Part shown: positions 1 through 64,000 of the stretch, piece after piece | How positions within the stretch are numbered: the stretch's first letter is position 1 | Layout: each line of letters starts with the position of its first letter | Source of the DNA: Blastocatellia bacterium | Lineage (GTDB): Bacteria; Acidobacteriota; Blastocatellia; HR10 | Assembly (NCBI GenBank): GCA_035573895.1 | Contig: DATLZR010000013.1 | Span: forward strand, 699 to 64,698 | Direction of reading: 5' to 3' | DNA length: 64,000 nt | Notes under the pieces: model-generated | Told to the model about the DNA's origin: nothing | What the model saw: the letters and a program-made list of their open reading frames with translations, nothing else | Database searches by the model: none | Made by a program: the position numbers and the translations under genes

Positions 1-1179
1 CTCAATGGAGTTACGCCCCATGCGGTAAATGTTCAGCAGCAACTCCTCCCGATGTCGTGACGCGTAATCGAGAATGGCCCGATTGGCCGTGATGGCGTAC
101 TCGATGGATTGACGGAAATGCCATCGTTGCGGCGCAATCGGCGCGGGATAATCGCTTTTGGGAAGAAGTCGTTCGGGAATGAAGGGAATTTCCATCGGCG
201 TCGGATTCCCGATGGTTTCCGTGAGGATGCCGATCATGTTGTGGAAGTAGGCCGACGTTCTCAATCCCCCATTCCACCATGTTGAATAGGAAGCCCCGGA
301 GCGCATCGTCGAGCCGGGCTTGCCCTCAGCGATAAACCGCGCGTGCATGGCAGCGCCGACTTGCTCGACGCCCACGATGACCAGCGGATCGAGATAGTAA
401 TTGAACGGATCGCGGAACGGAGGCGCAAAGAGAACGGTTCCCGGCGGTCCCGTCTGATGGTGATTGTAGATGATCTGAGGGAACCACTCGTGATAGAAGA
501 TGCGCGTAATGGCTTCGGTCTCCGGTTGCGTGACCATGTAGAAATCGCGATTGTTATCGTGGCCAATATACTTGTGATAGAGTCGAGGGAGATTGCCGGT
601 GGATCGCTTGGTGGGATCGGGTTCGCGCATGTACCAGGAGGAAACGAGTTCCATCCCATCGGGATTGACCGGCACAAGCAACAGGATGACGTCCCGGAGG
701 ATGCGCAACGTTTCCGGATCGTTGCGGCTCACCATCTGATAGGCCATCTCGATGAGCTGCTGCGCACCGAGCACTTCGGTGGCGTGCAATCCCCCGTCAA
801 TCCAGACGACCGCCTTTCCTTCATCGGCCAGGGCGCGGGCCTGCTCATCAGTCAGGTCCTCGGCCAGCGCCAGCCGTCGAGAAATCTCCTTATATCGGTC
901 GAGCTTCCTGTGATTCTCCGGAGCCGTGATGATGGCCATCACCATGGGTCGCCCTTCGGCGGTTCGACCGATTTCGACCAGGCTCATCCGATCCGATTCC
1001 TGATCGAGCTTCTTCCAGTAATCGAGCAACTGGCTGTAAGTCGCCAACTGATAATCATCGCCGATGTTGAAGCCGAAGTGTTCCTTTGGCGTCGTGATTC
1101 GCGTTTGCGGCAACGCCCACGGGGCTGCCAGCAGCAGGACGAGCAGAGCTGCCGTCCAGCGAGATACGTTCGTTCTCAT
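1..1179 (-). CDS. Zinc carboxypeptidase, peptidase M14 family. Partial: the C-terminus runs off the window start. N-terminal signal peptide.
   Basis: Hand translation of the minus strand from ATG (revcomp of 1177-1179) gives MRTNVSRWTAALLVLLLAAPWALPQ..., continuous to position 1. Contains GGLHATE (HxxE zinc motif) and HYKYIGHDNNRDF typical of M14. Absent from the ORF track only because the stop lies outside the window. Confidence 0.8.
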   Translation of the reverse strand, partial: MRTNVSRWTAALLVLLLAAPWALPQTRITTPKEHFGFNIGDDYQLATYSQLLDYWKKLDQESDRMSLVEIGRTAEGRPMVMAIITAPENHRKLDRYKEISRRLALAEDLTDEQARALADEGKAVVWIDGGLHATEVLGAQQLIEMAYQMVSRNDPETLRILRDVILLLVPVNPDGMELVSSWYMREPDPTKRSTGNLPRLYHKYIGHDNNRDFYMVTQPETEAITRIFYHEWFPQIIYNHHQTGPPGTVLFAPPFRDPFNYYLDPLVIVGVEQVGAAMHARFIAEGKPGSTMRSGASYSTWWNGGLRTSAYFHNMIGILTETIGNPTPMEIPFIPERLLPKSDYPAPIAPQRWHFRQSIEYAITANRAILDYASRHREELLLNIYRMGRNSIE

Positions 1180-1201
1180 GCTCTCCTCCTCGTTCGGGTT
1201 T

Positions 1202-2443
1202 TCATTCTCCCGCCGGGAGGCTCTTCCGGGGCTGATCGGCGGGAGGTAGAATCAGACGGTCCAAATTCAGTCGCAACATCCCTCCGGCATCGGAAAAACC
1301 ATAACGCTGAATATGTCGCCGACGAATGACGAAGAAGGCATAGCCGAGCGCTACTCCCCCTGCAATAAGAATCAACACGATGACTCCAATGAAAGCGAAG
1401 GTGGTAATCAGCCAGGTGGCAGCGGGAAACTCCGGAAGCGAACCGACCAGACGAAGACGGTCGCGATCGAGCCAGCGCACTTTGGCCGTGTATTTGATCG
1501 AGTTGACGAGGGCTTCCACGACCTCACGATCAGTCACGTTGAAAGCTTCGATGAGATAATTCCCCTCGCGCTTGAAAATGCGGCGGTCCCGTTCCTCCTC
1601 CGGCAGTCGGGCAAAATACTGATTCACCCGCTCGTAGGCCGCGGAGGCCAGTTGCGGGGTGTGATACTCGACCAACAGCAGATGGGCGATTCCCTTCCCC
1701 GTGCGATACTCCGCAATAGCGGCTTCCACGCCATCACTGCCCAGGTTGAACAGGTCGTTGGGATTATCATAGGTGGGGAATCGGGCTAATCCTCGCGGAC
1801 CCGAAATGAATCGTTCGCTCCCGGCGATCCGTCGGTCCGCGGGCAAGTGCTGAACCAAAAGCGGGACTTCATGCGGGCCGACAACAAGCCGCTCGGAAAC
1901 GGCTCGGGCCAGATCAGTCATCTTGCTGACGGCGACATTCGGCGGCGAGAGCGTCGTCAGGGAGAGACGAACATAGTAGTTTCCTTTCCAGAACCCCAGC
2001 TCCCGATCACCGATGCTGGCCTCGCTGCCGATGCCTTCGGCCTGAACGGCCGACGTTCGCTCCCAGGAATAAATCCCGTAGGCCGAGACGTAATTGATCA
2101 TGTGGAAAATTTCCACGCGGATCGTGGTTTTCTGGGCGTCCATATAGTCCGCGAAAGCGGCTTCGTGCAGTCCGTATTCCCGCACGACATCGCCCCGGCC
2201 CGGAGCATAGAGGGCCAGTTCCGCTGGCAAGAGCACCTGAACCGGTCCTGTCAATCGCCAATCTCCCAGACGGCGGGCGAAAACATCGGCGATATGCGGG
2301 GCCGTACGCACTTCGATCACCTGCGCCCATCCGAGCGACACCCCGACCATCAGGATGAGACTGAGCAGACCGCCGATCCGTACAGGGACGGTCGTTCCGG
2401 CAGTCCGCGCCTTCCGCCCTCGGTATAGCCAATGAAAGCTCAT
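1202..2443 (-). CDS. Hypothetical protein with N-terminal and C-terminal TM helices.
   Basis: ORF 1202..2473. ATG at 2443 (MSFHW...) is preceded by GGAGAG. Hydrophobic segments LLSLILMVGVSLGW and WLITTFAFIGVIVLILIAGGVALGYAFFV. No recognisable catalytic motif. Confidence 0.55.
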   Translation of the reverse strand: MSFHWLYRGRKARTAGTTVPVRIGGLLSLILMVGVSLGWAQVIEVRTAPHIADVFARRLGDWRLTGPVQVLLPAELALYAPGRGDVVREYGLHEAAFADYMDAQKTTIRVEIFHMINYVSAYGIYSWERTSAVQAEGIGSEASIGDRELGFWKGNYYVRLSLTTLSPPNVAVSKMTDLARAVSERLVVGPHEVPLLVQHLPADRRIAGSERFISGPRGLARFPTYDNPNDLFNLGSDGVEAAIAEYRTGKGIAHLLLVEYHTPQLASAAYERVNQYFARLPEEERDRRIFKREGNYLIEAFNVTDREVVEALVNSIKYTAKVRWLDRDRLRLVGSLPEFPAATWLITTFAFIGVIVLILIAGGVALGYAFFVIRRRHIQRYGFSDAGGMLRLNLDRLILPPADQPRKSLPAGE

Positions 2444-2517
2444 GATCTCACGCTCTCTCCCATCAGGGGCCATCGGGCGAGCCCGCCGGCTGGCCCGGTC
2501 GTAGTCTCACAGCATTC

Positions 2518-3087
2518 TCACTGGTGCTCAATCTGGCGCAAAATGAGGTTGGCGTATCTCTCCGGATGAGCGATATTTCGCAAGGGAATCCTGCCCGATT
2601 CCGCCGCACTGTCAATGACGATGTCCCCGATGCCGACCAGGCGTTCCAGGGCCGTGCGCGTGACAGTCACATCCTGAATCTTGCTCAGAGGAATAGAGCG
2701 CCGGACCTTGCTCAGGATGCCGTAACTGAACTCCATGCGCGTCGTCGTCAGAGTATAAACCTCCCGCTGGCGCAAGATGTGACGATAGACGGGAGAAGCA
2801 AATGCACTGGCCGAGGCTATCAGCACAACCCACCAGGGAATCGCTCCCGGAAAACGCTCATCCAGGTAAAAATAGCCAACGATCATGCCGACGGTCACCA
2901 CAGCGGCCAGCAGATACCGGATCAGGACAAAGATCATCGCCGGACGAATGACGAAGACGATCTGTTCACCCGTCGTCGGCTCCCTCGCCGGAGCCGAAGA
3001 GGCAGAAGACAGCGCGGCCCCGCACCGATTGCAGAATCGGCTTCCCTGGGGATTGGTCTGTCCGCACTGCTGGCAGGTGATCGTCAT
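2518..3087 (-). CDS. Zinc-ribbon plus bacterial PH-domain (bPH_2/YdbT-like) membrane protein.
   Basis: MTITCQQCGQTNPQGSRFCNRCGAAL (CxxC..CxxC zinc ribbon), followed by two TM helices and a PH-like segment (RMEFSYGILSKVRRSIPLSKIQDVTVTR). ATG at 3085-3087. Confidence 0.6.
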   Translation of the reverse strand: MTITCQQCGQTNPQGSRFCNRCGAALSSASSAPAREPTTGEQIVFVIRPAMIFVLIRYLLAAVVTVGMIVGYFYLDERFPGAIPWWVVLIASASAFASPVYRHILRQREVYTLTTTRMEFSYGILSKVRRSIPLSKIQDVTVTRTALERLVGIGDIVIDSAAESGRIPLRNIAHPERYANLILRQIEHQ

Positions 3088-3362
3088 CACCACCCCAGAA
3101 TAGAAATCCGCCGGGGAATACGTCGCAGCGGCAGCTCGCGCGGCGGGCCGTAATAAATCTTCTGACACGCCAGGCACCGATAGAAGACCGATCCTGCCGG
3201 AGCCCGCTGCCGCAGCGAATCGGACACCACCGGCATGACCTTCAATGGCCCCCAACAGGGCTTGCCTTTGGCGTCCTTCTCATCGCAATTTGTCTGGTTG
3301 GGTTTGATCGGTTTGAGGGCGGGGACCTCCGCCGTCGAAACGGTTTCCGTTGTCTGAGTCAT
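3087..3362 (-). CDS. Small hypothetical protein of about 91 aa, Cys-containing.
   Basis: ORF 3087..3416. Internal ATG at 3362 (MTQTTETV...). Contains CDEKDAKGKPCW...YRCLACQKIYYGP. No family recognised. Confidence 0.35.
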   Translation of the reverse strand: MTQTTETVSTAEVPALKPIKPNQTNCDEKDAKGKPCWGPLKVMPVVSDSLRQRAPAGSVFYRCLACQKIYYGPPRELPLRRIPRRISILGW

Positions 3363-3423
3363 AGCCTCACCGAAAATGTTGCGCCTGTTGTGGCGCAAGC
3401 TTTCCAGCTCGCGCATTCCTGTA

Positions 3424-3530
3424 GGGCAGGCTTTCCAGCCTGTGTTCTTCGCAGACTCGAAAGTCTGCGCTACATGTAGCGCGGGCTTTCCAGCCTGCGT
3501 TTTTTCGCAGACTTGAAAGTCTACGCCACC
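3424..3530 (+). repeat. Dispersed double-hairpin repeat, locus A: two tandem units.
   Basis: Hairpin 1 is gGGCTttccAGCCtg. Hairpin 2 is CGCAGACTcgaaAGTCTGCG followed by ctac. The unit repeats at 3479-3530. Intergenic, downstream of recR. Confidence 0.8.
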
Positions 3531-3541
3531 GCGAAAAATAG

Positions 3542-4141
3542 CTAGATGTCTCGACGATTGGCAAGAGCACGATACATCGTGACTTCGTCGGCGAATTCGA
3601 TGTCGCTGCCCACCGGCAGCCCCATGGCGATGCGCGTCACGCGCACGCCCAGGGGCTTGAGAAGTCGCGCCAGATAGTTGGCCGTCGCTTCCCCCTCGGT
3701 CGTCGGATTGGTTGCCAGGATGATCTCTTTCACCTCGCCCGACCGAAGCCGGGTCAAAAGATTCCGCACCTTCAAATCCTCCGGACCGATGCCGCGAATT
3801 GGCGAAAGCGATCCATGCAACACATGATAGAGCCCGCGATACTCGCGCGTCCGCTCAATGGCCACCACACTGGACGGTTCCTCGACCACGCAGATGAAAC
3901 TGTGATCGCGCGAAGGATCAGAGCAAAAGCGGCAGGGATCAGTCTCGGTCAGATTGTTGCACTGAGAGCAGAGAGAAATCCGGCGCTTGACATCGAGAAT
4001 AGCTTCGACCAATCGCTCCGCCTGCTCCTGGGGAACGCGGAGAAGATGAAAGGCGATCCGCTGCGCCGACTTCTCGCCGATTCCCGGCAGCCGCTTCAGC
4101 TCATCAATGAGTCGCGTGATGGGCTCGGCGTAATCCGGCAT
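3542..4141 (-). CDS. recR: Recombination protein RecR.
   Basis: [35 protein letters not shown]4 zinc finger [16 protein letters not shown], Toprim region. ATG at 4139-4141. Confidence 0.95.
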
Positions 4142-4294
4142 AAGTCTGACCGTCCCCCCATCCGCCCCCGGCAAAGAACCCCGGAGGTGACTCTCGGTTT
4201 CTCCGCACCTGTGACGATCGGCGGAATCTGTGGCTCTTTCTTCTCGCGGCCGACGCGGGCATGAAAGATTCGCTCACGGGGATCCACCATCGCC

Positions 4295-4606
4295 TCACAA
4301 GAGTCCGCCGAGATTGAGATTGAGGTTCTTCATTGCCTGCTGCTGGACGGCTTCGTCCACTTTTCGTCCGCATTCGTTGACGGCGGCGATGATGAGGTCT
4401 TGCAGCATCTCGACATCTCCGGCGGCGACCTCAGGATCAATGGTGAGCGAGAGGACCGCCTTGGCCCCGTTCATCGTCACCGTGACGGCTCCGCCACCGG
4501 CCGAGGCCTCGACGCGGATGCCTTCGATGGTTTTCTGCAATTCCTGCTGCATTTTCTGCGCTTGTTCGAGCATCTTGTTCAGATCCAGGTTACCCGGTAG
4601 TTTCAT
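4295..4606 (-). CDS. ybaB: Nucleoid-associated protein YbaB/EbfC.
   Basis: MKLPGNLDLNKMLEQAQKMQQELQK...NLNLGGLL. Classic YbaB length and motifs. Position between dnaX and recR fits. Confidence 0.9.
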   Translation of the reverse strand: MKLPGNLDLNKMLEQAQKMQQELQKTIEGIRVEASAGGGAVTVTMNGAKAVLSLTIDPEVAAGDVEMLQDLIIAAVNECGRKVDEAVQQQAMKNLNLNLGGLL

Positions 4607-4633
4607 TGATCCCTCCCTCGAAAAAGAAACCGT

Positions 4634-6238
4634 TCACGTCGTTTCATCCTTTGCCACGACGTCCACGATCTCTCCTTTGAACGTTTTCACGAGTGCCCTC
4701 ACCACCGGATCGGCTTCGGCTTTGGCTCGCAAGGCCGACGCTCGAGAGGACTGTTCCGACGGTGCATTCGCTTCGACCACGACATCGAGTGTGAGAGTGC
4801 GGCCCGTCACCGCCTGAGCGACGGCGGTGAGGACCTGAGCATTTGACTTCTGCAACACGGTCTCCCGGTGTCCGCTCTCGGTGCGAGCGAAGACGATGCG
4901 CAGGCGGTCTCCGGTGATCTCGATGGTTTGGGCTTTCTCCAGGATGGTTGCGAGCAGAATCTTCCCTCGCTCTATGAGCTGCTGCTTAATCGCCTCGATT
5001 TCATCGGTAGCTCCCGAAGGGGGGACTGCTGGTACGGTCGCCGGAGCAGGGCGGAGCGAGCCGGGAGCATCTCCGCTCACCGAGCCGGTGGAGATATGCT
5101 CCTGAAGGGCCTCGATTCGTCGAATGAGGTCGGCCAGCGGTCGGACCCGTTGCAGATGCGCCAGTTTGACCAGGCCGATTTCCAGTTGAAACCGCGGTTC
5201 GGTCGCCAGGCGGATCGCCTGCTCGACCTCGGCGAGGGCGTGGAAGAGCCGGACAATATCTTCTTCGCTGAAGCGATCGGCCTGGGCGAGGAGCAGGGCT
5301 CGCTCGGCGTCTTCGACCGGCAACAGCTCGGGATCCGGCCCCACCGTCTTCACTACCAGCAGATGACGGAAGTAGCTCATCAACTCGCGGGTGAAGGCGC
5401 GAAGGTCCACGCCTCGCGCCACCAGATCGTCCACCAGCCGGAGGATGCGCCCGCCATCCTGATCGGCAATCGCATCGGCGACGGCGGCGAGCATCTCGGC
5501 TCCCACCAATCCCAGGACTTCGATGACCTGCTCGTCGTGAATCTCTCGACCGGCAAAGCTGATCACCTGATCGAAGACCGATTGCGCATCGCGCATGCTC
5601 CCTTCGCCGGCGCGGGCGATGCGCCGAAGCGCCGCATCACTGATGGTGATGCCTTCGGCTTGAGCGATGCGCCGAAGCCGCTCGAAGATTTTCCCCTCGG
5701 CGATGAGCCGGAACTCGAACAACTGACAGCGCGAGATGATCGTCGGCGGAACCTTATGCAGTTCGGTCGTGGCCATGATGAAGAGCACATGGGGAGGAGG
5801 CTCTTCGAGCGTCTTGAGCAGGGCATTGAAAGCCGCCGAGGACAGTTGGTGAAATTCGTCTATGATGAAGATGCGGTAGCGATCGCGCGCCGGGCCGATG
5901 GCGAGGTTATTGATGATGACATCGCGCACATTATCCACACCCGTATGGGAAGCGGCATCAATCTCCAGGACATCGAGCGAGGTTCCCCGCGCGATCTCCT
6001 CGCACGAGGGGCACCGATTGCAGGGAGTCGTCGTCGGTCCGGTGGCGCAATTGAGGGCTTTGGCGAGGACGCGAGCGGTCGTCGTTTTTCCCACGCCGCG
6101 AGGGCCGGCAAAGATATAGGCATGATGCAGACGCCCACAGGAGATGGCGTTTTGCAACGTGCGGGCAATGGCCTCTTGCCCCACCAGTTCGTCAAAGGTT
6201 TGCGGGCGCCATTTCCGGGCAATGACCTGGTACGTCAT
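4634..6238 (-). CDS. dnaX: DNA polymerase III subunit gamma/tau.
   Basis: MTYQVIARKWRPQTFDELVGQEAI...GPRGVGKTTTARVLAKALNC (Walker A), zinc module CNRCPSC, IFIIDEFHQLS. ATG at 6236-6238. The ORF-track start at 6400 is an upstream TTG/GTG extension. Confidence 0.92.
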   Translation of the reverse strand: MTYQVIARKWRPQTFDELVGQEAIARTLQNAISCGRLHHAYIFAGPRGVGKTTTARVLAKALNCATGPTTTPCNRCPSCEEIARGTSLDVLEIDAASHTGVDNVRDVIINNLAIGPARDRYRIFIIDEFHQLSSAAFNALLKTLEEPPPHVLFIMATTELHKVPPTIISRCQLFEFRLIAEGKIFERLRRIAQAEGITISDAALRRIARAGEGSMRDAQSVFDQVISFAGREIHDEQVIEVLGLVGAEMLAAVADAIADQDGGRILRLVDDLVARGVDLRAFTRELMSYFRHLLVVKTVGPDPELLPVEDAERALLLAQADRFSEEDIVRLFHALAEVEQAIRLATEPRFQLEIGLVKLAHLQRVRPLADLIRRIEALQEHISTGSVSGDAPGSLRPAPATVPAVPPSGATDEIEAIKQQLIERGKILLATILEKAQTIEITGDRLRIVFARTESGHRETVLQKSNAQVLTAVAQAVTGRTLTLDVVVEANAPSEQSSRASALRAKAEADPVVRALVKTFKGEIVDVVAKDETT

Positions 6239-6315
6239 GGGTGCGCGTCCGGTGTCCGTCGTCTGGCCGCCGCGGCAACCGACAATGGACAAACGATGCT
6301 GGCGAAAAGAGTGGC

Positions 6316-6420
6316 CAGGCTTCGGGGTGATCCGCAGCACACGGTTACCACCACTACCGTTGCTCCCTTCCGGGCCTGGCGGGGTTCGCAGTGGAACCAT
6401 CGCACGGAGCCCGAAGCCTG
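6316..6420 (-). ncRNA. ffs: Signal recognition particle RNA (4.5S, ffs), small bacterial type.
   Basis: The minus strand reads ...GGCUUCGGGCUCCGUGCGAUGGUUCCACUGCGAACCCCGCCAGGCCCGGAAGGGAGCAACGGUAGUGGUGGUAACCGUGUGCUGCGGAUCACCCCGAAGCC. It contains the conserved domain-IV motif CCAGGCCCGGAAGGGAGCAAC within a long imperfect hairpin. It lies immediately upstream of dnaX, as in many bacteria. Ends are approximate. Confidence 0.7.
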
Positions 6421-6468
6421 ATCAAGCGGGCCCGCAACGCCCCCGCGCCACGGGCTCACGAGGAGTCT

Positions 6469-6561
6469 TGGCGGAGGGAGTGGGATTCGAACCCACGGTA
6501 GAGGTTTTGCCCCTACACCGCATTTCCAATACGGCGCCTTCGCCCACTCGGCCATCCCTCC
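6469..6561 (-). tRNA. tRNA-Ser(GGA), type II with long variable arm.
   Basis: Revcomp: GGAGGGATGGCCGAGTGGGCGAAGGCGCCGTATTGGAAATGCGGTGTAGGGGCAAAACCTCTACCGTGGGTTCGAATCCCACTCCCTCCGCCA. Anticodon stem CCGTA/TGCGG, loop TTGGAAA (anticodon GGA). T-arm GGTTCGAATCC. CCA encoded. Confidence 0.88.
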
Positions 6562-6580
6562 TGAATCCATCGCCACAGGT

Positions 6581-6669
6581 TGGCGGAGGGAGAGGGACTC
6601 GAACCCTCATGGGCCGTAAGACCCACCGGTTTTCGAGACCGGCTCCTTGCCAATTCGGAACATCCCTCC
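6581..6669 (-). tRNA. tRNA-Ser(CGA), type II.
   Basis: Revcomp: GGAGGGATGTTCCGAATTGGCAAGGAGCCGGTCTCGAAAACCGGTGGGTCTTACGGCCCATGAGGGTTCGAGTCCCTCTCCCTCCGCCA. Anticodon stem CCGGT/ACCGG, loop CTCGAAA (anticodon CGA). CCA encoded. Confidence 0.85.
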
Positions 6670-6712
6670 GCGCGATCCTTTCCTTCGGTTGCTGCCCGCC
6701 GCTCGATGGCCG

Positions 6713-7198
6713 TTACTGCGCCCGCTCCGGCTCATCTGCAGCCGCGCGCTTTTTTTGAAAAAAGGATTGTATCATCCGCCGACAATCATCAGCAAGCACA
6801 CCCCCTTGAACCTCGATCTGATGATTGAGTCGTGCATCGGTCACCAGACGAAAAAGACTCTCCACGGCGCCCGCGCGCGGATCGGCGGCACCGTAGACGA
6901 GGCGTTTCACCCGCGCCTGAACCAGAGCCCCCGCACACATCGGGCAGGGTTCAATCGTGGTGTAGACCGTCGCTCCGACGAGCCGATAGTTGTTGAGAAA
7001 TCGGCTGGCATCCCGAAGCGCCACGATCTCGGCGTGAGCTGTCGGATCACATTCGGTCAGCACGCGATTGTGACCGCGGCCAATGACCTTCTCGCCGAGC
7101 ACGACGACGGCCCCCACGGGCACCTCATCCCGTTGCAGGGCATCCTGCGCCTCGTCCAGGGCCAGCCGCATCCAGACTTCATCCATCGGATGACTCAT
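6713..7198 (-). CDS. tadA: tRNA-specific adenosine deaminase.
   Basis: HAEIVALR ... TIEPCPMCAGAL zinc-binding deaminase motifs. 161 aa. Adjacent to tRNA genes. Confidence 0.9.
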   Translation of the reverse strand: MSHPMDEVWMRLALDEAQDALQRDEVPVGAVVVLGEKVIGRGHNRVLTECDPTAHAEIVALRDASRFLNNYRLVGATVYTTIEPCPMCAGALVQARVKRLVYGAADPRAGAVESLFRLVTDARLNHQIEVQGGVLADDCRRMIQSFFQKKRAAADEPERAQ

Positions 7199-7281
7199 CG
7201 GGTGGGTTCCTGCACGCCAAGGTGAAGGATCATGCTACCGAGCGATTGCGCATCGCCTCGTGGTGCGACACGCCGGATGCC

Positions 7282-8268
7282 TCAGGGCGCTGTCTCTCGC
7301 CGAAGTTTCCTCGCCACGTCCTTAGCAAAATAGGTGAGGATCACGTCGGCCCCGGCCCGCTTGATGCTGGTGAGCGTTTCCCAGACGATGCGCTCCTCGT
7401 CAATCCAGCCGAGACGGGCAGCCGCTTTGATCATGGCATATTCGCCGCTCACCTGATAGGCCGCCAGGGGAAGCGGGAATCGTTCGCGCACGGCACGAAT
7501 AATATCCAGGTACGGCAGCGCCGGCTTCACCATCAGCATATCGGCCCCTTGTTCGACATCGAGCGCCGCTTCGCGGAGGGCTTCGCGGGCATTGGCCGGG
7601 TCCATCTGATACCCTCGACGATCCCCAAACTGCGGGGCGCTCTGAGCCGCTTCCCGGAACGGACCATAAAATCCCGAGGCGTACTTGACGGCATACGACA
7701 GAATCGGAATATGCTGGAAGCCCGCTTCATCCAGAGCCCGGCGAATCGCCGCCACGCACCCATCCATCATGTTCGAAGGAGCAATGATGTCAGCTCCGGC
7801 ACGAGCCTGGCTGACGGCTGTGCGCGCCAGCAACTCCAGCGTCGGATCGTTCAGCACCTCGCCATCCCGAACGATCCCGCAGTGGCCGTGACTCGTATAC
7901 TCGCACAGGCAATTATCGGCAATGACGATCATATCGGGCACGTCCCGCTTGACGGCGCGGATCGCCCGTTGAACGATGCCCTCTTCGGCGTAGGCTTCGC
8001 TGCCCATCTCATCCTTGGTCTCGGGAATGCCAAAGAGGATGATCGCGCGCAGTCCCAGGCTGCGAGCATCGAGCACCTCCTCGATGAGTTGATCAATGGA
8101 GAGATTGAAGACGCCGGGCATCGAAGGCACTTCCCGCCGCACCCCCCGACCGGGACAGACAAAGAGCGGATAGATCAGATCGTCTACGGCCAGGTCTGTT
8201 TCACGGACCAGTGCCCGCAGCTCCGGCGTGCGACGCAATCGTCGAGGGCGATGAATGAGTTCCATCAT
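7282..8268 (-). CDS. hemB: Porphobilinogen synthase (delta-aminolevulinate dehydratase).
   Basis: [23 protein letters not shown]..., active-site region [12 protein letters not shown] and [12 protein letters not shown]. The track start at 8274 is GTG. The first ATG is at 8268. Confidence 0.92.
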
Positions 8269-8794
8269 AATCACGCCACCTCACGGTCGGGGCGATTCTA
8301 TCAAAGCCGTTCCGGTTTTTCAAAAAGGGTGTGAATGTTCTGACGCCGAAATCCGCGAGCGTCTGTTGCCAGTGCGAACCGGGAGAAGCGACGCGATCTC
8401 TCGATGATGCCCCCCAGCCTCACCAGCAGGGATGGAGAGGCGCGAGAAGTTTCCTCGGACCGGGAACGCCGATCGTTGCTCCGACTCAACTTCCCGCTTT
8501 GCCTGGAGAGTCGCCCATCGGTAGAATGGAGAAGCTTTCCATCGAGGAATGTGCGGAGATGAAACAGAACGCCAGGGCCGGAGCAGGTCGGTTCGCCGTC
8601 GCTTTTTTGCTCTGTCGCTCGGGGCGTAGCGATGTCAGACGGCATAGACAGCCGTTTCCGCCAGGAGAAATGTCTGCACTCCACCATCGTCTCCTGCCGA
8701 TTGGGGTTTGGAGCTTTTTGTCGCCGGGGGCGCGCCCTTCCGGTTCTCCCGGTGAACCGGGCGCAGGGTGTCATGGGAGAGGAAGATCGGAAGC

Positions 8795-11566
8795 ATGACT
8801 TTGAGCCGGGCCACAATCGGCGGGAAAATGCGTTCTTTAGTGGCGTGCTCACTGGTGCTTTTCTTCCTGTGCGGAGGGAGTGCTGGCCAGCGGGTTCACC
8901 TGAGAGTTGATCTCACAGCCGATGGGAGTTTTCTGGAGGTGACCGGGCTGGAGCTGACACGGCCGATACGCCGGGGGGCCGTCTGGAGCGCCATCGGGCG
9001 GCGGGCAGCCATCATCGGCAGCGAGGACGGGCGGAGCGAGGCGTGGGTTTATCCTCTTCAGCTCGTCAGCGATCTGCGGCTCTCTTTTCGGTTTGCGTTA
9101 CCGCCGGTGGGAAACGAGATCCCTCCTGAGATTCCCGCTCAGGACGTCGCCACCCGCATCACCGTTCGACCGGAAGCGACGACGCTGACCTACGTGCATG
9201 GAGCCTTCACCGTTCGCCAGATCGTCTTCGTTCCTCTCACGCGACCGGGAGCGATCATGCTCCTCGATGTGGATGCTCACGTGCCGCTGAAAATCTCCGT
9301 TCATTTTGAACCGACGTTTCGACTCATGTGGCCGGCAGAGCCGGGTCGCGTGACGGTCCTGGCAGATCATGCGATCAACGCGTTTCTCCTGCTCCCCGAT
9401 GCCGGGGCCGAACGCGAAACGAAAGAACGAGGCGCCGGCATCATCGGATCACCGGCAGCGGCGCTGGAAATCGAAAACGCTCCGCCTGCGGGAGACCGGA
9501 CTGATCCAGCGGCTGCGGCGAGAATGCCTCAGTATCGGCTGGTGATTGACACGGCCAAACTCCCGATTGCGCGGGTGCCGCTTCTGCGGGGAGAACGGCG
9601 CGTTGCGGTCGTGGCGCTCGGTGCCGTGTTGCCGGGGACGGTGGATGCCGCCCGGAGTCTCTATCATGAGCTGATCACCTCGATTGATCCGCTCTACCGC
9701 GAAACGGTGGAGAACTATCGCCGCCTGGCCCGCGAACGCCTCTCGATTCAGGTTCCCGACGAGCGCCTGGTCAACGCTTTCGAGTGGGCCAAGACGGCTC
9801 TGGATAAAGCATTCGCCGAGAATCCCCTGCTCGGTGCGGGACTCGTCGCCGGATTCGGGTTGGCCGGCGAGAGCGGCCGTCCGGGCTTCGCCTGGTATTT
9901 CGGGCGCGATTCCCTGTGGACGCAACTCGCCTTGAACAGTTCGGGCGACTTCGAGAAAGTGCGAGAGAGCCTGCGATTGCTCAAGAAATATCAACGGTCC
10001 GATGGAAAGATCATGCACGAACTCTCGCACGCCGCGCCCTTCGTTGAGTGGTTCAGCCGCTTTCCCTATCCTTACGCGAGCGCCGATTCCACGCCCCTCT
10101 ACATCATCGCCCTGGAGGATTACTATCGAACGAGCGGTGATCTGGCCTTCCTGCAGGAGATGTGGGAGTCGGCCCGACGCGCCTACGCTTTCGCTCGTTC
10201 GACCGACCGCGACGGCAACGGACTGATCGAAAACACCGACGTCGGTCACGGCTGGGTTGAGGGCGGGGCTCTCCATCCGGTTCACGAGGAGATTTATCTG
10301 GCGGGCCTCTGGGTGCAGGCCTCCCGCGCCATGGCACGGATGGCCGCGGCCATGGGAGACAAAGAGCTGGAGCAGCTCGGCCACGAGCAAGCCGAAAAAG
10401 CCCGACGTCAAATCGAGACTCTCTACTGGTTGAACGAGGAAGGCTATTACGCTTTCGCCCGCCAGCGGGACGGTCGCTTGGTCGAGGAAAAGACCGTGAT
10501 GCCAGCCGTGCCGATGATCTGGCGGCTGCTTGAGGACGAGCGGGCGCGCCGCACGCTGGAGGCGCTGGCTGCCTCGGATATGACGACCGATTGGGGAGTC
10601 CGCCTGCTCAGTCGTGAGAGCGAGAAGTACAATCCCATCAGCTACCATCACGGGAGCGTATGGCCCCTGTTCACCGGCTGGGCCGCCCTGGCCAGCTACC
10701 GCTATCACAAAGCTCCTGCCGCTGCCGCTGCGCTCATGGCCAACGTTCTGTTGACGGAGAGCGGAAGTCTCGGCTGGGTGACGGAGGTTCTTTCGGGCGA
10801 TCGGTTCAGCTCCATTGGCGTCCCCCAGCAGATCTGGTCCTCGGCCATGGTCATTCTTCCGCTGGTGCGAGGGCTCTTCGGATTGGAAGGGGATGCTCCT
10901 GCGTCACTCCTTCGGTGTGAGCCGCAACTGCCACCGGAATGGGATCAGGCCTCCGTGCGCAATGTGCGCGTCGGTCACACGCTCGTGGATATCGAATTCA
11001 AACGCAGCCTTGACCGGGTGGGTCCCCATCCGGGAATAGCGCGAATGATGGTGACGATCACCCAACGAAGGCTCCCTTCTACGTCGGCGACTCCGCTGAC
11101 GGTTGAACTCGCTCCGAGCTTCCCTCTGGATGCCACAATCCACAGCGTCACCGTTAACGGACGCCCGGCGGCGTTTGAGATGATTCGTGGGGCGGAAGAT
11201 CAGATCTGCCGTCTCACTGTGCCGCCACTTGGACGAGCAATCGTTGATATTCGCTACCGGCAGGGAACGAGCCTGAGCCTGTCTCCGGTGGAACCCCGGG
11301 AGGGAGATCGTCCGCGTGGATTAAAGCTCCTGAGAGTGGAATACGGCGAGACGGCCGTGAGCGCTCTCGTTGAAGGTGTCGCCGGGGAAACCTACCTCCT
11401 TGATTTGTTCACTCCCCGCGAGATTGCCGGGACTACCGATGTCGAGATCATCGGTCGCGAGCCCTCGGCTGCCTGGGGCATGCGCTATCGGCTGCGCGTT
11501 CGCCTCCGCCCATCCATTCACGAATCGGTCGTGCGACAGAAGCTGAGCGTGACGTTCGCTCCCTGA
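8795..11566 (+). CDS. Secreted (alpha/alpha)6-barrel glycoside hydrolase-like protein, amylo-alpha-1,6-glucosidase/GDE_C-like family.
   Basis: Signal peptide MRSLVACSLVLFFLCGGSAG. Central region GFAWYFGRDSLWTQLAL...YHHGSVWPLFTGWAALA resembles glycogen-debranching/GH63-like six-hairpin glycosidases. Start is ambiguous: GTG 8768, ATG 8795 or ATG 8828. Confidence 0.6.
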   Translation: MTLSRATIGGKMRSLVACSLVLFFLCGGSAGQRVHLRVDLTADGSFLEVTGLELTRPIRRGAVWSAIGRRAAIIGSEDGRSEAWVYPLQLVSDLRLSFRFALPPVGNEIPPEIPAQDVATRITVRPEATTLTYVHGAFTVRQIVFVPLTRPGAIMLLDVDAHVPLKISVHFEPTFRLMWPAEPGRVTVLADHAINAFLLLPDAGAERETKERGAGIIGSPAAALEIENAPPAGDRTDPAAAARMPQYRLVIDTAKLPIARVPLLRGERRVAVVALGAVLPGTVDAARSLYHELITSIDPLYRETVENYRRLARERLSIQVPDERLVNAFEWAKTALDKAFAENPLLGAGLVAGFGLAGESGRPGFAWYFGRDSLWTQLALNSSGDFEKVRESLRLLKKYQRSDGKIMHELSHAAPFVEWFSRFPYPYASADSTPLYIIALEDYYRTSGDLAFLQEMWESARRAYAFARSTDRDGNGLIENTDVGHGWVEGGALHPVHEEIYLAGLWVQASRAMARMAAAMGDKELEQLGHEQAEKARRQIETLYWLNEEGYYAFARQRDGRLVEEKTVMPAVPMIWRLLEDERARRTLEALAASDMTTDWGVRLLSRESEKYNPISYHHGSVWPLFTGWAALASYRYHKAPAAAAALMANVLLTESGSLGWVTEVLSGDRFSSIGVPQQIWSSAMVILPLVRGLFGLEGDAPASLLRCEPQLPPEWDQASVRNVRVGHTLVDIEFKRSLDRVGPHPGIARMMVTITQRRLPSTSATPLTVELAPSFPLDATIHSVTVNGRPAAFEMIRGAEDQICRLTVPPLGRAIVDIRYRQGTSLSLSPVEPREGDRPRGLKLLRVEYGETAVSALVEGVAGETYLLDLFTPREIAGTTDVEIIGREPSAAWGMRYRLRVRLRPSIHESVVRQKLSVTFAP

Positions 11567-11806
11567 AACGCTGTGTGATGCCCGGGTGAAGGGATGCTGC
11601 GGGCGCCCTCCTCCAGAGCTGCCCTGCCCGCCGCGGGGATGCTGCGATTGACTTTCCCGGTGACGCTCGAATAAGCTTTGCCCTCGACATGGACCCACGC
11701 AGCAGTAGGTCGTCAACGGAGAGAAAATTTCACCACCGATGAACCCGGAGGAACACGGAAGGTGAGACAATCCGCGGTCATCCGTGGTCATTTTCGGAGG
11801 AAAGTC

Positions 11807-13921
11807 ATGAAAAAGCGCGTGCGACAATTCCGGAAAGCACTACGCCTCGCCGCTTCGTTTTTCCTGATCCTCTCGCTGAGCGGTCTCGTCAGCTCCGTCG
11901 GGGCACGAGCCGACGAGGGGATGTGGACGTTCGACAATCCCCCGCTCAAGCATCTGGCCGAGCGCTACGGGTTCACCCCTACCCAGGAGTGGCTCGATCA
12001 TGTGCGGCTGTCGAGCGTGCGCTTCAACGATGGCGGATCGGGGTCGTTTGTCAGCCCTCGCGGACTCGTCCTGACCAACCATCACGTTGCTCTGGGCCAG
12101 TTGCAGAAAATTTCCACGCCGGAGAAGGACTACGTGAAAGATGGCTTTTATGCCCGGACGCTGGAGGAAGAGATCAAATGTCCCGACCTGGAACTGAACG
12201 TGCTCGTCTCGATGGAGAATGTGACGGCGCGCGTGCAGAGGGCGGTCACGCCCGGCATGAGCGAGAAACAGGCTCTCGATGCGCGCAAAGCGGAGATTGC
12301 TCGCATTGAGAAAGAGAGCCTGGACGCAACCGGCCTGCGCTCGGATGTGGTCACGCTCTACGGGGGCGGCGAATACTGGCTCTATCGCTACAAGCGTTAC
12401 ACCGATGTGCGGCTCGTTTTTGCTCCGGAGCAACAGATTGCTTTCTTTGGAGGCGATCCCGACAACTTCACCTATCCCCGGTATGATCTCGATTTCGCTC
12501 TCTTCCGCGTCTACGAAAACGGTCGGCCACTTCAGACGCCGCACTACTTGAAATGGAACAGCCGTGGCGCAGCCGAAGGGGAATTGGTCTTCGTATCCGG
12601 TCATCCGGGTTCGACCGATCGCTGGCTCACGCTCTCACAAATCGAAACGCAACGAGATTACCTCTATCCGCTGACGCTGAAGACCCTCACCCGACGGCTC
12701 GAACTCCTCAGGGCATACGCGGCTCGGAGTCCCGAGCATGCGCGCCAGGCGGCGGGGCTCATCTTCAGCCTGGAAAATGCCATCAAAGCCTACACCGGTG
12801 AATATCGGGGGCTGCGCGATCCCGCCCTCATGGCCAAGAAGGAGAAGGAAGAGAACGAATTTCGCCGCCAGATCATGAGCCGCCCCGAATGGGCCCGCGC
12901 CTTCGGCAGCGCCTGGGACGCCATTGCGGCAGCCGAGAAGAAACAGCGGGAGATGCTCAAACCGCTTCGATTTCGCTCGCTCAGGCGGAGTTTCTCCGAG
13001 CTCGCCGACATCGCTCTGACCATCGTGCAGTACGTCGTCGAGGTGAAAAAACCGGATGCCGACCGACTCGATGGCTATCATGATGCCCAACTGGAGTCGC
13101 TGCGGTTTGCGCTCTTTTCTCCTGCGCCCATCTATCGGGAGATGGAAGAAGTGCTGCTCGCCGACAGCCTCCAGGAATCGCTCGAGGAGCTGGGGCCGGA
13201 GGATCCGTTCATCCGGGCGGCTCTGGGGGGTCGCCGTCCCGCTGAGGTTGCCCGCGACATCATCTCCGGAACGAAACTCGATGACCCACAGGTTCGTCGC
13301 TCTCTCATCGAGGGAGGGGAGGCCGCCGTCGCTGCCTCGTCCGATCCGCTCATTGCCTTCGCTCGCCGCATAGACCCGTTCATCCGGGAGATGCGCCGAT
13401 GGTATGAGGAGAATGTCCTCAGCGTGGTCACAGCGGCGGGCGAGAAACTCGCGGCGGCTCGATTCGCCGTCTACGGCAAGTCCGTCTATCCTGATGCGAC
13501 CTTCACCCTGCGACTGGCCTACGGCACGGTCAAAGGCTATCCCATGAATGGGACGCAGGCTCCCCCGAAGACGACCTTTCATGGACTCTATGATCGCGCC
13601 TACAGCTTCGATTTGAAACCGCCTTACCATTTGCCGCCGCGGTACCTGGAACGAAAAGGGAAGCTCGATCTCACGACCCCGCTCAACTTCGTCAGCACTT
13701 GCGACATCATTGGCGGCAATTCCGGCTCGCCGGTGATCAATCGCCAGGGGGAACTCGTGGGCGTCATCTTCGACGGCAATATCGAAAGCCTCGTGGGAAA
13801 CTTCGTCTACATCGAGGAAACAAACCGCGCCGTCGCCGTCCACAGCGCGGCCATCATTGAAGCTTTGCGCAAGCTCTACGACGCCGACGCACTGGCCGAC
13901 GAACTGGAGGGGAAACGGTAA
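11807..13921 (+). CDS. Peptidase S46 family dipeptidyl-peptidase (DPP7/DPP11-like), secreted.
   Basis: ATG 11807 is preceded by GGAGG. Signal peptide, ADEGMWTFDNPP, FNDGGSGSFVSPRGLVLTNHHV (His region) and C-terminal GGNSGSPV (Ser nucleophile), typical of S46. Confidence 0.85.
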   Translation: MKKRVRQFRKALRLAASFFLILSLSGLVSSVGARADEGMWTFDNPPLKHLAERYGFTPTQEWLDHVRLSSVRFNDGGSGSFVSPRGLVLTNHHVALGQLQKISTPEKDYVKDGFYARTLEEEIKCPDLELNVLVSMENVTARVQRAVTPGMSEKQALDARKAEIARIEKESLDATGLRSDVVTLYGGGEYWLYRYKRYTDVRLVFAPEQQIAFFGGDPDNFTYPRYDLDFALFRVYENGRPLQTPHYLKWNSRGAAEGELVFVSGHPGSTDRWLTLSQIETQRDYLYPLTLKTLTRRLELLRAYAARSPEHARQAAGLIFSLENAIKAYTGEYRGLRDPALMAKKEKEENEFRRQIMSRPEWARAFGSAWDAIAAAEKKQREMLKPLRFRSLRRSFSELADIALTIVQYVVEVKKPDADRLDGYHDAQLESLRFALFSPAPIYREMEEVLLADSLQESLEELGPEDPFIRAALGGRRPAEVARDIISGTKLDDPQVRRSLIEGGEAAVAASSDPLIAFARRIDPFIREMRRWYEENVLSVVTAAGEKLAAARFAVYGKSVYPDATFTLRLAYGTVKGYPMNGTQAPPKTTFHGLYDRAYSFDLKPPYHLPPRYLERKGKLDLTTPLNFVSTCDIIGGNSGSPVINRQGELVGVIFDGNIESLVGNFVYIEETNRAVAVHSAAIIEALRKLYDADALADELEGKR

Positions 13922-13944
13922 TCTCCGGGAGCCCGAGCGCCGTC

Positions 13945-14038
13945 GAAGTAGCGCAGACTTCCTAGTCCGCGAAGAACCGCCGGCTTGAAAGCCTGCACTA
14001 CAGGTGGCGAAAAAACGCAGGCTCGAAAACCCGCGCGA
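13945..14038 (-). repeat. Dispersed double-hairpin repeat, locus B: two units, inverted orientation.
   Basis: Revcomp contains gcgcgggttttcgagcctgcgttttttcgcc... and aggctttcaagccgg...cgcggactaggaagtctgcgctac. Intergenic between the S46 peptidase and the nitrilase. Confidence 0.75.
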
Positions 14039-14051
14039 CAGGTGTGCGACG

Positions 14052-15047
14052 ATGAGAGTAGCAGGAATTCAAGCGGCACCCATTTTCCTCGATCGGCAGG
14101 CGACGCTCGACAAAATGCTTTCGCTTATCGCTGAGGCAGCCCGCGAGGGAGCTGAGCTGTGCGCCTTTCCCGAAGTCTTCCTCTCCGGGTATCCGGCCTG
14201 GCTCAGTCTGACCGGTGGAGCCCGCTTCAACGATGATCGTCAGAAAGAGGCCTATGCGGTGCTGCTCGATCAAGCCGTTCGCCTAGACGGCCCCGAAGTA
14301 CGTGCGCTCGAACGCGCGGCCCGCGAACACAGGATCTTCGTCTATGCCGGAATGAGCGAGCGCGGCCTGACCGAGCATCAGGGCCGGGGAACGGTCTATT
14401 GCACGCTTCTGGCCATTGATCCGCAGCGGGGCGTCGTTAACGTCCATCGAAAGCTCAAACCGACTTACGAAGAGCGATTGGTCTGGGGCGATGGTGATGG
14501 TGGGGGTCTCCGCGTCCTCCCCTACCAGGGTTGGCGCATCGGCGGACTCATCTGCTGGGAGAATTGGATGCCGCTCGCCCGCACCGCTCTTTATGCTCAG
14601 GGCGAGGAACTGCACGTCTCGGTCTGGCCGGGGAATCCCTCACTGGTCATGGACAACGGTCGTTTTGTCGCCCTCGAGGGGCGAGTCTATGTGCTGGCCG
14701 TCTGCGGCATCCTTCGGGCGGAGGATATTCCCCCGACGTTTCCTCTGCGTGAGGACATGCTGGCTCACGGAAACGTCTTTTATCGCGGAGGGACCTCGAT
14801 CTTCGCCCCCGATGGAACGCTCGTGGCGGGTCCTCTGGTTGATGTCGAGGGCATCGTCTATGCCGACATTGACTCCCGGATGGTCTCTCGTGAGCGGCAG
14901 AATTTCGATCCAACCGGTCACTATGCTCGACCCGATGTATTCCGCCTTCGCGTGGATCGTCGCCGTCGGCTGAGCGTCTCCTTTCGTGACGGTCCCGGCG
15001 ACGACCGACCCTCAGAAAAGAGAAGCCGCGCGGACTCGACCGACTGA
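14052..15047 (+). CDS. Nitrilase/cyanide hydratase family carbon-nitrogen hydrolase.
   Basis: Glu-Lys-Cys triad context: CAFPEVF, HRKLKPT, GLICWENWMP. ATG at 14052. Confidence 0.85.
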   Translation: MRVAGIQAAPIFLDRQATLDKMLSLIAEAAREGAELCAFPEVFLSGYPAWLSLTGGARFNDDRQKEAYAVLLDQAVRLDGPEVRALERAAREHRIFVYAGMSERGLTEHQGRGTVYCTLLAIDPQRGVVNVHRKLKPTYEERLVWGDGDGGGLRVLPYQGWRIGGLICWENWMPLARTALYAQGEELHVSVWPGNPSLVMDNGRFVALEGRVYVLAVCGILRAEDIPPTFPLREDMLAHGNVFYRGGTSIFAPDGTLVAGPLVDVEGIVYADIDSRMVSRERQNFDPTGHYARPDVFRLRVDRRRRLSVSFRDGPGDDRPSEKRSRADSTD

Positions 15048-15084
15048 GCCTTTTGCCTGTCGAGAGCGCGGCCGGAACCGAGAC

Positions 15085-15125
15085 AAAATAAAAAGACCCT
15101 GAGCGTCTGACTCAGGGCGTTTCAG
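15085..15125. terminator. Bidirectional rho-independent terminator between the nitrilase (+) and csp (-).
   Basis: The stem CCCTGAG...CTCAGGG lies at 15097-15117. It is flanked by an A-rich run upstream and T-rich sequence on the opposite strand. Confidence 0.6.
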
Positions 15126-15143
15126 AACGTCGAGCGACCCGTA

Positions 15144-15350
15144 CTAGCGGATTTTTTCTACGTTTTCGGCCTGAAGTCCTTTGGGCCCGCGAACGACATC
15201 GAAGGTGACGACCTCGCCTTCCTCGAGCGAGCGGAAGCCTTCGGATTTAATCGCCGTGTAGTGAACGAACACGTCACCACCCTCCTGGCGTTCGATGAAG
15301 CCATATCCCTTCTTGTTGTTGAACCACTTCACGCGTCCTGTTTCACGCAT
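15144..15350 (-). CDS. Cold-shock protein, CspA family.
   Basis: [34 protein letters not shown]... RNP motifs. ATG at 15348-15350. A long upstream leader of about 150 nt or more is typical of csp genes. Confidence 0.9.
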
Positions 15351-15750
15351 TTCAAACAAACTCCTTTCTCCAAATTTTCCATTACTGCCTTTGGTCTTTC
15401 GTCAGCCGGGAGAAGTTGCGCCACCACTTACTGGCCCATCCTCGCTCAAGCTCCCAAAAGCCAAATTCAGTAACGGCGAGAGACTACAGAAGTTCACCCT
15501 GAATGTCAACAGGAAAAGGCTTCCCGCTCGGCCAGGTGGTGCGATCGGTCTCGTTAGCACCAGACCGCGGACAGTAGGGCCAACGGTCCTCCGAAAATCA
15601 CCAGGGACAGACACGGATTGGGACGGATCCTCCGATCGCCCTGTGTTCATCCCTGTTCACCGGAGTGAGATTTTCATCGTTTCAGGGCGGGCAGCCCGCG
15701 CCCCATGAGGGGTTCGCTCCGGAATCGCCCACTCCGGGGGAGATCGTCTT

Positions 15751-16239
15751 TTATTCTCTCTCGTGCTCTTCCTCCGCTTGAGGCGAAGCGGGTGGAGCTT
15801 CTCCCCGGAGTTCCTGATGATGGATGCGCCCTCCCAGGTGAGCGGTCCAGATCATGAGCCCGCTCGACACGATGGCCAGAAGCAGCGTGAGCGTCACGAT
15901 CCGTCGCGCTCGCTGATCTCCCCGACGGCCGAGAAATAATCCCGCCAGAGCGGCGACGGCGGCGGCCTCCAGGGCGAGCAATGACGGAAGGGCCGATTCC
16001 TCATGTTCCTCGACGGCATCGGTCGAAACGCCCGGCAGCGAGTGAACGAGTTCCTCGGCAGGCTCGCCGCTCAGATAGGCGGGAATTGCCAGCACCGCTA
16101 CGATAACGAGCGTGACCAGCGCCGCTCGCTCGATCTCCTGACTTTTCCGGGCGACGGCGACAAGTAGCAAAAGAGCAGCAAAGATGGTTCCCAGAACCGG
16201 GATGTGGTTCAACCAGAGATGAAGCTGAGCCGGATTCAT
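15751..16239 (-). CDS. Hypothetical integral membrane protein.
   Basis: Four predicted hydrophobic helices. Glu-rich C-terminus. No catalytic motif recognised. Confidence 0.45.
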   Translation of the reverse strand: MNPAQLHLWLNHIPVLGTIFAALLLLVAVARKSQEIERAALVTLVIVAVLAIPAYLSGEPAEELVHSLPGVSTDAVEEHEESALPSLLALEAAAVAALAGLFLGRRGDQRARRIVTLTLLLAIVSSGLMIWTAHLGGRIHHQELRGEAPPASPQAEEEHERE

Positions 16240-16428
16240 CGCATTTCCTCCTCATCGGTCTTCGGCGCGCTCACTTCCCCCTCATCAGAGTGCCCCGTTG
16301 AATTTAAACGTCAGTCGAGGCCGGGAGATTGTGGCACAACCATCTCATATCGGGCAACGGAGCGCGAGGTTGCTTTCTTCAGCGACGGCATCATAGAATG
16401 GCCATGGTCGTCCTCATGAGGCAGCAAC

Positions 16429-16650
16429 ATGTTCGGCAAAGGGGATCCGGTAGAACAGTTGAAAAAATTCGGATGGGCGACGGCCCTCGGTCTTGTCTTC
16501 CTCTCCAACGTGGTGGCAGGCGTATTGATCGGATATTACCTTGACCGATGGTTGGGGACCTCACCGTGGTTGTTCCTTCTCTTTCTCTTCATCGGCATGG
16601 CGGCGGCCATTTACAATGTCCTGCGCATTGCCGCGCGGATGGAGAAATGA
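16429..16650 (+). CDS. AtpZ/AtpI-like small membrane protein.
   Basis: 73 aa. LGLVFLSNVVAGVLIGYYLDRWLGTSPWLFLLFLFIGMAAAIYNV matches the AtpZ pattern (G..lD.wlgT.Pw). Confidence 0.55.
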   Translation: MFGKGDPVEQLKKFGWATALGLVFLSNVVAGVLIGYYLDRWLGTSPWLFLLFLFIGMAAAIYNVLRIAARMEK

Positions 16651-16668
16651 CTCCGCTGGAGGAAGGCG

Positions 16669-17547
16669 ATGAAAAAGCTCGACGGACAGGTCGTCATTGT
16701 GACGGGAGCATCGTCAGGGATCGGGGAAGCGGCGGCGCGAGAGATCGCCCGAGAGGGAGCGTGCGTCGTGGTGATGGCGCGACGGCGCGAGCGGCTGGAC
16801 GCCCTCGTCGCCGAGATCACTGCCGCGGGTGGACAGGCGGTGGCCGTTGCGGGCGACATCACCGTGGCAGCCGATCGGGACCGCGTGGTGGCCGAGGCGA
16901 TGGAGCGAGGGGGGCGCATTGACGCACTCATCAACAATGCCGGCTATGGTCAGGTGGGGCCGGTGGAACTCATCCCCCTGGAGGCGATTCGTCAGAATTT
17001 CGAGACCAATCTCTTTTCTCTCATTGCCCTGACGCAGCAGGTCATCCCGGTGATGCGCCGACAGCGCCGGGGACGCATCATCAATATCAGCTCGGTTGCC
17101 GGTCGAATCGCTCGCCCCTTTTCCTCCGTCTACGACGCGACCAAACATGCCCTGGAAGCCATCTCCGATGGATTGCGGGGAGAGTTGGCTCCCTTCGGGA
17201 TTCATGTGGTAGTGATCGAGCCGGGGTATATTCGCACGGAATTCACTCAGGTTGCCCAGGAGAAGATGCAGTCGGTGATCGGTGATATCGGGCCGTATGC
17301 GCCGTTCTTTTCTCAGGCGGTGGGACGATACGGAGCGGCCCGCCAGTTTGCCGGTCGCCCGGAGGATATTGCCCGCCTGATCGTCACCGCCTTAACGACG
17401 CGGCGACCCCGAACGCGCTATGCGGCTCCCGGTCACGCGCATCTGGCCCTGGCGGTCAAGCGCTTATTGCCCGATGGAATGTTTCACGCCCTGATACTCC
17501 GGCTGATGGGACTGGCGAAAGCCGCCTCCGCTCCACCAGAGGCCTGA
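16669..17547 (+). CDS. Short-chain dehydrogenase/reductase (SDR) family oxidoreductase.
   Basis: VIVTGASSGIGEA (TGxxxGxG), NNAG, S...YxxxK (YDATKHAL). Confidence 0.85.
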   Translation: MKKLDGQVVIVTGASSGIGEAAAREIAREGACVVVMARRRERLDALVAEITAAGGQAVAVAGDITVAADRDRVVAEAMERGGRIDALINNAGYGQVGPVELIPLEAIRQNFETNLFSLIALTQQVIPVMRRQRRGRIINISSVAGRIARPFSSVYDATKHALEAISDGLRGELAPFGIHVVVIEPGYIRTEFTQVAQEKMQSVIGDIGPYAPFFSQAVGRYGAARQFAGRPEDIARLIVTALTTRRPRTRYAAPGHAHLALAVKRLLPDGMFHALILRLMGLAKAASAPPEA

Positions 17548-17715
17548 CGCTCCGGCCAAGGAGCCGTCGCTCTGGAGTACGTGCGTGCAGACACTTCCCC
17601 TGGCCAAACACTGGCACGGGCAACGGTGGCAAAGAGGCGCTCACCCTTTGCTCCGCCGGGCTGGTATACTTTCACCGGCTCCACACGAGCCCACCGTAGC
17701 AAACGAGGAGGAGTT

Positions 17716-19368
17716 ATGACGAGACGCATGATTCGGGCTCCCCGAGGCCGGGAAATCAGTTGTAAGGGCTGGCACCAGGAGGCCGCCCTGCGGATGCTCA
17801 TGAACAATCTCGACCCGGATGTGGCCGAGAAACCCGACGAGTTGATCGTCTACGGAGGAACGGGGAAAGCCGCTCGTAACTGGGAGTGTTTCGACGCGCT
17901 CGTGACGTCGCTCCGCGAGCTGGAGAACGACGAAACGCTTCTCGTTCAGTCGGGCAAGCCCGTCGGCATCTTTCGCACTCATGAGTGGGCACCGCGCGTG
18001 CTCATCGCCAATGCCAATCTGGTCCCGCACTGGGCCACGCTGGACGAATTTCTCCGCCTGGAAGCGCTGGGTCTGACCATGTACGGTCAGATGACCGCAG
18101 GGAGTTGGATTTACATCGGCACCCAGGGCATTGTTCAAGGAACGTTCGAGACGTTTGCCGCCGTTGCCGAACGACATTTCGGCGGCGACTTGCGGGGACG
18201 ATTGGTCGTCTCCGGCGGCATGGGGGGCATGGGGGGCGCGCAGCCGCTGGCGGCGACCATGAACGGAGCAGCCTTCCTCGGAATTGATGTTGATCCGGCC
18301 CGCATCGAGCGCCGCATCAAGACGGGCTACTGCGACCGCATGAGCTTTGATCTCGATGAAGCGTTGACGCTCGTGCTGGAGGCCAGGGCGCGCGGCGAGG
18401 CTCTCTCCGTCGGACTTGTCGGCAACTGCGCCGACGTGCTTCCGGAACTCGTCCGGCGAGAGATTGTGCCCGATGTCCTCACCGATCAAACGAGCGCTCA
18501 CGATCCGCTCAACGGCTATGTTCCCGCCGGTCTCACGCTTGAAGAGGCCGCCCGACTGCGGCAGACCGATCCCCGCGACTACATACGCCGTAGCTACGAA
18601 TCCATCGCGCGTCACGTCGAAGCTATGCTCGAGCTGCAACGTCGCGGGGCGGTGACCTTTGAATACGGCAATAACATTCGCAAGCAGGCGGAGATCGCCG
18701 GCGTGACCCGCGCGTTTGACTTTCCCGGCTTCGTCGCCGCGTACATCCGTCCGCTCTTTTGCCAGGGGCGAGGGCCGTTTCGCTGGGTGGCGCTCTCAGG
18801 CAACCCGGCCGATATTCACGCCACGGACGATCTCGTCTGCGAACTGTTCCCCGATGATCGCGTGCTGCAACGGTGGATCCGATTGGCCCGCGAGAAGGTC
18901 CGGTTTCAAGGATTGCCCGCACGCATCTGCTGGCTCGGCTATGGCGAACGCGCCGAGTTCGGCCTCGCCATCAATGACCTCATCCGCCAGGGGAAGATCG
19001 AAGCCCCCATTGTCATCGGCCGGGATCACCTCGATTGTGGATCGGTGGCCTCGCCTTATCGTGAGACCGAAGGAATGAAGGACGGAAGCGATGCCATCGC
19101 CGATTGGCCGATCCTCAACGCGCTGCTCAATACGGCATCGGGAGCCTCCTGGGTATCGCTCCATCACGGCGGCGGCGTGGGCATCGGCTACAGCATTCAC
19201 GCCGGGCAGGTCATCGTCGCCGATGGAACATCCGAGGGCGCGCGCCGACTGGAACGCGTGCTCACCAATGATCCCGGCATCGGCATTGCCCGTCACGCCG
19301 ACGCAGGCTATGAGGAGGCCCTCACGACGGCTCGCGAAAAGGGCGTGAAAATCCCGCTGCTGAAATAA
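17716..19368 (+). CDS. hutU: Urocanate hydratase.
   Basis: ATG 17716 is preceded by [41 protein letters not shown]...[20 protein letters not shown], full-length urocanase homology. No other hut genes are adjacent. Confidence 0.9.
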
Positions 19369-19466
19369 GCAGTGGCTGCTCTTTTCCGCCAGGCCTGGGG
19401 ATCCCGGAGGGACGTCTCCCTCCAACAAAGCGGCATCGAGAATTTATTGAGGGTGCCCCCTGCTCC

Positions 19467-21104
19467 TCAAAAATATTTTTCGCCGAGGCTCGGCGGCTGC
19501 TCGGCAATGCGGACATTGACGCAGGCGGGTTTGCCCGAGGCAGCCATGCGCCGGAGCGCGGGTGCGATTTCTTCGGGACGTTCGACCCATTCGCCATAGC
19601 CACCCAACGCCTCCACCACGCGATCATAACGCGTCGGAGCGAGTTTGGTTGCTACGGCGCGTTCGTTGCCGTAGAGAGCGATCTGGGGTCGGCGCATCTG
19701 TCCCCAGGCGGCGTCATTTCCAACAACGGACATGATGGGCAGATTGAATCGCACGGCCGTATCGAATTCAAATCCGTTGAAACCGAACGAGCCGTCGCCG
19801 AAAATCACCAAAACTTTCTTCTCCGGGTGAGCCAGTTGCGCGGCCAGAGCAAACGGCATCCCGATGCCCAGGCAGCCAAGCGGTCCGGGGTCCATCCATT
19901 GACCGGGCCAGCGAACCGGGATGACTTTCGATGCCAGCGAGACGATGTCGCCGCCGTCGCCGATGACGATCGTCTCATCATCAACGAAGTCGGCGATCTC
20001 TCGACACAGGCGCAGGGGATCAATCGGCACCTCGGAGCTGTAGAGGCGGGGTTCCATCTTCCGCAGGGCAGCCAGTTCGATCTCCCGGAGTTCATCGCGC
20101 CAGGCGGTGAAACGATGCTCAGGACAGCGCGCTACCATCGCTTCTCGCAACGCCTCGAAGATCGCGCCGAGATCGCCTACCAACCCCACATCGGCTGAAC
20201 GATTCTGTCCGATCACCGCGCGATCCAGGTCCATCTGGATGATTTTCACCTCCGGATGAAGATCGCGTCCGAAGTTGAGGCGAAAATCGAGGATCGCGCC
20301 AGCCAGAACGAGAACATCCGCCTGCTGGAGCGCCGCCCGCCGCGAATGCGCGAAGAAATTGGGCGAATCGGGCGGGACAGTTCCCCGACCCATGCCGTTG
20401 GTGTACGTCGGCAGGTGGAGAGCATCAATGAACCGATTCAACTCCCGATGGGCATCGGCCCATTTCACGCTGCTGCCGGCGATCAAGACGGGACGACGCG
20501 CCTGACAGAGAAGGTCCGCCGCCCGATCAATCAGGGTCATGGAAGGCCGGAGCCCCTGACGCTCAAAGTTCAGGCGGGGCCAATAGACTCGCTTCTCCGA
20601 TACCTGGTTCATCAACAGGTCAATGGGGATCTCCAGGAAGACGGGCCCGGGAATCCCCGCCAGAGCATGACGCAAAGCCACCTCGATCAATTCCGGGATG
20701 CGTTCGGTCTGAAGCACCTGACCGGCCCATTTCGTGATTGGTTTCATGAGGGCGACGTGATCCATCTCTTGAAGCGAGCCCTGCCCGAATTGAAAGAACG
20801 GCCCCTGACCTCCGATGACGAGAATCGGGCTATTGGCTCGATAGGCATTGGCCACGCCGGTGACTCCATCGGTGACACCGGGACCCGCCGTGATGACGGC
20901 GACGCCCGGTCGGCCCGTGCACCGCGCCCAGGCATCGGCGGCATGCACTGCGGCCTGCTCGTGACGCACATCAATGATGCGAATTCCTTCATCCAGGCAT
21001 CCATCGTAGATCGGCATGATGTGTCCCCCGCAGAGCGTGAAGATCACATCCACGCCCGCTGCCTTCAACGTCCTGGCGACTAACTGTCCTCCATGCAGGT
21101 TCAT
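19467..21104 (-). CDS. Thiamine-diphosphate-dependent enzyme (acetolactate synthase-like family).
   Basis: TPP_enzyme_N motifs (GPGVTDGVTGVANAY) and a C-terminal TPP-binding GDGSFGFNGFEFDTAVRFNLPI. Substrate is unknown. Confidence 0.75.
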   Translation of the reverse strand: MNLHGGQLVARTLKAAGVDVIFTLCGGHIMPIYDGCLDEGIRIIDVRHEQAAVHAADAWARCTGRPGVAVITAGPGVTDGVTGVANAYRANSPILVIGGQGPFFQFGQGSLQEMDHVALMKPITKWAGQVLQTERIPELIEVALRHALAGIPGPVFLEIPIDLLMNQVSEKRVYWPRLNFERQGLRPSMTLIDRAADLLCQARRPVLIAGSSVKWADAHRELNRFIDALHLPTYTNGMGRGTVPPDSPNFFAHSRRAALQQADVLVLAGAILDFRLNFGRDLHPEVKIIQMDLDRAVIGQNRSADVGLVGDLGAIFEALREAMVARCPEHRFTAWRDELREIELAALRKMEPRLYSSEVPIDPLRLCREIADFVDDETIVIGDGGDIVSLASKVIPVRWPGQWMDPGPLGCLGIGMPFALAAQLAHPEKKVLVIFGDGSFGFNGFEFDTAVRFNLPIMSVVGNDAAWGQMRRPQIALYGNERAVATKLAPTRYDRVVEALGGYGEWVERPEEIAPALRRMAASGKPACVNVRIAEQPPSLGEKYF

Positions 21105-21170
21105 CGCTTCCTCCCGAAGACGACCAGGCGCGGTCGCACCTTCTCGCCTACAGTCAATGGAGCCGCGGAG

Positions 21171-22034
21171 TTAATCCCCCGGGGGATCGCTCACCTCTTC
21201 CGCTGCTGAACCGAGCGGAAGGAAGCGCCGGTCGAGCAGATGCGTCACATTGACCTTGCCCAGCGCCGCCAGCACCGAATTTTTCAGTCGGGGATAGCGA
21301 GCCTCCAAATCGGCCACGAGCGCTTTCATCTGATAGCGAAGCGCCGTTTCATCTTCGCAGTAGGGAGACGCGCAGGAGACGACGGGAAAACCCCGTCCCT
21401 GCGCATACTGCCGCAACTCATCTTCAAACACATAACAGAGGGGCCGAATCACAATATGCCGACCGTCATCGGAGATCAGCCGCGGCGGCATGGTGCGAAT
21501 CTCTCCCCGGAAGAAGATCGAAAGAAGCAGCGTGACGATGAGGTCATCCGCGTGATGGCCCAGAGCAATCTTGGTGGCCTTCAACTCGGTCGCCAGCCGA
21601 TAGAGTGTTCCCCGCCGGAGCCGCGAGCACAACCCACAGGCCGTTGATCCGGGCTCAAGCTTCTCCAGCACGATCTGATAGGTGGGATTCTTCACGATGT
21701 AATACTCGTAGCCGTGCTCTTTGAGATAGTCCTCGATGAGATCAGCGCGGAAGCCGGGATAGCCTTGATCAATCGTTACGGCGAAAATCTCAAACGATAC
21801 GGGGGCGCGCTGCTGCAGCAGGCGAAGAAGATGAAGCAGCGACCAGCTATCTTTTCCGCCCGACACGGCCACCAGAATCCGATCGCCGTCCTCGATGAGA
21901 TTGTACTCCTTGATGGCTCGTCCCACGCGACGCAGCAAAGAGCGTTCGAGGGCCTCAAGCGGCTTGCCCACCGCCGGTCGCTCGGCTATGCGCAACTGAA
22001 CCATAAGCGGGCTAATAGTACCGCAGCCGCGCAT
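21171..22034 (-). CDS. ttcA: tRNA 2-thiocytidine(32) synthetase TtcA-like PP-loop ATPase.
   Basis: SGGKDS PP-loop, CGLCSRLRRG and CASPYCED Cys motifs. Start uncertain: ATG 22034, ATG 22004 or TTG 22043. Confidence 0.8.
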   Translation of the reverse strand: MRGCGTISPLMVQLRIAERPAVGKPLEALERSLLRRVGRAIKEYNLIEDGDRILVAVSGGKDSWSLLHLLRLLQQRAPVSFEIFAVTIDQGYPGFRADLIEDYLKEHGYEYYIVKNPTYQIVLEKLEPGSTACGLCSRLRRGTLYRLATELKATKIALGHHADDLIVTLLLSIFFRGEIRTMPPRLISDDGRHIVIRPLCYVFEDELRQYAQGRGFPVVSCASPYCEDETALRYQMKALVADLEARYPRLKNSVLAALGKVNVTHLLDRRFLPLGSAAEEVSDPPGD

Positions 22035-22110
22035 TGTCGGCAAACTTCATCGGTGCGCCAGGCCTCGGCCCCGATACGACAGAGTGGTCCTCCGAGGGTC
22101 TCCTCACCGC

Positions 22111-22151
22111 GTCAGAAATTCTCGCGCTCGTGTCAGAAATTCCCGCGCTCG
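22111..22151. repeat. Tandem 20-bp direct repeat in the ttcA upstream region.
   Basis: gtcagaaattctcgcgctcg (22111-22130), then t, then gtcagaaattcccgcgctcg (22132-22151). Possible operator. Lies at the left edge of the low-GC island. Confidence 0.5.
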
Positions 22152-22409
22152 AGAAAACGTGTCACATCAGCGATACGCGAAAATAGCTCCGGGGCTGGGT
22201 CAGGCCCGGCGGGACTATAAACCCGCCGAATGGGCGTCTATGCTCCCGGCGGGAAGGCAGAGTAGGTCGGCCGTGCCACCGCCGACTTCTCTGAGGCATC
22301 AGAGAACGATGACTGGCCAGGCAACGTGCGCGAGCTGGAGAGCCTTACACTACTCCAACTCACATTGTCGTGCAAAGCAGGTATCGGACGGGAGGAGCAA
22401 CCTCTGGTG

Positions 22410-22886
22410 TCAGCTTCGCCGACTGAACTGAGCGACGGAAAGATGAATAAGGCTGTGTTCATCTGGTTGCAACCCATGCCATTGAACCAAGAGAGTGACG
22501 GCAGCCATGACCAAAGCCAGATGAGCGGGAAAATAGTCCCGGACGCGATGAGTCACACGGTTGACATGGCGGATGCTGATCAACATGGAGTGGACCGTCT
22601 CCACAGCCATCCGGACATTCCAGACACCCAGGACACAAACTTTCATGTTGAACGGATCGCCCCGGCGAGCATCAAAGGCCGTGTCAGTCAGGACGATCAT
22701 CGGACCATCGAATCGAGCAATCAGGGGCTTGAACGTGGCATCATTCACCTTGACCGTAGCACAATCCCAGTCCACCACTGTCTCCCACCGGTTCAGGACA
22801 ATGCCCGATTTGCCGCCCCCAATCCAACGAGGATTCGACTTGCCCTGTTTGCTGACCTGATGGGTCGGGTTTGTACGATCATTTCA
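22410..22886 (-). pseudogene. Degraded DDE-transposase-like ORF remnant (family uncertain).
   Basis: Reading upstream of ORF 22410..22778 in frame: ...IGGGKSGIVLNRWETVVDWDCATVKVNDATFKPLIARFDGPMIVLTDTAFDARRGD...MAVETVHSMLISIRH...YFPAHLALVMAAVTLLV. IS4/IS701-like flavour only, no clear DDE triad. Broken into several frames. Lower GC than flanks. Confidence 0.3.
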
Positions 22887-23057
22887 CATGTACTTCCGCA
22901 CAGTTCGACTCGCTTTTTTACTGACCTGACGGGGACGGCGGCCTTGCCGGATCGGGTGCAGCAACCTGGGGCCACAGGTATCGGCCATCCCCAGCACCGG
23001 GAGGTGGGCTAAAGACGCGATGGGCCGAAGCAAGATGGGAAAGAAAGTGAAGACGAA

Positions 23058-26000
23058 TCATAAGTGCACACTTCCTTCGCGCCACGGTTGAAAGTCTTGG
23101 TATTTATTCCGCCACACGCCGCGCGCTATCAGCCGTTCATAACTCTGGTCGCTGTGTCGCGCCAGCTCGCAGACGCGCACGCTGCCGTCATCGGCTTCAA
23201 AGAAGAATACACGCTCGTCACGGTGACCTCTCGGATAGACGAGACAATCACAGTTGCGCACCCGCTCTGAGCCACTGATACGCAACTCGCGCAGTCCCAG
23301 TTTCTTGAGCGCGCGATCAAATAACTCGCGCACGTCGGGGGCAGCAGCGCGGTAGGTGTCCCAGGCTTGCGCTGAGAGCCAGATGGGTTCAGGCTTTGCT
23401 TGTGCTACATGGTCACGGTAGGCTTCATAAAATGCCTCACCCGCGGGCGACAGCAGCGTGAAGCCTTCTTCCTCTGCGAGCAGCAACCGCACCTCCTCTG
23501 GCAATCCGCGCAGCCGTGCGTCCACTTCTGGCGTTGGGCGCAAGTCGGCATTAATCCACTCAAAGAACTCCTCACAGCTTGCCAGCAGCGAGTAATCCCA
23601 ACTGATAGGCGTGGGCGGCATTTCGATGATGTCACGGAAGGCTTCGTGAATGTAGTAAACGGGCACATCGAACAGCAACCCCACCAATGTCGCATAGGCG
23701 ATTTCCGCCTTGAACCCGCCCGTCGCATTGATGAGCACGCTGCGTCCCTGGGCTTTCTCGCGGCGAATCTGATCAATGAGCGTTGCCACGAGCGACCGCA
23801 AGCCCCGCATCTTGAACCGGCTCTCTGTATAGGTCAGGTCGGGCACTTCTATCACGCGGGTTTCGCATCCCGAGTTCTCGTAGTGCCGCGCCAACGCCTC
23901 CGCGCACTGCTTGCCCTCGACCGTTTGCGAGCACAGGAACACAATGCGCTCGTCGCCTTCTGTCAATAGCCGCGACAGCGAATTGGTTTCGGCGCTGGCT
24001 TTCACAGCGTCCGTCTGACGCAGGTAGTTAGCAAGCTGGTATTCATCGGGCTGCTGCTCGTTCAAATCCCGTCTGGCATTGCTTAGCAATGACGTGCCGA
24101 CAGTGGTCAGAATGGTACGCATAGAAATTGCCCTCCTTACCCGTTTTATGTCCTCTTGGAGTTCGTCGCTTTCCGTACCAACCTCCTGTAGGAGCGAACG
24201 GGCGCTTGCCAACAAAGTCAAAGCATCAAGAAAGTGGCTGTATACTTCTTCGACCAAACCCATCACATGAAGAGCGGCAGCATGTGTAACCTTGTCTCCA
24301 ACTTGCTGACTCAGCAGACGGCTGTGGTTAGCGAAGTCAGCAGCTTCGTCAAATCGCCCTTGCTCTAGACAAAGCCAGGCTAATGCTGCCTCCGTTTGTG
24401 CTTGTCCCAACTCGTTTCCTGCTTGTCGGTCTAACTCCAAACTCTGTCGGTATCGGTTTTCAGCGGCGTCCATTTTCTGCTCGTTGTATAACAACGCTGC
24501 TTCCCGACGAAGCCAGACGGCGCGTGCCGCATCGTCACCAACCTGCTCACACAGGTCAAGCGCTTGCTGGCAGAGAAGGCGTAGGTCTTCTGCCACTGTC
24601 CACAAGTCTTCAGCGCAGGCAAGCGCCTTTGCAGGTTCGCCTGCTTCCCGCCAGTGGTTGAACGCACGGCGGGTGTAATCCGCCCACCGCCGGCGGGCGT
24701 TTTCGTCCCAATCTCCTACGTCTGGTGAAATCTGTGTCTGCTTAACCTGCGTGCGTCGTTCTTCCAGCCATTCCGCAGCGCGAGCATGCAGCCGTTTCGC
24801 CTCCTCGCCTAACCTGGAACGCCAGTAGTCGCGGAGTATATCATGAAGAGAAAGACGATCGTCCGCATCGCGTTCTAACAAATGGGCATCAATCAACCCA
24901 TTAATGGCGTTACTCGTATCAGTCACAGCGGTTGCAGTGCACACTGCCTCCAGCAGCGCGCGCTCATGCGGCTCAGAGAAGATGCACGCTGCTCGAAGCG
25001 CATCGCGTTCAGAATCAGTGAGAATTTCCGTTAATTCGTCCAACCACCTTTTCATGTCACTTGACCAATCGGGCAGATCAAGGTGCAGCAGTTCGTCAAC
25101 GGAACGCCGCCGTGCAGCGAAGGCAGCCAGTTTCATGGCCTCTGGCTCACCACCGCACTTATGCCAGATGGCAAGAGCCTGTTCTTCACTCAACGTTTCC
25201 CGTAGAGCGTCTTCACACACTATGAGGTATTCACGAGCGAACTCTTGCGGCAAAGGGTCAAGGCGAAGGAACTTGTGGACTCCTGTTGGGAGTTCCGTGC
25301 TCTCCAGCACAGACGGCTCTCTACGCCCCAAAAGTAGCAACTTCGTCTGCCCTGGACTCCGGTCTATGGCTATCACCACTTGGTTTAAGGTCTCATGGGC
25401 AAGGAAGTAATTGTCCAACACAATAAGCCGCTGTTTCTGCCCTAGCCATCGCGTCAAGGCGTTCAATCGGCTTTCGTAAAGGTAACTGGCGTTGGTGAGT
25501 TGTTGGTAGTAATCGCTGTCCGCAGCAACAGGATCCTCAGCAATCTCCTTCGCCCACTCGTCAGCGAACGATTTAAGAATGCTTTCCATTGTTACCCGAG
25601 CTGAACAGTTCACCCAGTAGACTTTCCATTTGCCGCTTTGTTGGGCTTCGTCGCATAACTTTGCTGCAATACAGGTCTTACCGCGTCCAGGGGGTTCAGC
25701 GATGGACAGAGTCTTCTGTTCTTCATCCTCAAGCCACTGCCACAATTGTTCTAATTCCCTGTCTTTGTCTATGAACTTCCCGGGAGACGGTGGTGGTGAG
25801 AAAATGCCTATAGGAGAGGGCCTTGTTCGGAACTCCTCAGGAGTCGGCGGAGGCGGTTCTTCTAGCTCCCGCAATTGTTCAGCGATGATCACCGCTTCAT
25901 TTTGCAGAGATTTCGTATCCCGCATTTGCAGCCTAACGCTCTTGTAAAACTCAGAGACTGATGGCGGTGAATCGAGAACTCCCATCGCTCTCGCCTTTTG

Positions 26001-26270
26001 CGCGAGGAACTCCCATTCCTGTTTTACACGGTACGCAGGGTCTTTTATGACATCTTTCACATCGCGCTGACGAAAGAAGGAATAAACTCTCCACCAACGT
26101 CGTATTTGCCAGATACGAATACCCAATACATAACGCATTGCCCTGCGATAGATGCGCAAACGGGTGACTGCTTCAGAGGAATACCAACGGTATACGATCC
26201 AGCCAATCAGTGCTATTAAGAGCGCAGCAAGAAGCGCGGATATGACTTGAATTAAGATCTCTCGCCACAT
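23058..26270 (-). CDS. Large fusion protein of 1070 aa: N-terminal TM anchor, NB-ARC/STAND P-loop NTPase, TPR repeats, CARF domain, RelE/ParE-like C-terminus (Cami1-like).
   Basis: TM: MWREILIQVISALLAALLIALIGWIVY. NTPase: Walker A AEPPGRGKTCIAAKL, Walker B RLIVLDNY, LLLGRREP, and a GxP/GLPL-like HKCGGEPEAMKLAAF. TPR-like helical repeats (EAALAWLCLEQGRFDEAADF...). CARF signatures: MRTILTTVGTSLLSN and SVLINATGGFKAEIAYATLVGLLFDVPVYYIHEAF. RelE-like tail: ERVFFFEADDGSVRVCELARHSDQSYERL. Single uninterrupted ORF, directly downstream of cmr6. Confidence 0.75.
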   Translation of the reverse strand: MWREILIQVISALLAALLIALIGWIVYRWYSSEAVTRLRIYRRAMRYVLGIRIWQIRRWWRVYSFFRQRDVKDVIKDPAYRVKQEWEFLAQKARAMGVLDSPPSVSEFYKSVRLQMRDTKSLQNEAVIIAEQLRELEEPPPPTPEEFRTRPSPIGIFSPPPSPGKFIDKDRELEQLWQWLEDEEQKTLSIAEPPGRGKTCIAAKLCDEAQQSGKWKVYWVNCSARVTMESILKSFADEWAKEIAEDPVAADSDYYQQLTNASYLYESRLNALTRWLGQKQRLIVLDNYFLAHETLNQVVIAIDRSPGQTKLLLLGRREPSVLESTELPTGVHKFLRLDPLPQEFAREYLIVCEDALRETLSEEQALAIWHKCGGEPEAMKLAAFAARRRSVDELLHLDLPDWSSDMKRWLDELTEILTDSERDALRAACIFSEPHERALLEAVCTATAVTDTSNAINGLIDAHLLERDADDRLSLHDILRDYWRSRLGEEAKRLHARAAEWLEERRTQVKQTQISPDVGDWDENARRRWADYTRRAFNHWREAGEPAKALACAEDLWTVAEDLRLLCQQALDLCEQVGDDAARAVWLRREAALLYNEQKMDAAENRYRQSLELDRQAGNELGQAQTEAALAWLCLEQGRFDEAADFANHSRLLSQQVGDKVTHAAALHVMGLVEEVYSHFLDALTLLASARSLLQEVGTESDELQEDIKRVRRAISMRTILTTVGTSLLSNARRDLNEQQPDEYQLANYLRQTDAVKASAETNSLSRLLTEGDERIVFLCSQTVEGKQCAEALARHYENSGCETRVIEVPDLTYTESRFKMRGLRSLVATLIDQIRREKAQGRSVLINATGGFKAEIAYATLVGLLFDVPVYYIHEAFRDIIEMPPTPISWDYSLLASCEEFFEWINADLRPTPEVDARLRGLPEEVRLLLAEEEGFTLLSPAGEAFYEAYRDHVAQAKPEPIWLSAQAWDTYRAAAPDVRELFDRALKKLGLRELRISGSERVRNCDCLVYPRGHRDERVFFFEADDGSVRVCELARHSDQSYERLIARGVWRNKYQDFQPWREGSVHL

Positions 26271-26297
26271 ACCACGCTGCTACCTCCTTTAACCATC

Positions 26298-27335
26298 CTA
26301 TCCCTGCGTTGAGCTGAAAAAGCCATATCCTGCCGCTGTCTTGCTGCCAATGCCTAAGTTGCTTAGCGCCGTTCTCAACCATGCCTCAGCGGTTTGGCGT
26401 AGATGGCTGTCCCGAGACGCCAAGGCAAAGGCAAAGGGCGTGCGTTCGACAGTAAGGAAATACACGGGCACAGGGCTTAGGTAATCTGCAGGCGGAGTCG
26501 GCCTGCCCGTTTTATCTACCCTTTGCTGGTAATAGTCAGCATAGTGTGGATTCATGACGTCGAGTTTCATACGCGGCGCTTGCGCCGGGTAAGCGTCGAA
26601 GAAGATAACTTTACCTTGCCGCTTGGTTGTGCCGAAAACCGCATAGAAGTCACCCGCCAACGCATGCCATTGGTCGAGGTTAAGTGATTGCACAGCCGCT
26701 ACGTCGCGGCACAATTCGTCCCCCTGCAATTGCTCCAACGTTTCTGTCTGCTCCTTCACCGAACCTTCAGACAACAACTGGTTAAGCAATTGCAACGGCG
26801 TTTTGCGCTTCGCCTTCCCACGCCATTCTGCCTCATCGTCCGAAACGGAAGGCACGCCTAACTTTTCGGCAATCTCCCAAAATGCTTGTGCTCGTGTCAC
26901 CCCCTTTACCGCGCTGGCAGGAATGAAAGGTACGCCGTAGATGCGGTGCAGGGTGATGTTGGTCTCTAACACATGCCCTGACCCTAAACCGATAACGACA
27001 CGCCACTCCGGTTCTGCTGTGAACTGCACCACATCGGGCTCATACGACTTAAGCATCGCTTCCCAGCGACGGCTGCACGCGGTGAGGAGCTGATTTAGTC
27101 GTTGGAGGTTGAGCGGTGCGGCTTCACGCCTTTTAGACTGTTGACTCTGTTCCCACTGATTGCCCCGCCGTTCGTACAGAATAAAACGGTCAAGCCACAG
27201 GCCCAGGTTCTGGCATTTGCCGCCGTGTGTACGCACGATAGTCGTAGTGTCATTTGGCAGTGGAAATACGGCTACCGGTTGCGAAGGCTCTGGACGTCTG
27301 CGTCCCATTGGTTGTCGTGGTCTATCTTGGCGCAT
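26298..27335 (-). CDS. cmr6: Type III-B CRISPR RAMP protein Cmr6.
   Basis: GLGSGHVLETNITLHRIYGVPFIPASAVKGVTRA (RAMP G-rich, PxIPGSSxKG-like) and C-terminal G-rich loop GIGSKTAAGYGFF. Confidence 0.85.
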   Translation of the reverse strand: MRQDRPRQPMGRRRPEPSQPVAVFPLPNDTTTIVRTHGGKCQNLGLWLDRFILYERRGNQWEQSQQSKRREAAPLNLQRLNQLLTACSRRWEAMLKSYEPDVVQFTAEPEWRVVIGLGSGHVLETNITLHRIYGVPFIPASAVKGVTRAQAFWEIAEKLGVPSVSDDEAEWRGKAKRKTPLQLLNQLLSEGSVKEQTETLEQLQGDELCRDVAAVQSLNLDQWHALAGDFYAVFGTTKRQGKVIFFDAYPAQAPRMKLDVMNPHYADYYQQRVDKTGRPTPPADYLSPVPVYFLTVERTPFAFALASRDSHLRQTAEAWLRTALSNLGIGSKTAAGYGFFSSTQG

Positions 27336-27341
27336 GGCTCA

Positions 27342-27737
27342 TCATTCTCCTAACTCTGCTTCCGCAAACCGCTTCAGCCAATTGATGAAGGCTAAAGCCT
27401 CGGCAGTGGCGCGGCGGTAAGCATTACTGTCGTTATTCATCACCCACTGCAACAAGGGCTGGCTGCTGGTTGGGTCCACTTGGGGTCTGACCCAATTAGA
27501 CAGGTGCTCATAGAGCAACGCGTGTTCGTCAAGGGGATTGCCTTTCGTCTTGGCATTGAGGAACGCCAACGACTGTCCTAACCCGTTGGTCAGGATATAG
27601 GACGGCATCTTTTGGACAAGACTTTTGTATTTACTGCCAAACTCCTTGCCCTTCTTTTTCACTTCCTCAACACATCTCCACGCTTGTGCCGCTCGCTCTT
27701 GGTCTTTGGTTTGCTGAAGACTTGGCATGATGGTCAC
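27342..27737 (-). CDS. cmr5: Type III-B small subunit Cmr5 (Cas11 family).
   Basis: 131 aa, all-helical. Hallmark MPSYILTNGLGQSLAFLNAK. Confidence 0.75.
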   Translation of the reverse strand: MTIMPSLQQTKDQERAAQAWRCVEEVKKKGKEFGSKYKSLVQKMPSYILTNGLGQSLAFLNAKTKGNPLDEHALLYEHLSNWVRPQVDPTSSQPLLQWVMNNDSNAYRRATAEALAFINWLKRFAEAELGE

Positions 27738-27743
27738 CTCCCA

Positions 27744-27890
27744 TCACAGCTTAATGAATTCGTCTACCGTCAATCCCGCCTGGCGGATAATCGCCAGGGC
27801 CGCCACGCTATCAGGTTTGAGGGCGGGCAATCGGCCCACGCAACGTTTCCCACCTTAACTTCAACAACCTCAAATTCTGCTGCTTCATAG
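27744..27890 (-). pseudogene. HicA-like toxin remnant, frameshifted and N-terminally decayed.
   Basis: One frame after a TAA stop gives GGKRCVGRLPALKPDSVAALAIIRQAGLTVDEFIKL*, matching the HicA C-terminal consensus (KpGTLrsIlkQAGLsveEF). An upstream fragment RLLKLRWETLRGP sits in another frame. Overlaps the 3-prime end of the hicB-like ORF. Confidence 0.4.
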
Positions 27891-28072
27891 TTAGCAGGCA
27901 GCGGTTCGCCGTGCTTGCGAAGGCTGGCGATGTAGCCACTGATGGCATCTTTGATCATCGCCAGCGCTTCTTCCTTTGTTTCCCCTTGCGTCACGCAACC
28001 AGGGAGAGCCGGAGCCGAAACGATGTAACCACCCTCTTCGGCTGGTTCCAGATAAACAAGGAAACGAGCCAT
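27770..28072 (-). CDS. HicB-like (UPF0150) antitoxin-family protein embedded in the cmr operon.
   Basis: MARFLVYLEPAEEGGYIVSAPALPGCVTQGETKEEALAMIKDAISGYIASLRKHGEPLP matches the HicB N-terminal domain. ATG at 28070-28072. The C-terminal 25 aa are probably read-through into the decayed hicA. Confidence 0.7.
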   Translation of the reverse strand: MARFLVYLEPAEEGGYIVSAPALPGCVTQGETKEEALAMIKDAISGYIASLRKHGEPLPANYEAAEFEVVEVKVGNVAWADCPPSNLIAWRPWRLSARRD

Positions 28073-28087
28073 CACATTCACCTCCCA

Positions 28088-29038
28088 TCAAGGTTCTATT
28101 CGCAATTTAACAAGCCCTCTCCCCACCGTTTCATCACCACCCAACTGGACGCGATTCAGTCTCAAGTTTTTTAAAAAATCCAGTACTTCCTGCGCCGTGC
28201 CTTGCCATCCTTGTGGCAGTTTGCTCTTGTCTACGCGCGGCTTGGTGGCAAACAGCGGGGCGTAAAGCAACGTGTCAGTCGGCAGATGCTCCTCGCTCCA
28301 CAGTGCACCTTCCGCCACTGTTTTTGTTTCATTCTCCAAACGAATACGGTTGACGACTTCGGTGGAGAACTGCGTGAAGTCGCGGAAGGCGTTTTCCGGC
28401 AGGATAACGAGACTCTTTGGTAATTTCTTCCGCCAATAGTCATATTCGCTATCCGTCGGCAAAGCGTTGCTTGCCAGCCATTCCGCGATGGCTTTCACCT
28501 GCTGGTCTTCCTCCGCATCAAATGCGAACTCCTCCAGCACCACCTTGCCGTCGGCAGTGACATCGTTGCCAGGGGCCACAAGTGCTGTCTTCTCTGCTTC
28601 CTTCGGATCATGGGACTTATCTTCGGGTCCTATCGCTTGCCAGTTGAATGGTAGTCCGATTGTTTTCGCATCCCGGCAGAAACGAGCAAGAGCATCTTTG
28701 GAAGTTGTCCACGCAAACACGCCGATCAGCGAGCGCACGGGAAAGAGCAGCAAGCGAGCATCACCAGGGGAGAACGCGCCTGCGTGTTCGGAGGCTCGTT
28801 GGGTGTCCGGTCCGAAGACAATTTCAACTTTCTTTGTCCACTCTTGGTCACTGGTTTTGTTCGGATGGTCACTCGCTTCCGCCCGCAGTTTGCCCTTAAT
28901 GCCCGAGGCTTGCACCATCGGATAGTTGGTCACCCGCTCCCGCTGAACGGGCAGGTCCACGACACCAAGGGATGTGCCACTGCCGGCATGAAGCGGCGTC
29001 TCGACGTAAAGGTAGAGCATCGCTTTCGCTTCAAACAT
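28088..29038 (-). CDS. cmr4: Type III-B backbone RAMP Cmr4 (Cas7).
   Basis: MFEAKAMLYLYVETPLHAGSGTSLGVVDLPVQRERVTNYPMVQASGIKGKLRA. The catalytic Asp in VVDLPV is conserved. ATG at 29038 overlaps the cmr3 stop by 8 nt. Confidence 0.88.
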   Translation of the reverse strand: MFEAKAMLYLYVETPLHAGSGTSLGVVDLPVQRERVTNYPMVQASGIKGKLRAEASDHPNKTSDQEWTKKVEIVFGPDTQRASEHAGAFSPGDARLLLFPVRSLIGVFAWTTSKDALARFCRDAKTIGLPFNWQAIGPEDKSHDPKEAEKTALVAPGNDVTADGKVVLEEFAFDAEEDQQVKAIAEWLASNALPTDSEYDYWRKKLPKSLVILPENAFRDFTQFSTEVVNRIRLENETKTVAEGALWSEEHLPTDTLLYAPLFATKPRVDKSKLPQGWQGTAQEVLDFLKNLRLNRVQLGGDETVGRGLVKLRIEP

Positions 29039-30122
29039 AATCCCACCTCCCGATGAAAACTTGACCAAATCCAATTTGACTGAACCGTGCCTGTCCATCG
29101 TCATCTGTGATGACTTCAGGTACGGTCACCTCACCATCGCTCTCAAACAAGAACACACTGCCAGCAGGCACGAAACGGCGCATGGGTTTGTGTCGGTTTC
29201 GTGCCAGGTCAAAACCACCGATCGCTTGCGCGCGCGGTACAGCAGCAGCTACAAGTCGCACAGTGCCACCTGTGATAAATCGTCCCCAGTCATCAGGCTG
29301 CCAGCCAGTAGCAAAGTAGGCAGGTGTTGCAAAGTAAAGTTTGAATTTGCCTTGCACTACGCCGCCTGCCGTAAGGGGCGGTACCTCATCCACTTTCCGA
29401 TACACAGCCGCCTTTGAATCACCACCAAGTTGTAGGAGCCCCTCATCGCTTAATTGCACGCCGTTCACATCCAACCATAATCCTACGCCATGTTGAAGTC
29501 GCACGAACTCCACTTGAAACAAATGCCCACCTGCGCCGCCTCGATGCGGACGCTTAAACTGGCTATCAATGCCGACATGAAAGCGCGATTCGCGGTCGAA
29601 CAACTCATGCTCTGGGGTTACGCTGAACGGTTCCCCATTTAGGTAGTGCTGCAATTCGATTTCGCTCAACCAACCACTTGGGGCTTCGATGCGGGCTATC
29701 GTCCGATGCCAGAGCAAACCAAGCGAGTTCGCACCGACCGTCGGATTGCTCTCGAATGAGGACTCTGCTGCGAACAAGGGGGCAAGTGCGATAGGATGCG
29801 GACATCCTGCTAACACTACGTCAGAGGGGAGGGAGAAGTAACGCATAACCCGTCCATTCTCCTGCCGAGCTATGAACGGACCCCGCAGGCGCAACTGCCC
29901 GTAGTCATCGGCATAGCCAATTCCCGGCACAGACACAGCACCCGAGGCGTAGGCAGTATAGGACACTCCTTTGTCTGCTAGCACTCTTGAGCGGATCGCC
30001 CCTTGCATTGTGAGCGGCGTGGGCGGGAACAAGCTCAGAGCACGATGATCCTCACCAGCAACAAACGGGCGCCCATCGCGGAACAAGAGCACATCACTTG
30101 GCTCAATGAAAATACGCATCAC
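29031..30122 (-). CDS. cmr3: Type III-B Cmr3 (Cas5 group).
   Basis: MMRIFIEPSDVLLFRDGRPFVAGEDHRALSLFPPTPLTMQGAIRS, typical Cmr3 N-terminus. ATGA overlap with the cas10 stop. Confidence 0.85.
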   Translation of the reverse strand: MMRIFIEPSDVLLFRDGRPFVAGEDHRALSLFPPTPLTMQGAIRSRVLADKGVSYTAYASGAVSVPGIGYADDYGQLRLRGPFIARQENGRVMRYFSLPSDVVLAGCPHPIALAPLFAAESSFESNPTVGANSLGLLWHRTIARIEAPSGWLSEIELQHYLNGEPFSVTPEHELFDRESRFHVGIDSQFKRPHRGGAGGHLFQVEFVRLQHGVGLWLDVNGVQLSDEGLLQLGGDSKAAVYRKVDEVPPLTAGGVVQGKFKLYFATPAYFATGWQPDDWGRFITGGTVRLVAAAVPRAQAIGGFDLARNRHKPMRRFVPAGSVFLFESDGEVTVPEVITDDDGQARFSQIGFGQVFIGRWDYV

Positions 30123-33052
30123 TCACCACCTCCTCCCTGTGCTAAGAAGCGCAACAGCAATAACCATTTTGCCAGTTCGATCAGACCCGGTTGTGGCTCA
30201 CTAGGTGATGGGTCGGCACTTGGGCAGTGAATGTCCAGCGCACGCGCTAAGTGCGCCAGTTGTGGCGCGAGCTCTTTTGCTTGTCGTTCGCCTTGCTGAG
30301 GGTTGAGCGCGCTTCCACGATGCCGTTTGAGTAAGCGGCGTAACTCGGCTTCGTAGGCGGCAGGCACAGCAGCTAGCGTGCGGGCTTCGTCAAAAACGGC
30401 ATGCGCGAACTTCATCGAGATCCGTTTGTCGGCAAACCGCTGCTGAAGATCAGTAAGCAAATCCACCGTGTCGCGGGTGTTACTTGGGGGTGTATTAGAA
30501 TAGAACCACTGTGCTCCGGCACGTATTTCTTCCCCTGACCGCTTGAGAAAATGGATGCAAATGGCATTGCGCCCATAGTCTTTTTTCGCAGACTCCTCGG
30601 CGCGGCGCACTGCGGCCAGTGCGGCGTCAAGAGGTGACAGGTGATGCGCGATGGTGATGCCAATGGATGCGGTCGCGTTCGGCCCCATCGTCATCAAAGG
30701 CCTGCTGTTGAACGTCACAAAGCCACTGACCCTCACATCCCGGAAACGAACCTGTATATTGAGCCTGGCGTCAATATTCACTTCCCCACTAAACGACGCT
30801 CGCAGTTCGCGTGCAGCGGGAAGTACTTGATCCACTGGGATCAACGCCAGCACGTCATCACCGCCCGTATACACTACCCGTCCGCAGTAACGCTGTTCTA
30901 TCACCAAGGGGACCAAATACAGCGCGAAATTCGCAAGCGCGCTGCTCATGGCAGCGTGCAGCGCAGGGCTTAGCACTCGCTTGGCGTCAAGCACCGCGTT
31001 CCAACCGGGATAGTTGGAGCGTAAGTCGTTCACCACGGCCGGGTGAAGCGCCTGCTCAAATAACGGTGCTTTGTCCCCGCTCAGCCACTTGCCCATCTCA
31101 TCGGCGTCAAGCATCAGGACGGCGAAGTATTTGGCTGGACGAGGGATGCCCGCTTCCTCAGCGGCTTTTAACAGTCTCCTAAGCGAACCCTGCGCAGCAG
31201 CGACATCAGATTCGGTGACATCAAGATCATAATCGGCCTTGAGGCGCTCGCGAGTGAATGTCTCTTCAAAGAGCACATCGCCATCGTACTTCAGAAACTT
31301 GTCAGCAAGGGCTTTCGCTTGCGGAGACACGTTGGACAACTGAAGGCACATATTACGAAGTTTTGGAATCGCGCCTTCAGCAACTGTTGGCTCGAATCTC
31401 AACCGCTGTAGTATTTGGAGATGGTCCTGTAATGTTTGAGCTAGCCTCTGACCATGCTGTGGATCGCTCAGCTCGCTCAGCACTCCTTCCTTGAAGGAAG
31501 CGACAGCCACTTCGCTGGTGGACGGGAAACCGCCCCGTAAGCCGAGTTCCTTCTCAAAGAACCCACGTTGCACCAGCCGCTTGACCGTACAAACACCGCA
31601 CAACCGCTCCCGCCCACCAGGCTTGATGGTGACAACCTCGCCGGGCACCCGACGCACTTGATTGGCAACATGCGCCCAGTGGTCGCGTGCTGATTGAACC
31701 TGGCTGCGTAGTGCGGAGCGGGTGCCGCAAAGCGTGCATTTTTCGCCCAGTTCCTCGATGGGCGCGAAGTCGCGCAAGCCTTTCCGCGCTTCAAAGCCAC
31801 GCTGTACCAAGTCGTGCAAACGGCTGTAAACGGTGCCGATGTTGACCATCTGTGGCGCGGTAGCGCAGAAGACGTCATAGATGCGCTGAAACTCCCACTC
31901 CGATGGCGGACGGAGCAGGCGGCGAATCTCATCCAAGGCAGCATCCGCTTCACCCTTTGACTGCTTGAAGGACGAGACATCCGGCCAGCGATGAATAGTC
32001 CAATAAATCTCGGGCATTTGCTGCTTATGCGCATTGTACATTTCCTGCCAGGTTGCGTCTGTCGTCACCTGCGCTGTCGTCCGTAGCCACGCCGCGACCT
32101 CATCAGCTAGCGTATTCCAGGCGATGCGGACCTGCTCGGCTACGCGCTCTGCCACGGATTTCGCTTCAGCAGCAGGCAGTAGCGCGACGAACTTGTTAGG
32201 CAGCGTCGCCCGCGTCAGACCGCCAGGATGCGGTGACACCGACAAACCATGCTGCTTTGCCAGCCAGTGGTCAACGAGCGGCTGCCCGCGTAGGCTTGGA
32301 TACAGCACGGCATCGGGACCAAACTCATCGGCGATGACATTGATACCGCACCATGTGAGGTAGGACAGGATATAACTGCCCATCCACAAGTCCTGCGTCC
32401 GCCGCGCCGTGCGGATAAAATCTTGTACGGGACCGACAGAACACACCATCAGCGCCGCGCGCGGCAGGGCGACCGCCAATGCCGCTGTGATGCTTAAATG
32501 ATCCCACAGTGTATGATCCACAACGCGCGTGTCGGCTGGGACAAGGTGCCACTCCTCTGCCAAACCGTTTATGGCATTGTGATGCGCGAGTGCATCAGCC
32601 AGGTTTCGCCAGAGCCAAAGAAACCGTTGTTGCACAGTATTGGTCGAATTCAATGCCTGTGTAAAAACATGGTTCAGAGCGTTTATGACCGTGTTGAAGC
32701 TGGCTTGGCGAACTTGATTCAGCGGTTGCTGGCGACCTGCCAGCGGATGGCAAACACAGGGCGATTGGAGAAAATCTTGAGTGCTCAAATTTATGTCTCG
32801 CGGGAAAGCCGCACGGTCCATTGCCGATGCAACCTGATCTGCCTTCTTCACAGCTTGACCTATAGGTGTCGCTTCAAACTGAGCCCGCGTGAGTTGAGTC
32901 CCTGTGGTGTTAAACAAGGCCTGAAAGTCGCTTTGACCAACTAACCGCTCTATCCGTTCAAATGCCCGTCGCTGATGCCCCTGCAATGCTAATACTTTGT
33001 CTGGCGGATCATGCAACAGAGCGATAAGTTTTAGCTTCCAATCCACGCTCAC
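30119..33052 (-). CDS. cas10: Cas10/Cmr2 large subunit with HD-like N-terminus and GGDD cyclase motif.
   Basis: 977 aa. N-terminal LLHDPPDK. Zinc-finger Cys cluster CTLCGTRSA...CGVC. Palm GGDD in VVYTGGDDVLALIP. Confidence 0.88.
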   Translation of the reverse strand: MSVDWKLKLIALLHDPPDKVLALQGHQRRAFERIERLVGQSDFQALFNTTGTQLTRAQFEATPIGQAVKKADQVASAMDRAAFPRDINLSTQDFLQSPCVCHPLAGRQQPLNQVRQASFNTVINALNHVFTQALNSTNTVQQRFLWLWRNLADALAHHNAINGLAEEWHLVPADTRVVDHTLWDHLSITAALAVALPRAALMVCSVGPVQDFIRTARRTQDLWMGSYILSYLTWCGINVIADEFGPDAVLYPSLRGQPLVDHWLAKQHGLSVSPHPGGLTRATLPNKFVALLPAAEAKSVAERVAEQVRIAWNTLADEVAAWLRTTAQVTTDATWQEMYNAHKQQMPEIYWTIHRWPDVSSFKQSKGEADAALDEIRRLLRPPSEWEFQRIYDVFCATAPQMVNIGTVYSRLHDLVQRGFEARKGLRDFAPIEELGEKCTLCGTRSALRSQVQSARDHWAHVANQVRRVPGEVVTIKPGGRERLCGVCTVKRLVQRGFFEKELGLRGGFPSTSEVAVASFKEGVLSELSDPQHGQRLAQTLQDHLQILQRLRFEPTVAEGAIPKLRNMCLQLSNVSPQAKALADKFLKYDGDVLFEETFTRERLKADYDLDVTESDVAAAQGSLRRLLKAAEEAGIPRPAKYFAVLMLDADEMGKWLSGDKAPLFEQALHPAVVNDLRSNYPGWNAVLDAKRVLSPALHAAMSSALANFALYLVPLVIEQRYCGRVVYTGGDDVLALIPVDQVLPAARELRASFSGEVNIDARLNIQVRFRDVRVSGFVTFNSRPLMTMGPNATASIGITIAHHLSPLDAALAAVRRAEESAKKDYGRNAICIHFLKRSGEEIRAGAQWFYSNTPPSNTRDTVDLLTDLQQRFADKRISMKFAHAVFDEARTLAAVPAAYEAELRRLLKRHRGSALNPQQGERQAKELAPQLAHLARALDIHCPSADPSPSEPQPGLIELAKWLLLLRFLAQGGGGE

Positions 33053-34182
33053 CAGTTCGTCACCTCCAGCAAAGGAATAGTTTGCCCAAGGTCATTCAGG
33101 AATGTGTCCAGGATGCCCAAGCCCGGCGGAGTGCCACTAGCCGGTGGTCTGCCGCGCTGCCGCAGTTCCAACATCTCTCCGCTCTCCAGCAGCGCCGCTT
33201 TAAAGACAGTCATCACCACCGTATGCTGCCCATTCGTCAGCCGGACTGCGCGAACCAAAAGAGGCGAAGCGCGGCGATCGTGAGTGGCCCCTGCGAGCAT
33301 TCCCTGTTGACCGCCCAGCGAACGATAGTAGAACACAATAGGGAGGCCGAAGGCGGCACGCTCGACCGATTGCAGAGTAGGGTTGCCGCCGCTCACCACA
33401 TTTTTCACATTCTGGTAGTCTGGCTGTCGGCGGTTACGGAAAGTTTGGAACTTCTGCCCTACTTCGTCTAGCGCCTGCTCCCACGTGCTCCACGTCCTAT
33501 TCAGCACTACGATGCGGCAGCAGTGGGGGTGCAAGACATCAAACGCCGGGTTAGCACTGACAGATGCTGCTGGGAAACCACCTGCACGGACGAGTGCCCG
33601 CAATTGTGTTAGCCCGCTCGCAAGTTCATCGCGTAGCTGCTGTGGGGAGTGGGCCCGCACCGGTAAGTCCGGCACGCCGGAGGGAAGTTGCCCCTGGATA
33701 TTCACGACCTGCACACTCCCACCGCCGCGCCGCGACCGTGAGCCGATGCCGCCCAGATGTGTCAAGAGCCACAATGATGCTAGCGCCCTTTTGAGCGGCT
33801 CATCGCTTCTCACACCGGGACGGGTTTGTAAGGTCAAAGTGAACGACGTTCTGGCAGGCAGACATTGGCGATTAGTGCGTAACATTGACCAAAGGAGATA
33901 ACTCACTCCGGGCTGGTTGGACTGAAAGCGTTGGGGGCGCGCTTGTCCCGAAATGCGCACGATGACGGGCGAGCCTCTCTCCGTCTCGCCGAATACGGCC
34001 GTTTCCGCCTCGCGGAGTGTCGTCAAGTTTCCATCTCCAATGACTCCACCCACCAACGCTCGCCACCAGAAACGCAGGATGCCGCGAAAGGAGGCCGGGC
34101 GCAATTCTGGATCACCTCGCGGGTCTGCACCCCCGAGGAAAATTGGAGTCACAGCTTCGACATTGAATCGCACTTGTGCCAT
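33049..34182 (-). CDS. cmr1: Type III-B RAMP Cmr1.
   Basis: MAQVRFNVEAVTPIFLGGADPRGDPELRPASFRGILRFWWRA matches the Cmr1 N-terminal RAMP. Gly-rich loop GGIGSRSRRGGG. AGGAGG-like RBS upstream. Confidence 0.85.
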   Translation of the reverse strand: MAQVRFNVEAVTPIFLGGADPRGDPELRPASFRGILRFWWRALVGGVIGDGNLTTLREAETAVFGETERGSPVIVRISGQARPQRFQSNQPGVSYLLWSMLRTNRQCLPARTSFTLTLQTRPGVRSDEPLKRALASLWLLTHLGGIGSRSRRGGGSVQVVNIQGQLPSGVPDLPVRAHSPQQLRDELASGLTQLRALVRAGGFPAASVSANPAFDVLHPHCCRIVVLNRTWSTWEQALDEVGQKFQTFRNRRQPDYQNVKNVVSGGNPTLQSVERAAFGLPIVFYYRSLGGQQGMLAGATHDRRASPLLVRAVRLTNGQHTVVMTVFKAALLESGEMLELRQRGRPPASGTPPGLGILDTFLNDLGQTIPLLEVTNW

Positions 34183-34230
34183 TAGCTTTTATCCTCCTGG
34201 TATCTTAAATAATCCTTCACTCCGTTCAGC

Positions 34231-34656
34231 TTAAGCAGCGGGCACAAAACATGCCCATTCCGATGAATGAGAATCTACCTCCGATTTCCCGATGCAACCA
34301 ACTTGATGAACCACCCGATAATTCTGAGCGGCAGCATCACGACGAACTTCAATACATCGTGGACGAGGTTTCCCACTACACCTGCCCAGACATCCCGGGA
34401 AAGGATGAGCCTGAGAAGAGCCAAAAGACATGATGACGAGGACTATGAGCATGAACGAGTTTGCCGCAATCTGCTCCTCGGTGCTGGAGATGATACCAAA
34501 GAACATTGGCCCACGAGGTACCCAGATGAGAAAACCACCGATCCACTTCGGCCTCACCAAGCTGATGGTGATCCCCAAAGCGATGAGAACGAACAGGGTC
34601 AGTTCCAATCCCGACATAAAGTTCCGCTCAAACGCAGGCAAGGATGCCAGTACCAA
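34231..34656 (-). CDS. Hypothetical small membrane protein with three predicted TM helices, immediately upstream of cmr1.
   Basis: LELTLFVLIALGITISLV, IGGFLIWVPRGPMFFGII, FMLIVLVIMSFG. Low GC. No family recognised. Could be a remnant. Confidence 0.3.
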   Translation of the reverse strand: MVLASLPAFERNFMSGLELTLFVLIALGITISLVRPKWIGGFLIWVPRGPMFFGIISSTEEQIAANSFMLIVLVIMSFGSSQAHPFPGCLGRCSGKPRPRCIEVRRDAAAQNYRVVHQVGCIGKSEVDSHSSEWACFVPAA

Positions 34657-34770
34657 GTCGCTTTTAACAGGCAGACTGTCCGTCTATCTAAACAAACGCC
34701 TCGCGCTGTCCATCGCACCAAAGTGGCAGCCGAACCACTTGATCCAACTGCCCGGCTTCCGGGTGAGCGT

Positions 34771-35640
34771 CTAAGAGCCCATACGAAAACCCCTCATCAA
34801 GGCGTGATGACGAGACGATATCAGAACGCAGGCCAAATGAATCATCGCTCCATAATGCGCCAACTCCCGCTTCCATCGCACCAACACGCGACGGAACTGG
34901 TTTGCCCGGGCATGAGTTCGCTCCACCACCCGGCGAGAAGCCGGATGCTTCTTGTTCTTCTTCGTGCGGATCGCCAAGTCATCCTCGTGGCCTTGCTTCA
35001 GGTGCAAAACAAGAATCGCGCTCCAAGACGCCTTCGGCGAGATCTCATAATCGTAGCCTTTGTCTAAGCTCAGATGATGCAAGCGATAGACGACTTTTTC
35101 TTCTGGTCGCGGGACGATAAGGCCAACGACCGTCTCCACAGCGACGATTTTATCATGGGTGTTAGCGATGGTCCTCATCACCGACAAGAGTGCACCTCAG
35201 CGATCAGTCAACATACTCCGTTTGGTCCCGCATTTGCCTCGATCTACAGGACCCGGCCTTGTCCCCTCACTGCCTAGCGGGGCCTTGGTGATGACCCCAT
35301 CGAGCGCCTGCCATTTCCAGGAGAACCACAGTTGCCCATCGTAATATCGCAACAACACTTTTCCAGCCTGAGCAAACACCCTCGCGTGGAACCATTAGGG
35401 TTATCCTCCGTGCACCACCGAGTCTAACGCCCGCTCCTGACGTGCAATCGCCTGCCTTGGACAGCCGGTTCGCTGCATATAGATGATTTCGTCACAGATC
35501 CGGTGAAACGGCGTCGCGCGCCGCCCCGGTCTCCCTCGGTTCTTTCTCCCATTCCCAAATCGGCGCAATTAGATCATCGGACACATGCCGTAGCGAGTCC
35601 CTGACGGTCTTGGTCGCCATATCCTCCGTTGATAAGTTAA
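34771..35640 (-). mobile_element. IS5-family (IS427/IS1031-like) insertion sequence remnant. The transposase is split by frameshifts.
   Basis: ORF 34771..35187: ...LDKGYDYEI...PASRRVVERTHARANQFRRVLVRWKRELAHYGAMIHLACVLI (IS5 C-terminal DDE region). ORF 35197..35379: LLRYYDGQLWFSWKWQALDGVITKAPLGSEGTRPGPVDRGKCGTKRS. Upstream fragments MATKTVRDSLRHVSDD... and GRPGRRATPFHRICDEIIYMQRTGCPRQAIA match the orfA N-terminus. Terminal inverted repeats not identified. Confidence 0.6.
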
Positions 35641-35670
35641 TCAAACAAAAAAGCCTAGGCCAACCGAACC

Positions 35671-35859
35671 TTATTGTATGGTCGGGCTTTCGTACAGATT
35701 CCTAATAATCCTGGGATGTCGCTTCAGGACGTGATCGCCCCCTTCTCGAATGAATTTGCTCATGTGCACGCGGGTTTTCGCCGAAAGCCGGTTCAGTTGC
35801 TCCTTCTGCTCAGGATTCAGGCAAATCGTGGTGATCACATTTTTGCCTGATCTGGCCAT
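35671..35859 (-). CDS. Ribbon-helix-helix (CopG/antitoxin-like) DNA-binding protein.
   Basis: MARSGKNVITTICLNPEQKEQLNRLSAKTRVHMSKFIREGGDHVL: beta-strand, then helix-turn-helix RHH pattern. ATG at 35859. Adjacent to the IS remnant. Confidence 0.6.
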   Translation of the reverse strand: MARSGKNVITTICLNPEQKEQLNRLSAKTRVHMSKFIREGGDHVLKRHPRIIRNLYESPTIQ

Positions 35860-36479
35860 AAGGCCCTCCGACTCTCTCGTCGCTACTATATATTTTGTCC
35901 ACAACGATGTCAATTGAAATTAACACCGAAAGTTGTCCCAAAAAGGAGGCGCCCTGTAATACCGGCTTGTCTTTTCAGTCGTCGCAGAGTGGATCCTTTG
36001 TCAAGAGGTGACCACCACGGGCTTAAGACTAGATTAGGACCATAGAAAACAGGACGTCGCAAAGCCTCCCAGCACCGCTTAACGCCTGCACGTTCTCTGG
36101 CTCCTCGGACGCGGATACGCCCAAACCCAAGTCGCCCACACGCTGGGGGGTTTACTTACACACCGTCCAGAGGTGGGTTGGGTGGTACGCCAGGGCGGGT
36201 TGTCCCACCTGCTCGAGCGCACGTGTGGCGGGGCAGGACGTCAAGCCAGGAATCTGACCCTGAAGCACCAGTCGGTCGTGCGGGACATGGTTTTCGGCCG
36301 CGGGGAGAAGCAAGGCAATGGATCCAGGAGCACATTGGGGGGTATTGAAAACCTGGTGCGACTATGACTTGAGAAACTCAAGCTGCGACGCAAGGTAGCT
36401 CGTCCGCAAGCGGTACGCGCCCAGGTGCGGGAGGCAAAAAAGGGCTTGGCGAGGCATCAGCGAAGGCGGGGGTTGAGGA

Positions 36480-37076
36480 GGGAGTAACTTTTTGCAAACG
36501 AGTGCTTGCCGTTCTTCGGCGGTCAGATGCGTTGGCAGAAGTACAAGGGGTGACGATGGTGCAGCGGGTGGAGCAGGTGTATGTGTGGCGATACTGGTGC
36601 TGGCGGTTAATGGGGGAGTTGCGATGGAGGTGGGTGGAGCGGTGGCCGGGGGAGGTGCTGGCGGTTGTGGTGTCACAATGGCGCGAGGCCGGGGGGCCGG
36701 CGCATCGTTTGAGGGCAGTGCGTGAGGTAGGTGTGCCGTTGGTGGTTTTGCTGGCATATACGCTTAAATTGAATCCGGTGGAGCGGGTGTCTTTGGGAGG
36801 TGCGTCGTTGGGTAGAGGGTGTGGTGTATGTGGGGTGGGCTATTGAGGTGAAGGTGGTGGCGGGAGTGTTGCGGGAACTGGCGTTGTCGCCTGATCGGGT
36901 GCGTTCGCTAGTGGGTTAATCCTGAAGGGTGGAGGCGGTGGAGCGGTGAGGGGAGAGAGAACACGGCGTTTGGAAAGACGATTAGTATAAACCCGACACC
37001 CGAATGGGCGTGGTGCGAGCGCCTGCCTCCGGTGGGGCTGTAGGAGCGCACGCCGGAAGGCGTGCACTCCCGGCAA
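36480..37076 (-). other. GT-skewed low-complexity tract. The minus strand encodes Pro/Ala/Thr-rich ORF fragments in two frames.
   Basis: The plus strand is almost C-free with reiterated ggtgg(a/c)g(c/g)ggtg-like motifs. Minus ORFs 36362..36757 and 36840..37076 are Pro-rich (PPAPPP...). Coding status is uncertain. Confidence 0.3.
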
Positions 37077-37098
37077 GCCCCGTCCAGGGGCATCATGT

Positions 37099-37908
37099 CT
37101 ATGACCCCGGATAGAGTTTTTTCATCAGTCGGTCTTTGACGGCTGTGGCCTGAGTGAACGCGCGGTCGGCCTTCGTCCGCACGGGATCGAAGCGGAATGT
37201 GTGCCATTCGATCCGGGCGCTCTTCAACTCGCCTCGCGCCTGGTCCAGTTGCTTCTGCTCGTCGGTCACGGTCACGCGTTGACTCTGGGCGGCTTCGATC
37301 AATCGGTCGGCCCAGATCATGACGGCGTTGGCCCGGCTGAGGGCGAGCATGACTTCTTCCGCTTGTTTGACCAGTTCGGGTCGAGGCGGCATGAGCCCAT
37401 CCTGTGAGTTATGGCAGGTGGCGCAGAGAGCTGCCGCTTCCTGCGGGCTTCTCACGGTGGAGTTGGCCATCTGACGATGGCAGGTCGTGCAGGTGGGGCC
37501 GATCTCGGCGATGCCGAGTTTCAACTGGTGGGCGCTTGCGGCCAATGCGCTGCGAATCTCCGCGTGGCACCGGCCGCAGGTCTCCGGTTGGTTCCTCCCA
37601 TGAGTCCGACTGGCCGGATCCGACGAAGGAAGCATTCCCGCATGAGCCTGTTTGGCCTCGGCGCGGCTGGGATCGCCGCCATGACAGGCTTCGCAACCGA
37701 CGCCCTTTTCCTTGTGAACCGAAAGGTGCCAATCGTAGTAGCGTTGACTGACGACGATCGGGGCTGTGATATTTCGATGGCAGGTGACGCAGCTATTGTT
37801 CTCCAGTGCTTTTGACTCCTGGCTCGGGGTGACGAACATGGAGACCGAGCCGATAGTCATCGCGCTCGCTCCCACACAGAGAAGGGTGATCGGGATGAGG
37901 GGTTTCAT
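37099..37908 (-). CDS. Pentahaem c-type cytochrome, secreted.
   Basis: Signal peptide. Five CxxCH motifs: CVTCH, CEACH, CGRCH, CTTCH, CATCH. Confidence 0.85.
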   Translation of the reverse strand: MKPLIPITLLCVGASAMTIGSVSMFVTPSQESKALENNSCVTCHRNITAPIVVSQRYYDWHLSVHKEKGVGCEACHGGDPSRAEAKQAHAGMLPSSDPASRTHGRNQPETCGRCHAEIRSALAASAHQLKLGIAEIGPTCTTCHRQMANSTVRSPQEAAALCATCHNSQDGLMPPRPELVKQAEEVMLALSRANAVMIWADRLIEAAQSQRVTVTDEQKQLDQARGELKSARIEWHTFRFDPVRTKADRAFTQATAVKDRLMKKLYPGS

Positions 37909-39203
37909 AATCCGAGCCTCCTTTCGCGAGCGGCGCGAAGCAATTCCTCGCGGAACTGCGGATGGGCGATGCGAATGAGCGCCTCCGCCCGCTCGCGCAG
38001 ATTCTTGCCGTGCAAATAGGCGATGCCGTACTCGGTGACGACATAATGGACATCGGCCCGCGTGGTGACCACACCGGCGCCGGGCCGCAGCACGGGAACA
38101 ATGCGGGAGACGGTGCCGCCGCGCGCCGTTGACGGCAGCGCGATGATGGGTTTGCCCCCGCGCGACCGCGCCGCTCCCCGAATGAAATCTACCTGGCCGC
38201 CCACGCCGGAATAGATCATCGTCCCGATGGAATCGGCGCAGACCTGACCGGTGAGATCCACCTCGATGGCGGAATTCACCGCCACCATCTTGTCGTTCTG
38301 GGCGATGACAAATGGATCATTGGTGTAGTTGGCCGGATGGAACTCGAACAGGGGGTTGTTGTGGAGGTATTCGTAGAGGCGACGGCTGCCCAGGGCAAAT
38401 GTGCAGACGACCTTGCGGGGATGGAGCGTCTTCCGCGCGCCGGTGATGATGCCGGCCTCGATGGCTTCCATGACGCCGTCGGAGATCATCTCGGTATGGA
38501 TGCCGAGATCCCTTTTCCCCTGCAGCGACGCGAGCACGGCATCGGGGATACCGCCGATGCCCAGTTGCAATGTGGAGCCATCCTCGATGAGTTCGGCGAT
38601 GTACTCACCGATCTTTCGCTCGACCTCGGTCATGCCCGACCGCTCCAGCTCCGGCAGGTCGCAGGAGACTTCCACGATACGGCTCACCCTGGAGACGTGG
38701 ACATAGCAGTCGCCCATGGTGCGAGGCATCCGGTCGTTGACCTGAGCGATGACGGTCCGCGCGGCGGTGATGGCCGCCATCGTCATGAGGCATTCGACGC
38801 CCAGACTCAAAAAGCCGTGCTCATCGGGCGGGCTCGTCTGGATCAAGGCCACATCGAGCGGCATCTGACCCGACAGGAAGAGTTCGGGAATTTCGTGCAG
38901 AAAGATGGGAACGTAATCGGCGCGACCCTCGTTGACGGCGGCCCGATCCGCTGGCCCGACGAAGAGGGAATTGAGCCGGAAGTGTTCCTCCATGCCGGGT
39001 TGGGACAGCGGATCGTTGCCCAGCAGCAAGGCCGACGTGACCGAGATGCCGCGGAGTTCATCCCTTCGCGCAGCCAGAGCCGAGAGCAACACATAGGGCG
39101 TGGCCGCATTCCCGCTGACATAGAGACGATTGCCCGAGGTGATGACCGAGACGGCCTCCTCGGCCGTCACGCGCTTCCGTTGATAGTCGTTCCACCAATT
39201 CAT
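37905..39203 (-). CDS. Acetyl-CoA hydrolase/transferase family protein (4-hydroxybutyrate/butyryl-CoA:acetate CoA-transferase-like).
   Basis: MNWWNDYQRKRVTAEEAVSVITSGNRLYVSGNAATP... and C-terminal GGQVDFIRGAARSRGGKPIIALPST...ADVHYVVTEYG family signature. ATG at 39203. Overlaps the ald stop. Confidence 0.85.
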   Translation of the reverse strand: MNWWNDYQRKRVTAEEAVSVITSGNRLYVSGNAATPYVLLSALAARRDELRGISVTSALLLGNDPLSQPGMEEHFRLNSLFVGPADRAAVNEGRADYVPIFLHEIPELFLSGQMPLDVALIQTSPPDEHGFLSLGVECLMTMAAITAARTVIAQVNDRMPRTMGDCYVHVSRVSRIVEVSCDLPELERSGMTEVERKIGEYIAELIEDGSTLQLGIGGIPDAVLASLQGKRDLGIHTEMISDGVMEAIEAGIITGARKTLHPRKVVCTFALGSRRLYEYLHNNPLFEFHPANYTNDPFVIAQNDKMVAVNSAIEVDLTGQVCADSIGTMIYSGVGGQVDFIRGAARSRGGKPIIALPSTARGGTVSRIVPVLRPGAGVVTTRADVHYVVTEYGIAYLHGKNLRERAEALIRIAHPQFREELLRAARERRLGL

Positions 39204-39204
39204 C

Positions 39205-40338
39205 TCAAGGCATCTCCTGAACCATTTGCTCCAGATCGGCCGCAGGCACGCCGGCGAGTCCCAGGCTGGCGGAGATCGTTCCCTCCAGAGCATAGAGGCC
39301 GCGCCGGAGCGCCGCATCCGTTTTCAGGGCCGCCGGCAGGCCGCGCCCGACGATCTCCGACAGATACGGCAACAGCGCATTGGTCAGCGCATGAGACGAC
39401 GTCCGAGCCACCATCGCGGGAACATTGGGAGCGCAAAAATGGATCACCCCGTGAGCCGTGAAAAGGAAGTCCTCGTGAGGCGTCAGAGTGGACGTCTCCA
39501 CGCATCCGCCCTGATCAATGGAGAAATCCATGATGATGCTCCCCGGTCGCATCCGCTTGACCATGTCGGCTGTCACCAGCACGGGAGCCCGCTGACCGGG
39601 GACGAGAACGGCTCCGATGAGGACATCGGCGAACGTGACGAACTTCTCGATGTTATTTCTCGTCGCCAGGGCGGTGACGACGCGCCCACCGAAGGCGGCG
39701 TCAATCTTCATCAACTGGGTGATCTCCTTGTCGAGGACATAGACGTTGGCCCCGACACCCAGGAAAGCGCGCGCCGCGTAGTAGCCGAGCGTCCCGGCGC
39801 CGAGGATGACGACGTCGGCGGGTGGGATGCCGGGAATGCCTCCGAGAAGCACGCCGCGCCCACCGTGGGTCGTCTCCAGCAGCCGCCCGGCGATTTGAAC
39901 GGCCATGAGTCCCGCGATCTCGCTCGATGCGCGAAGGATGGGAAGCGATCCGTCATCCCGACGAACGATCTCGAACCCGATGGCCGTCATGCGCCGCTCG
40001 ACGAGCATCTCGATGAACTCCCTGGGCGCCACCGCCAGGTGGAGAAAGGCCATGAGTGCCGTCGCCGGATTGAACAATCCCCACTCCGAAACATCGGGGC
40101 GTTGAACCTTGACCACAAGATCGGCCCGGCGAAAAGCCTCCTCGTGAGAGTAGACAATTCGGGCTCCGGCCGCGCGATACTCCTCGTCGCTGAATCCCGC
40201 ACCCGCACCCGCGCCCGATTCAACCACCACTTCGGCTCCGAGACCTCTCAGATCGCGCACGCCGGCAGGTGAGAGACTGACGCGCTTTTCCTCGACTCCT
40301 TTCATCACCGGAGCTTCTTTGGGAATGCCGATGATCAT
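39205..40338 (-). CDS. ald: Alanine dehydrogenase.
   Basis: MIIGIPKEAPVMKGVEEKRVSL..., NAD-binding VVILGAGTLGYYAA. ATG at 40338 is preceded by AGGAGG. Confidence 0.88.
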   Translation of the reverse strand: MIIGIPKEAPVMKGVEEKRVSLSPAGVRDLRGLGAEVVVESGAGAGAGFSDEEYRAAGARIVYSHEEAFRRADLVVKVQRPDVSEWGLFNPATALMAFLHLAVAPREFIEMLVERRMTAIGFEIVRRDDGSLPILRASSEIAGLMAVQIAGRLLETTHGGRGVLLGGIPGIPPADVVILGAGTLGYYAARAFLGVGANVYVLDKEITQLMKIDAAFGGRVVTALATRNNIEKFVTFADVLIGAVLVPGQRAPVLVTADMVKRMRPGSIIMDFSIDQGGCVETSTLTPHEDFLFTAHGVIHFCAPNVPAMVARTSSHALTNALLPYLSEIVGRGLPAALKTDAALRRGLYALEGTISASLGLAGVPAADLEQMVQEMP

Positions 40339-40495
40339 GCGTCCTCCTGAGAAAAGGGCCACAGATCTCACACAGTGGCACCGATTTTTCAGCTCGATTG
40401 TTTATTCCCTGAAGCCACAAATGGAGGAGATTCGCACCGATTCCTCTCGCTCGGTAAAATCGGTGGAACCTGCGGCTCCATCTCCTCGGAAAAAA

Positions 40496-40580
40496 GGGCA
40501 CGGGCTTTCCAGCCCACGCCCTGTCGCGGACGGAAAAGTCTACTTTTCGTCATTTCCGGGCGGAAGTCCCGCTCCATGAG
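40496..40580 (+). repeat. Dispersed double-hairpin repeat, locus C: single degenerate unit.
   Basis: gggctttccagccc ... cgcggacggaaaagtctac. Intergenic between ald and ptb. Confidence 0.6.
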
Positions 40581-40597
40581 TCGCTCCTCCGACGTTC

Positions 40598-41557
40598 TCA
40601 CGCCGTCTGTGTCGGTCGCGGTGGGCTTTCGGGCGACGGGGATACTCCTTCCCTCGCGCGCATCAGAAGACCGAGCGCGATGGAGAGAAATTTCGCCTCG
40701 GCGCTATCGGATCGCGAAGGGATGAGCACCGGAACGGAAGCTCCCACCGTGACGTGGGCCAGACGGAAGCGGGCGAAGTAGACTGTGCTTTTCGCCAGGA
40801 CATTGGCGACTTCGATATTTGGCGCCACGAGGATGTCGGCGCGCCCGACGACGGGCGAACTGATCCCCTTCGCCTCAGCCGCTTCGGGCGCTACGGCCAG
40901 ATCGAGCGCCAGCGGACCCTCGATGAGACAGCCGGGGATTTGTCCCCGCTCGTTCATCTTCGAGATCACCGCCGCTTCCAGCGTGGAAGGTATCGCGGGG
41001 GTGACTTTCTCTGTCGCCGAGAGAAGAGCGACCCTGGGCATCTCCCAGCCGAGCACCTGAGCGACGCGCACGGCATTGCGGATGATCTCGATCTTTTCGG
41101 CCAGACCGGGACTGACGTTGATTCCTCCATCGGTGATCATCATCAACCGATTGGGCTGTCGGGCGGGATTCTCGAAGAGGAAGACATCGCTCAAAAGCTG
41201 ACCGGTGCGGAGGCCGCTTGTCGAGTCCAGGACGGCCCGCATCACGGTGGCCGTATCAACCGAACCTTTGAGGAGAATGTCCCCCTGTCCGGCGCGGATC
41301 CGGGCGACGGCCTCGCGGGCGATCTCGGCGTCATCGGAGCAATCGAGGATGGGGAGATCGGCCTTGAGCGAGCGAAGCAGCGGATGAATCCGATCCCGCC
41401 GACCGACGACGAGAGTCTCGGTCCGGAACTCGGCGGCAGCGGCGATGACCGCTTCGAGCGCGGCGCGATTGTCGCCGCCGGCAACGACGATTCTCTTGCC
41501 GGGGATGAGACGGGCGTGCTCGACCATCTCATCAAAGCTGTAAATCGCCGATGTCAT
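40598..41557 (-). CDS. ptb: Phosphate butyryl/acetyltransferase.
   Basis: Pta/Ptb family, full length (LIPGKRIVVAGGDN...GSVDTATVMRAVLD...ADILVAPNIEVANVLAKS). Located next to a butyrate-kinase-like gene. Confidence 0.85.
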   Translation of the reverse strand: MTSAIYSFDEMVEHARLIPGKRIVVAGGDNRAALEAVIAAAAEFRTETLVVGRRDRIHPLLRSLKADLPILDCSDDAEIAREAVARIRAGQGDILLKGSVDTATVMRAVLDSTSGLRTGQLLSDVFLFENPARQPNRLMMITDGGINVSPGLAEKIEIIRNAVRVAQVLGWEMPRVALLSATEKVTPAIPSTLEAAVISKMNERGQIPGCLIEGPLALDLAVAPEAAEAKGISSPVVGRADILVAPNIEVANVLAKSTVYFARFRLAHVTVGASVPVLIPSRSDSAEAKFLSIALGLLMRAREGVSPSPESPPRPTQTA

Positions 41558-41647
41558 CGCTTCGTCCTCCCGATTCCCGGAAGGAATCCTGCGATACTGT
41601 TGTGATCGAGGCGGATCGGACGGATGCGCATGGCTCCCACTCCCTCA

Positions 41648-42724
41648 TCAGACGTATTCTTTGGCCGTTTCCTCGCCCATCAGGACGCGGCGGGCGCCAG
41701 CGGCCAAAGCCCGCATCTCCATGTCTTCACTGAGGACGATCACCGGGGCGATGAACTCCACGCGCTGTCGAATCCATCGGACCAGCAGGTCTGACCGGCT
41801 CAGTCCCCCGGTGAGGAGAATCGCATCCACCCGACCGTTGAGCACCGCGGCCATGGCCCCGATTTCTTTGGCGATCTGGTAGGCCATCGCTTCATAGACC
41901 TGAGCGGCGTAGGTATCTCCTTGAGCGATGCGCTTTTCGACTGCCGTGGCATCGGTGATTCCCAGATAGGCCACCAATCCGCCCTGGCCCATCACCATAC
42001 GGCGCATTTCGCTTTCGGTCACGCGCCCGGAGAAGCAGAGCGTGATGACGGGCTGAAGCGGCAGACCGCCGGTTCGTTCCGGCGAGAACGGTCCCTCGCT
42101 GGAAGCATCATTGGCATCAATGATGCGTCCGCTCCTGACCGCACAGACGGATATTCCTCCACCCAGGTGACCGACGATGAAGCGTGTTTGTTCCAGAGGC
42201 CGACCGAGGCGATGGGCTGCATCGCGGGCGATGGCATGAACGCTGAGCGCGTGGGTGAGGCTCCGTCGGGGAATCTGCGGATGGCCCGACAGTCGTGCGA
42301 GCGGCTCGAACTCGTCCACCGAGACGGGATCCACGACAAAGGCGGGGACGTCGGCCCGACGGGCTACCTCCCAGGCCAGGGCGCAGCCGAGATTGGCCGC
42401 GTGCTGGCCTTGAATGCCCCGCCGCGCGTCTTCCAGCATGCGCTCGGTGACACGATAGACACCGCCGTCAACCGGTTTGAGCAAGCCGCCGCGACCGACA
42501 ACCGCATCGAGATCCATGACCGAGCACGTCCACTCGGCGAGGGCATCCCACACAAAGGCGAGACGAAACTCCAATTGATCCCAGAGAGTGGCGAACCGAT
42601 TCAACTCCTCCGGCGGATGACGCACCGTCTTGTCCTGACGTGGCCGCTCGCCGTCAAACAGCCCCACGCGCGTGGACGTGGAGCCGGGATTGATGACGAG
42701 AATGAGAGGTTCTTTTGCGGCCAT
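41648..42724 (-). CDS. buk: Butyrate kinase / branched-chain fatty acid kinase (acetate kinase family).
   Basis: LILVINPGSTSTRVGLF...IVGHLGGGISVCAV...LTGGLSRSDLLVRWI. ATG at 42724. The track M at 42739 is TTG. Confidence 0.85.
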   Translation of the reverse strand: MAAKEPLILVINPGSTSTRVGLFDGERPRQDKTVRHPPEELNRFATLWDQLEFRLAFVWDALAEWTCSVMDLDAVVGRGGLLKPVDGGVYRVTERMLEDARRGIQGQHAANLGCALAWEVARRADVPAFVVDPVSVDEFEPLARLSGHPQIPRRSLTHALSVHAIARDAAHRLGRPLEQTRFIVGHLGGGISVCAVRSGRIIDANDASSEGPFSPERTGGLPLQPVITLCFSGRVTESEMRRMVMGQGGLVAYLGITDATAVEKRIAQGDTYAAQVYEAMAYQIAKEIGAMAAVLNGRVDAILLTGGLSRSDLLVRWIRQRVEFIAPVIVLSEDMEMRALAAGARRVLMGEETAKEYV

Positions 42725-42740
42725 GGTCGTCTGGGTCAAG

Positions 42741-44174
42741 TCAGGCGGCTTGTTTCAAATAAGCGTCAATAGCCCGGGCGGCATCGCGCCCATCTTTGAT
42801 GGCGGTGACAACCAGATCGGCTCCGCGCACGCAATCGCCGCCGGCGAAAACACCCGGCCAGGACGTCATCTTCTGGTCGTTCACCTCATAGGTCTTCCAG
42901 GGGGTCAGGGCCAATCGTTTTTGATCATCTCCGGGAACGGGCGAACCTTCAAATCCGAAGGCCAGGATGACGAAGTCGGTCTCGATCTCAAAATTACTGC
43001 CGGGAATGGGGATGGGCTTACGTCGGCCATCCACATCGGGTTCGCCGAGTTCCATGCGGATGCACTCGATTTTGCAGACGCGCCCCTGGGCATCGCCGAT
43101 GAAGCGCACCGGTGCGGTGTAGAAATGAAACTCCACGCCCTCTTCGCGGGCGCGTTGCACCTCGGCGCGGCTTCCCGGCATATTTTCCTCATCGCGCCGA
43201 TAGACGCAGATGACGCGGGCTGCCCCCAGGCGAACGGCCGTGCGCAAACAGTCCATCGCCGTATCGCCCCCGCCGAGAACGGTCACTTTTTTCCCGCGCA
43301 AATCATCCTTCTTCCATTGCCCGGGCGGCAGGTACGTCTCATCCAAATTATTGCGGATGAGAAACGGCAATGCCTCGCACACACCCTCCAGCTCCATTCC
43401 CGGCAGGCGTGGATTCTTCGCTTCCTGAGCGCCGGTGCCGAGAAAGACGGCGTGAAATCCCTGCTCGAAGAGATCACTCAGGGTGAGGTCCTTGCCGATG
43501 CGGGTCGAGCAGACGAATTTCACGCCCAGGCTCTCCAGATAACGGATGCGCCGCTCGACCACCCATTTTTCGAGTTTGAATCCGGGGATACCGTAGATGA
43601 GCAATCCGCCCGGTTGCGGCCAGGCTTCAAAGACGACGACGTCGTGGCCCTGTTTGACCAGTTCCTCGGCGCAGGCCAATCCCGCCGGACCCGATCCGAC
43701 GACGGCGACGCGCTTGCCCGTCGGCGGAGCGATGGGGGGCCGGGGAAGTCCCTCCTGGCGGAAGGCATACTCGTTGATGAAGCGTTCAATTGCGCCGATG
43801 GCGACCGGATCGTGCTTTTTGCCGAGCACGCAGGCTCCCTCGCACAACCGATCCTGCGGGCAGATGCGCCCGCAAATCTCCGGCATATTGCTGGTGGATT
43901 GCGAGAGGTGGGCGGCTTCGAGGAATTTCCCCTCGGCCGTGAGGATGAGCCAATCACGAATACGATTGTGAAGGGGGCAGGCGGCTTCGCAGGCCGGATT
44001 CTTGCAACCGATACACCGCTGCGCTTCAAGTTGCGCCGTCACGGGGTCATATTCGATGTAGACCTCGCGGAAATCGCGCACCCGTTCGGCGACCGGACGT
44101 TTCTCCGGATCGAGTCGGGGCCACTCGGTTTTTTTCTTCCCCTCGCGCTCGCGCAGGACATCGGTCAGCATCAT
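42741..44174 (-). CDS. GltD/NfnB-family FAD/NAD(P)H oxidoreductase with N-terminal 2x[4Fe-4S] (glutamate synthase small-subunit-like).
   Basis: CIGCKNPACEAACP and CGRICPQDRLCEGAC clusters. VAVVGSGPAGLACA and VTVLGGGDTAMDC dinucleotide folds. ATG at 44174. Confidence 0.8.
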   Translation of the reverse strand: MMLTDVLREREGKKKTEWPRLDPEKRPVAERVRDFREVYIEYDPVTAQLEAQRCIGCKNPACEAACPLHNRIRDWLILTAEGKFLEAAHLSQSTSNMPEICGRICPQDRLCEGACVLGKKHDPVAIGAIERFINEYAFRQEGLPRPPIAPPTGKRVAVVGSGPAGLACAEELVKQGHDVVVFEAWPQPGGLLIYGIPGFKLEKWVVERRIRYLESLGVKFVCSTRIGKDLTLSDLFEQGFHAVFLGTGAQEAKNPRLPGMELEGVCEALPFLIRNNLDETYLPPGQWKKDDLRGKKVTVLGGGDTAMDCLRTAVRLGAARVICVYRRDEENMPGSRAEVQRAREEGVEFHFYTAPVRFIGDAQGRVCKIECIRMELGEPDVDGRRKPIPIPGSNFEIETDFVILAFGFEGSPVPGDDQKRLALTPWKTYEVNDQKMTSWPGVFAGGDCVRGADLVVTAIKDGRDAARAIDAYLKQAA

Positions 44175-44202
44175 GGCTTTTCCTCCCAATGGATGTGTGA
44201 GA

Positions 44203-45339
44203 TCACAGTCTTGGCGGTTCGACCGGTCGCACCCCGGCATTGGCGCGCTCCCAGCGATAGCGTCGGAGCGGGCCTCCCGTGTAGACGCCTTTGAGGTGAC
44301 GGACCATGGCGATGCGCTCCTCCACCATGCGGTCGGCAGCTTCATGAGTGGGAATCCCCCGCTCGCGGGCAATCTGAAAAACTTTCCTCAAGTTGTAGAA
44401 GATTCCCCGCGTCATCCGCAGCGCCCGCCGACGATCATAGCCTTCAAGCTCGACCGAGACGTTGATGAGGCCACCGGCATTGATGACGTAATCGGGAGCG
44501 TAGAGAATTCCCCGCTCATGCAACGCCAGGCCGTGCCGATCCTCTTCCAGTTGGTTGTTAGCAGCGCCGGCGACGATCTGACAGCGCAAGCGCGGGATCG
44601 TGCGGTCGTTGAGGATTGCGCCCAGCGCACAGGGGGCGAAGATTTCCGCCGGGACATCGTAAATTTCCTCCGGCGGAACGATCTCCACTTTCAGCTCCGT
44701 CCGTGCCCGCTCGGTTTTCTCCGGGTCAATGTCGGCGCCGATGAGGCGAACGCCTTCGCGGCTGAGGAGCTGGGCCAGATGAAAACCGACGCTCCCCAGA
44801 CCCTGAATGGCCACGGTCAATCCCTGAAACGAATCGGTGCCGAATTTCTCCAGCAGACACGCTTTCATTCCCTGGACGACGCCGAACGCCGTCACCGGAG
44901 CGGGATCTCCGCCACCGCCATGAGCGGGAGACAATCCGCAGACGTAGTCGGTCTCCATGTACATGTACTCGACATCGTTGACATCAATGCCCACGTCTTC
45001 GCCAGTGATGAAGCGCCCGCCCAGGCTTTGCACAAATCGCCCGAAGGCACGAAAGAGCGCTTCCGATTTATCCGTTTTGGGATTGCCGATGATGACCGCC
45101 TTGCCGCCGCCCAGGTTGAGTCCCGCTGCCGCCGCCTTGTAGGTCATTCCCCGCGACAGTCGCAAGGCATCAATGAGAGCGTCCTCATCGGTCGCGTACG
45201 GCCACATGCGGGTCCCCCCAAGCGCCGGTCCCAGGGTCGTATCGTGAATGGCGATGATCGCCCGTAATCCGACGTCTTTATTCTGGCAGAAGATCACTTC
45301 CTCGTGACCGCCTTCTTCCATTCGGGAGAAGCAGTTCAT
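44203..45339 (-). CDS. Leucine/valine-type amino-acid dehydrogenase (Glu/Leu/Phe/Val DH family).
   Basis: KAIIAIHDTTLGPALGGTRMW...GGGKAVIIGNP...GLGSVGFHLAQ. Start at ATG 45339 or ATG 45321. Confidence 0.85.
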   Translation of the reverse strand: MNCFSRMEEGGHEEVIFCQNKDVGLRAIIAIHDTTLGPALGGTRMWPYATDEDALIDALRLSRGMTYKAAAAGLNLGGGKAVIIGNPKTDKSEALFRAFGRFVQSLGGRFITGEDVGIDVNDVEYMYMETDYVCGLSPAHGGGGDPAPVTAFGVVQGMKACLLEKFGTDSFQGLTVAIQGLGSVGFHLAQLLSREGVRLIGADIDPEKTERARTELKVEIVPPEEIYDVPAEIFAPCALGAILNDRTIPRLRCQIVAGAANNQLEEDRHGLALHERGILYAPDYVINAGGLINVSVELEGYDRRRALRMTRGIFYNLRKVFQIARERGIPTHEAADRMVEERIAMVRHLKGVYTGGPLRRYRWERANAGVRPVEPPRL

Positions 45340-45365
45340 CCTGTCACCTCCGGCGAAAAAATGGA

Positions 45366-45478
45366 GTCGCGCGGGTTTCCCCGCCTGTATCGCTTGGAGC
45401 GCAAGCTTTCCAGCCGGCGTTTCTCGCAGACTCGAAAATCTGCGCTACGTCGGCAGACTGAAAAGTCTGCGCTACGCT
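45366..45478 (+). repeat. Dispersed double-hairpin repeat, locus D.
   Basis: gcgcaagctttccagccggcgtttctcgcagactcgaaaatctgcgctacgtcggcagactgaaaagtctgcgctac. Intergenic between the amino-acid dehydrogenase and the OFOR gamma subunit. Confidence 0.75.
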
Positions 45479-46023
45479 GGGATTTGAGCTGCTCGGCCAT
45501 AGTCGTATCCGCTCTCGAACGCTTTCTGGTTCAGGGCGACAGCGGACGAGGGGAACGAGGTAGCCAGTGCTTGAGTCATCGCTTCCACCGTCGCTACCTG
45601 AGCGAGCGCCGTCAGGCAGCCGAGCATGACGACGTTGGCGACGATGCGATGCCCGAGCTGTTCGGCCAGGCGCGTGGCCGGAATGCGGAACAGGCGCACG
45701 TCGGGTCGCACCGGGTCCGGGACGACCAAATCCTCATCAATGAGCAACAGTCCCTCCGGTTTCAACTCAGCGGCAAACGTCGTGTAGGCTTCCTGCGACA
45801 TGGCGATGACGATGTCGGGTCGGGTGAGATAGGGATAGTGAATCGGTTCATCGGCGATGATCACCTGGGCGCTACAGGCGCTGCCCCGCGCTTCCGGCCC
45901 GTAGGACTGAACCAGAGTGGCATAGCGATGATCATAGAGCGCCGCCGCCTTGCCCACCAGATAGCCGGCCAGGATGACTCCCTGCCCGCCGAAACCGGAA
46001 ATTCTCACCTCGGTGTGGCTCAT
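45472..46023 (-). CDS. 2-oxoacid:ferredoxin oxidoreductase gamma subunit.
   Basis: MSHTEVRISGFGGQGVILAGYLVGKAA..., Por/Vor/Kor gamma family. Confidence 0.85.
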   Translation of the reverse strand: MSHTEVRISGFGGQGVILAGYLVGKAAALYDHRYATLVQSYGPEARGSACSAQVIIADEPIHYPYLTRPDIVIAMSQEAYTTFAAELKPEGLLLIDEDLVVPDPVRPDVRLFRIPATRLAEQLGHRIVANVVMLGCLTALAQVATVEAMTQALATSFPSSAVALNQKAFESGYDYGRAAQIPA

Positions 46024-46032
46024 CGCGTTCTG

Positions 46033-46908
46033 TTATCCCTCCACGGCTTCGATCTCGTCATGAACCTTCTCGACGTAGGGCTCGACCATGAAGGCGGCCA
46101 GTTGCCGACGCATCATCTGGTGGTAGGTTGGCCGCTCGCGATCCACGAACTTGCCAAGGATAATCTCACCTCGCACATCGAGTCCATCCTCATCGGGAAG
46201 AGTTCCATGAACGATCTTGCTGTGAGTCTTGAAGTACTTCATCATCTCCAGCGCATCGCCCAGCCGATTGCGGCGCAAATAGCCGGTCGGGCAGGGCGAA
46301 ATCACTTCGACGAAGCTGAATCCGGGTTTCATCACAGCTTCCTCCAGAGCCGTGATGAGGCGGCGAACGTGGAAGACGGTCCAGCGGGCGACGTAGACGG
46401 CACCGCTGGCGGCGGCCAGACGCGGCAGGTTGAACGGATACTCGAAGTTCCCGTAGGGGCTGGTGCTGCTTTTCGCCGCCAGCGGCGTCGTGGGCCCCAT
46501 CTGTCCGCCGGTCATGCCGTAGATGAAATTGTTGACGCAGACGACCGTCAGATCGAGATTGCGCCGGGCGGCATGGATGAAGTGATTGCCCCCGATGGCC
46601 GCCAGATCGCCGTCGCCGGTGAAGACGATGACCGTCAACCGGGGATTGGCCAGCTTCAACCCGGTGGCGAAGGGGATGGCCCGACCGTGGGTGGTGTGAA
46701 AGGCATCGAGCTTGACATAACTGGCGACGCGAGCCGAACAACCGATGCCCGACACGACGGCCACCTGATCGAGCGGCAGCTTCAGATTCTCCAGCGCCAG
46801 AAGCAGACTCTTCATCGCAATGCCGATGCCGCAGCCCGAACACCAAATATGCGGGAAGCGGTCGGTGCGCAGCAGATAATCGAGGGGATGTGCGAGCGTC
46901 TCACTCAT
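46033..46908 (-). CDS. 2-oxoacid:ferredoxin oxidoreductase beta subunit (TPP-binding).
   Basis: [47 protein letters not shown]. Confidence 0.85.
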   Translation of the reverse strand: MSETLAHPLDYLLRTDRFPHIWCSGCGIGIAMKSLLLALENLKLPLDQVAVVSGIGCSARVASYVKLDAFHTTHGRAIPFATGLKLANPRLTVIVFTGDGDLAAIGGNHFIHAARRNLDLTVVCVNNFIYGMTGGQMGPTTPLAAKSSTSPYGNFEYPFNLPRLAAASGAVYVARWTVFHVRRLITALEEAVMKPGFSFVEVISPCPTGYLRRNRLGDALEMMKYFKTHSKIVHGTLPDEDGLDVRGEIILGKFVDRERPTYHQMMRRQLAAFMVEPYVEKVHDEIEAVEG

Positions 46909-48058
46909 GGAGAGCCTCCTCAATGGCCGCCAGAATCTCACCGGGATCGTGCACGCGTCCGCCGGCGCGCGTCACCGGGCGCGTGCGGGCACAACCGGCG
47001 GCAGCGCGTTCGACTTCCAGGGCGATCTGTCCCAGATTAATTTCCGGCACGACGAAGGCTCTGATCTGCTCGGCCAGTTCGCGCACGCGCGTTTCGGGAA
47101 AAGGCCACACGGTCACCAATCGCAGGAGTCCCACGGGCAGGCCCTTGTGGCGGGCCCGTTCAACCGCATAGCGGGCCACGCGCGCACTGATGCCATAGGA
47201 GATCACGACCACTTCAGCATCCTCGGTCGCCCACTCGTCCAGCCGAATGATCTCGTCGGCATGGCGCCGAATCTTCTCCACCAGCCGTCGCACCAGGGCG
47301 TCGTGCACCTCGGCGGATGTTGCCGGATAGCCTCGTTCGTCATGCGTCAGTCCGGTGATGTAGACGCGATAGCCTTCTCCGGCCGCCACCATCGGCGGAA
47401 CCAAATCGGCCTCGGCGCGGAAGGGCCAGTAGGCCTCGGGTGGACCGGTGAACTTCTTCCGGTTCACCACCGGAATTTCATCCCGGGGCGGAATGACCAC
47501 CTTCTCCGTAAGGTGGCCGACGACGGCATCGCTCATGACGAGAACCGGCAGGCGATAGGTCTCCGACAGGTTGAAGGCGAGCACGGTGAGGTCGAACATC
47601 TCTTGGGCGCTCATGGGAGCCAGGGCGATGACTCCATAATCTCCGTGCGCGCCCCAGCGGGCCTGCATCATGTCAGCTTGACTGACGAGCGTCGGCAATC
47701 CGGTCGAGGGTCCCCCTCGTTGAACGTTGACGATGACGCAGGGTGTTTCCGTCATCATGCCGAGGCCGAGGTTTTCCATCATCAGGCTGAAGCCCGGGCC
47801 GGACGTGGCCGTCATGGCTTTGAGCCCTCCCCAGGCGGCTCCCAGGACGGCACTGATCGAGGCGATCTCGTCTTCCATCTGGATGTAGATTCCGCCCACT
47901 TCGGGCAGGCGTTCGGCCATGCGCTCGGCGATCTCGGTAGCCGGCGTGATGGGATAGCCAGCGAAGAAGCGGCAGCCCGCCGCCAGTGCCCCTTCAGCGC
48001 AGGCGACATCGCCGTTGATGAAGTGTTCGCCGGTGAGGACCGCTCGATCGGACGTCAT
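46901..48058 (-). CDS. 2-oxoacid:ferredoxin oxidoreductase alpha subunit.
   Basis: MTSDRAVLTGEHFINGDVACAEGALAAGCRFFAGYPITPATEI...VQRGGPSTGLPT. ATG at 48058. Confidence 0.85.
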   Translation of the reverse strand: MTSDRAVLTGEHFINGDVACAEGALAAGCRFFAGYPITPATEIAERMAERLPEVGGIYIQMEDEIASISAVLGAAWGGLKAMTATSGPGFSLMMENLGLGMMTETPCVIVNVQRGGPSTGLPTLVSQADMMQARWGAHGDYGVIALAPMSAQEMFDLTVLAFNLSETYRLPVLVMSDAVVGHLTEKVVIPPRDEIPVVNRKKFTGPPEAYWPFRAEADLVPPMVAAGEGYRVYITGLTHDERGYPATSAEVHDALVRRLVEKIRRHADEIIRLDEWATEDAEVVVISYGISARVARYAVERARHKGLPVGLLRLVTVWPFPETRVRELAEQIRAFVVPEINLGQIALEVERAAAGCARTRPVTRAGGRVHDPGEILAAIEEALHE

Positions 48059-48333
48059 GGCTTCGATCCATTCTCCGTAACGACGTAGACGGCGAACTCC
48101 GGACACAACAGTTGACAGAGCTGACAATTCGTACAGGCGCTTTCGTCCACCACCTGCGGGATGTGATACCCTTTGGCATTGAACCGATCCGACATCACCA
48201 GCACATGCTTGGGACAGAACTCCACGCAGAAGGCGCAGCCCTTGCATCGCTCCGCCAGAAGAAAGACATGAACGCGCGCCCGCCCGCGGGAGGGGCGAGA
48301 AACGACGGTCACATGAGCAGCTTGGTTCGGCAT
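48055..48333 (-). CDS. 2-oxoacid:ferredoxin oxidoreductase delta subunit (2x[4Fe-4S] ferredoxin).
   Basis: CKGCAFCVEFCP and CTNCQLCQLLCP. Confidence 0.85.
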   Translation of the reverse strand: MPNQAAHVTVVSRPSRGRARVHVFLLAERCKGCAFCVEFCPKHVLVMSDRFNAKGYHIPQVVDESACTNCQLCQLLCPEFAVYVVTENGSKP

Positions 48334-48346
48334 GCGTCTCTCCCTT

Positions 48347-48808
48347 TCAGTCGAGAGCCGAGACCTCCAGATAGTAAACCTTCTGGATCAGCTCGTTCTC
48401 TTCGGTCTCGTGTCGCTGGATGAGAGCGAAAAGATTCTGACAGCGCTGGCGAAAGTCGGCAAACGATGCCCCCCAACCTGTGGCCTGAAGATCGGAGGCA
48501 CTGATCAGGTCATCCACATTCCGGAGAATCCGCACGTGATCCTGTCGGAGCTTCTTCACCTGCTCCTCGGCCGAAGGCCAGCGCAGGACGACATCCTCCA
48601 TGAATCCACCCGTCTCCTCCAGCATGAAATGGCGCAGGAGGTGGCGGCGAAATTGCCAGAGCTTATCGCAGAGTCGCCAGTTCCAGTCGGGATTGTTATG
48701 GTGCTCCTCTCCTTCGTCGAGCAAGGCGCGCAGTTCGCCGAGGAGAGACCGCACGACCTCATGCTCTCGGAGAATCTCCTGAGCTGTAGCGACCGATGTT
48801 TCGTTCAT
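48347..48808 (-). CDS. Hemerythrin-like (HHE cation-binding) domain protein.
   Basis: MNETSVATAQEILREHEVVRSLLGEL...HNNPDWNWRL...HFMLEE...QRHETEENELI. ATG at 48808. The longer track ORF is an upstream extension. Confidence 0.65.
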   Translation of the reverse strand: MNETSVATAQEILREHEVVRSLLGELRALLDEGEEHHNNPDWNWRLCDKLWQFRRHLLRHFMLEETGGFMEDVVLRWPSAEEQVKKLRQDHVRILRNVDDLISASDLQATGWGASFADFRQRCQNLFALIQRHETEENELIQKVYYLEVSALD

Positions 48809-48878
48809 CGTTCCGACTCCCTCGAGGTCGGTCCGCCCGCCGGAATCCGCTCGGCGGGCGGACCGCTCGATTCTCAGG

Positions 48879-51170
<2,292 letters not shown>

Positions 51171-51335
51171 GACCTCCTCCCGAAAAATAGCCCACGATGC
51201 GCACGAACGAGGCCGAGGAGTCCTCTCCCCTTCGTTCGTGGCAAACGCGCGCTGATGGACGCATTCAACATCTCTCGTGCAGCAGCCGCCCAGGCCCCCT
51301 TTCGAAAGAAGACCCGTATCCAACTGCCGCTTCGT

Positions 51336-52805
51336 TCACCAGTTATCCACCACCCAGGAAGTGATCGGCTCGGTGCATTGTCCAGCAGCAGCCCATTCGA
51401 TGCCGGCGCGCAGTGCCGCCCGATTCACTTCCAGCAAAGAAGATTTCTTGGTGTTTTTCTCCAGTACCCGTTCAACGAGGTCTGGTGTCAGGAGTCTGGT
51501 TCGCCCGAGGTATGCGCCCAGCATCACCATATTGGCGGCTCGGGCTTCGCCCAGGCGATCGGCAATCTCACTGGCGGGGACGGCCATCACTTCGAGATCC
51601 CGGCGCACCGGCGCACGATCAATAAGGGTGGCGTTATAGAGCAAGAGTCCTCCGCTCACGACTTCCGCTTCGAATCGGTCGAGCGACGGACGATTCATGG
51701 CCATCAACACGGTGGGATGCGAGATGAGCGGCGAGCCGATGGGCTCCTGTGAGAGCGTGACATGACAGTGAGCTGTTCCTCCCCGCATCTCCGGTCCGTA
51801 GGAGGGAAGCCAGGAGACATGATACCCCTGATACATCCCGCATTCAGCGAGGATCGTTCCCAGAAAGAGCACGCCCTGACCGCCGAATCCGGCGATCTTA
51901 ATGCGGGGATTGCGATAACAAGCGGCGACGTCCGGCGGTGTGACACGACCGAAAATGTCGGGCTCGCGCAAGCCGAGAAGCGCGGGAATCTCGGTCACGG
52001 GAACATGGGTTTTCGTGAGCGTCCGGCTGGGCCGCGTCGCCGTTTCGTCCTTGAACACGCCCAGAGGGAAGACCGGCAGCATCTGCTCCTTGATCCACTC
52101 GCAGGCCGCATCCGGTTGAAGACCCCAGCCGGTGGGACAGGGCGAGAGCACCTCCACCAGCGAGAACCCTTTGCCTTCCATCTGAGCCTGAAGCGCCTTG
52201 CGAATGGCGCGACGCGCTTTCATGCGGGATCGGGTATCGAACAGAGCTACCCGCTCAATATAGACGGGTCCGGCCAACGTAGCTAACAGCTCACACACGC
52301 GCAGCGGATAGCCTTCGTTGAGGACATCTCGTCCGCGCGGGGTGGTCGTCGTCTTCTGCCCCAGCAACGTCGTCGGCGCCATCTGTCCGCCCGTCATACC
52401 ATACAGCGCGTTATTGACGAAGATGACGGTGATGTTTTCTCCCCGGTTGGCCGCGTGCAGCACCTCATTGCCGCCGATGGCCGCCAGATCGCCATCGCCC
52501 TGATAGCTGATGACGATACTCTCCGGTCGCGCCCGTTTCACTGCCGTGGCCACGGCCGCCGCTCGCCCGTGAGCCGCTTGAATATTCCCCACGTCGAAAT
52601 AGTAGTAGGCGAAGACGGAACAGCCCACGGGACTGATGAAGATCGTGCGATCCTGAATGCCGAGATCGTCAATGGCCTCGGCGATGTACTTGTGGATGTT
52701 GCCATGACCGCAGCCGGGACAATAGTGCGTCGTGTGATGATCGCCCGGCTTGCGCTCAAACACCCCATAGAAACTCTTCGGTCTCTGGTAAGCGACGGCG
52801 TACAT
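51336..52805 (-). CDS. 2-oxoacid:ferredoxin oxidoreductase fused beta-gamma subunit.
   Basis: The N-terminal half carries TPP motifs ([46 protein letters not shown]). The C-terminal half is gamma-like ([18 protein letters not shown]). Confidence 0.85.
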
Positions 52806-53855
52806 GTTTCACCTCGTTGGCTTTGAGAATTTGTTCCACCAGTTCTTCGGCCGTGGGAACCACTCCTCCGAACCGACTGTAGAGCAAGACGGGCCGCTCG
52901 CCTTCGATGGCCAGTCGCACATCCTCGACGAGTTGTCCCGCGCTCAGTTCGACGGTGAGAAAGCATTGCGCCCAATCGGCCAGCACCGATAGCGGTTCGG
53001 CAGGAAATGGCCACAGCGTGATCGGACGAAAGAGTCCGGCCTTGACGCCCTGCGCCCGCGCTCCGTCCACGGCTGTTTTCAAGATGCGCGAGACGATCCC
53101 ATAGCCGACCGTGATGATCTCCGCATCCTCGGTTTTGTACTTCTCATAAAGCAGGACGCTATGTCGCGCCCGCGCGTACTTCTGTTCGAGATGGCGAATA
53201 TGCTGCTCCAGCTCTTCCGGCGCAAGATAGATTGACGTGATCAGATTGGAGCGCGTCTGGGCATTGCCGCACACAGCCCACTCCGGCGGTTCAGGCAAAA
53301 CGGCGGTGGAAGGGAATTCCACCGGTTCCATCATCTGACCGATGAAGCCGTCGGCCAGCACAATCACCGGATTGCGGAACCGATCGGCCAGATCGAAGGC
53401 GAGCATCGTCAGGTCACACATCTCCTGAACGGAGTTGGGCGCGAGGACAATTGTCCGGTAATTGCCGTGGCCGCCGCCCTTGACGATCTGGTGGTAATCG
53501 CTTTGTTCCGGTGCGATATTGCCCAGGCCGGGCCCCCGCGCATGATGTCCACGATGACGCAGGGAAGTTCGGCACCCGCCAAATAGGAGATGCCTTCTTG
53601 CATCAGGCTCAGCCCCGGCCCCGAGGAGGCCGTCATCGTCCGCTGTCCGGCGGCAGCCGCTCCGTAGACCATATTGATGGCTGCCACTTCGCTTTCGGCC
53701 TGAAGGAAGGTCCCCCCGACCAGAGGGAAGTATCGGGCAGCCGCTTCGGCGATCTCACTGGCCGGCGTGATCGGATAGCCGTAGAACGAGCGACATCCCG
53801 CCAGAATGGCCGCAATCACCACCGCTTCATTTCCCTTGACGAGCTGCTTGGCCAT
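52756..53855 (-). pseudogene. 2-oxoacid:ferredoxin oxidoreductase alpha subunit interrupted by a 1-nt frameshift near 53528-53542.
   Basis: ORF 53409..53855 ([35 protein letters not shown]...[11 protein letters not shown]) and ORF 52756..53421 ([11 protein letters not shown]...) are the two halves. Restoring one base in the GGGGGCCCGG run gives [49 protein letters not shown]. May be a sequencing error. Confidence 0.75.
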
Positions 53856-53873
53856 GATGCCCTCCTCTCCCGC

Positions 53874-54155
53874 TCACGCAGCGGCAGCAGCGTGACCCTG
53901 AACCGGGGCGGCACGCGCCGGTTGCTGCAGGACAAAGACGGTGATGGCTCCCGGCTCCGGACAGGCATAAAAGCACGCGCCACAGCCCGTGCATCCCTGC
54001 CCAACATACATAACCGGATGATACCCATAGCTATTGAGTCGCTCCGACAGCCGCAGGACCTGAGGCGGACAGGCCGCCACGCACAGCCCACATCCTTTGC
54101 ACTCCTCCTGGTTGATCTCCACCGTGCCACGATCAAGCGTCTCTGCTTTTGCCAT
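53874..54155 (-). CDS. 4Fe-4S dicluster ferredoxin (OFOR delta subunit).
   Basis: [12 protein letters not shown] and [15 protein letters not shown] at 54155. Confidence 0.8.
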
Positions 54156-54343
54156 TGTCCCGGTACTCCTTTGGGGAGAAGCCTTACAGCGGCCTCTCCC
54201 GCTCAGAAAGGGAAGCAAACTCCATGCCGGGACCGTTCTCGCGGGTAGCCATTCTAATTGGTTGATTCCTCAAGAGGTCAGCCGACCTGTGGGGCAGTGG
54301 TTTCGCTCCGGTGGGCTAAAACTCCGCACTCCTGAGGGAAATT

Positions 54344-55483
54344 TCACCCAGGTGAGGAGATCATCGGCCAGGGGCCTGACAGCCAATTCTTCCAGAGAGG
54401 ACGCGAGTCACCAGAAGCCGCCGCGCTCAGAGCGACGCCGGCTATCGCCTGGTCGCACTCGCCGCACCGACCATTGACGATTCGATTGAGCAGCGTGTGA
54501 TAGCCCTGGCGCTCGATGAGAATTGTTCGGCAGCGAGGGCAATAGGTGTGGGCGCACGACGATCCCGGAATGTTCCCGCAATAGACGTACCGCAATCCGA
54601 CGGCGTGCCCAATTGCGCAGGCGCGATAGAGCGTCTCCAGCGGTGTGGGCTCGCACTGCCCCATCTGATAGGAAGGGAAGAAGGCGGCGACGTGCCAGGG
54701 AATATCCCGCGATAGCGACGCGACAAACTCCGCCGTGCGATAGAGTTCCACGTCCGAATCGTTATGACCGGGAACAACCAGCGTGGTCACTTCAATCCAC
54801 ACGCCGAGCTGATGCAGCATCCGGATCGTCTCCAGAACCGGTTCCAGCCGCGCTCCGCAGCACTGCTGGTAGCGATGATCATCAAACCCCTTGAGATCAA
54901 CGGCCGCGGCCGCCAGATAAGGGGCGAGCAACCGAAGCGCGGCGTCGGTCAGGTAGCCGTTGGTGACGAGCAAATTTTTCACTCCCTGAGCATGGGCCAG
55001 GCGAGCCGTTTCGTACATCAACTCGAAAGCGACGGTCGGCTCCGTGTAGGTGTAAACGATGCTGCGGCAGCGATGCGCTCGGGCGGAAGCGACGATCTCC
55101 GGAGGAGTAATGCGCCGACCGATGACCCGCCCTCGATTCCCTTTCGGGAGCTGGGAGAGCGTGTAATTCAGACAGTAGCGACAGCGCATCGTGCAGCCCA
55201 CCGTCGCCAGCGCCAGAGCCGCCGAGCCGGGATCAACGTGATAAAACGAATGCCTCTCCACCGGCTCCACCGCCATCGCCACAATCCGATCAGACACAAG
55301 CGTGTAGAGCCGCCCCTCGTGATTGACCCGCACACCACACAGCCCGCGCTGGCCCGGACCAAGAGCGCAACGGTGAGCGCAGAGATCGCAGACGACATCC
55401 TGAGCGCCGACGCGATGATAGAGCATCGCTTCCTGTGCCGCCCGCTGAATTCCTGTAACACCTTGTTCGTCCCGGTTCGTCAT
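54344..55483 (-). CDS. Radical SAM enzyme, AmmeMemoRadiSam-system (AmrS)-like.
   Basis: N-terminal CDLCAHRCALGPGQRGLCGVR and radical SAM CTMRCRYCLNYTLS (CxxxCxxC). No amrA/amrB adjacent. Confidence 0.7.
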   Translation of the reverse strand: MTNRDEQGVTGIQRAAQEAMLYHRVGAQDVVCDLCAHRCALGPGQRGLCGVRVNHEGRLYTLVSDRIVAMAVEPVERHSFYHVDPGSAALALATVGCTMRCRYCLNYTLSQLPKGNRGRVIGRRITPPEIVASARAHRCRSIVYTYTEPTVAFELMYETARLAHAQGVKNLLVTNGYLTDAALRLLAPYLAAAAVDLKGFDDHRYQQCCGARLEPVLETIRMLHQLGVWIEVTTLVVPGHNDSDVELYRTAEFVASLSRDIPWHVAAFFPSYQMGQCEPTPLETLYRACAIGHAVGLRYVYCGNIPGSSCAHTYCPRCRTILIERQGYHTLLNRIVNGRCGECDQAIAGVALSAAASGDSRPLWKNWLSGPWPMISSPG

Positions 55484-55748
55484 CGCTTGTCCATCCCGTT
55501 CGATGTGGCGCGTGCAAACAGCGTGCCGCGCGCGACGGATTCTGTCAACCTCGACAATCAAAGAGCTTAACAAGACCTACCCGGCCCCACGCTGAGAACC
55601 TTCCCCCACCGATGAGTCATACGACGCAGAAAAGTTACCAACCAGCGCACAGGCCCCCGGCAGGGCGCAAACCAAACCGTCGCATCGGCAAAAGTGTGAT
55701 ACAATATCAGCGCCTGTCAGCACCCCGACCGTGAGGGTGGGTAAGGAG

Positions 55749-56042
55749 ATGAACAAGCGGAAAAGACCAGCAAAAGCCGACAGAGGGGATCGTCTGGAGG
55801 AAGCCCTGGCCGAACTGCTTCATGCGCAAGCAACCCTGGTGCATAACCAGGCCGCTTTCCTGGCGGAGATCGCGGCCCTGCGGCGCGAGAACGCCGAACG
55901 CTTCACCCGCATTGAGACGATTTTGCTCCGCCACGAGGAAATTTTGCTCCGCCATGAAGAAATTTTGCTGCGTCACGAGCAGATGCTTCAGACTCTCCCC
56001 GAAGCCATTCGGGAAAAGATCGGATTCAAACCGACCAAGTAG
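55749..56042 (+). CDS. Small coiled-coil protein with a triplicated heptad.
   Basis: ATG 55749 is preceded by AAGGAG. Contains ILLRHEE x3, encoded by a 21-bp DNA tandem repeat. Confidence 0.5.
   Translation: MNKRKRPAKADRGDRLEEALAELLHAQATLVHNQAAFLAEIAALRRENAERFTRIETILLRHEEILLRHEEILLRHEQMLQTLPEAIREKIGFKPTK
55921..55983 (+). repeat. Tandem 21-bp repeat x3 inside the small coiled-coil ORF.
   Basis: ttttgctccgccacgaggaaa / ttttgctccgccatgaagaaa / ttttgctgcgtcacgagcaga. Confidence 0.8.
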
Positions 56043-56195
56043 CGGGATCGGCCCTCTCGGGGATGAGGAGCCGAAGGCATTCCTTACCTGAGCGTCACGT
56101 TGCCTGTGTCGTCTTGCTTTCACCGGATTCGTTCCTTATGATGTCGAAGACCTGTCGAAGCGCCGGGTGAGGCGAAGCGGTTAAGGAGGAATTTT

Positions 56196-58355
56196 ATGGA
56201 GCAGCGACCCAAACGCGACCCCTACGGGTTGGTGGGGACAACGATCGCCGACCGGTATAAAGTCGAAGAGCTGGTGGGCATCGGCGGCATGGGAGTGGTC
56301 TATCGGGCTCAGCACGTCATGACAACGGCGACGGTAGCCCTCAAGGTGTTGAAACCCGATCTGGCGATCGCCTATCCCGACATGGTCGAATCCTTCTTCA
56401 AGGAAGCGAAAGCGACCGTCGGACTTGATCATCCCTACATCATCAAAGTGACCGATGCGGCGGTGACTGCCGATGGCATCCCCTTCCTGGTGATGGAGTG
56501 GCTTGACGGCCGCACGCTCGAAGCCGAGATTCGAGACAAAGGCATGTTGCCGCTGGACCGGGTGGCCACGCTGATCGAACAGGTCTGCGAGGCGCTGGCT
56601 CAGGCCCATGCGCGGGGCATCGTTCACCGTGACCTCAAGCCGGGAAACATAATGCTGGTGACCGATTACAAGGGCGAGGAGGCGGTGAAGATTCTCGACT
56701 TCGGCATCGCCAAGGCCATGAGTACGACCACGGGCGCGAAGGTCAGTCGGGCCATCGGCACGCTTCATTACGCTTCGCCGGAGCAATTGATGCTGGGCGC
56801 GAGCATTGATCATCGCTCGGACATCTACAGCCTGGGCGTCATCCTTTATCAATTGCTGACGGGTCAGGTTCCCTTCGATGCCGACTCGATGGAGCGCATG
56901 ATCTATCAGCATCTGAAAGTCGAGCCACCACCACTCAGAGCGCTTCGACCCGATTTGTCCGAAGCCGTCGAGAGCGTCGTCCTTAAGGCGCTGGCCAAGA
57001 ATCCGGCGGAACGATACCAGAGCGCCACCGATCTGGCGCGGGCCTTGCGCCGGGCCATCAGCCTGGAGACGGGAACCCTCATCCTTCGCTGCCTCGATCA
57101 GGCGACGCGCGAGCCGGTGGCTGGCGTCTCCGTCTACCTCAACGGCAAATATGCCGGCCAGACCGATGAGACGGGCTGCTGGCGAAAGGACGATTGCCTG
57201 CCCAAATCGCACGTCGTGGAAACGGATGGCTTCGGCTACCACGCCTGGCGGGCAACGGTTCGCATCGAGCCGCGCAAGGAGGCCTCTCTCACCGCCGAGC
57301 TGACGGCGATTCGCGCCGGTGAGTTGATCATCACCTGCGGCATCGCCGGAGCGGAGGTTCTGGTAGATGAGAAAACGTTCGGCGTGACGGATCACACCGG
57401 ACGCTTCTATCTCGATCGCCTCCCGGTGGGCAAACACACGGTTCGCGTCGTTCATCCGACGCACCGCCCCGCCACGTCGGAGGTCGAGATCATCGAGGGA
57501 GAGAAATCCGAGCTTCATCTCTCGCTCGTTCCGGACGCGCGGCGGCACTTCGCTCAAAAGACAAAAGCGATCGCCCAGGCGATCACTACCGTCATGCGGG
57601 GGAACCGGCGGGCGCCGTCCCCTTCGGTCCCGCAGAAAGAGCCTCTAGCTCCGGATCGCGTTGAAGATACGGCGACGGCGCTGCTGCCCACCGAGCGCGT
57701 CACCGATACGGAAGGAGCCACACAACATCTCGCTCCCACGGTGGCCGCCACGCGCATGGTCCCCTCACGACGGATCTTCGTCGGGATGGGAGCTGTGGTG
57801 GTGGTTGTGATTCTCGCCGGTGGTGCTTTGCTTCTTCTTCGCCCCCGCTGGTTCGCCTCGAAGGAAATAGGTCAGACACCGACCGTCGGTCAGCCGGTCC
57901 CCTCATTCGAAATGGCCCCGCCGCCCTCCGCACCGATCCCCGCGCCGAATCCTCCCCTGGTTTCCGGCCAACCCCTCGGTACTCCGTCCTCACGACCGGC
58001 AGGTAAAGCGCCATCGGCAACATCCCAAGGCCGACCCTCGCCGGGGGCTCAAGATGTGGCGGCTACCTCTCATAAGCCCGAGGCGGTCGAGCCCATGCTG
58101 ACGGCCAAGCAGCATATTGACCGGGGCAATGCTTATCTCAACAGCGGGCGCACGCAAGCTGCGCTCCTTCACTATCAGGACGCGCAACGGCTGGAGCCGA
58201 ACAATCCCGATGTGTACTACCTGCTCGGCCTCGCCTATGAACGGCTCGGCGACATTGAGGCCGCCATCAAGGCCTTTGAGCAATGCACGTCAGGCCCTTA
58301 CGCTGGCGTCGCCCAGAGTCACGTCAAGCGCCTGCAAAAGAAAAAAGGAAAGTAG
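56196..58355 (+). CDS. Hanks-type Ser/Thr protein kinase with PEGA-like domains, one TM helix and C-terminal TPR.
   Basis: GIGGMGVVYRA...ALK (VAIK-like), HRDLKPGNIML, DFGIAK, SPE. Two PEGA/CarbopepD_reg-like beta segments. TM IFVGMGAVVVVVILAGGALLLL. Pro-rich linker. TPR (AYLNSGRTQAALLHYQDAQRLEPNN...). Confidence 0.85.
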   Translation: MEQRPKRDPYGLVGTTIADRYKVEELVGIGGMGVVYRAQHVMTTATVALKVLKPDLAIAYPDMVESFFKEAKATVGLDHPYIIKVTDAAVTADGIPFLVMEWLDGRTLEAEIRDKGMLPLDRVATLIEQVCEALAQAHARGIVHRDLKPGNIMLVTDYKGEEAVKILDFGIAKAMSTTTGAKVSRAIGTLHYASPEQLMLGASIDHRSDIYSLGVILYQLLTGQVPFDADSMERMIYQHLKVEPPPLRALRPDLSEAVESVVLKALAKNPAERYQSATDLARALRRAISLETGTLILRCLDQATREPVAGVSVYLNGKYAGQTDETGCWRKDDCLPKSHVVETDGFGYHAWRATVRIEPRKEASLTAELTAIRAGELIITCGIAGAEVLVDEKTFGVTDHTGRFYLDRLPVGKHTVRVVHPTHRPATSEVEIIEGEKSELHLSLVPDARRHFAQKTKAIAQAITTVMRGNRRAPSPSVPQKEPLAPDRVEDTATALLPTERVTDTEGATQHLAPTVAATRMVPSRRIFVGMGAVVVVVILAGGALLLLRPRWFASKEIGQTPTVGQPVPSFEMAPPPSAPIPAPNPPLVSGQPLGTPSSRPAGKAPSATSQGRPSPGAQDVAATSHKPEAVEPMLTAKQHIDRGNAYLNSGRTQAALLHYQDAQRLEPNNPDVYYLLGLAYERLGDIEAAIKAFEQCTSGPYAGVAQSHVKRLQKKKGK

Positions 58356-58399
58356 CTCCAGAGCGCACATCCGCCCCGGACGAGAAAATCCCCGCCCCT

Positions 58400-59809
58400 T
58401 TAGCCTCCGGCCTGGCCGAGATCGCCGGGTTCGGTCATCTTTCGGTAGTCAAGCAGTGCGTCGAGTTCCTCCGGGCTGAGAACGTTCCACTCGCGGGCGA
58501 TCTCGCGGATGGTGCGATTGCTGGCGTAGGCGGCCTTGGCGATCTCCGCCGCTTTGTCATAGCCGATGCGGGGCACGAGCGCCGTCACCGTCGAGAGATT
58601 GCGCTCGAGCGTCTCCTGACACCGCTCGACATTGGCCGTGATGCCGACGATGCACTTGTCGGTGAAGACGCGACTGGCCGAGGCGAGCAACCGGATTCCC
58701 TCCAGCAGATCATAGGCCAGCACCGGCATCATCACATTCAGCTCGAAATTCCCCATCATCCCGCAGAGGGAGATGGTCGCATCGTAGCCGATGACCTGAG
58801 CGGCCACCATTGTCACGGCTTCGCAGATGACGGGATTGATCTTTCCCGGCATGATCGAACTGCCCGGCTGAGTGGCCGGCAGCGTGATCTCGGCCAATCC
58901 CGCTCGCGGCCCCGACCCCATCCAGCGAATGTCGTTGGCGATCTTCATCAGGCTCACGGCGATGGTCTTAAGCTCACCCGAGGCTTCGACGCAGCCGTCG
59001 CGAGTGGCTTGAGCTTCAAAGTGATTTCGCGCTTCCCGGAAGGGCAGACCCGTCTCCTCGGCAATGTAGCCGATGGCGCGGGCGGCGAACGGAGGACGCC
59101 GATTGATGCCCGTACCCACCGCGGTACCGCCCAGGGCCAGCTCCAGCAGGACATCGCGCGCATGAGTCGCCCGCTCGATCCCTTTGGCGATTTGCTCAGC
59201 ATAGCCGCTGAATTCCTGACCCAACCGAATGGGCGTGGCATCCATCAGATGCGTGCGCCCCGTCTTCAAAATGGGATCGAACTCGACGGCTTTGGCCGCC
59301 AGCGCCCGGTGCAGATGCTCCAGCGCCGGAATCAGATCTTCGGTGAGGGCCATCGCTGCCGCTATGTTGATCGCCGTGGGAATGACATCATTGGATGATT
59401 GCGACATATTGACGTGATCGTTTGGGTGAACGGCTTTGCTTCCCCGGGGCAAACCCAGAATCTCGGCGGCGCGATTGGCAATCACCTCATTGGCATTCAT
59501 ATTGGTGGATGTGCCGCTGCCGGTTTGAAAGATGTCCACGGGAAAGTGATCATCCCAGCGACCATCTCTCACTTCGGTCGCGGCCTCGACGATGGCATTA
59601 CCGATCTTCGGATCCAGGTCGCCGGCATCCATATTGGCGCGGGCACAGGCGCGTTTGATGACCCCGAGAGCCCAGATGAAGCGTCGGGGAAACCTCAGAC
59701 CGCTGATGGGAAAATTCTCCACCGCCCGTGCCGTTTGCGCTCCATAGTAGGCGGTTGCCGGAACCCGCATCTCTCCCAGCGAGTCGCGTTCGATACGGTA
59801 GTCTGACAT
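58400..59809 (-). CDS. fumC: Class II fumarate hydratase / aspartate ammonia-lyase family enzyme (probably FumC).
   Basis: [26 protein letters not shown] signature. The C-terminal [13 protein letters not shown] resembles FumC. The N-terminus also resembles aspartase. Specific assignment not certain. Confidence 0.7.
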
Positions 59810-59848
59810 CTTCGCTCACCTCCCCTGAAAAATGTGTTTCCTTGTGGT

Positions 59849-59984
59849 GCGGGCTTTCGAGCCCGCGCATCTCTCGCGGACTGGAAAGCTTCGCTACAGT
59901 GCAGAAAGTCTGCACTACGTCGCAGACTCTTGTGGCGCGGGCTTTCCAGCCTGCGCATCTCTCGCGGACTGGAAAGTCCGCGCT
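59849..59984 (+). repeat. Dispersed double-hairpin repeat, locus E: two units.
   Basis: CGGGCTttcgAGCCCG + CGCGGACTggaaAGCTTCGC..., then gcagaaagtctgc, then GCGGGCTttccAGCCTGC + CGCGGACTggaaAGTCCGCG. Compensatory changes relative to locus A preserve the 8-bp stem. Confidence 0.8.
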
Positions 59985-61582
59985 GCTTCTCCCTTCTGCC
60001 GGGCGAGGATTTCCACGGTTCGGAGCCAATCTTTGTACGCCTCATAGCGATTGGCGCGCTCGGGCGTGAGGTTCCGATCCGTGTTGTCCTCCCAGCGCCG
60101 AACCAGGAGCAGCGGTTCGTAGATGCGCCCCACCTCGTAGTGACGGCTGAGGCGCAAACAGACGGCATAATCTTCGCCGAAACTCACATTGGGGAAGCCG
60201 ACGCGCCGCAGCAGGGGAACGTAAAAGGCGCGGGGCGCTCCGAATCCCGAAACGCGCAAGGCATTGTTGCGCCCGTTGTCCGGCGTCCACTCCCGATGAT
60301 CCACCACTCCCGGCGGAATCGGTTCGCCGTCAAAATTGACGGTTCGATACGAACCGATCACCAGGGCATAGCGCGGGGCCCGCGAGCGAGCCTCCTCCGG
60401 CGCGGCCGGTGGCGCCTCGGGCGCATAAAAGGCGGCGATGATCTTCTGGAGAACATCGGCATCGGCATAAAGATCATCGGAATCAAGCTGAACGGCAAAC
60501 AGCCCGCACGACGGAGAGAAAATCGCTTCGTTCCAGCATCCGCCGATGCCCAAATCCCGCCGCGAGGGAATACGGTGAAGGAGCCGATCATCCTCGCGCC
60601 TCATCTGCTCGATGATCTCGCTCGTTCCATCGGTGGAAAAGTTATCCACCACGATCACGTTGAAGGAGAAAGTCGTTCTCTGTGCGAGGGCGCTTCGAAG
60701 GGCATCTCCGATTGTGCGCGCGCGATTGCGAACGGGAATGACCACGCTGGCCAGGACGGGAAAATCATGCTCCGGCAGCGGAATCGGAGCGAACACGGGT
60801 TCCAGATAGGCTCCGATGCGTCGGAGATGGGCCGTGGCGATCTCTTCCATCTCCTGCTCGTAGGCGCGATTCTCCGGTTTCACGTAAGCGAACAGAGGGT
60901 CCTCCGGTGCGTCGGTTGGCTCGGCATCAGAAGCGACGGTCAGTCGAGGCCAGCAAAGGGAGAGCGGCTCCGGCACGTGAACAATCGGGGCATGAGAGGA
61001 TATTTTCAGCCGGAGATCATAGAGCCCGCCCCATCGCCAGCGGGGATCCACCGGTCCCAAAGCCGCGCGTACCGCGTGAACAACGCGTCGGGACAGGACC
61101 ATCACCGGGCCGAAGTCGAACGTGTCCCGCAGGCTCCCCGGCTGATACTCGATCAGCCGACGCTCCTGAAGCCGGCCCCCTTCGTGTTGCCAGAAGTCCG
61201 CGTAGACGATGCCCGCTCCCGTGTCGTCGGCAACGTCCAGAAGTCTCTCCAGCGACCGATCGCTTACCTCGACGAGCCCGCGACCGAGCAGGAGCACGAG
61301 ATAGTCGCTCGTCCACAGCTCCAGCAATCGGTTCACTGCCTCCGCCGAGAAAAACTCCCCGCACCGGATAAATCGAAGAGGGTCCTGTTGACCTCCGCCG
61401 GCCCGATCGGCCAGCATTTCCCGCCGAACGAAATGAGTCATCGCCGCCCGCTCCTCATCGGAGACCTCCTCCCGGTGAAAGAGAATGAGATCGGTCACCG
61501 AGGGGGATCGCGGAAGCAGATCGAGTTGCTGACGAAAGGCCGTCAGATTCTCGTAGACGAAAGCCAGCGTGAGCGTCCTCAT
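59915..61582 (-). CDS. Glycosyltransferase family 2 protein (two-domain).
   Basis: GT2 core VVIPVRNRARTIGDALRSALAQ...NVIVVDNFSTDGT...DSDD. The C-terminal codons run into repeat locus E. Confidence 0.75.
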   Translation of the reverse strand: MRTLTLAFVYENLTAFRQQLDLLPRSPSVTDLILFHREEVSDEERAAMTHFVRREMLADRAGGGQQDPLRFIRCGEFFSAEAVNRLLELWTSDYLVLLLGRGLVEVSDRSLERLLDVADDTGAGIVYADFWQHEGGRLQERRLIEYQPGSLRDTFDFGPVMVLSRRVVHAVRAALGPVDPRWRWGGLYDLRLKISSHAPIVHVPEPLSLCWPRLTVASDAEPTDAPEDPLFAYVKPENRAYEQEMEEIATAHLRRIGAYLEPVFAPIPLPEHDFPVLASVVIPVRNRARTIGDALRSALAQRTTFSFNVIVVDNFSTDGTSEIIEQMRREDDRLLHRIPSRRDLGIGGCWNEAIFSPSCGLFAVQLDSDDLYADADVLQKIIAAFYAPEAPPAAPEEARSRAPRYALVIGSYRTVNFDGEPIPPGVVDHREWTPDNGRNNALRVSGFGAPRAFYVPLLRRVGFPNVSFGEDYAVCLRLSRHYEVGRIYEPLLLVRRWEDNTDRNLTPERANRYEAYKDWLRTVEILARQKGEAARTFQSARDAQAGKPAPQESAT

Positions 61583-62442
61583 CGAGAGAAGTCCGTCGTC
61601 AGAGCCAGGGATTCCAATCGAGGATAGGCCCGGATCAGCGGTTCGGGCACCGGCACGGCCGTCCCCTCGATGTCGGCTTTGAGTTCCAGGGCGTTCACCA
61701 CGCCCTTGCCCTGATAGTGGTTGTTGGTGATGACGTAGACATCGGCGGCTGTCTGAGCAATGGCCCGGATGTTCTCGATCCAGGGCTTCAGTTCTTCATG
61801 CGAGTAGAGATAATCGTAGCGGGCAGCCGCCGTCGCGCTCTCGCTGAACCAGTTGTCGTAATTGCGCCCGTGAAGCCGGACGTAGCCGACCGGCGCGGTC
61901 ACCCGTCGCGTCGGACCGAGCGACCGTCGAAAGACCGGTTGATCAATATTGCAAAAACCCACGTTGTGCTCCCGAAAGAACTCGTAGACCGATTCCACAT
62001 TCCACGAGGCGTGACGCACTTCCACGACCAGCGGATACTCGGCGAACCGCCGCACCAGTTCGCTGATATACTCGCGGGCGTCGGGCGTGTTCTTGAATGA
62101 CCAGGGAAATTGAAGGAGCACGGCTCCCAACTTGCCCGCTTCGACCAGGGGCTCCATTCCCCGTTTGAAACTCGCCTCGTCCTCCGGCGTGGGCGTTCGC
62201 TCGTGCGTGAATTTTCGATAGAGTTTGGCGGTGAACTTGAATCGGGGATTCTCTCCGACCCGCGCCACCCACCGGCGCGTCATGGCCGTCGTCGGAGGAC
62301 GGTAAAAACTGCTGTTGATTTCAATCGTGTCGAAGTAGCGGGCGAGGTACTCCAGCGGATCGAATCCCCGGGGAGCCGGATGAGGATAGACGCGTCCCCA
62401 CCAGTCATCGTAAGACCATCCGGCTGGTCCGATCCGAATCAT
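61579..62442 (-). CDS. DUF72 (YecE-like) family protein.
   Basis: MIRIGPAGWSYDDWWGRVYP...FDTIEINSSFY...LQFPWSF. ATG at 62442. Confidence 0.8.
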   Translation of the reverse strand: MIRIGPAGWSYDDWWGRVYPHPAPRGFDPLEYLARYFDTIEINSSFYRPPTTAMTRRWVARVGENPRFKFTAKLYRKFTHERTPTPEDEASFKRGMEPLVEAGKLGAVLLQFPWSFKNTPDAREYISELVRRFAEYPLVVEVRHASWNVESVYEFFREHNVGFCNIDQPVFRRSLGPTRRVTAPVGYVRLHGRNYDNWFSESATAAARYDYLYSHEELKPWIENIRAIAQTAADVYVITNNHYQGKGVVNALELKADIEGTAVPVPEPLIRAYPRLESLALTTDFSR

Positions 62443-62484
62443 GACGTGCGACGATGTCCTCCGGGTCATCCGATCATCGGGCCG

Positions 62485-62739
62485 TCACGGCTCCGCCAGG
62501 AAATAGGAGATGATCCGCAGAATCCCGGGGATCTCGTACGGATGATACCCGCGCAACAATTCCAGCTCCCCGCCGGGAGCTTCGCGATAGGGGATGCGCT
62601 TGCTCCGGAGATAGGACTTCAACCGCTCGACGCGCGCCTCCGGGCAGTCCTGAAGATCGAGCAGGATGGTCTGCTCTCCGCTCTGGAGCTGTCGAAACGA
62701 AACGCGATAGGGCTGCGGCGTTTGTCCTTCCATCGTCAC
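62485..62739 (-). CDS. Small hypothetical protein of 84 aa.
   Basis: ORF with reasonable codon usage. No family recognised. Confidence 0.35.
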   Translation of the reverse strand: MTMEGQTPQPYRVSFRQLQSGEQTILLDLQDCPEARVERLKSYLRSKRIPYREAPGGELELLRGYHPYEIPGILRIISYFLAEP

Positions 62740-62808
62740 CGCACACTCCTTTCGGGCGCGCGTTGCTGTTGCGCGAAGCGCTTGCCGGGAGCCGAATCGC
62801 CGAGACCA

Positions 62809-63666
62809 TCAACTGATGACATATCCGCTCAGAATGAGCGCTGATCCGATGGCATTGTAGAGGAAATGGGCGACAACGCACGGGAGCAACTGACCGGTAT
62901 AGGAACGAATCACCGTGAGCGCGAAGCTCAAAACCGTCACGGCCATGAGGATGAGAAGGCTGCCCGCATACTGGGGAAAGTGAACGACCGCGAACATCGC
63001 CGTCACGATGAGGATGGCGCGAACCCGCCCCAGGCGATGATGGAGCGCAGGATAGAGGATTCCTCGATAGACGAGTTCTTCCACCAAAGGAGCCGTGAGC
63101 ACGGCCACCAGAGCAATCGCGATGCGAACGTCCTGCCCGGTTTGAAGCAGCTTATCGAAGTCGGTCTCCCCGTGAGGGACGACGAGCGAGAGGAGATAGA
63201 GGATCAGATAGAGGCCACCGATGAGCGCCAGGACATGTCGCAATCGGAAGCGCGGGTGCCAGCGCCAGCCCAGCGTGTGAAAGAACGGCCGCTTCGCTCC
63301 CGATGTGACGACCATATAACCGACGAGTAACGTCAGCAGGTGAGTGACAAACAGCATCCCGATTTGAACGATCAGGGCGCGAGGATTACTGATCAAATCG
63401 GGACTGAACGGGTTCACTCCCGCTTTGTGCGCCCACACGAGAACGCCGAACGCTGGAACAATCGAAAGAGTCAACGTGAAAAAGACCCACACGCCGATGG
63501 CTGCCGCCAGATTCCAGGGCGGAGGGGAGGCCGCGACGGGGGAAGATCCACCTCCGGTCGGCGCCTGGCTCTGACAACTGGCACAGAGAGAGGTGAGGCC
63601 CGAGCGCTCATCATCGGTCAGGACGTGACCACAGCAAAGGCAGGTATGAGTCAGTTCGGTGCTCAT
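62809..63666 (-). CDS. CPBP family intramembrane glutamic endopeptidase (CAAX protease/Abi) with N-terminal zinc ribbon.
   Basis: CLCCGH...CASC, multiple TM helices, EELVYRGILY (EExxxR), FAVVHFPQY (HxxxN/H-like). Confidence 0.75.
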   Translation of the reverse strand: MSTELTHTCLCCGHVLTDDERSGLTSLCASCQSQAPTGGGSSPVAASPPPWNLAAAIGVWVFFTLTLSIVPAFGVLVWAHKAGVNPFSPDLISNPRALIVQIGMLFVTHLLTLLVGYMVVTSGAKRPFFHTLGWRWHPRFRLRHVLALIGGLYLILYLLSLVVPHGETDFDKLLQTGQDVRIAIALVAVLTAPLVEELVYRGILYPALHHRLGRVRAILIVTAMFAVVHFPQYAGSLLILMAVTVLSFALTVIRSYTGQLLPCVVAHFLYNAIGSALILSGYVIS

Positions 63667-63754
63667 CCGTCAGATGTCCTTCGCAGTCCGAGGCCGCGCG
63701 TCCGTTTTTTTGCTGGTGTTGATCGGTTCGGTGTTCATTCCTGGAGTTTTCCTT

Positions 63755-64000
63755 TCACGGGCGCTCCACCAGCAGGGCCAGGCCCATTCCCCCGCTGACG
63801 CAGAGCGTGGCCAGGCCCCGAACGGCCTTCCGTCGCGCCATTTCATAAAGCAGCGTGACAACGATCCGCGCTCCGCTGCAACCGATGGGATGGCCCAGAG
63901 CAATCGCCCCCCCATTGACATTCAATCGTTCGTGATCGAAATGAAGCTCACGATCACAGGCCAGCACCTGAGCAGCGAAGGCTTCGTTCAACTCCACCAG
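63755..64000 (-). CDS. Acetyl-CoA acetyltransferase (thiolase), C-terminal part only. The gene continues beyond the window end.
   Basis: [11 protein letters not shown]...[21 protein letters not shown]...[13 protein letters not shown] thiolase C-terminal catalytic motifs. Confidence 0.85.

Follow-up and report, generated by a model that had tools for sequence, protein, structure and literature searches.

GTAG-tagged REP doublets in a Blastocatellia genome and their probable dispersal by a RAYT transposase

The closest described counterparts of the repeats analysed here are found in the GTAG-tagged REP superfamily, which includes the REPs of E. coli and Pseudomonas (Di Nocera, De Gregorio & Rocco 2013, PMC3733652), and in the REPIN-RAYT systems (Bertels & Rainey 2011, PMC3116915), for which RAYT groups are set out in PMC5581495. 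For Acidobacteria, the text and supplements of PMC3733652 report only RAYT-like genes flanked by long TIRs. In a 64,000-nucleotide stretch of a metagenome-assembled Blastocatellia genome (hereafter the window), we find short tagged hairpins that probably are REPs of the GTAG superfamily, forming a population spread by a RAYT.

These repeats are built from 24-nt units, in each of which an unpaired GT[A/G]G tag leads into an 8-bp stem with a TTCN loop. In the window, 14 units are clear and about four more are decayed, all of them confined to five unlinked intergenic loci. Among the 14 units, the tag always lies 5' of the stem, on the strand whose loop reads TTCN; seven tags read GTAG, four read GTGG and three are decayed. 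The loop occurs in the window units as TTCC, TTCG, TTCA, TCCT or TTTC. An earlier note on this DNA had described the repeat as two different hairpins and had missed the GTAG tags. Both hairpins have an 8-bp stem and a 4-nt loop: hairpin 1 reads GT[AG]G-CGCGGGCT-TTCC-AGCCTGCG, and hairpin 2, when reverse-complemented, reads GT[AG]G-CGCAGACT-TTCN-AGTCTGCG. Since hairpin 2 is thus a hairpin-1-type unit on the other strand, the double hairpin represents two inverted REP units with their tags on the outside. The two subtypes can be told apart by their apex, which is GGCT-TTCC-AGCC in G-type units and GACT-TTCC-AGTC in A-type units. Most units are paired head-to-head as G-type/A-type heterodimers, with the tags pointing outward and a spacer of 5-7 nt between them. 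The TTCG loops, which had been taken for the stable UUCG tetraloop, are closed by a U-A pair and hence do not form the canonical C(UUCG)G.

Pattern searches and covariance models agree on the extent of the family. Allowing up to two mismatches, a hairpin-2 pattern of the type CGCRGACT-N4-AGTCYGCG has 8 matches in the window vs 0.15 expected, and the hairpin-1 core pattern has 8 vs 1.46 expected; for either pattern, none of 100 shuffles reached 8 matches. A covariance model of the 24-nt unit that includes the window units (R1) matches 14 units in the window at E<=0.024, distributed as five at locus A and three each at loci B, D and E, with decayed remnants at C and E. A second model, built exclusively from units outside the window (R2), recovers 13 of the window units with E<=0.023 from loci A, B, D and E, as well as weak remnants at C and E, with best E-values down to 1e-6. 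All five of the intergenic loci named in the earlier note hold units. The units are arranged as follows (window coordinates, strand in brackets).

Locus A, 3390-3413 (+): single G-type REP, GTGG-CGCAAGCT-TTCC-AGCTCGCG; R1 30.1 bits, E=3.9e-5; R2 E=6e-4.
Locus A, 3421-3473: doublet 1, G-type 3421-3444 (+) and A-type 3450-3473 (-), 5-nt spacer; found by R1 and R2.
Locus A, 3476-3529: doublet 2, G-type 3476-3499 (+) and A-type 3506-3529 (-), spacer TTTTTT.
Locus B, 13948-14039: A-type 13948-13971 (+), G-type 13978-14001 (-) and G-type 14016-14039 (-); found by R1 and R2.
Locus C, 40446-40596: 151-bp insertion directly 3' of the pta stop codon, absent in 98%-identical strains.
Locus C, decayed doublet: G-type 40499-40518 (+) and A-type 40525-40544 (-); partial covariance-model match at 40502-40515 only.
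Locus D, 45366-45475: decayed G-like unit at about 45366-45390 (+) and G-type 45396-45419 (+).
Locus D, A-type units: 45425-45448 (-) and 45452-45475 (-); found by R1 and R2.
Locus E, 59844-59986: G-type 59844-59867 (+), followed by decayed A-type units 59875-59897 (-) and 59900-59918 (-); found by R1 and R2.
Locus E, doublet: G-type 59932-59955 (+) and A-type 59963-59986 (-); found by R1 and R2.

Locus A is the largest cluster. Repeats are present there as previously noted, but the cluster of five units begins at 3390 rather than at 3424. The outer tags of doublet 1 read GTAG...CTAC, and in the predicted fold they pair with each other around the two hairpins. Doublet 2, which holds the top match of the window (R1 38.3 bits; R2 E=9.7e-7), lies in the gap between recR, whose stop is at 3542, and the next minus-strand gene, which starts at 3362. 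At the transcription-downstream end of this cluster, a terminator-like hairpin, TTGCGCC-ACAACA-GGCGCAA followed by CATTTTCGGT, lies at 3379-3398 (-) and is built partly from the tag and stem of the first REP. Locus B separates two + strand genes, those for the S46 peptidase (stop at 13921) and a C-N hydrolase, and the tag of its unit at 14016-14039 (-) has decayed to GTCG. Outside the five loci, a hairpin at 37047-37075, which has a GTAG tag, 11 bp in its stem and GGAA as its loop, weakly matches the REP models (E about 0.03-0.08). In a 98%-identical strain (L131), 17 nt of this hairpin, corresponding to one arm and the loop, are missing, and the hairpin thus looks newly made by inverted duplication or insertion.

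The stems of the repeats covary, in line with the earlier proposal of a dispersed family selected for its structure. When 23 doublets from the window and from other phyla are aligned, the two-hairpin model pairs 95.9% of its stem cells, compared with 81.8% after shuffling (none of 500 shuffles scored as high), and pairing drops to 27-40% when the register is slid. Eight stem pairs are altered on both sides in these doublets, all of them within the outer stems. Because the search pattern fixed the inner 4 bp alone, the outer 4 bp provide a fair test of covariation. Across the phyla sampled, variation falls in the outer four pairs, and the loop and the apical four pairs are essentially unchanged. 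In the 14 window units, the stem pairs comprise 96 Watson-Crick, 9 G.T, 3 A.C and 4 other combinations. The compensatory change that had been pointed out at locus E is real, but it concerns one pair (A-T to G-C) and not two. Covariation is equally strong in 96 direct-type copies from Verrucomicrobia (see below), in which pair 31/44, for example, is C-G in 49, G-C in 28, A-T in 17 and G-T in 2. Among mismatches on the tag strand, G.T outnumbers A.C by 9:3 in the window, but the two are about even across phyla and the difference is not significant; hence, these counts cannot separate selection at the DNA level from selection at the RNA level.

Each doublet could in principle also fold into a single long hairpin. 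This model pairs 82.8% of the stem cells in the 23 doublets, as opposed to 95.9% for two separate hairpins; because the G-type and A-type members differ, it leaves a C.A mismatch in all 23 and a G.T in 22 of them. Thermodynamic folding of three doublet-holding regions gave the long hairpin as the minimum free energy structure in two, and in the remaining one the tags paired around two hairpins. Given the pairing percentages of both models, we take the small hairpins to be the conserved structure and the pair to be a consistent heterodimer. The fixed G-type/A-type pairing with its C.A mismatch could represent a selected design that keeps two small hairpins in place of one cleavable long hairpin.

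All five loci lie between co-directional genes, directly 3' of the upstream ORF. The earlier note had placed all copies at gene ends or between operons; the clusters at loci D and E overlap the 3' ends of ORFs. At locus D, the POR-gamma stop codon (45472-45474) is the TAG inside the tag of the last unit, and the protein has 183 aa compared with 202 aa in the related locus L128, about 19 residues having been lost (45472-45560). At locus E, the GT2 ORF traverses the doublet and ends at the TAG of a remnant tag (59915-59917), giving a protein of 555 aa vs 541 aa in relatives L124/L125, with a 14-residue C-terminal gain read through the REP doublet (59915-59986). We attribute both altered ends to REP insertions, with a REP tag supplying the stop codon in each case.

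This location raises the question of whether the hairpins are primarily cis-acting RNA elements, selected for their effect on the expression of neighbouring genes as 3' mRNA stabilisers, operon-internal processing or attenuation sites, or terminators. Their position directly 3' of an ORF between co-directional genes at every locus would fit such elements, as would the presence of G.U-compatible pairs, and the REPs of E. coli are generally known to stabilise upstream mRNA (discussed in PMC3733652). The polarity relative to transcription is also identical, with the A-type unit coming first in the direction of transcription at all five loci, inverted locus B included. The chance of this arrangement is about 1/16 (n=5), and a related locus (L122) has the opposite polarity; the pattern is weak evidence that hints at an RNA-level or transcription-linked constraint, which simple transposition does not explain. 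Other properties of the repeats argue against an RNA element as their primary identity. The tags of each doublet lie on opposite strands, which fits DNA recognition. The flanking genes, as judged by Pfam matches of the neighbours, are a functionally unrelated set (recR, S46 peptidase, C-N hydrolase, pta, alanine dehydrogenase, Glu/Leu dehydrogenase (GDH), POR-gamma, fumarase and GT2 glycosyltransferase). No curated Rfam RNA family matches the repeats: at gathering thresholds, the window yields only an SRP RNA and two tRNAs, and at locus A the top score is 25.7 bits vs a threshold of 46, with nothing relevant at E-value thresholds either. The SRP RNA, a bacterial small form scoring 68 bits, is located at 6317-6669 (-) and is followed by the two tRNA genes.

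The terminator role, one of the functions proposed earlier, finds no support as the primary identity: there is no consistent T-tract 3' of the units in sense orientation as an intrinsic terminator would have, relatives do not share the loci, and the neighbouring genes have nothing in common. A terminator scan does not flag the units and at locus A reports only a different hairpin (3398-3379).

Comparison with related genomes bears on the same question. Locus E is absent in the syntenic loci L124/L125 (fumarase 90% identical), in which the spacer between the GT2 and fumarase genes contains no REP. Locus D is absent in L128 (GDH 89% identical), in which 2 bp separate the genes for POR-gamma and GDH, and also in L129 (80%), which has a 35-bp gap there. 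At locus C, the 151-bp segment with the decayed doublet (40446-40596) is missing in L131-L133 (GDH 98% identical). These 98%-identical strains do carry REPs at locus D, but of different sequence, and four Logan contigs, which are independent assemblies of such strains, break inside cluster D. Outside locus D, R1 has no match (E<=0.5) in about 126 kb of DNA from the relatives. The clusters are thus recent, lineage-specific acquisitions; being absent at the orthologous sites of relatives, they are not conserved regulatory sites. We therefore consider it unlikely that the hairpins are primarily RNA elements. The presence of loci C, D and E in the window and their absence in relatives are in keeping with a miniature mobile element, as had been suggested. 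None of loci C, D and E has the junctions of a clean insertion, and neither the locus C junctions nor the ends of the Verrucomicrobial elements described below show target-site duplications. This check, proposed in the earlier note, turned out to be uninformative, since the lack of duplications is expected for HUH enzymes.

Several further differences among these assemblies were seen. The ack and pta genes (window ~40598-42739), which lie between a Pyr_redox gene and the alanine dehydrogenase gene, are present in the window and the 98%-identical strains and absent in the 89% relative L128; locus C is at one edge of this two-gene indel. A Logan contig from ERR14841024 is 99.98% identical to the window over the 13.2 kb they have in common. 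Relative to Logan contig L121, the window has one SNP (54508) and lacks two single bases, one from a G-run at 53532 and the other a T at 54756. These two gaps may reflect frameshifts introduced into the POR and radical-SAM genes by the assembly. Between about 24000 and 36000, the GC content of the window is 53-56%, compared with about 60-62% elsewhere, and this segment, which contains several large minus-strand ORFs, may have been horizontally acquired.

A link to transposases emerges from other genomes. Two of the 120 genome blocks listed in our scan contain RAYT genes, L025 (1102-1812) and L115 (6082-6804), whose proteins match the NCBIfam model NF047646, "REP-associated tyrosine transposase", with 94.5 and 93.3 bits, respectively (cut-off 80). 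The L025 protein also matches Pfam Y1_Tnp, and 4ER8, the E. coli TnpA-REP, is the one PDB entry that it matches. The elements flanking both genes have the outer units GTAG-CGCAGGCT-TTCC-AGCCTGCG and GTAG-CGCAGACA-TTC[C/T]-TGTCTGCG, which are identical to the window units at 23 of 24 positions for the G-type and 21 of 24 for the A-type. Directly upstream of the RAYT gene in L115, whole four-hairpin elements form a tandem array with a 139-bp period (6805-7250). The protein family is large: a threshold of E<=1e-10 gives 1460 relatives, and one of E<=1e-30 still gives 432 representative clusters. Four further representatives (51%, 49%, 44% and 40% identical; loci L139, L140, L141/L142 and L143) are all flanked by the same hairpin family. 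The flank unit in L140 reads GTAG-CGCAGATT-TCCT-AATCTGCG, and next to the 40%-identical homologue the hairpin is CGCAGGCT-TCC-AGCCTGC and the tag differs, reading GGAC. Altogether, REPs of the window-type family flank six independent RAYT genes, all of them in other genomes. Together with the GTAG/GTGG tags, this bears out the earlier suggestion of a REP-like element.

These transposases also allow us to weigh whether the repeats are instead MITE or PATE derivatives of an autonomous IS200/IS605-type insertion sequence or another transposon, independent of RAYTs. RAYTs and IS200 TnpA are related, and subterminal hairpins are recognised by both; the L115 RAYT weakly matches the IS200 model (E=2e-4, below the cut-off), and in some Verrucomicrobial MAGs the hairpins lie within an element of about 165 bp with terminal inverted repeats. 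The flanked transposases, however, pass the RAYT equivalog model and not the IS200 model, and their only solved relative is TnpA-REP (4ER8). Moreover, a GTAG tag and units of 24 nt are typical of REPs, and neither tnpB nor IS-sized copies occur in any locus retrieved. Hence, a RAYT-independent transposon origin seems very improbable to us.

The family is spread well beyond the window. Scanning species-representative genomes with a loose doublet pattern returned at least 120 blocks, and most of those listed are Verrucomicrobiota MAGs. In the Verrucomicrobiota form, a second hairpin comes after the G-type unit and points the same way, and in some of these MAGs both hairpins are contained in the element of about 165 bp mentioned above. 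The inverted, window-like form is found in Planctomycetota, Phycisphaerae, Anaerolineae and Chloroflexota, and also in Chloracidobacterium and Pyrinomonadaceae (both Blastocatellia) and two Verrucomicrobiota, in each case by MAG label. A metagenome scan with the window-specific doublet pattern yielded 2 contigs, and a scan of IMG/VR viral contigs yielded 4 contigs with the same architecture; none of these contigs carries a RAYT. In IMG/VR contigs classed as viral, four G-type units form an array with a 32-bp period (L136 3392-3543; also L137 and L138). The spread across phyla rests on MAG labels with two exceptions, namely the window, assigned to Blastocatellia by protein similarity, and the RAYT-bearing Verrucomicrobiota, assigned from the L025 records and named RAYT relatives. 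The GDH protein of the window is 100% identical to one from a Blastocatellia MAG, and the best named matches of the fumarase are from Blastocatellia or Acidobacteriota; a tblastx comparison of the window with the 120 listed genome loci gave no taxonomic signal. A fumarase homologue with 83% identity lies at L126 780-2050, in another metagenome, within a fumarate-reductase operon about 8 kb from cas1/cas2; this locus has no synteny with the window and no REPs.

Chance similarity or local duplication within the window, for which one might cite the short, GC-rich and palindromic nature of the units and the tandem copies within clusters, is refuted by the pattern counts (8 matches vs 0.15 expected), by the genome scan (at least 120 genome blocks, in addition to the 2 metagenome and 4 viral matches) and by R2 (E down to 1e-6 with units from other genomes), and retains practically no probability.

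Our preferred reading, that of GTAG-superfamily REPs dispersed by a RAYT, is supported directly by the unit anatomy, by covariation within the small hairpins, by the RAYT genes flanked by the family at six loci elsewhere and by the gain of clusters relative to related genomes. In the mechanism we propose, the RAYT, an HUH/Y1 enzyme, would bind the tag and small hairpin on single-stranded DNA and would cut and rejoin there, seeding new copies just 3' of genes. These copies would subsequently decay, as is seen at locus C, in the remnants at locus E and in the first unit of locus D. The cleavage chemistry of this putative RAYT is carried over by analogy from work on E. coli TnpA-REP. There is no RAYT gene within the 64-kb window, which is the only part of this genome that was read, so we infer that a RAYT of this clade is present elsewhere in the Blastocatellia genome and moves the copies. 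Any effect of the repeats on mRNA ends would presumably be secondary, and it is possible that they have such a secondary role as 3' stabilisers of mRNA.

These repeats add a REP family to the Blastocatellia (Acidobacteriota), in an uncultured soil-type host for which the family had not previously been described. The conserved hairpin apex is tied to one RAYT clade across distant phyla, which is mildly unusual, and the pairing of hairpin and RAYT offers a system for asking what a RAYT reads and whether REP-RAYT pairs cross phyla. On a practical level, REP clusters explain contig breaks in assemblies of these organisms. More tentatively, one hairpin module, CGCAGGCT-TTCC-AGCCTGCG, along with its A-type partner and one RAYT clade, may have spread among at least four phyla, or been retained in them (by MAG labels, Verrucomicrobiota, Acidobacteriota, Planctomycetota and Chloroflexota). 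We regard this as a speculative possibility, somewhat doubtful at present; if true, it would constitute an inter-phylum REP-RAYT lineage, at odds with the mostly vertical inheritance of REPIN-RAYT systems.

In comparison with the GTAG superfamily (PMC3733652), the window repeats share the unpaired GTAG tag, including GTGG variants as in the O. terrae GTAG-20 family, and a stem with a short loop, their 8 bp falling among described stems of 6-13 bp. Further common traits are complementary stem variants with G.T pairs, head-to-head heterodimers, a site 3' of ORFs between co-directional genes with tag-supplied TAG stops, and, in other genomes, an association with RAYT genes. Blastocatellia are not among the phyla for which the text and supplements of PMC3733652 list GTAG repeats, nor do these contain the consensus CGCRG[G/A]CT-TTCN-AG[C/T]CYGCG; the family may still be identical to one of the 24 whose consensus sequences that paper gives in a figure. 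A literature search for four apex 12-mers returned only unrelated primer matches.

The heterodimers in opposite orientation resemble the BIMEs of E. coli, which likewise combine two REP subtypes (Y/Z in E. coli), and the L025 RAYT is homologous to E. coli TnpA-REP (PDB 4ER8). The REPs of E. coli, however, have no sequence similarity to those of the window, and IHF and gyrase motifs like those of BIME spacers would not fit into the short spacers of the window. With REPIN-RAYT systems, the family shares the inverted, tags-outward pairing of two REPs, comparable to a short REPIN, RAYT genes flanked by the same repeats (L025 and L115), and copy populations that are lineage-specific and decaying. 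It differs from them in its spacer of just 5-7 nt and in its consistently unlike arms (G-type/A-type), with the invariant C.A in the long fold. Finally, the window hairpin family is common to several phyla, whereas REPIN-RAYT systems have been described as mainly vertical within lineages.

Follow-up and report, generated by a model that had tools for sequence, protein, structure and literature searches.

A STAND NTPase–Cami1 fusion gene directly follows a type III-B Cmr operon in a Blastocatellia genome

Here we describe a type III-B Cmr operon from a Blastocatellia (Acidobacteriota) metagenome-assembled genome (MAG) whose last gene (23058-26270, minus strand) joins a STAND NTPase-TPR module and a Cami1-type effector in one polypeptide of 1070 aa. 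The stretch of DNA that was analyzed, referred to as the window, comprises 64,000 bases of a source contig of 64,842 and leaves at most 842 bases outside. We consider it likely that a functional-looking Cmr operon, carried on a lower-GC island of about 14 kb, signals through cA4 to this STAND-fused Cami1 effector. The first-pass annotation of the window had closed the module at cmr6; the operon instead runs on into the 1070-aa gene, and it is this effector gene that deserves attention—an array-less Cmr module adds nothing by itself.

The Cmr Operon

All six cmr genes are present, intact, and co-oriented on the minus strand at 26298-34182, exactly as had been proposed. All six exceed the curated cut-off of their NCBIfam model: cmr1 (33049-34182, 377 aa; TIGR01894, 71 bits against 28.7; RAMPs PF03787, E = 1.4e-22), cas10/cmr2 (30119-33052, 977 aa; TIGR02577, 260 bits against 79), cmr3 (29031-30122, 363 aa; TIGR01888, 117.5 bits against 100.4; PF09700, E = 1e-56), cmr4 (28088-29038, 316 aa; TIGR02580, 237 bits against 87), cmr5/cas11 (27342-27728, 128 aa; TIGR01881, 91 bits against 28; PF09701, E = 5e-40), and cmr6 (26298-27335, 345 aa; TIGR01898, 157 bits against 51). 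The cmr4 reading frame extends to 29104; its start is placed at M23, the start called in three Logan assemblies, which gives an 8-nt overlap with cmr3.

The earlier claim that all of the genes are coupled by overlaps of 4-8 nt holds for cmr1/cas10 (4 nt), cas10/cmr3 (4 nt), and cmr3/cmr4, but not for cmr4/cmr5, which are parted by a 344-bp insertion, or for cmr5/cmr6, which are separated by a 6-nt gap; a gap of 27 nt lies between cmr6 and the 1070-aa effector gene. The ORFs are intact in 8/8 cases, each with its own Shine-Dalgarno sequence in front. Compared with the related locus L043, the Cmr genes have dN/dS values of 0.08-0.14 where dS is unsaturated, indicating purifying selection (cmr1, at 80% amino acid identity, has a dN/dS of 0.14).

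The catalytic features, previously described as apparently intact, were found in the translations: Cmr4 carries GVVDLPVQRE with the catalytic Asp, and Cas10 carries the N-terminal LLHDPPDK, Zn-finger cysteines, and a GGDD cyclase palm within YTGGDDVLAL. Domain matches in Cas10 include Cmr2_N (PF12469, E = 1e-34) and the second palm domain, Palm2 (PF22335, E = 9e-26). When aligned to the Cmr2 references of PDB 4w8y and 6s6b, the Cas10 N-terminus matches full-length P. furiosus Cmr2 from its start (LHDPPDK...H..R; PADTR..DH..W.HL) as well as the AD..AS..DR motif of S. islandicus Cmr2. With the HD dyad, the Cas10 GGDD, and the Cmr4 Asp all present, enzymatic activity is predicted.

The operon has the same six subunits in the same order as canonical III-B Cmr systems (P. 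furiosus, S. islandicus, T. thermophilus; 4w8y, 6s6b), and it shares with them the Cmr4 catalytic Asp, the Cas10 GGDD palm, the HD-type N-terminus, and, as in most III-B loci, the lack of an adjacent array (PMC12669027). Unlike them, it has a hicB-like cassette between cmr4 and cmr5 and a seventh, STAND-class operon gene after cmr6.

Island Context and the hicB-like Insertion

The view that the operon is island-borne is supported by base composition, by a weak transposase fragment and a ribbon-helix-helix gene, and by a direct repeat. The GC content is 0.52-0.57 over ~22.0-36.4 kb versus ~0.61 in the flanks, and GC3 is 0.55-0.63 in island genes versus 0.65-0.80 in flanking genes; this low-GC island has ttcA on one side and a cytochrome c gene on the other. 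Within it, the cassette is bracketed (span 22593-35142) by an exact direct repeat of 15 nt, GACCGTCTCCACAGC, at 22593-22607 and 35128-35142. Upstream of cmr1, on the minus strand, there is a weak DDE_Tnp_4 transposase fragment (34771-35187; E = 0.0044, 17.1 bits, where Pfam sets its cut-off at 24.8) in a region of broken ORFs, and a small ribbon-helix-helix gene (35671-35913; RHH_3, E = 2e-8) with a sigma-70-like promoter match of 11/12 (35913-35885). The idea that the island flanks are copies of one IS was rejected; their sole similarity is the 15-nt identity (blastn E = 0.006).

The 344-bp insertion between cmr4 and cmr5 (27734-28090, minus strand) is bracketed by two copies of a 13-nt stop-plus-Shine-Dalgarno sequence, TGATGGGAGGTGA (27734-27746 and 28078-28090), which occurs exactly 2 times against 0.02 expected. 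It carries a hicB-like ORF (27770-28072) with the HicB N-terminal (UPF0150-like) domain, matched by HicB_lk_antitox (PF15919, E = 7e-10) and by PDB HicB 6u0i/6hpb (E = 2e-6). There is no HicA ORF beside it, and where HicB would have its DNA-binding C-terminal domain there is an in-frame tail without a match. A 31-aa out-of-frame tail that resembles the HicA C-terminus by eye has no Pfam match, which leaves a HicA remnant unsupported. The insertion is absent from those relatives in which the genes between cmr4 and cmr5 are visible (L005, L007/L008, L053, L054, and L055); an undisturbed cmr4-cmr5 junction was read in L043 and L005.

crRNA Supply

The first-pass annotation reported no array, cas6, or cas1/cas2 in the 64 kb, and dedicated searches bear this out. 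A repeat search, TRF, and Rfam found no CRISPR-like array in the window, and a Pfam scan of the window ORFs—nearly all of those of at least 150 aa that pass the GC3 filter, plus several smaller ones—found no cas6, cas1, cas2, or other cas gene outside 23058-34182. Cas6-like proteins of the related loci L005 and L007 gave no match when used as tblastn queries, with no cas6 remnant upstream of cmr1. Nor does the window contain, even at 3 mismatches, the CRISPR repeat of L043, which is the nearest relative to have an array. For III-B, a locus with neither array nor cas6 is the norm in the literature, and the finding as first framed is ordinary; according to the 2025 CRISPR-Cas classification, most III-B loci are without arrays and most type III systems apparently use Cas6 in trans (PMC12669027). 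It is reasonable to suppose that crRNA and Cas6 are borrowed from elsewhere in the genome.

Two other accounts of the missing components can be weighed against borrowing. That this is simply a complete locus, with its array or cas6 just outside the window, is most improbable: housekeeping genes flank both sides, with no cas gene or repeat over 22 kb and ~28 kb, and the contig reaches only 842 bases past the window. Arrays often break metagenomic assemblies; adjacency of an array or cas6 outside this window is already refuted. A module in decay is easier to imagine, one that an IS-mediated rearrangement cut from its cas6, adaptation genes, and array, and that has no crRNA and is heading to loss. 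Relatives in the Cmr-STAND clade (L043, L053, and L055) often have cas6, cas1/cas2, or an array adjoining the operon, which makes the window copy the reduced one. IS debris in the window, including the transposase fragment and broken ORFs upstream of cmr1, occupies the place of the cas6-like genes in L005 and L007, and the cas6-like fragments of L007 mean that cas6 decay does occur in this lineage; the hicB cassette between cmr4 and cmr5 points the same way. We nevertheless regard decay as quite unlikely, given the eight intact ORFs with their own Shine-Dalgarno sequences, the catalytic motifs, a Cami1 half that does not deviate from conserved columns, the same sequence in four assemblies, and the use of crRNA in trans as the rule for III-B (PMC12669027).

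The Effector Gene

The C-terminal 354 residues of the effector (23058-24122, minus strand) form a complete Cami1-type CARF7-wHTH-RelE half. The PADLOC profile PDLC01937 (CARF7--CARF_RelE) matches residues 717-1063 over profile positions 2-343 of 344 (E = 1.9e-116), the CARF7 (APE2256-type) domain is matched by PF09651 (E = 1.4e-34) and by PDB Cami1 8phb (E = 1.6e-16), and there are zero deviations at columns conserved at 85% or more. An AF2 model of this half (pLDDT 91) matches Cami1 8phj/8phb (E = 1e-19) and the RelE toxins 3g5o_B/4fxe_E (TM 0.71-0.74) in Foldseek. Stand-alone proteins of ~350 aa are 77-87% identical to it; in the window, it is not a stand-alone protein of ~350-400 aa but the C-terminal third of the 1070-aa ORF, with no intervening stop. 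Cami1 has been described as a dimeric RNase that, once activated by cA4, cleaves mRNA within the ribosomal A-site and halts translation, and it is common, being found in 135 of 1113 loci (PMC11229360). The label of interference cassette, given in the first-pass annotation, understates the locus: a cyclic-oligoadenylate (cOA)-sensing effector gene directly follows cmr6, and the locus is therefore a cOA signaling system with its own ancillary effector.

The N-terminal 716 residues (24123-26270, minus strand) form the STAND NTPase-TPR half, which runs from a hydrophobic N-terminal helix (residues 5-23, KD hydropathy 2.74) through a ~135-aa helical domain, an NB-ARC-type NTPase (PF00931, E = 7e-12), and a winged-helix/helical arm to a short TPR array (TPR_12 match). 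The top Foldseek matches of its AF2 model (pLDDT 84.6) are the STAND-TPR structure 6mfv, which is nearest, and then plant NLRs (NRC, ZAR1), Apaf-1, and MalT. In the fusion genes, the STAND and TPR parts have dN/dS values of 0.12-0.21 at a dS of at least 1. The P-loop reads EPPGRGKT, in which the first Gly of GxxxxGK[ST] is replaced and GK is kept; Walker B reads LIVLDN—DN, not DD—with the first Asp kept. Those Cmr-linked STAND members in which the Walker B motif was found or aligned have D/E-N, whereas non-CRISPR relatives have DD. Judged by these motifs, the NTPase may bind but not hydrolyze nucleotide.

Rarity of the Fusion and Its Relatives

In an exhaustive phmmer search of 1.84 billion representative proteins, a single 50%-identity cluster spans both halves; it has three known members, all of them encoded directly after cmr6. 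Word-pre-filtered homolog searches gave few proteins (full-length, 5; N-terminal, 3) because the pre-filter limits sensitivity, and exhaustive phmmer was needed. A first scan of genome contigs, with all 1070 aa as the query, gave no relative; the source MAG is apparently missing from the GTDB representatives. We considered and rejected an artefact of assembly or frameshift, as the identical fusion ORF was recovered from the NCBI MAG and from three independent Logan assemblies, and two diverged relatives (73% and 62% identity) also carry the fusion in frame. One of the three fusion proteins, P0003, has lost its RelE domain while STAND-TPR-CARF-wHTH remains under purifying selection; RelE activity is therefore not what keeps the fusion together in every lineage. 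The fused proteins have 716 residues before the join versus 865-897 in unfused relatives, and their TPR array is shorter.

The closest STAND clade is Cmr-linked, as established by protein-by-protein look-up. In an NJ tree of ~20 STAND sequences, built without support values, this clade lies directly after cmr6 in 7/7 loci. Its unfused members directly after cmr6 are those of L043, L053, L054, and L055/56: in L043 the STAND gene is followed by a CARF3 gene with a 4-nt overlap, in L054 the next gene is a SAVED gene, and in L055/56 the STAND protein has an N-terminal TIR domain. The usual layout without a fusion is seen in L007, where a stand-alone cami1, 81% identical, comes immediately after cmr1-6. 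The broader proposition that all STAND-TPR relatives are CRISPR-linked was rejected; among 44 loci from two scans, Cmr genes occur in L043 alone, and many of the 43 non-Cmr loci share an unrelated conserved five-gene block.

Comparison with Known Systems

The window protein resembles Cami1 (8phb, 8phj) in that its C-terminal 354 residues share the CARF7-RelE profile end to end and the Cami1/RelE folds, and in its place directly after cmr6, like the stand-alone cami1 of L007. It is ~22% identical to the crystallized Allochromatium Cami1 and belongs to a different subfamily of ~350 aa; unlike stand-alone Cami1, it sits behind a STAND NTPase-TPR module.

No description of a Cmr-linked STAND clade or of a STAND-CARF protein was found in the searchable literature, where the nearest cases are a Streptomyces type I-E system and an unannotated 'TPR protein' cluster. 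In Streptomyces, STAND NTPases are linked to a reduced type I-E (Shmakov et al. 2018, preprint 10.1101/270033; PMC8730458); as in the window, a STAND NTPase with TPR lies beside a CRISPR effector module with neither adaptation genes nor an array. The Streptomyces proteins, compared here by description, are linked to Cascade with no Cas3 and no CARF, whereas in the window the partner is a Cmr module with intact catalytic motifs and a cyclase, and the STAND protein carries a fused cOA sensor. The 'TPR protein' cluster, C3a198, groups three genes accessory to type III-B and is listed only as TPR protein with no NTPase, CARF fusion, or function described (Shah et al. 2018, PMC6546367); its likeness to the Cmr-linked STAND clade is likewise by description. 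We assume that the PADLOC profile PDLC01169, 'TPR repeats containing protein', corresponds to this cluster; it matches the unfused STAND of L043 at E = 7.8e-14 and the window protein weakly, at E = 1.9e-4.

Avs/NLR-like proteins and the type III-E TPR-CHAT (Csx29) share with the window protein a tripartite layout of a variable N-terminal domain, a NOD, and TPR. In Craspase, the partner docks through its TPR onto the type III effector complex. Unlike both Avs and TPR-CHAT, the window protein ends in a nucleotide-second-messenger sensor and an RNase, not in purely protein-sensing repeats, and it has no protease; of the 26 PADLOC families that match it, the 25 listed are all CARF, Csm6/Csx1, or TPR models, with no Avs model among those.

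Proposed Mechanism and Alternative Readings

We propose that the six Cmr proteins would assemble on crRNA supplied by an array and a Cas6 encoded elsewhere, neither being on the contig. Going by motif and family, Cmr4 would cut the bound target RNA, the Cas10 GGDD palm would make cyclic oligoadenylate—most likely cA4—and the HD-type N-terminus of Cas10 may add DNase activity. The cA4 would then be read by the Cami1-type C-terminal 354 residues of the gene after cmr6. Our best guess for the STAND-TPR half is that it would add nucleotide-dependent oligomerization or partner binding to the cA4 response; the hydrophobic N-terminal helix may anchor the window protein in the membrane, and free Cami1 from an internal start could pair with the fused copy.

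Such an internal start is suggested by the Shine-Dalgarno sequence AAGGAGG (24132-24138, minus strand), which precedes the ATG of Met717 (24120-24122) by 9 nt. Its GGAG core is found at equal spacing in 3/3 fusion genes though the encoded residues differ, and stand-alone homologs begin, with MRTIL..., at exactly the Met717 position. On this sequence evidence, Met717 is the ancestral Cami1 start codon, its ribosome-binding site kept inside the ORF, and this site probably also yields free Cami1. One could go further and see free Cami1 as the working effector and the STAND join as a tolerated, functionless loss of a stop codon; the Cami1 half is, after all, up to 87% identical to free proteins, and L043 encodes its STAND protein and the CARF protein that comes next in two separate genes that overlap by 4 nt. 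We find this doubtful. No stop codon has been regained in three lineages whose synonymous divergence is saturated or nearly so, with the consequence that every STAND polypeptide made carries the CARF module, and the shorter TPR array of the fused proteins looks like remodeling rather than simple read-through.

The emphasis can also be reversed, with the CARF serving an NLR-like protein as its ligand sensor, STAND oligomerization driven by cA4 binding, the N-terminal domain acting as the main effector, and RelE an optional extra. The N-terminal effector would be a membrane-inserting helix in the window protein and a TIR domain in P0180. Retention of STAND-TPR-CARF-wHTH without RelE in P0003 fits this account, as does an N-terminus that varies in the manner of STAND effector domains (TIR in P0180; transmembrane-grade helices in the window protein, P0003, and P0171); a CARF or SAVED sensor gene comes next in 2/4 unfused loci, and the fold is nearest to 6mfv and then to plant NLRs, Apaf-1, and MalT. 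However, the N-terminal 165 residues are helical, evolve fast (dN ~1), and match no known effector domain family, the hydrophobic helix is absent in P0002, L043, and P0138, and Walker B is DN; we hold this account to be somewhat unlikely. Our preferred reading remains that of a Cmr operon signaling through cA4 to a STAND-fused Cami1. More tentatively, the Cmr-following STAND-TPR proteins might be an undescribed class of III-B ancillary proteins that couples RNA sensing to NLR-style oligomerization; in the window, where the CARF is built in, cA4 might then assemble a resistosome-like complex that combines RelE with membrane insertion.

Significance

To our knowledge, the type III ancillary effectors described so far couple cOA sensing to a simple output, either enzymatic or at the membrane. 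Immunity has its other great family of switches in the STAND/NLR proteins, which are triggered when they bind their ligand directly and oligomerize. The window protein unites, in a single chain, a cOA sensor and a STAND NTPase whose clade lies behind cmr6 in all seven loci. The clade offers a small comparative series for function, with fused, CARF-adjacent, SAVED-adjacent, and TIR-tipped members. Should the STAND half modulate the response to cA4, or be driven by it, second-messenger immunity and NLR-type immunity would be naturally linked in this protein, and the fusion would make a compact system for testing the connection.

The Cmr Operon and Its Continuation

The genes cmr1, cas10/cmr2, cmr3, cmr4, cmr5 and cmr6 lie in that order on the minus strand (26298-34182), and all six proteins exceed curated NCBIfam equivalog cut-offs and match the expected Pfam and PADLOC models. 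The six-gene set described in the first-pass annotation is complete, and the catalytic motifs that it named can be read directly: VVDLPV within GVVDLPVQRE in Cmr4, and YTGGDDVLAL together with an N-terminal LLHDPPDK in Cas10. At its N-terminus, Cas10 aligns with the beginning of full-length P. furiosus Cmr2 (LHDPPDK...H..R followed by PADTR..DH..W.HL) and, in S. islandicus Cmr2, with the AD..AS..DR motif; its HD is more than a chance match. Compared with the nearest related operon (L043, contig FWPU01004506.1), cmr1, cmr4 and cmr5 have dN/dS values of 0.08-0.14. The sequence confirms what genes the module contains and that it looks intact.

Coupling by overlaps of 4-8 nt had been proposed for the whole module; it holds at cmr1/cas10 (4 nt), cas10/cmr3 (4 nt) and cmr3/cmr4 (8 nt), and not at the other junctions. 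Nor does the module end at cmr6, as its annotated limits implied—the operon continues into a 1070-aa effector gene (23058-26270, minus strand) that starts 27 nt downstream of cmr6 with its own AAAGGAGG ahead. Pfam places NB-ARC at residues 171-393, TPR at 586-650 and the CARF family Cas_APE2256 at 757-886 of this ORF.

A STAND NTPase Joined to Cami1

The C-terminal third of the protein is Cami1. Residues 717-1063 cover positions 2-343/344 of the PADLOC CARF7--CARF_RelE profile (E = 1.9e-116), and this third shares 77-87% identity with free-standing ~350-aa proteins, which are abundant and without exception start MRTIL... at the residue equivalent to Met717. Its AF2 model (pLDDT 91, built on 52 homologs) best matches Cami1 in apo and ribosome-bound form (8phb, 8phj; E about 1e-19) and then Crn1-type CARF-wHTH ring nucleases, and its last domain matches RelE toxins (TM 0.71-0.74). 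The window sequence shows no departures from columns conserved at >=85% in 51 free homologs. Cami1 is described as a CARF-RelE dimer that, when activated by cA4, cuts mRNA in the ribosomal A-site (PMC11229360). It is commonly encoded by a free gene directly after cmr1-6, as in the Cmr locus L007, whose Cami1 is 81% identical to the C-terminal third of the fusion; a survey of 1113 type III loci found Cami1 in 135 and lists no STAND-Cami1 fusion (PMC11229360).

The N-terminal two thirds are a STAND protein. The AF2 model of residues 1-716 (pLDDT 84.6) comprises a helical N-terminal domain (2-136), an α/β NTPase core, helical and winged-helix elements, and, from about residue 523 onwards, helices arranged in pairs. 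The PDB entries that this model matches best are 6mfv (a STAND-TPR protein from Pyrococcus), plant NLRs, Apaf-1/Dark and MalT. The NTPase motifs are PGRGKT (P-loop) and LIVLDN (Walker B), and residues 5-23 form a hydrophobic helix of transmembrane grade (KD 2.74).

The identical fusion ORF is found in the source Blastocatellia MAG at NCBI (protein HXF04048.1) and in three independent Logan assemblies, and two diverged homologs, P0002 (73% identity) and P0003 (62%), carry the same in-frame join, ...RV..(I/V)S-MRTILTTVGTS. At a synonymous divergence of at least 1, dN/dS is 0.12-0.21 in the NTPase, 0.14-0.19 in the TPR part and 0.08-0.10 in Cami1, which shows that the two halves have been kept as coding sequence in a single frame. 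The fusion is rare: when 1.84 billion cluster representatives were searched exhaustively with phmmer (146 STAND matches with E < 1e-30), one cluster alone spanned both halves, and the other matches listed cover only the Cami1 part (mostly free proteins of ~350 aa) or only STAND-TPR (~560-950 aa).

An AAGGAGG lies 9 nt ahead of the Met717 ATG in the window, and the GGAG core is found at equal spacing in P0002 and P0003 despite differences in the residues encoded (RR, RR and KGE across the three fusions). This sequence is the ribosome-binding site of the ancestral Cami1, and its retention in the fusions suggests that some free Cami1 may be produced beside the fusion protein. The position after cmr6, the join and the internal SD are all conserved. 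The RelE domain is lost altogether from P0003, so a STAND-TPR-CARF core persists without RelE in that lineage. At L005 10001-13203, P0003 is followed by a gene whose product is Can2/Card1-like at its N-terminus by eye only; at L004 3267-8947, P0002 is followed by a Csx15-like gene, a gene for a P-loop protein of 1378 aa and a Cam1-like gene (TM+CARF).

A Cmr-Linked Group of STAND Proteins

Scanning an alignment of the STAND part against genome and metagenome contigs gave 44 loci. In 43 of them the retrieved flanks contain neither a Cmr nor a Cami1 relative; the exception is L043. Many of the 43 (Fervidibacter and relatives) share an unrelated block of five unannotated genes, encoding proteins of about 740, 217, 390, 397 and 885 aa (L006 1849-9883; also L010, L012, L014, L017, L033 and L042). 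These proteins, encoded beside the non-CRISPR STAND-TPR relatives, gave no Pfam or PADLOC matches, and the block with its STAND NTPase may be an undescribed multi-gene system.

The closest relatives of the STAND protein were also examined individually for gene neighbours, and unfused forms were found directly after cmr6: an 897-aa STAND-TPR protein in L043, followed by a CARF3 gene with a 4-nt overlap; P0138 (881 aa) in L053, followed by a 126-aa ORF and cas6; P0171 (865 aa) in L054, followed by a SAVED gene; and P0180 (876 aa, with an N-terminal TIR domain) in L055/56. In L055 the TIR-STAND-TPR gene (8607-11237) precedes cas2 and RT-cas1, and beyond these comes cas6, in the opposite orientation; the Cas10 of this locus is divided between two ORFs. 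The contig of P0002 (L004) opens with the last 20 codons of cmr6. L043 (1-21335) is a very full III-B locus, reading csx16-like, a second Cami1 subfamily, cmr1-6, unfused STAND-TPR and CARF3, then short CARF, PIN, Csx3-AAA, RT-PrimPol, cas1, cas2 and a 12-repeat array.

When the NTPase region is used for a neighbour-joining tree (a small sample, without support values), the seven Cmr-linked proteins form one group, and the 13 relatives that are non-linked or unplaced fall outside it. The P-loop reads GRGK[TS] in six of the seven (DRGKS in P0171) versus GQGKT in most others, and Walker B, where found or aligned, is [DE]N in the Cmr-linked proteins versus DD in the others. A Cmr-linked STAND clade is likely rather than proven, given the size of the sample and the lack of support values.

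No description of a STAND-CARF fusion or of a Cmr-linked STAND family was found in the literature searched, whose coverage is incomplete, so that this absence is weak evidence of novelty. STAND NTPases are known to adjoin reduced I-E systems in Streptomyces (10.1101/270033; PMC8730458), and a three-member III-B accessory cluster, C3a198, is listed only as 'TPR protein' (PMC6546367). We assume that the PADLOC 'TPR repeats containing protein' model derives from C3a198; the L043 STAND protein matches this model with E = 7.8e-14, and the window protein matches it weakly.

A Reduced Locus on an Island

The absence of an array, cas6 and adaptation genes, as first reported, withstands closer search. 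No CRISPR-like array was found anywhere in the window by repeat search, TRF or Rfam, and a Pfam scan of nearly all ORFs of at least 150 aa passing a GC3 filter, plus several smaller ones, found no cas gene outside 23058-34182; recognisable genes there are housekeeping (recR, dnaX, urocanase, pyruvate:ferredoxin oxidoreductase subunits, ttcA, fumarase and others). Cas6-like proteins of related loci gave no tblastn matches in the window. An array or cas6 of the same locus lying just beyond the window is excluded, since the window is essentially the whole contig (64,000 of 64,842 bases) and neither was found in it.

The observation is largely right, and its interpretation—an interference cassette relying on other loci—is reasonable and unremarkable. 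The absence is ordinary for the subtype because, according to the 2025 classification update, most III-B, III-C, III-E and III-F loci are without CRISPR arrays and Cas6 is apparently supplied in trans by other loci in most type III systems (PMC12669027). Within its own clade, the operon is best seen as a reduced copy, since relatives often keep these parts beside the operon: cas6 in L005, L053 and L055; cas1, cas2 and RT-PrimPol in L043; cas2 without cas1 in L053; cas2 and RT-Cas1 in L055; a 12-repeat array in L043 (repeat GTGAGAATAGTCTGACCGGCTTAAACGGGATTGAAAC, its end reading ...ATTGAAAC) and two repeats in L055. L005 and L007 also have cas6-like genes upstream of cmr1; at this position the window has broken ORFs, along with a small RHH gene and a DDE-transposase fragment whose match is weak (E = 0.0044) and does not reach the Pfam cut-off.

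The proposed island is supported by composition: GC is 0.52-0.57 at about 22-36.4 kb versus about 0.61 outside, and GC3 is 0.55-0.63 in island genes versus 0.65-0.80 in flanking genes. An exact 15-nt direct repeat, GACCGTCTCCACAGC (22593-22607 and 35128-35142), encloses the whole Cmr and effector cassette and is the sole similarity between the two flanks (blastn E = 0.006); it could mark the ends of an acquired segment or could be chance. At the right island edge, 36362-37000 is a G-rich stretch with strong GC skew, bearing on its minus strand a 131-aa Pro/Ala/Thr-rich ORF without a family match. Two short 21-bp tandem repeats lie at 22108-22149 (directly after ttcA, left island edge) and 55920-55979. 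Several families of intergenic repeats, short and palindromic, have GCAGACTCGAAAGTCTGCGCTACA as their core; REP- or MITE-like in appearance, they are scattered across the housekeeping part of the contig (3387-3530, 13969-14049, 45426-45476, 59841-59976), and the SRP RNA and two adjacent tRNA-Ser genes (GGA, CGA) lie at 6317-6669 (minus strand).

Between cmr4 and cmr5, a 344-bp insertion (27734-28090) carries a 100-aa hicB-like ORF, whose first ~65-70 residues form a HicB-type antitoxin domain (Pfam E = 7e-10; PDB HicB E = 2e-6). It is flanked by two exact copies of the 13-mer TGATGGGAGGTGA, which comprises the cmr4 stop codon and the cmr5 Shine-Dalgarno sequence and occurs exactly twice in the window versus 0.02 times expected. 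In relatives whose gene tables span this stretch cmr4 is followed directly by cmr5, and the L043 junction is undisturbed (CAGGAGGTGACCACCATG). No HicA toxin gene accompanies the hicB-like ORF in the insertion; an out-of-frame 31-aa tail there (VGRLPALKPDSVAALAIIRQAGLTVDEFIKL) resembles a HicA C-terminus by eye, with no Pfam match.

Possible Roles of the Fusion

Judging from the families present, the Cmr complex would bind target RNA under crRNA guidance, the GGDD palm would synthesize cA4, the CARF dimer would bind it, and the RelE-type domain would cleave ribosome-bound mRNA. More speculatively, the STAND-TPR part might oligomerise in a nucleotide-dependent manner, uniting CARF-RelE units or holding them apart, or might dock on the Cmr complex via its TPR—TPR-CHAT docks through its TPR in type III-E. 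The design may instead be STAND-centred, with CARF as the sensor and the N-terminal domain as the effector. Two observations, that P0003 has lost RelE and that P0180 has a TIR domain, speak for a real role of the STAND part; two others, the preserved internal start and a very high sequence identity with free Cami1, point to a more modest role.

The noteworthy feature of this locus sits just beyond the coordinates first annotated: a rare STAND NTPase-Cami1 fusion, belonging to a small and apparently undescribed Cmr-linked STAND clade.

Follow-up and report, generated by a model that had tools for sequence, protein, structure and literature searches.

The window, by which we mean the whole 64,000-nucleotide stretch of Blastocatellia DNA that was analysed, carries a type III-B CRISPR operon whose genes all lie on the minus strand in the order cmr1 (34182-33049), cas10/cmr2 (33052-30119), cmr3 (30122-29031), cmr4 (29038-28088), a HicB-like ORF (28072..27770), cmr5 (27728..27342), cmr6 (27335-26298) and a gene for an NB-ARC/TPR/CARF protein of 1070 aa (26270-23058). 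Cmr4 is a protein of 316 aa with the C-terminal end VGRGLVKLRIEP before its stop, it scores 80.5 bits against the Pfam RAMPs family, its homologues are named Cmr4 and the same length is given by the gene call in a separate Logan assembly (L129). The cmr5 gene begins with the ATG at 27728 and encodes 128 aa that score 136.8 bits against PF09701 and are 100% identical to a protein named Cmr5 by NCBI. The original prediction, made from the sequence alone, placed a HicB-like antitoxin and a decayed hicA fragment between cmr4 and cmr5, and this is borne out by the analysis reported here. The parallel it drew with a RelE-like toxin domain at the end of the CARF effector found no such echo, since Pfam, NCBIfam and PDB sequence searches detect no domain of this kind.

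The hicB ORF starts with an ATG 15 nt downstream of the cmr4 stop and encodes a protein of 100 aa that begins MARF, a start common to all homologues; the GTG at 28081, with which the gene was initially taken to begin, would only add the residues MNV. Codons 1-78 (28072..27839) form the part that is homologous to the 78-aa HicB relatives. The cmr4 stop, TGA (28090-28088), makes up the first three bases of a 13-nt sequence, TGATGGGAGGTGA (28090-28078), that combines the stop with the Shine-Dalgarno sequence serving hicB. An identical copy (27746-27734) combines the stop of the hicA remnant with the Shine-Dalgarno sequence of cmr5, so that the two 13-mers flank the cassette as direct repeats, and they are the sole such pair in the 64 kb. 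They share the 9-mer GGGAGGTGA, which occurs just three times on the minus strand of the window: after the cmr4 stop it is followed by about 5 nt and the hicB ATG, and after the remnant's stop by about 5-6 nt (CCATC) and the cmr5 ATG. We found no sigma-70-like promoter within 26200-29200 and neither a convincing terminator nor an Rfam family within the cassette region, and on this basis the hicBA cassette appears to lack its own promoter. The cmr operon, of which the cassette is a passenger, looks intact.

The assignment of the ORF to the HicB family rests on several comparisons. Its product scores 39.6 bits against Pfam PF15919, HicB_lk_antitox (cut-off 27; E=6.9e-10), and 23.5 bits against PF21748, which is under the 27.3 cut-off of that family. 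A PDB sequence search retrieves the solved HicB chains 6U0I and 6HPB with E about 2e-6, and a database protein from a Blastocatellia MAG that is 100% identical to the window's HicB is named HicB family antitoxin by NCBI. In an AlphaFold model made from 70 homologues the core is predicted to fold as beta-beta-beta-alpha-beta (E5-10, E16-19, E27-30, H33-54, E71-74), with block means of pLDDT of about 61-82 for residues 1-60 and values that, residue 84 excepted, stay under 50 from residue 60 onward; the fourth strand, E71-74, therefore lies within the region of low confidence. A Foldseek comparison of this model with the PDB gives HicB or Thermus HicB-like proteins as each of its 18 best matches, though with modest E-values (from 1.5e-3). 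The profile check proposed for this product thus has a clear answer, and the gene is that of a HicB-family antitoxin, now an orphan.

Among the 927 hicB homologues found, the closest (84-95% identity) are proteins of 76-78 aa that end where the window protein reads on. The PF15919 match is limited to profile positions 1-60 of 123, and together with the end of the homologues at residue 78, seen across the subclade, this marks the protein as a short form of HicB. Neither the Pfam profile nor the homologue alignment reveals a C-terminal RHH or HTH DNA-binding domain in the window HicB. As the protein comprises only the N-domain of some 75 aa, autoregulation is not expected.

Each of the closest relatives is followed by an intact hicA gene for a protein of 73 aa, with a 4-nt overlap, GTGA/ATGA, between the two genes; the partner in locus L019 scores 64.6 bits against PF07927. 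HicA is a small toxin that cleaves mRNA independently of the ribosome; it has a dsRBD-like fold and a catalytic histidine, and the N-domain of HicB binds it and blocks the active site. In the window all that is left of hicA is a remnant of 96 nt (27839..27744), consisting of a GTG, 30 further codons and a TGA (27746-27744), the start of which overlaps the end of hicB in the same arrangement as in the relatives. It is a single open frame of 31 codons with the translation VGRLPALKPDSVAALAIIRQAGLTVDEFIKL, and it keeps both ends of the gene in that one frame: VGRLPALKPDSV is joined directly to AALAIIRQAGLTVDEFIKL and the stop. Codons 1-12 align in frame with residues 1-12 of the intact HicA proteins and codons 13-31 with residues 55-73, which puts the junction at about 27804/27803 and the loss at 126 of 222 nt, an in-frame deletion of 42 codons covering residues 13-54. 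When intact HicA is searched against the whole window by tblastn, the last 16 residues match with 87.5% identity (E=1.5e-5). The remnant has no Pfam or NCBIfam match even at E<=10, whether its fragments are tried alone or concatenated, and it is by the homology of its remaining ends and by synteny that it can be classed as a pseudogene.

The C-terminal HicA signature reported in the original prediction is therefore genuine; its further statement that the N-terminal half is missing or out of frame has to be amended, codons 1-12 being present and in the frame of the C-terminus. The candidate N-terminus MKQQNLRLLKLRWETL, read in another frame, was rejected for the same reason. It had also been proposed that the ancestral gene might be reconstructed from the three reading frames of 27744-27900, or that a full-length hicA might emerge on correction of a sequencing error. 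Neither is feasible with just 96 of the 222 nt present: the 126 nt are absent rather than shifted, so no frameshift correction can rebuild the gene. The deleted segment held three beta-strands and the Gly-Ser-His motif, G28-S29-H30; the H30 of the intact homologue aligns with an alanine in the HicA chains 6G26_E and 4C26, which we take to be H24A active-site mutants of Burkholderia pseudomallei HicA. With the segment that bears the catalytic histidine gone, production of the toxin is impossible, and the locus is not a functional two-gene type II toxin-antitoxin (TA) module, its toxin gene lacking 126 of 222 nt. The frame of the remnant is still open, with AAGGTGG upstream of its GTG start, which counts against pure decay, and a short peptide may be made from its 31 codons.

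A second lesion, which the original prediction had passed over, affects hicB itself. DNA alignments with the relatives show that the overlap GTGA has become GTGG through a single A-to-G change, such that the former TGA stop of hicB now reads TGG (Trp79; 27838-27836). As a consequence the last 22 residues of the protein (Trp79 onward) are a read-through extension, of which residues 80-100 and the stop (27835..27770) derive from the hicA remnant, translated out of the hicA frame. This tail has no counterpart in any aligned homologue, and its structure is predicted at low confidence (pLDDT below 50).

Because the window belongs to a metagenome-assembled genome, we considered whether a working hicBA pair might here only seem to be broken through an error of sequencing or assembly. 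All three frames were read, and they show that 126 nt are missing, not frame-shifted. Furthermore, the Logan assembly of run ERR14841024 agrees with the window at every position over 4303 nt, although this run is possibly also the source of the window's MAG, and 4 contigs are on record with exactly this 100-aa read-through HicB. We accordingly give an artefact practically no credence and regard it as effectively refuted.

Related genomes were checked for the same gene arrangement, as suggested at the outset. Intact hicBA pairs occupy the very same position, in the order cmr4-hicB-hicA-cmr5-cmr6, in three distinct contigs, L017, L018 and L019, the last being the same as JGI contig L064. L017 and L018 come from two ENA metagenomes and encode HicB proteins 91-95% identical to that of the window. 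The Cmr4 proteins of the three loci are 60% and their Cmr5 proteins 51-53% identical to those of the window. The nearest relatives of the window's own operon present a different picture. They were fetched via Cmr5 (L008, L009/10/11, L012/13 and L014/15/16) and via Cmr4 (L141, L142/143, L144/145 and L146/147), and all eight that are distinct (L008, L009, L012, L014, L141, L142, L144 and L146) are without the insert, their cmr4 and cmr5 genes overlapping or lying no more than 15 nt apart. The 15 nt ahead of the cmr5 ATG in the window, TGGGAGGTGACCATC, are nearly the same as the native cmr4-cmr5 spacer of the insert-free L142, CAGGAGGTGACCACC. The eight insert-free relatives and the match of the right junction to their spacer argue that the cassette is a derived, lineage-specific insertion. 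The first of the two origins proposed in the original prediction, a TA cassette that entered the operon and then lost its toxin, is thus upheld. The 13-nt repeat could have arisen by duplication, or could be a microhomology that was used in recombination.

We also entertained the idea of a chimeric operon with the cassette sitting precisely at its seam, given that Cas10 resembles one group of loci and Cmr5 and Cmr6 another. This was dropped once the Cmr4 search had yielded closer relatives. The operon is a patchwork with several switches, and its 'B-like' Cmr4 tail, also found in L033, is better read as the ancestral state; a switch between cmr4 and cmr6 is possible, one that is not assignable to the cassette.

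We conclude, with a probability of roughly three in four, that the locus is a promoter-less type II hicBA cassette, antitoxin gene first, that was inserted between cmr4 and cmr5 and is now decaying. On this explanation hicBA would have entered the 12-15-nt cmr4-cmr5 spacer of the type III-B operon in the intact form still seen in L017, L018 and L019. The sequence shows what followed: HicA residues 13-54, with their three beta-strands and Gly-Ser-His motif, were lost in a 126-nt in-frame deletion, and the single A-to-G change cost hicB its stop and gave its product the 22-aa tail. The surviving hicB would be carried along in the transcript of the cmr genes, with a strong Shine-Dalgarno sequence of its own for translation, while the second 13-mer, with its stop and Shine-Dalgarno sequence, would preserve the translation of cmr5. 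The orphan HicB, left without a target at the locus, most likely plays no role in CRISPR interference. Its gene would have persisted because a pair of this kind can decay only if the toxin goes first, and perhaps also because the antitoxin can still neutralise HicA paralogues elsewhere in the genome.

How commonly such pairs decay was assessed over 83 distinct loci in which hicB is open and the sequence extends far enough downstream. hicA is full-length in 56 of the 83 and partial or absent in 27, some of these 27 being single frameshifts and possibly sequencing errors, as against only 5 loci in which hicB is disrupted. The defects range from clean in-frame deletions, namely of residues 4-33 in L072 and of residues 21-64, between two (R/Q)AG motifs, in L021, through L094, where the last helix alone remains, to L045 and L070, where hicB is intact and hicA has vanished completely. 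In this clade the toxin gene is often eroded while the neighbouring hicB stays intact, whatever the surroundings. To our knowledge, loss of the toxin first is accepted as the sole viable order in which a TA pair can decay. The 27 defective loci fit this logic, and they fit the surveys in which many orphan antitoxins have been catalogued and their origin in degrading TA pairs well documented (PMC7192599).

Whether the window's hicB is under selection bears on a rival explanation, by which the orphan is retained as an anti-addiction or immunity factor against HicA from elsewhere in the genome or from mobile elements. This overlaps in part with our preferred explanation, as it concerns the persistence of hicB rather than the nature of the locus. 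Other than the lost stop, hicB shows no sign of decay and keeps all the invariant residues of alignments that include the window sequence, and its dN/dS against relatives is 0.02-0.08. Since dS is saturated, at about 1 or more against all relatives, the high identity of the HicB proteins reflects constraint and not recent horizontal spread, which is ruled out; for the same reason, the dN/dS comparison covers mostly the time before the deletion. Replacements specific to the window are more frequent in the hicA remnant (6/30) than in HicB (4/74; Fisher p=0.03), an excess that vanishes (p=0.38) without the three residues at the deletion junction. HicB may either be maintained or merely be young as an orphan, judging from these comparisons. 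The conserved core and low dN/dS would suit an immunity factor, L045 and L070 show that hicB can survive alone after its partner has gone, and an anti-addiction role of orphan antitoxins has been discussed (PMC7192599). Set against this, a search of the 64-kb window reveals no further hicA or hicB copy, the stop loss and the tail suggest that the C-terminus is unpoliced, and the conservation may reflect nothing but a recent deletion. We hold such selection to be unlikely, as we do, to the same degree, its corollary that an immunity-conferring HicB rides on constitutive expression of the cmr operon.

A further alternative gives the cassette a part in the CRISPR system itself. The original prediction offered, as its second possibility, an antitoxin-like regulator co-opted by the Cmr module, and by analogy with known systems one may extend this to HicB or the whole cassette serving as a type III-B accessory, or to an addiction device that punishes the loss of cmr transcription. 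The cassette is, after all, packed closely among the cmr genes and lacks a promoter, and close relatives of it lie in other type III loci, not only after cmr4 but also after cmr6 (L033, L065), after the Cas_APE2256 CARF gene (L001-3, L034) and before csx3 (L004, L077, L080). With duplicates removed, and as lower bounds from phmmer searches that used a restricted choice of Cas queries, a type III gene is present in the fetched DNA of 9 of the 14 distinct loci whose HicB is at least 84% identical to that of the window, but in only 5 of the 42 with 75-84% identity and 1 of the 37 below 75%. The proportion in the closest HicB subclade leaves room for a functional connection. The varied positions of the cassette speak against one, as does the near absence of cas linkage among the more distant HicB proteins. 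The linkage to type III systems is thus real for the cassette, that is for the close HicB subclade, and not for the window's operon. Consistent presence and co-inheritance, as expected of a type III accessory gene, are lacking here, the cassette being absent from all eight of the nearest operon relatives. Toxin decay, moreover, is found in L072, L080 and L114 as well as in the window, and the 78-aa HicB is without a DNA-binding domain. With erosion occurring clade-wide, we see no positive evidence for a co-opted regulator, and we rate the various forms of co-option as improbable, more so than the retention of hicB as an immunity factor. On known phages and plasmids, the best matches to the cassette are just 46% (IMG/VR) and 63% (Sulfobacillus plasmids) identical.

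The junction between cmr4 and cmr5 is not occupied by hicBA alone. In the sister loci L034 (=L074) and L114, whose Cmr4 tails are closely related (81-88% identical to each other), it holds a UPF0175 antitoxin gene, whose product scores 60-63 bits, and behind this lie fragments with a weak resemblance to a PIN/DUF3368 toxin. Those of L114 match PIN and DUF3368 only weakly (E about 0.01-0.02), and the 49-aa ORF after UPF0175 in L034, tried as a PIN toxin, has no Pfam match. Some TA cassette is present at the cmr4-cmr5 junction in 4 of the 4 distinct 'A-type' III-B loci examined, a recurrence that comes from HicB-anchored searches and that must be reckoned in favour of co-option. That the hicBA of this subclade and the UPF0175-PIN cassette of the sister loci are selected companions of type III-B systems rather than debris is, in our estimation, a long shot.

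Comparison with characterised systems places the window's pair at some distance from each of them. With canonical HicAB (E. coli 6HPB, B. pseudomallei 6G26 and Yersinia pestis HicA3B3 4P78) it shares the fold and family of the HicB N-domain and, in the relatives, a PF07927 HicA partner with Gly-Ser-His and genes that overlap by 4 nt. It departs from them in that HicB is without a C-terminal RHH or HTH domain, the antitoxin gene comes first, there is no promoter of its own and the toxin has been deleted. The Thermus thermophilus proteins TTHA0281 (2DSY), TTHA1013 (1WV8) and TTHA1913 (1WHZ) belong to the same size class, with a HicB of ~70-80 aa and a HicA of ~70 aa. The intact partner HicA finds its best PDB match, by a wide margin, in 1WHZ (E=3.6e-15), and 2DSY and 1WV8 are among the Foldseek matches of the window HicB model. 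The window HicB differs from the Thermus proteins in its read-through tail and missing partner, and we know of no location of these short Thermus HicB-like and HicA-like proteins within a cas operon. The orphan antitoxins surveyed in Klebsiella pneumoniae likewise stand intact beside toxin remnants, and the anti-addiction idea applies to them equally, whereas the window's pair lies inside a CRISPR effector operon and retains both ends of hicA in frame (PMC7192599).

Precedents for a tie between TA modules and CRISPR systems exist, and, along with the recurrence of TA cassettes at the cmr4-cmr5 junction, they lend co-option such plausibility as it has. In the Cas13a-HicAB system, 'CCTA', of type VI, the order is hicA-array-hicB-cas13a and an RHH-domain HicB is bound and activated by Cas13a (PMC13448076). 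Here too HicAB is genomically tied to an RNA-targeting CRISPR system and an orphan hicB sits beside cas genes; the window's system, in contrast, is of type III, has neither cas13 nor a CRISPR array within the 64 kb, and its HicB does not possess the RHH of the Cas13a-associated protein. CreTA is an RNA-based TA module that safeguards the cas genes of type I systems and is repressed by Cascade via a crRNA-like guide (PMC10097628, PMC9458426). Its likeness to the present case is conceptual, being that of a TA module within a cas locus which could penalise loss of that locus, and there is no homology with hicBA. Finally, in the parts of the survey by Shah et al. on which we draw, type II TA pairs are described as generally enriched around type III modules and as bordering them, either as passengers from the mobilome or as possible stabilisers, and no TA family is scored as an accessory gene, which weighs against co-option; the same parts contain no description of a recurrent TA placement between cmr4 and cmr5 (PMC6546367).

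For annotation, the consequence is that hicB should carry the label of an orphan gene extended by a read-through tail, and that the remaining 96 nt should be entered as a pseudogene of hicA. For the genome in the window the finding is of little significance, being ordinary genomic debris in a slightly unusual place. Its wider interest lies in the existence of one tightly conserved hicBA subclade found mostly inside type III CRISPR loci, in the occupation of the cmr4-cmr5 junction by two unrelated TA families in several related III-B operons and in the repeated erosion of the toxin halves. TA modules are known to protect CRISPR systems, as CreTA does, or to work together with them, as in Cas13a-HicAB, and a type III counterpart is conceivable. 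Were these cassettes, against the odds, selected companions of type III-B systems, control of the toxin would be tied to transcription of the effector operon, and the cassette would parallel CreTA addiction with protein components; or else HicB or HicA might engage the Cmr complex, or the RNA products of that complex, much as HicB and Cas13a interact. The locus in the window would then be a disarmed copy of such a device.

Decay of hicA is also seen at other loci among the fetched contigs that carry related HicB, Cmr4 or Cmr5 genes. Independent, in-frame internal deletions of hicA lie beside an intact hicB in L021 (8228-8320) and L072 (511-642), and the Gly-Ser-His catalytic motif of HicA is lost in both. 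The L021 deletion spans the region between two (R/Q)AG motifs, so that ...KLQRAG is fused straight to LTVD..., and this gene has an internal stop besides; in L072, MSR is fused to RHPGG.... A third contig, L114, exemplifies the decay of both genes: its hicB copy (5859-6236) has a corrupted N-terminus (…HGPFLRLSRTRRGRGYIVS…) and the adjoining hicA is down to about 12 codons. This copy lies about 0.6 kb downstream of a 429-aa ORF (end 5432), the final gene of the series that follows the Cmr genes, and is directly followed by a 290-aa ORF.

A toxin-antitoxin cassette other than hicBA, with a UPF0175 antitoxin, occupies the cmr4|cmr5 junction of the related III-B operons of L034 (4483-5054; identical to L074) and L114 (1961-2582), where UPF0175 scores 60.2 and 63.2 bits, respectively. 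The short ORFs that follow UPF0175 give only weak PIN/DUF3368 matches (E about 0.01-0.02) and look like a broken PIN/DUF3368 toxin.

The 1070-aa effector of the window's Cmr operon (23058-26270, minus strand) has NB-ARC/STAND NTPase, TPR and Cas_APE2256 CARF domains, and an effector of this NB-ARC/TPR/Cas_APE2256 CARF type is also present in L009, L010 and L012. The original prediction had this protein ending in a RelE-like toxin domain, a proposal that we do not uphold, as Pfam, NCBIfam and PDB sequence searches returned no such match in its last 180 aa. Another protein, of about 430-440 aa, recurs 3' of cmr6 or hicBA in several type III loci (L001 6589-7917, L019 6914-8036, L047 5044-6258 and L114 4143-5432); its only Pfam matches are weak, Csa3_N/CARF-like ones (E = 4e-4), and a divergent CARF effector is its probable identity.

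L019 (QMYR01000114.1), in which an intact hicBA lies between cmr4 and cmr5, carries the label Candidatus Thorarchaeota. Over 1882 nt this contig matches a JGI metagenome contig (L064) without a difference (100% identity), and between its hicBA and that of the Blastocatellia the identity is 91%. Its assignment to an archaeal bin thus looks doubtful, unless the locus has been transferred.

Two features just upstream of cmr1 in the window may be mobile-element or toxin-antitoxin debris flanking the operon. One is a DDE transposase fragment (34771-35187, minus strand; PF13359, sub-threshold at E = 0.004), the other a ribbon-helix-helix protein of 80 aa (35671-35913, minus strand; PF12651, 34.4 bits). 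Neither TRF nor an exact 18-mer spacing scan of positions 1-64000 detected a CRISPR array, and the Cmr operon would need crRNAs from elsewhere.

We compared the operon (23058-34182) with its relatives found through Cmr5 (L009, L012) and Cmr4 (L141-L146), and on protein identity it is a patchwork. For Cas10 and Cmr3 the identity reaches 79-80% with L146 but only 46% and 55%, respectively, with L141-L144; Cmr1 shows 74-80% identity with its counterparts in L142, L144 and L146, and Cmr4 71-80% with those in all of L141, L142, L144 and L146. For Cmr6 and the effector, identity is 81% and 73% with L009, as against at most 59% and 38% with L141, L142, L144 and L146. These gene-by-gene differences indicate that modules have been shuffled between related Cmr loci.
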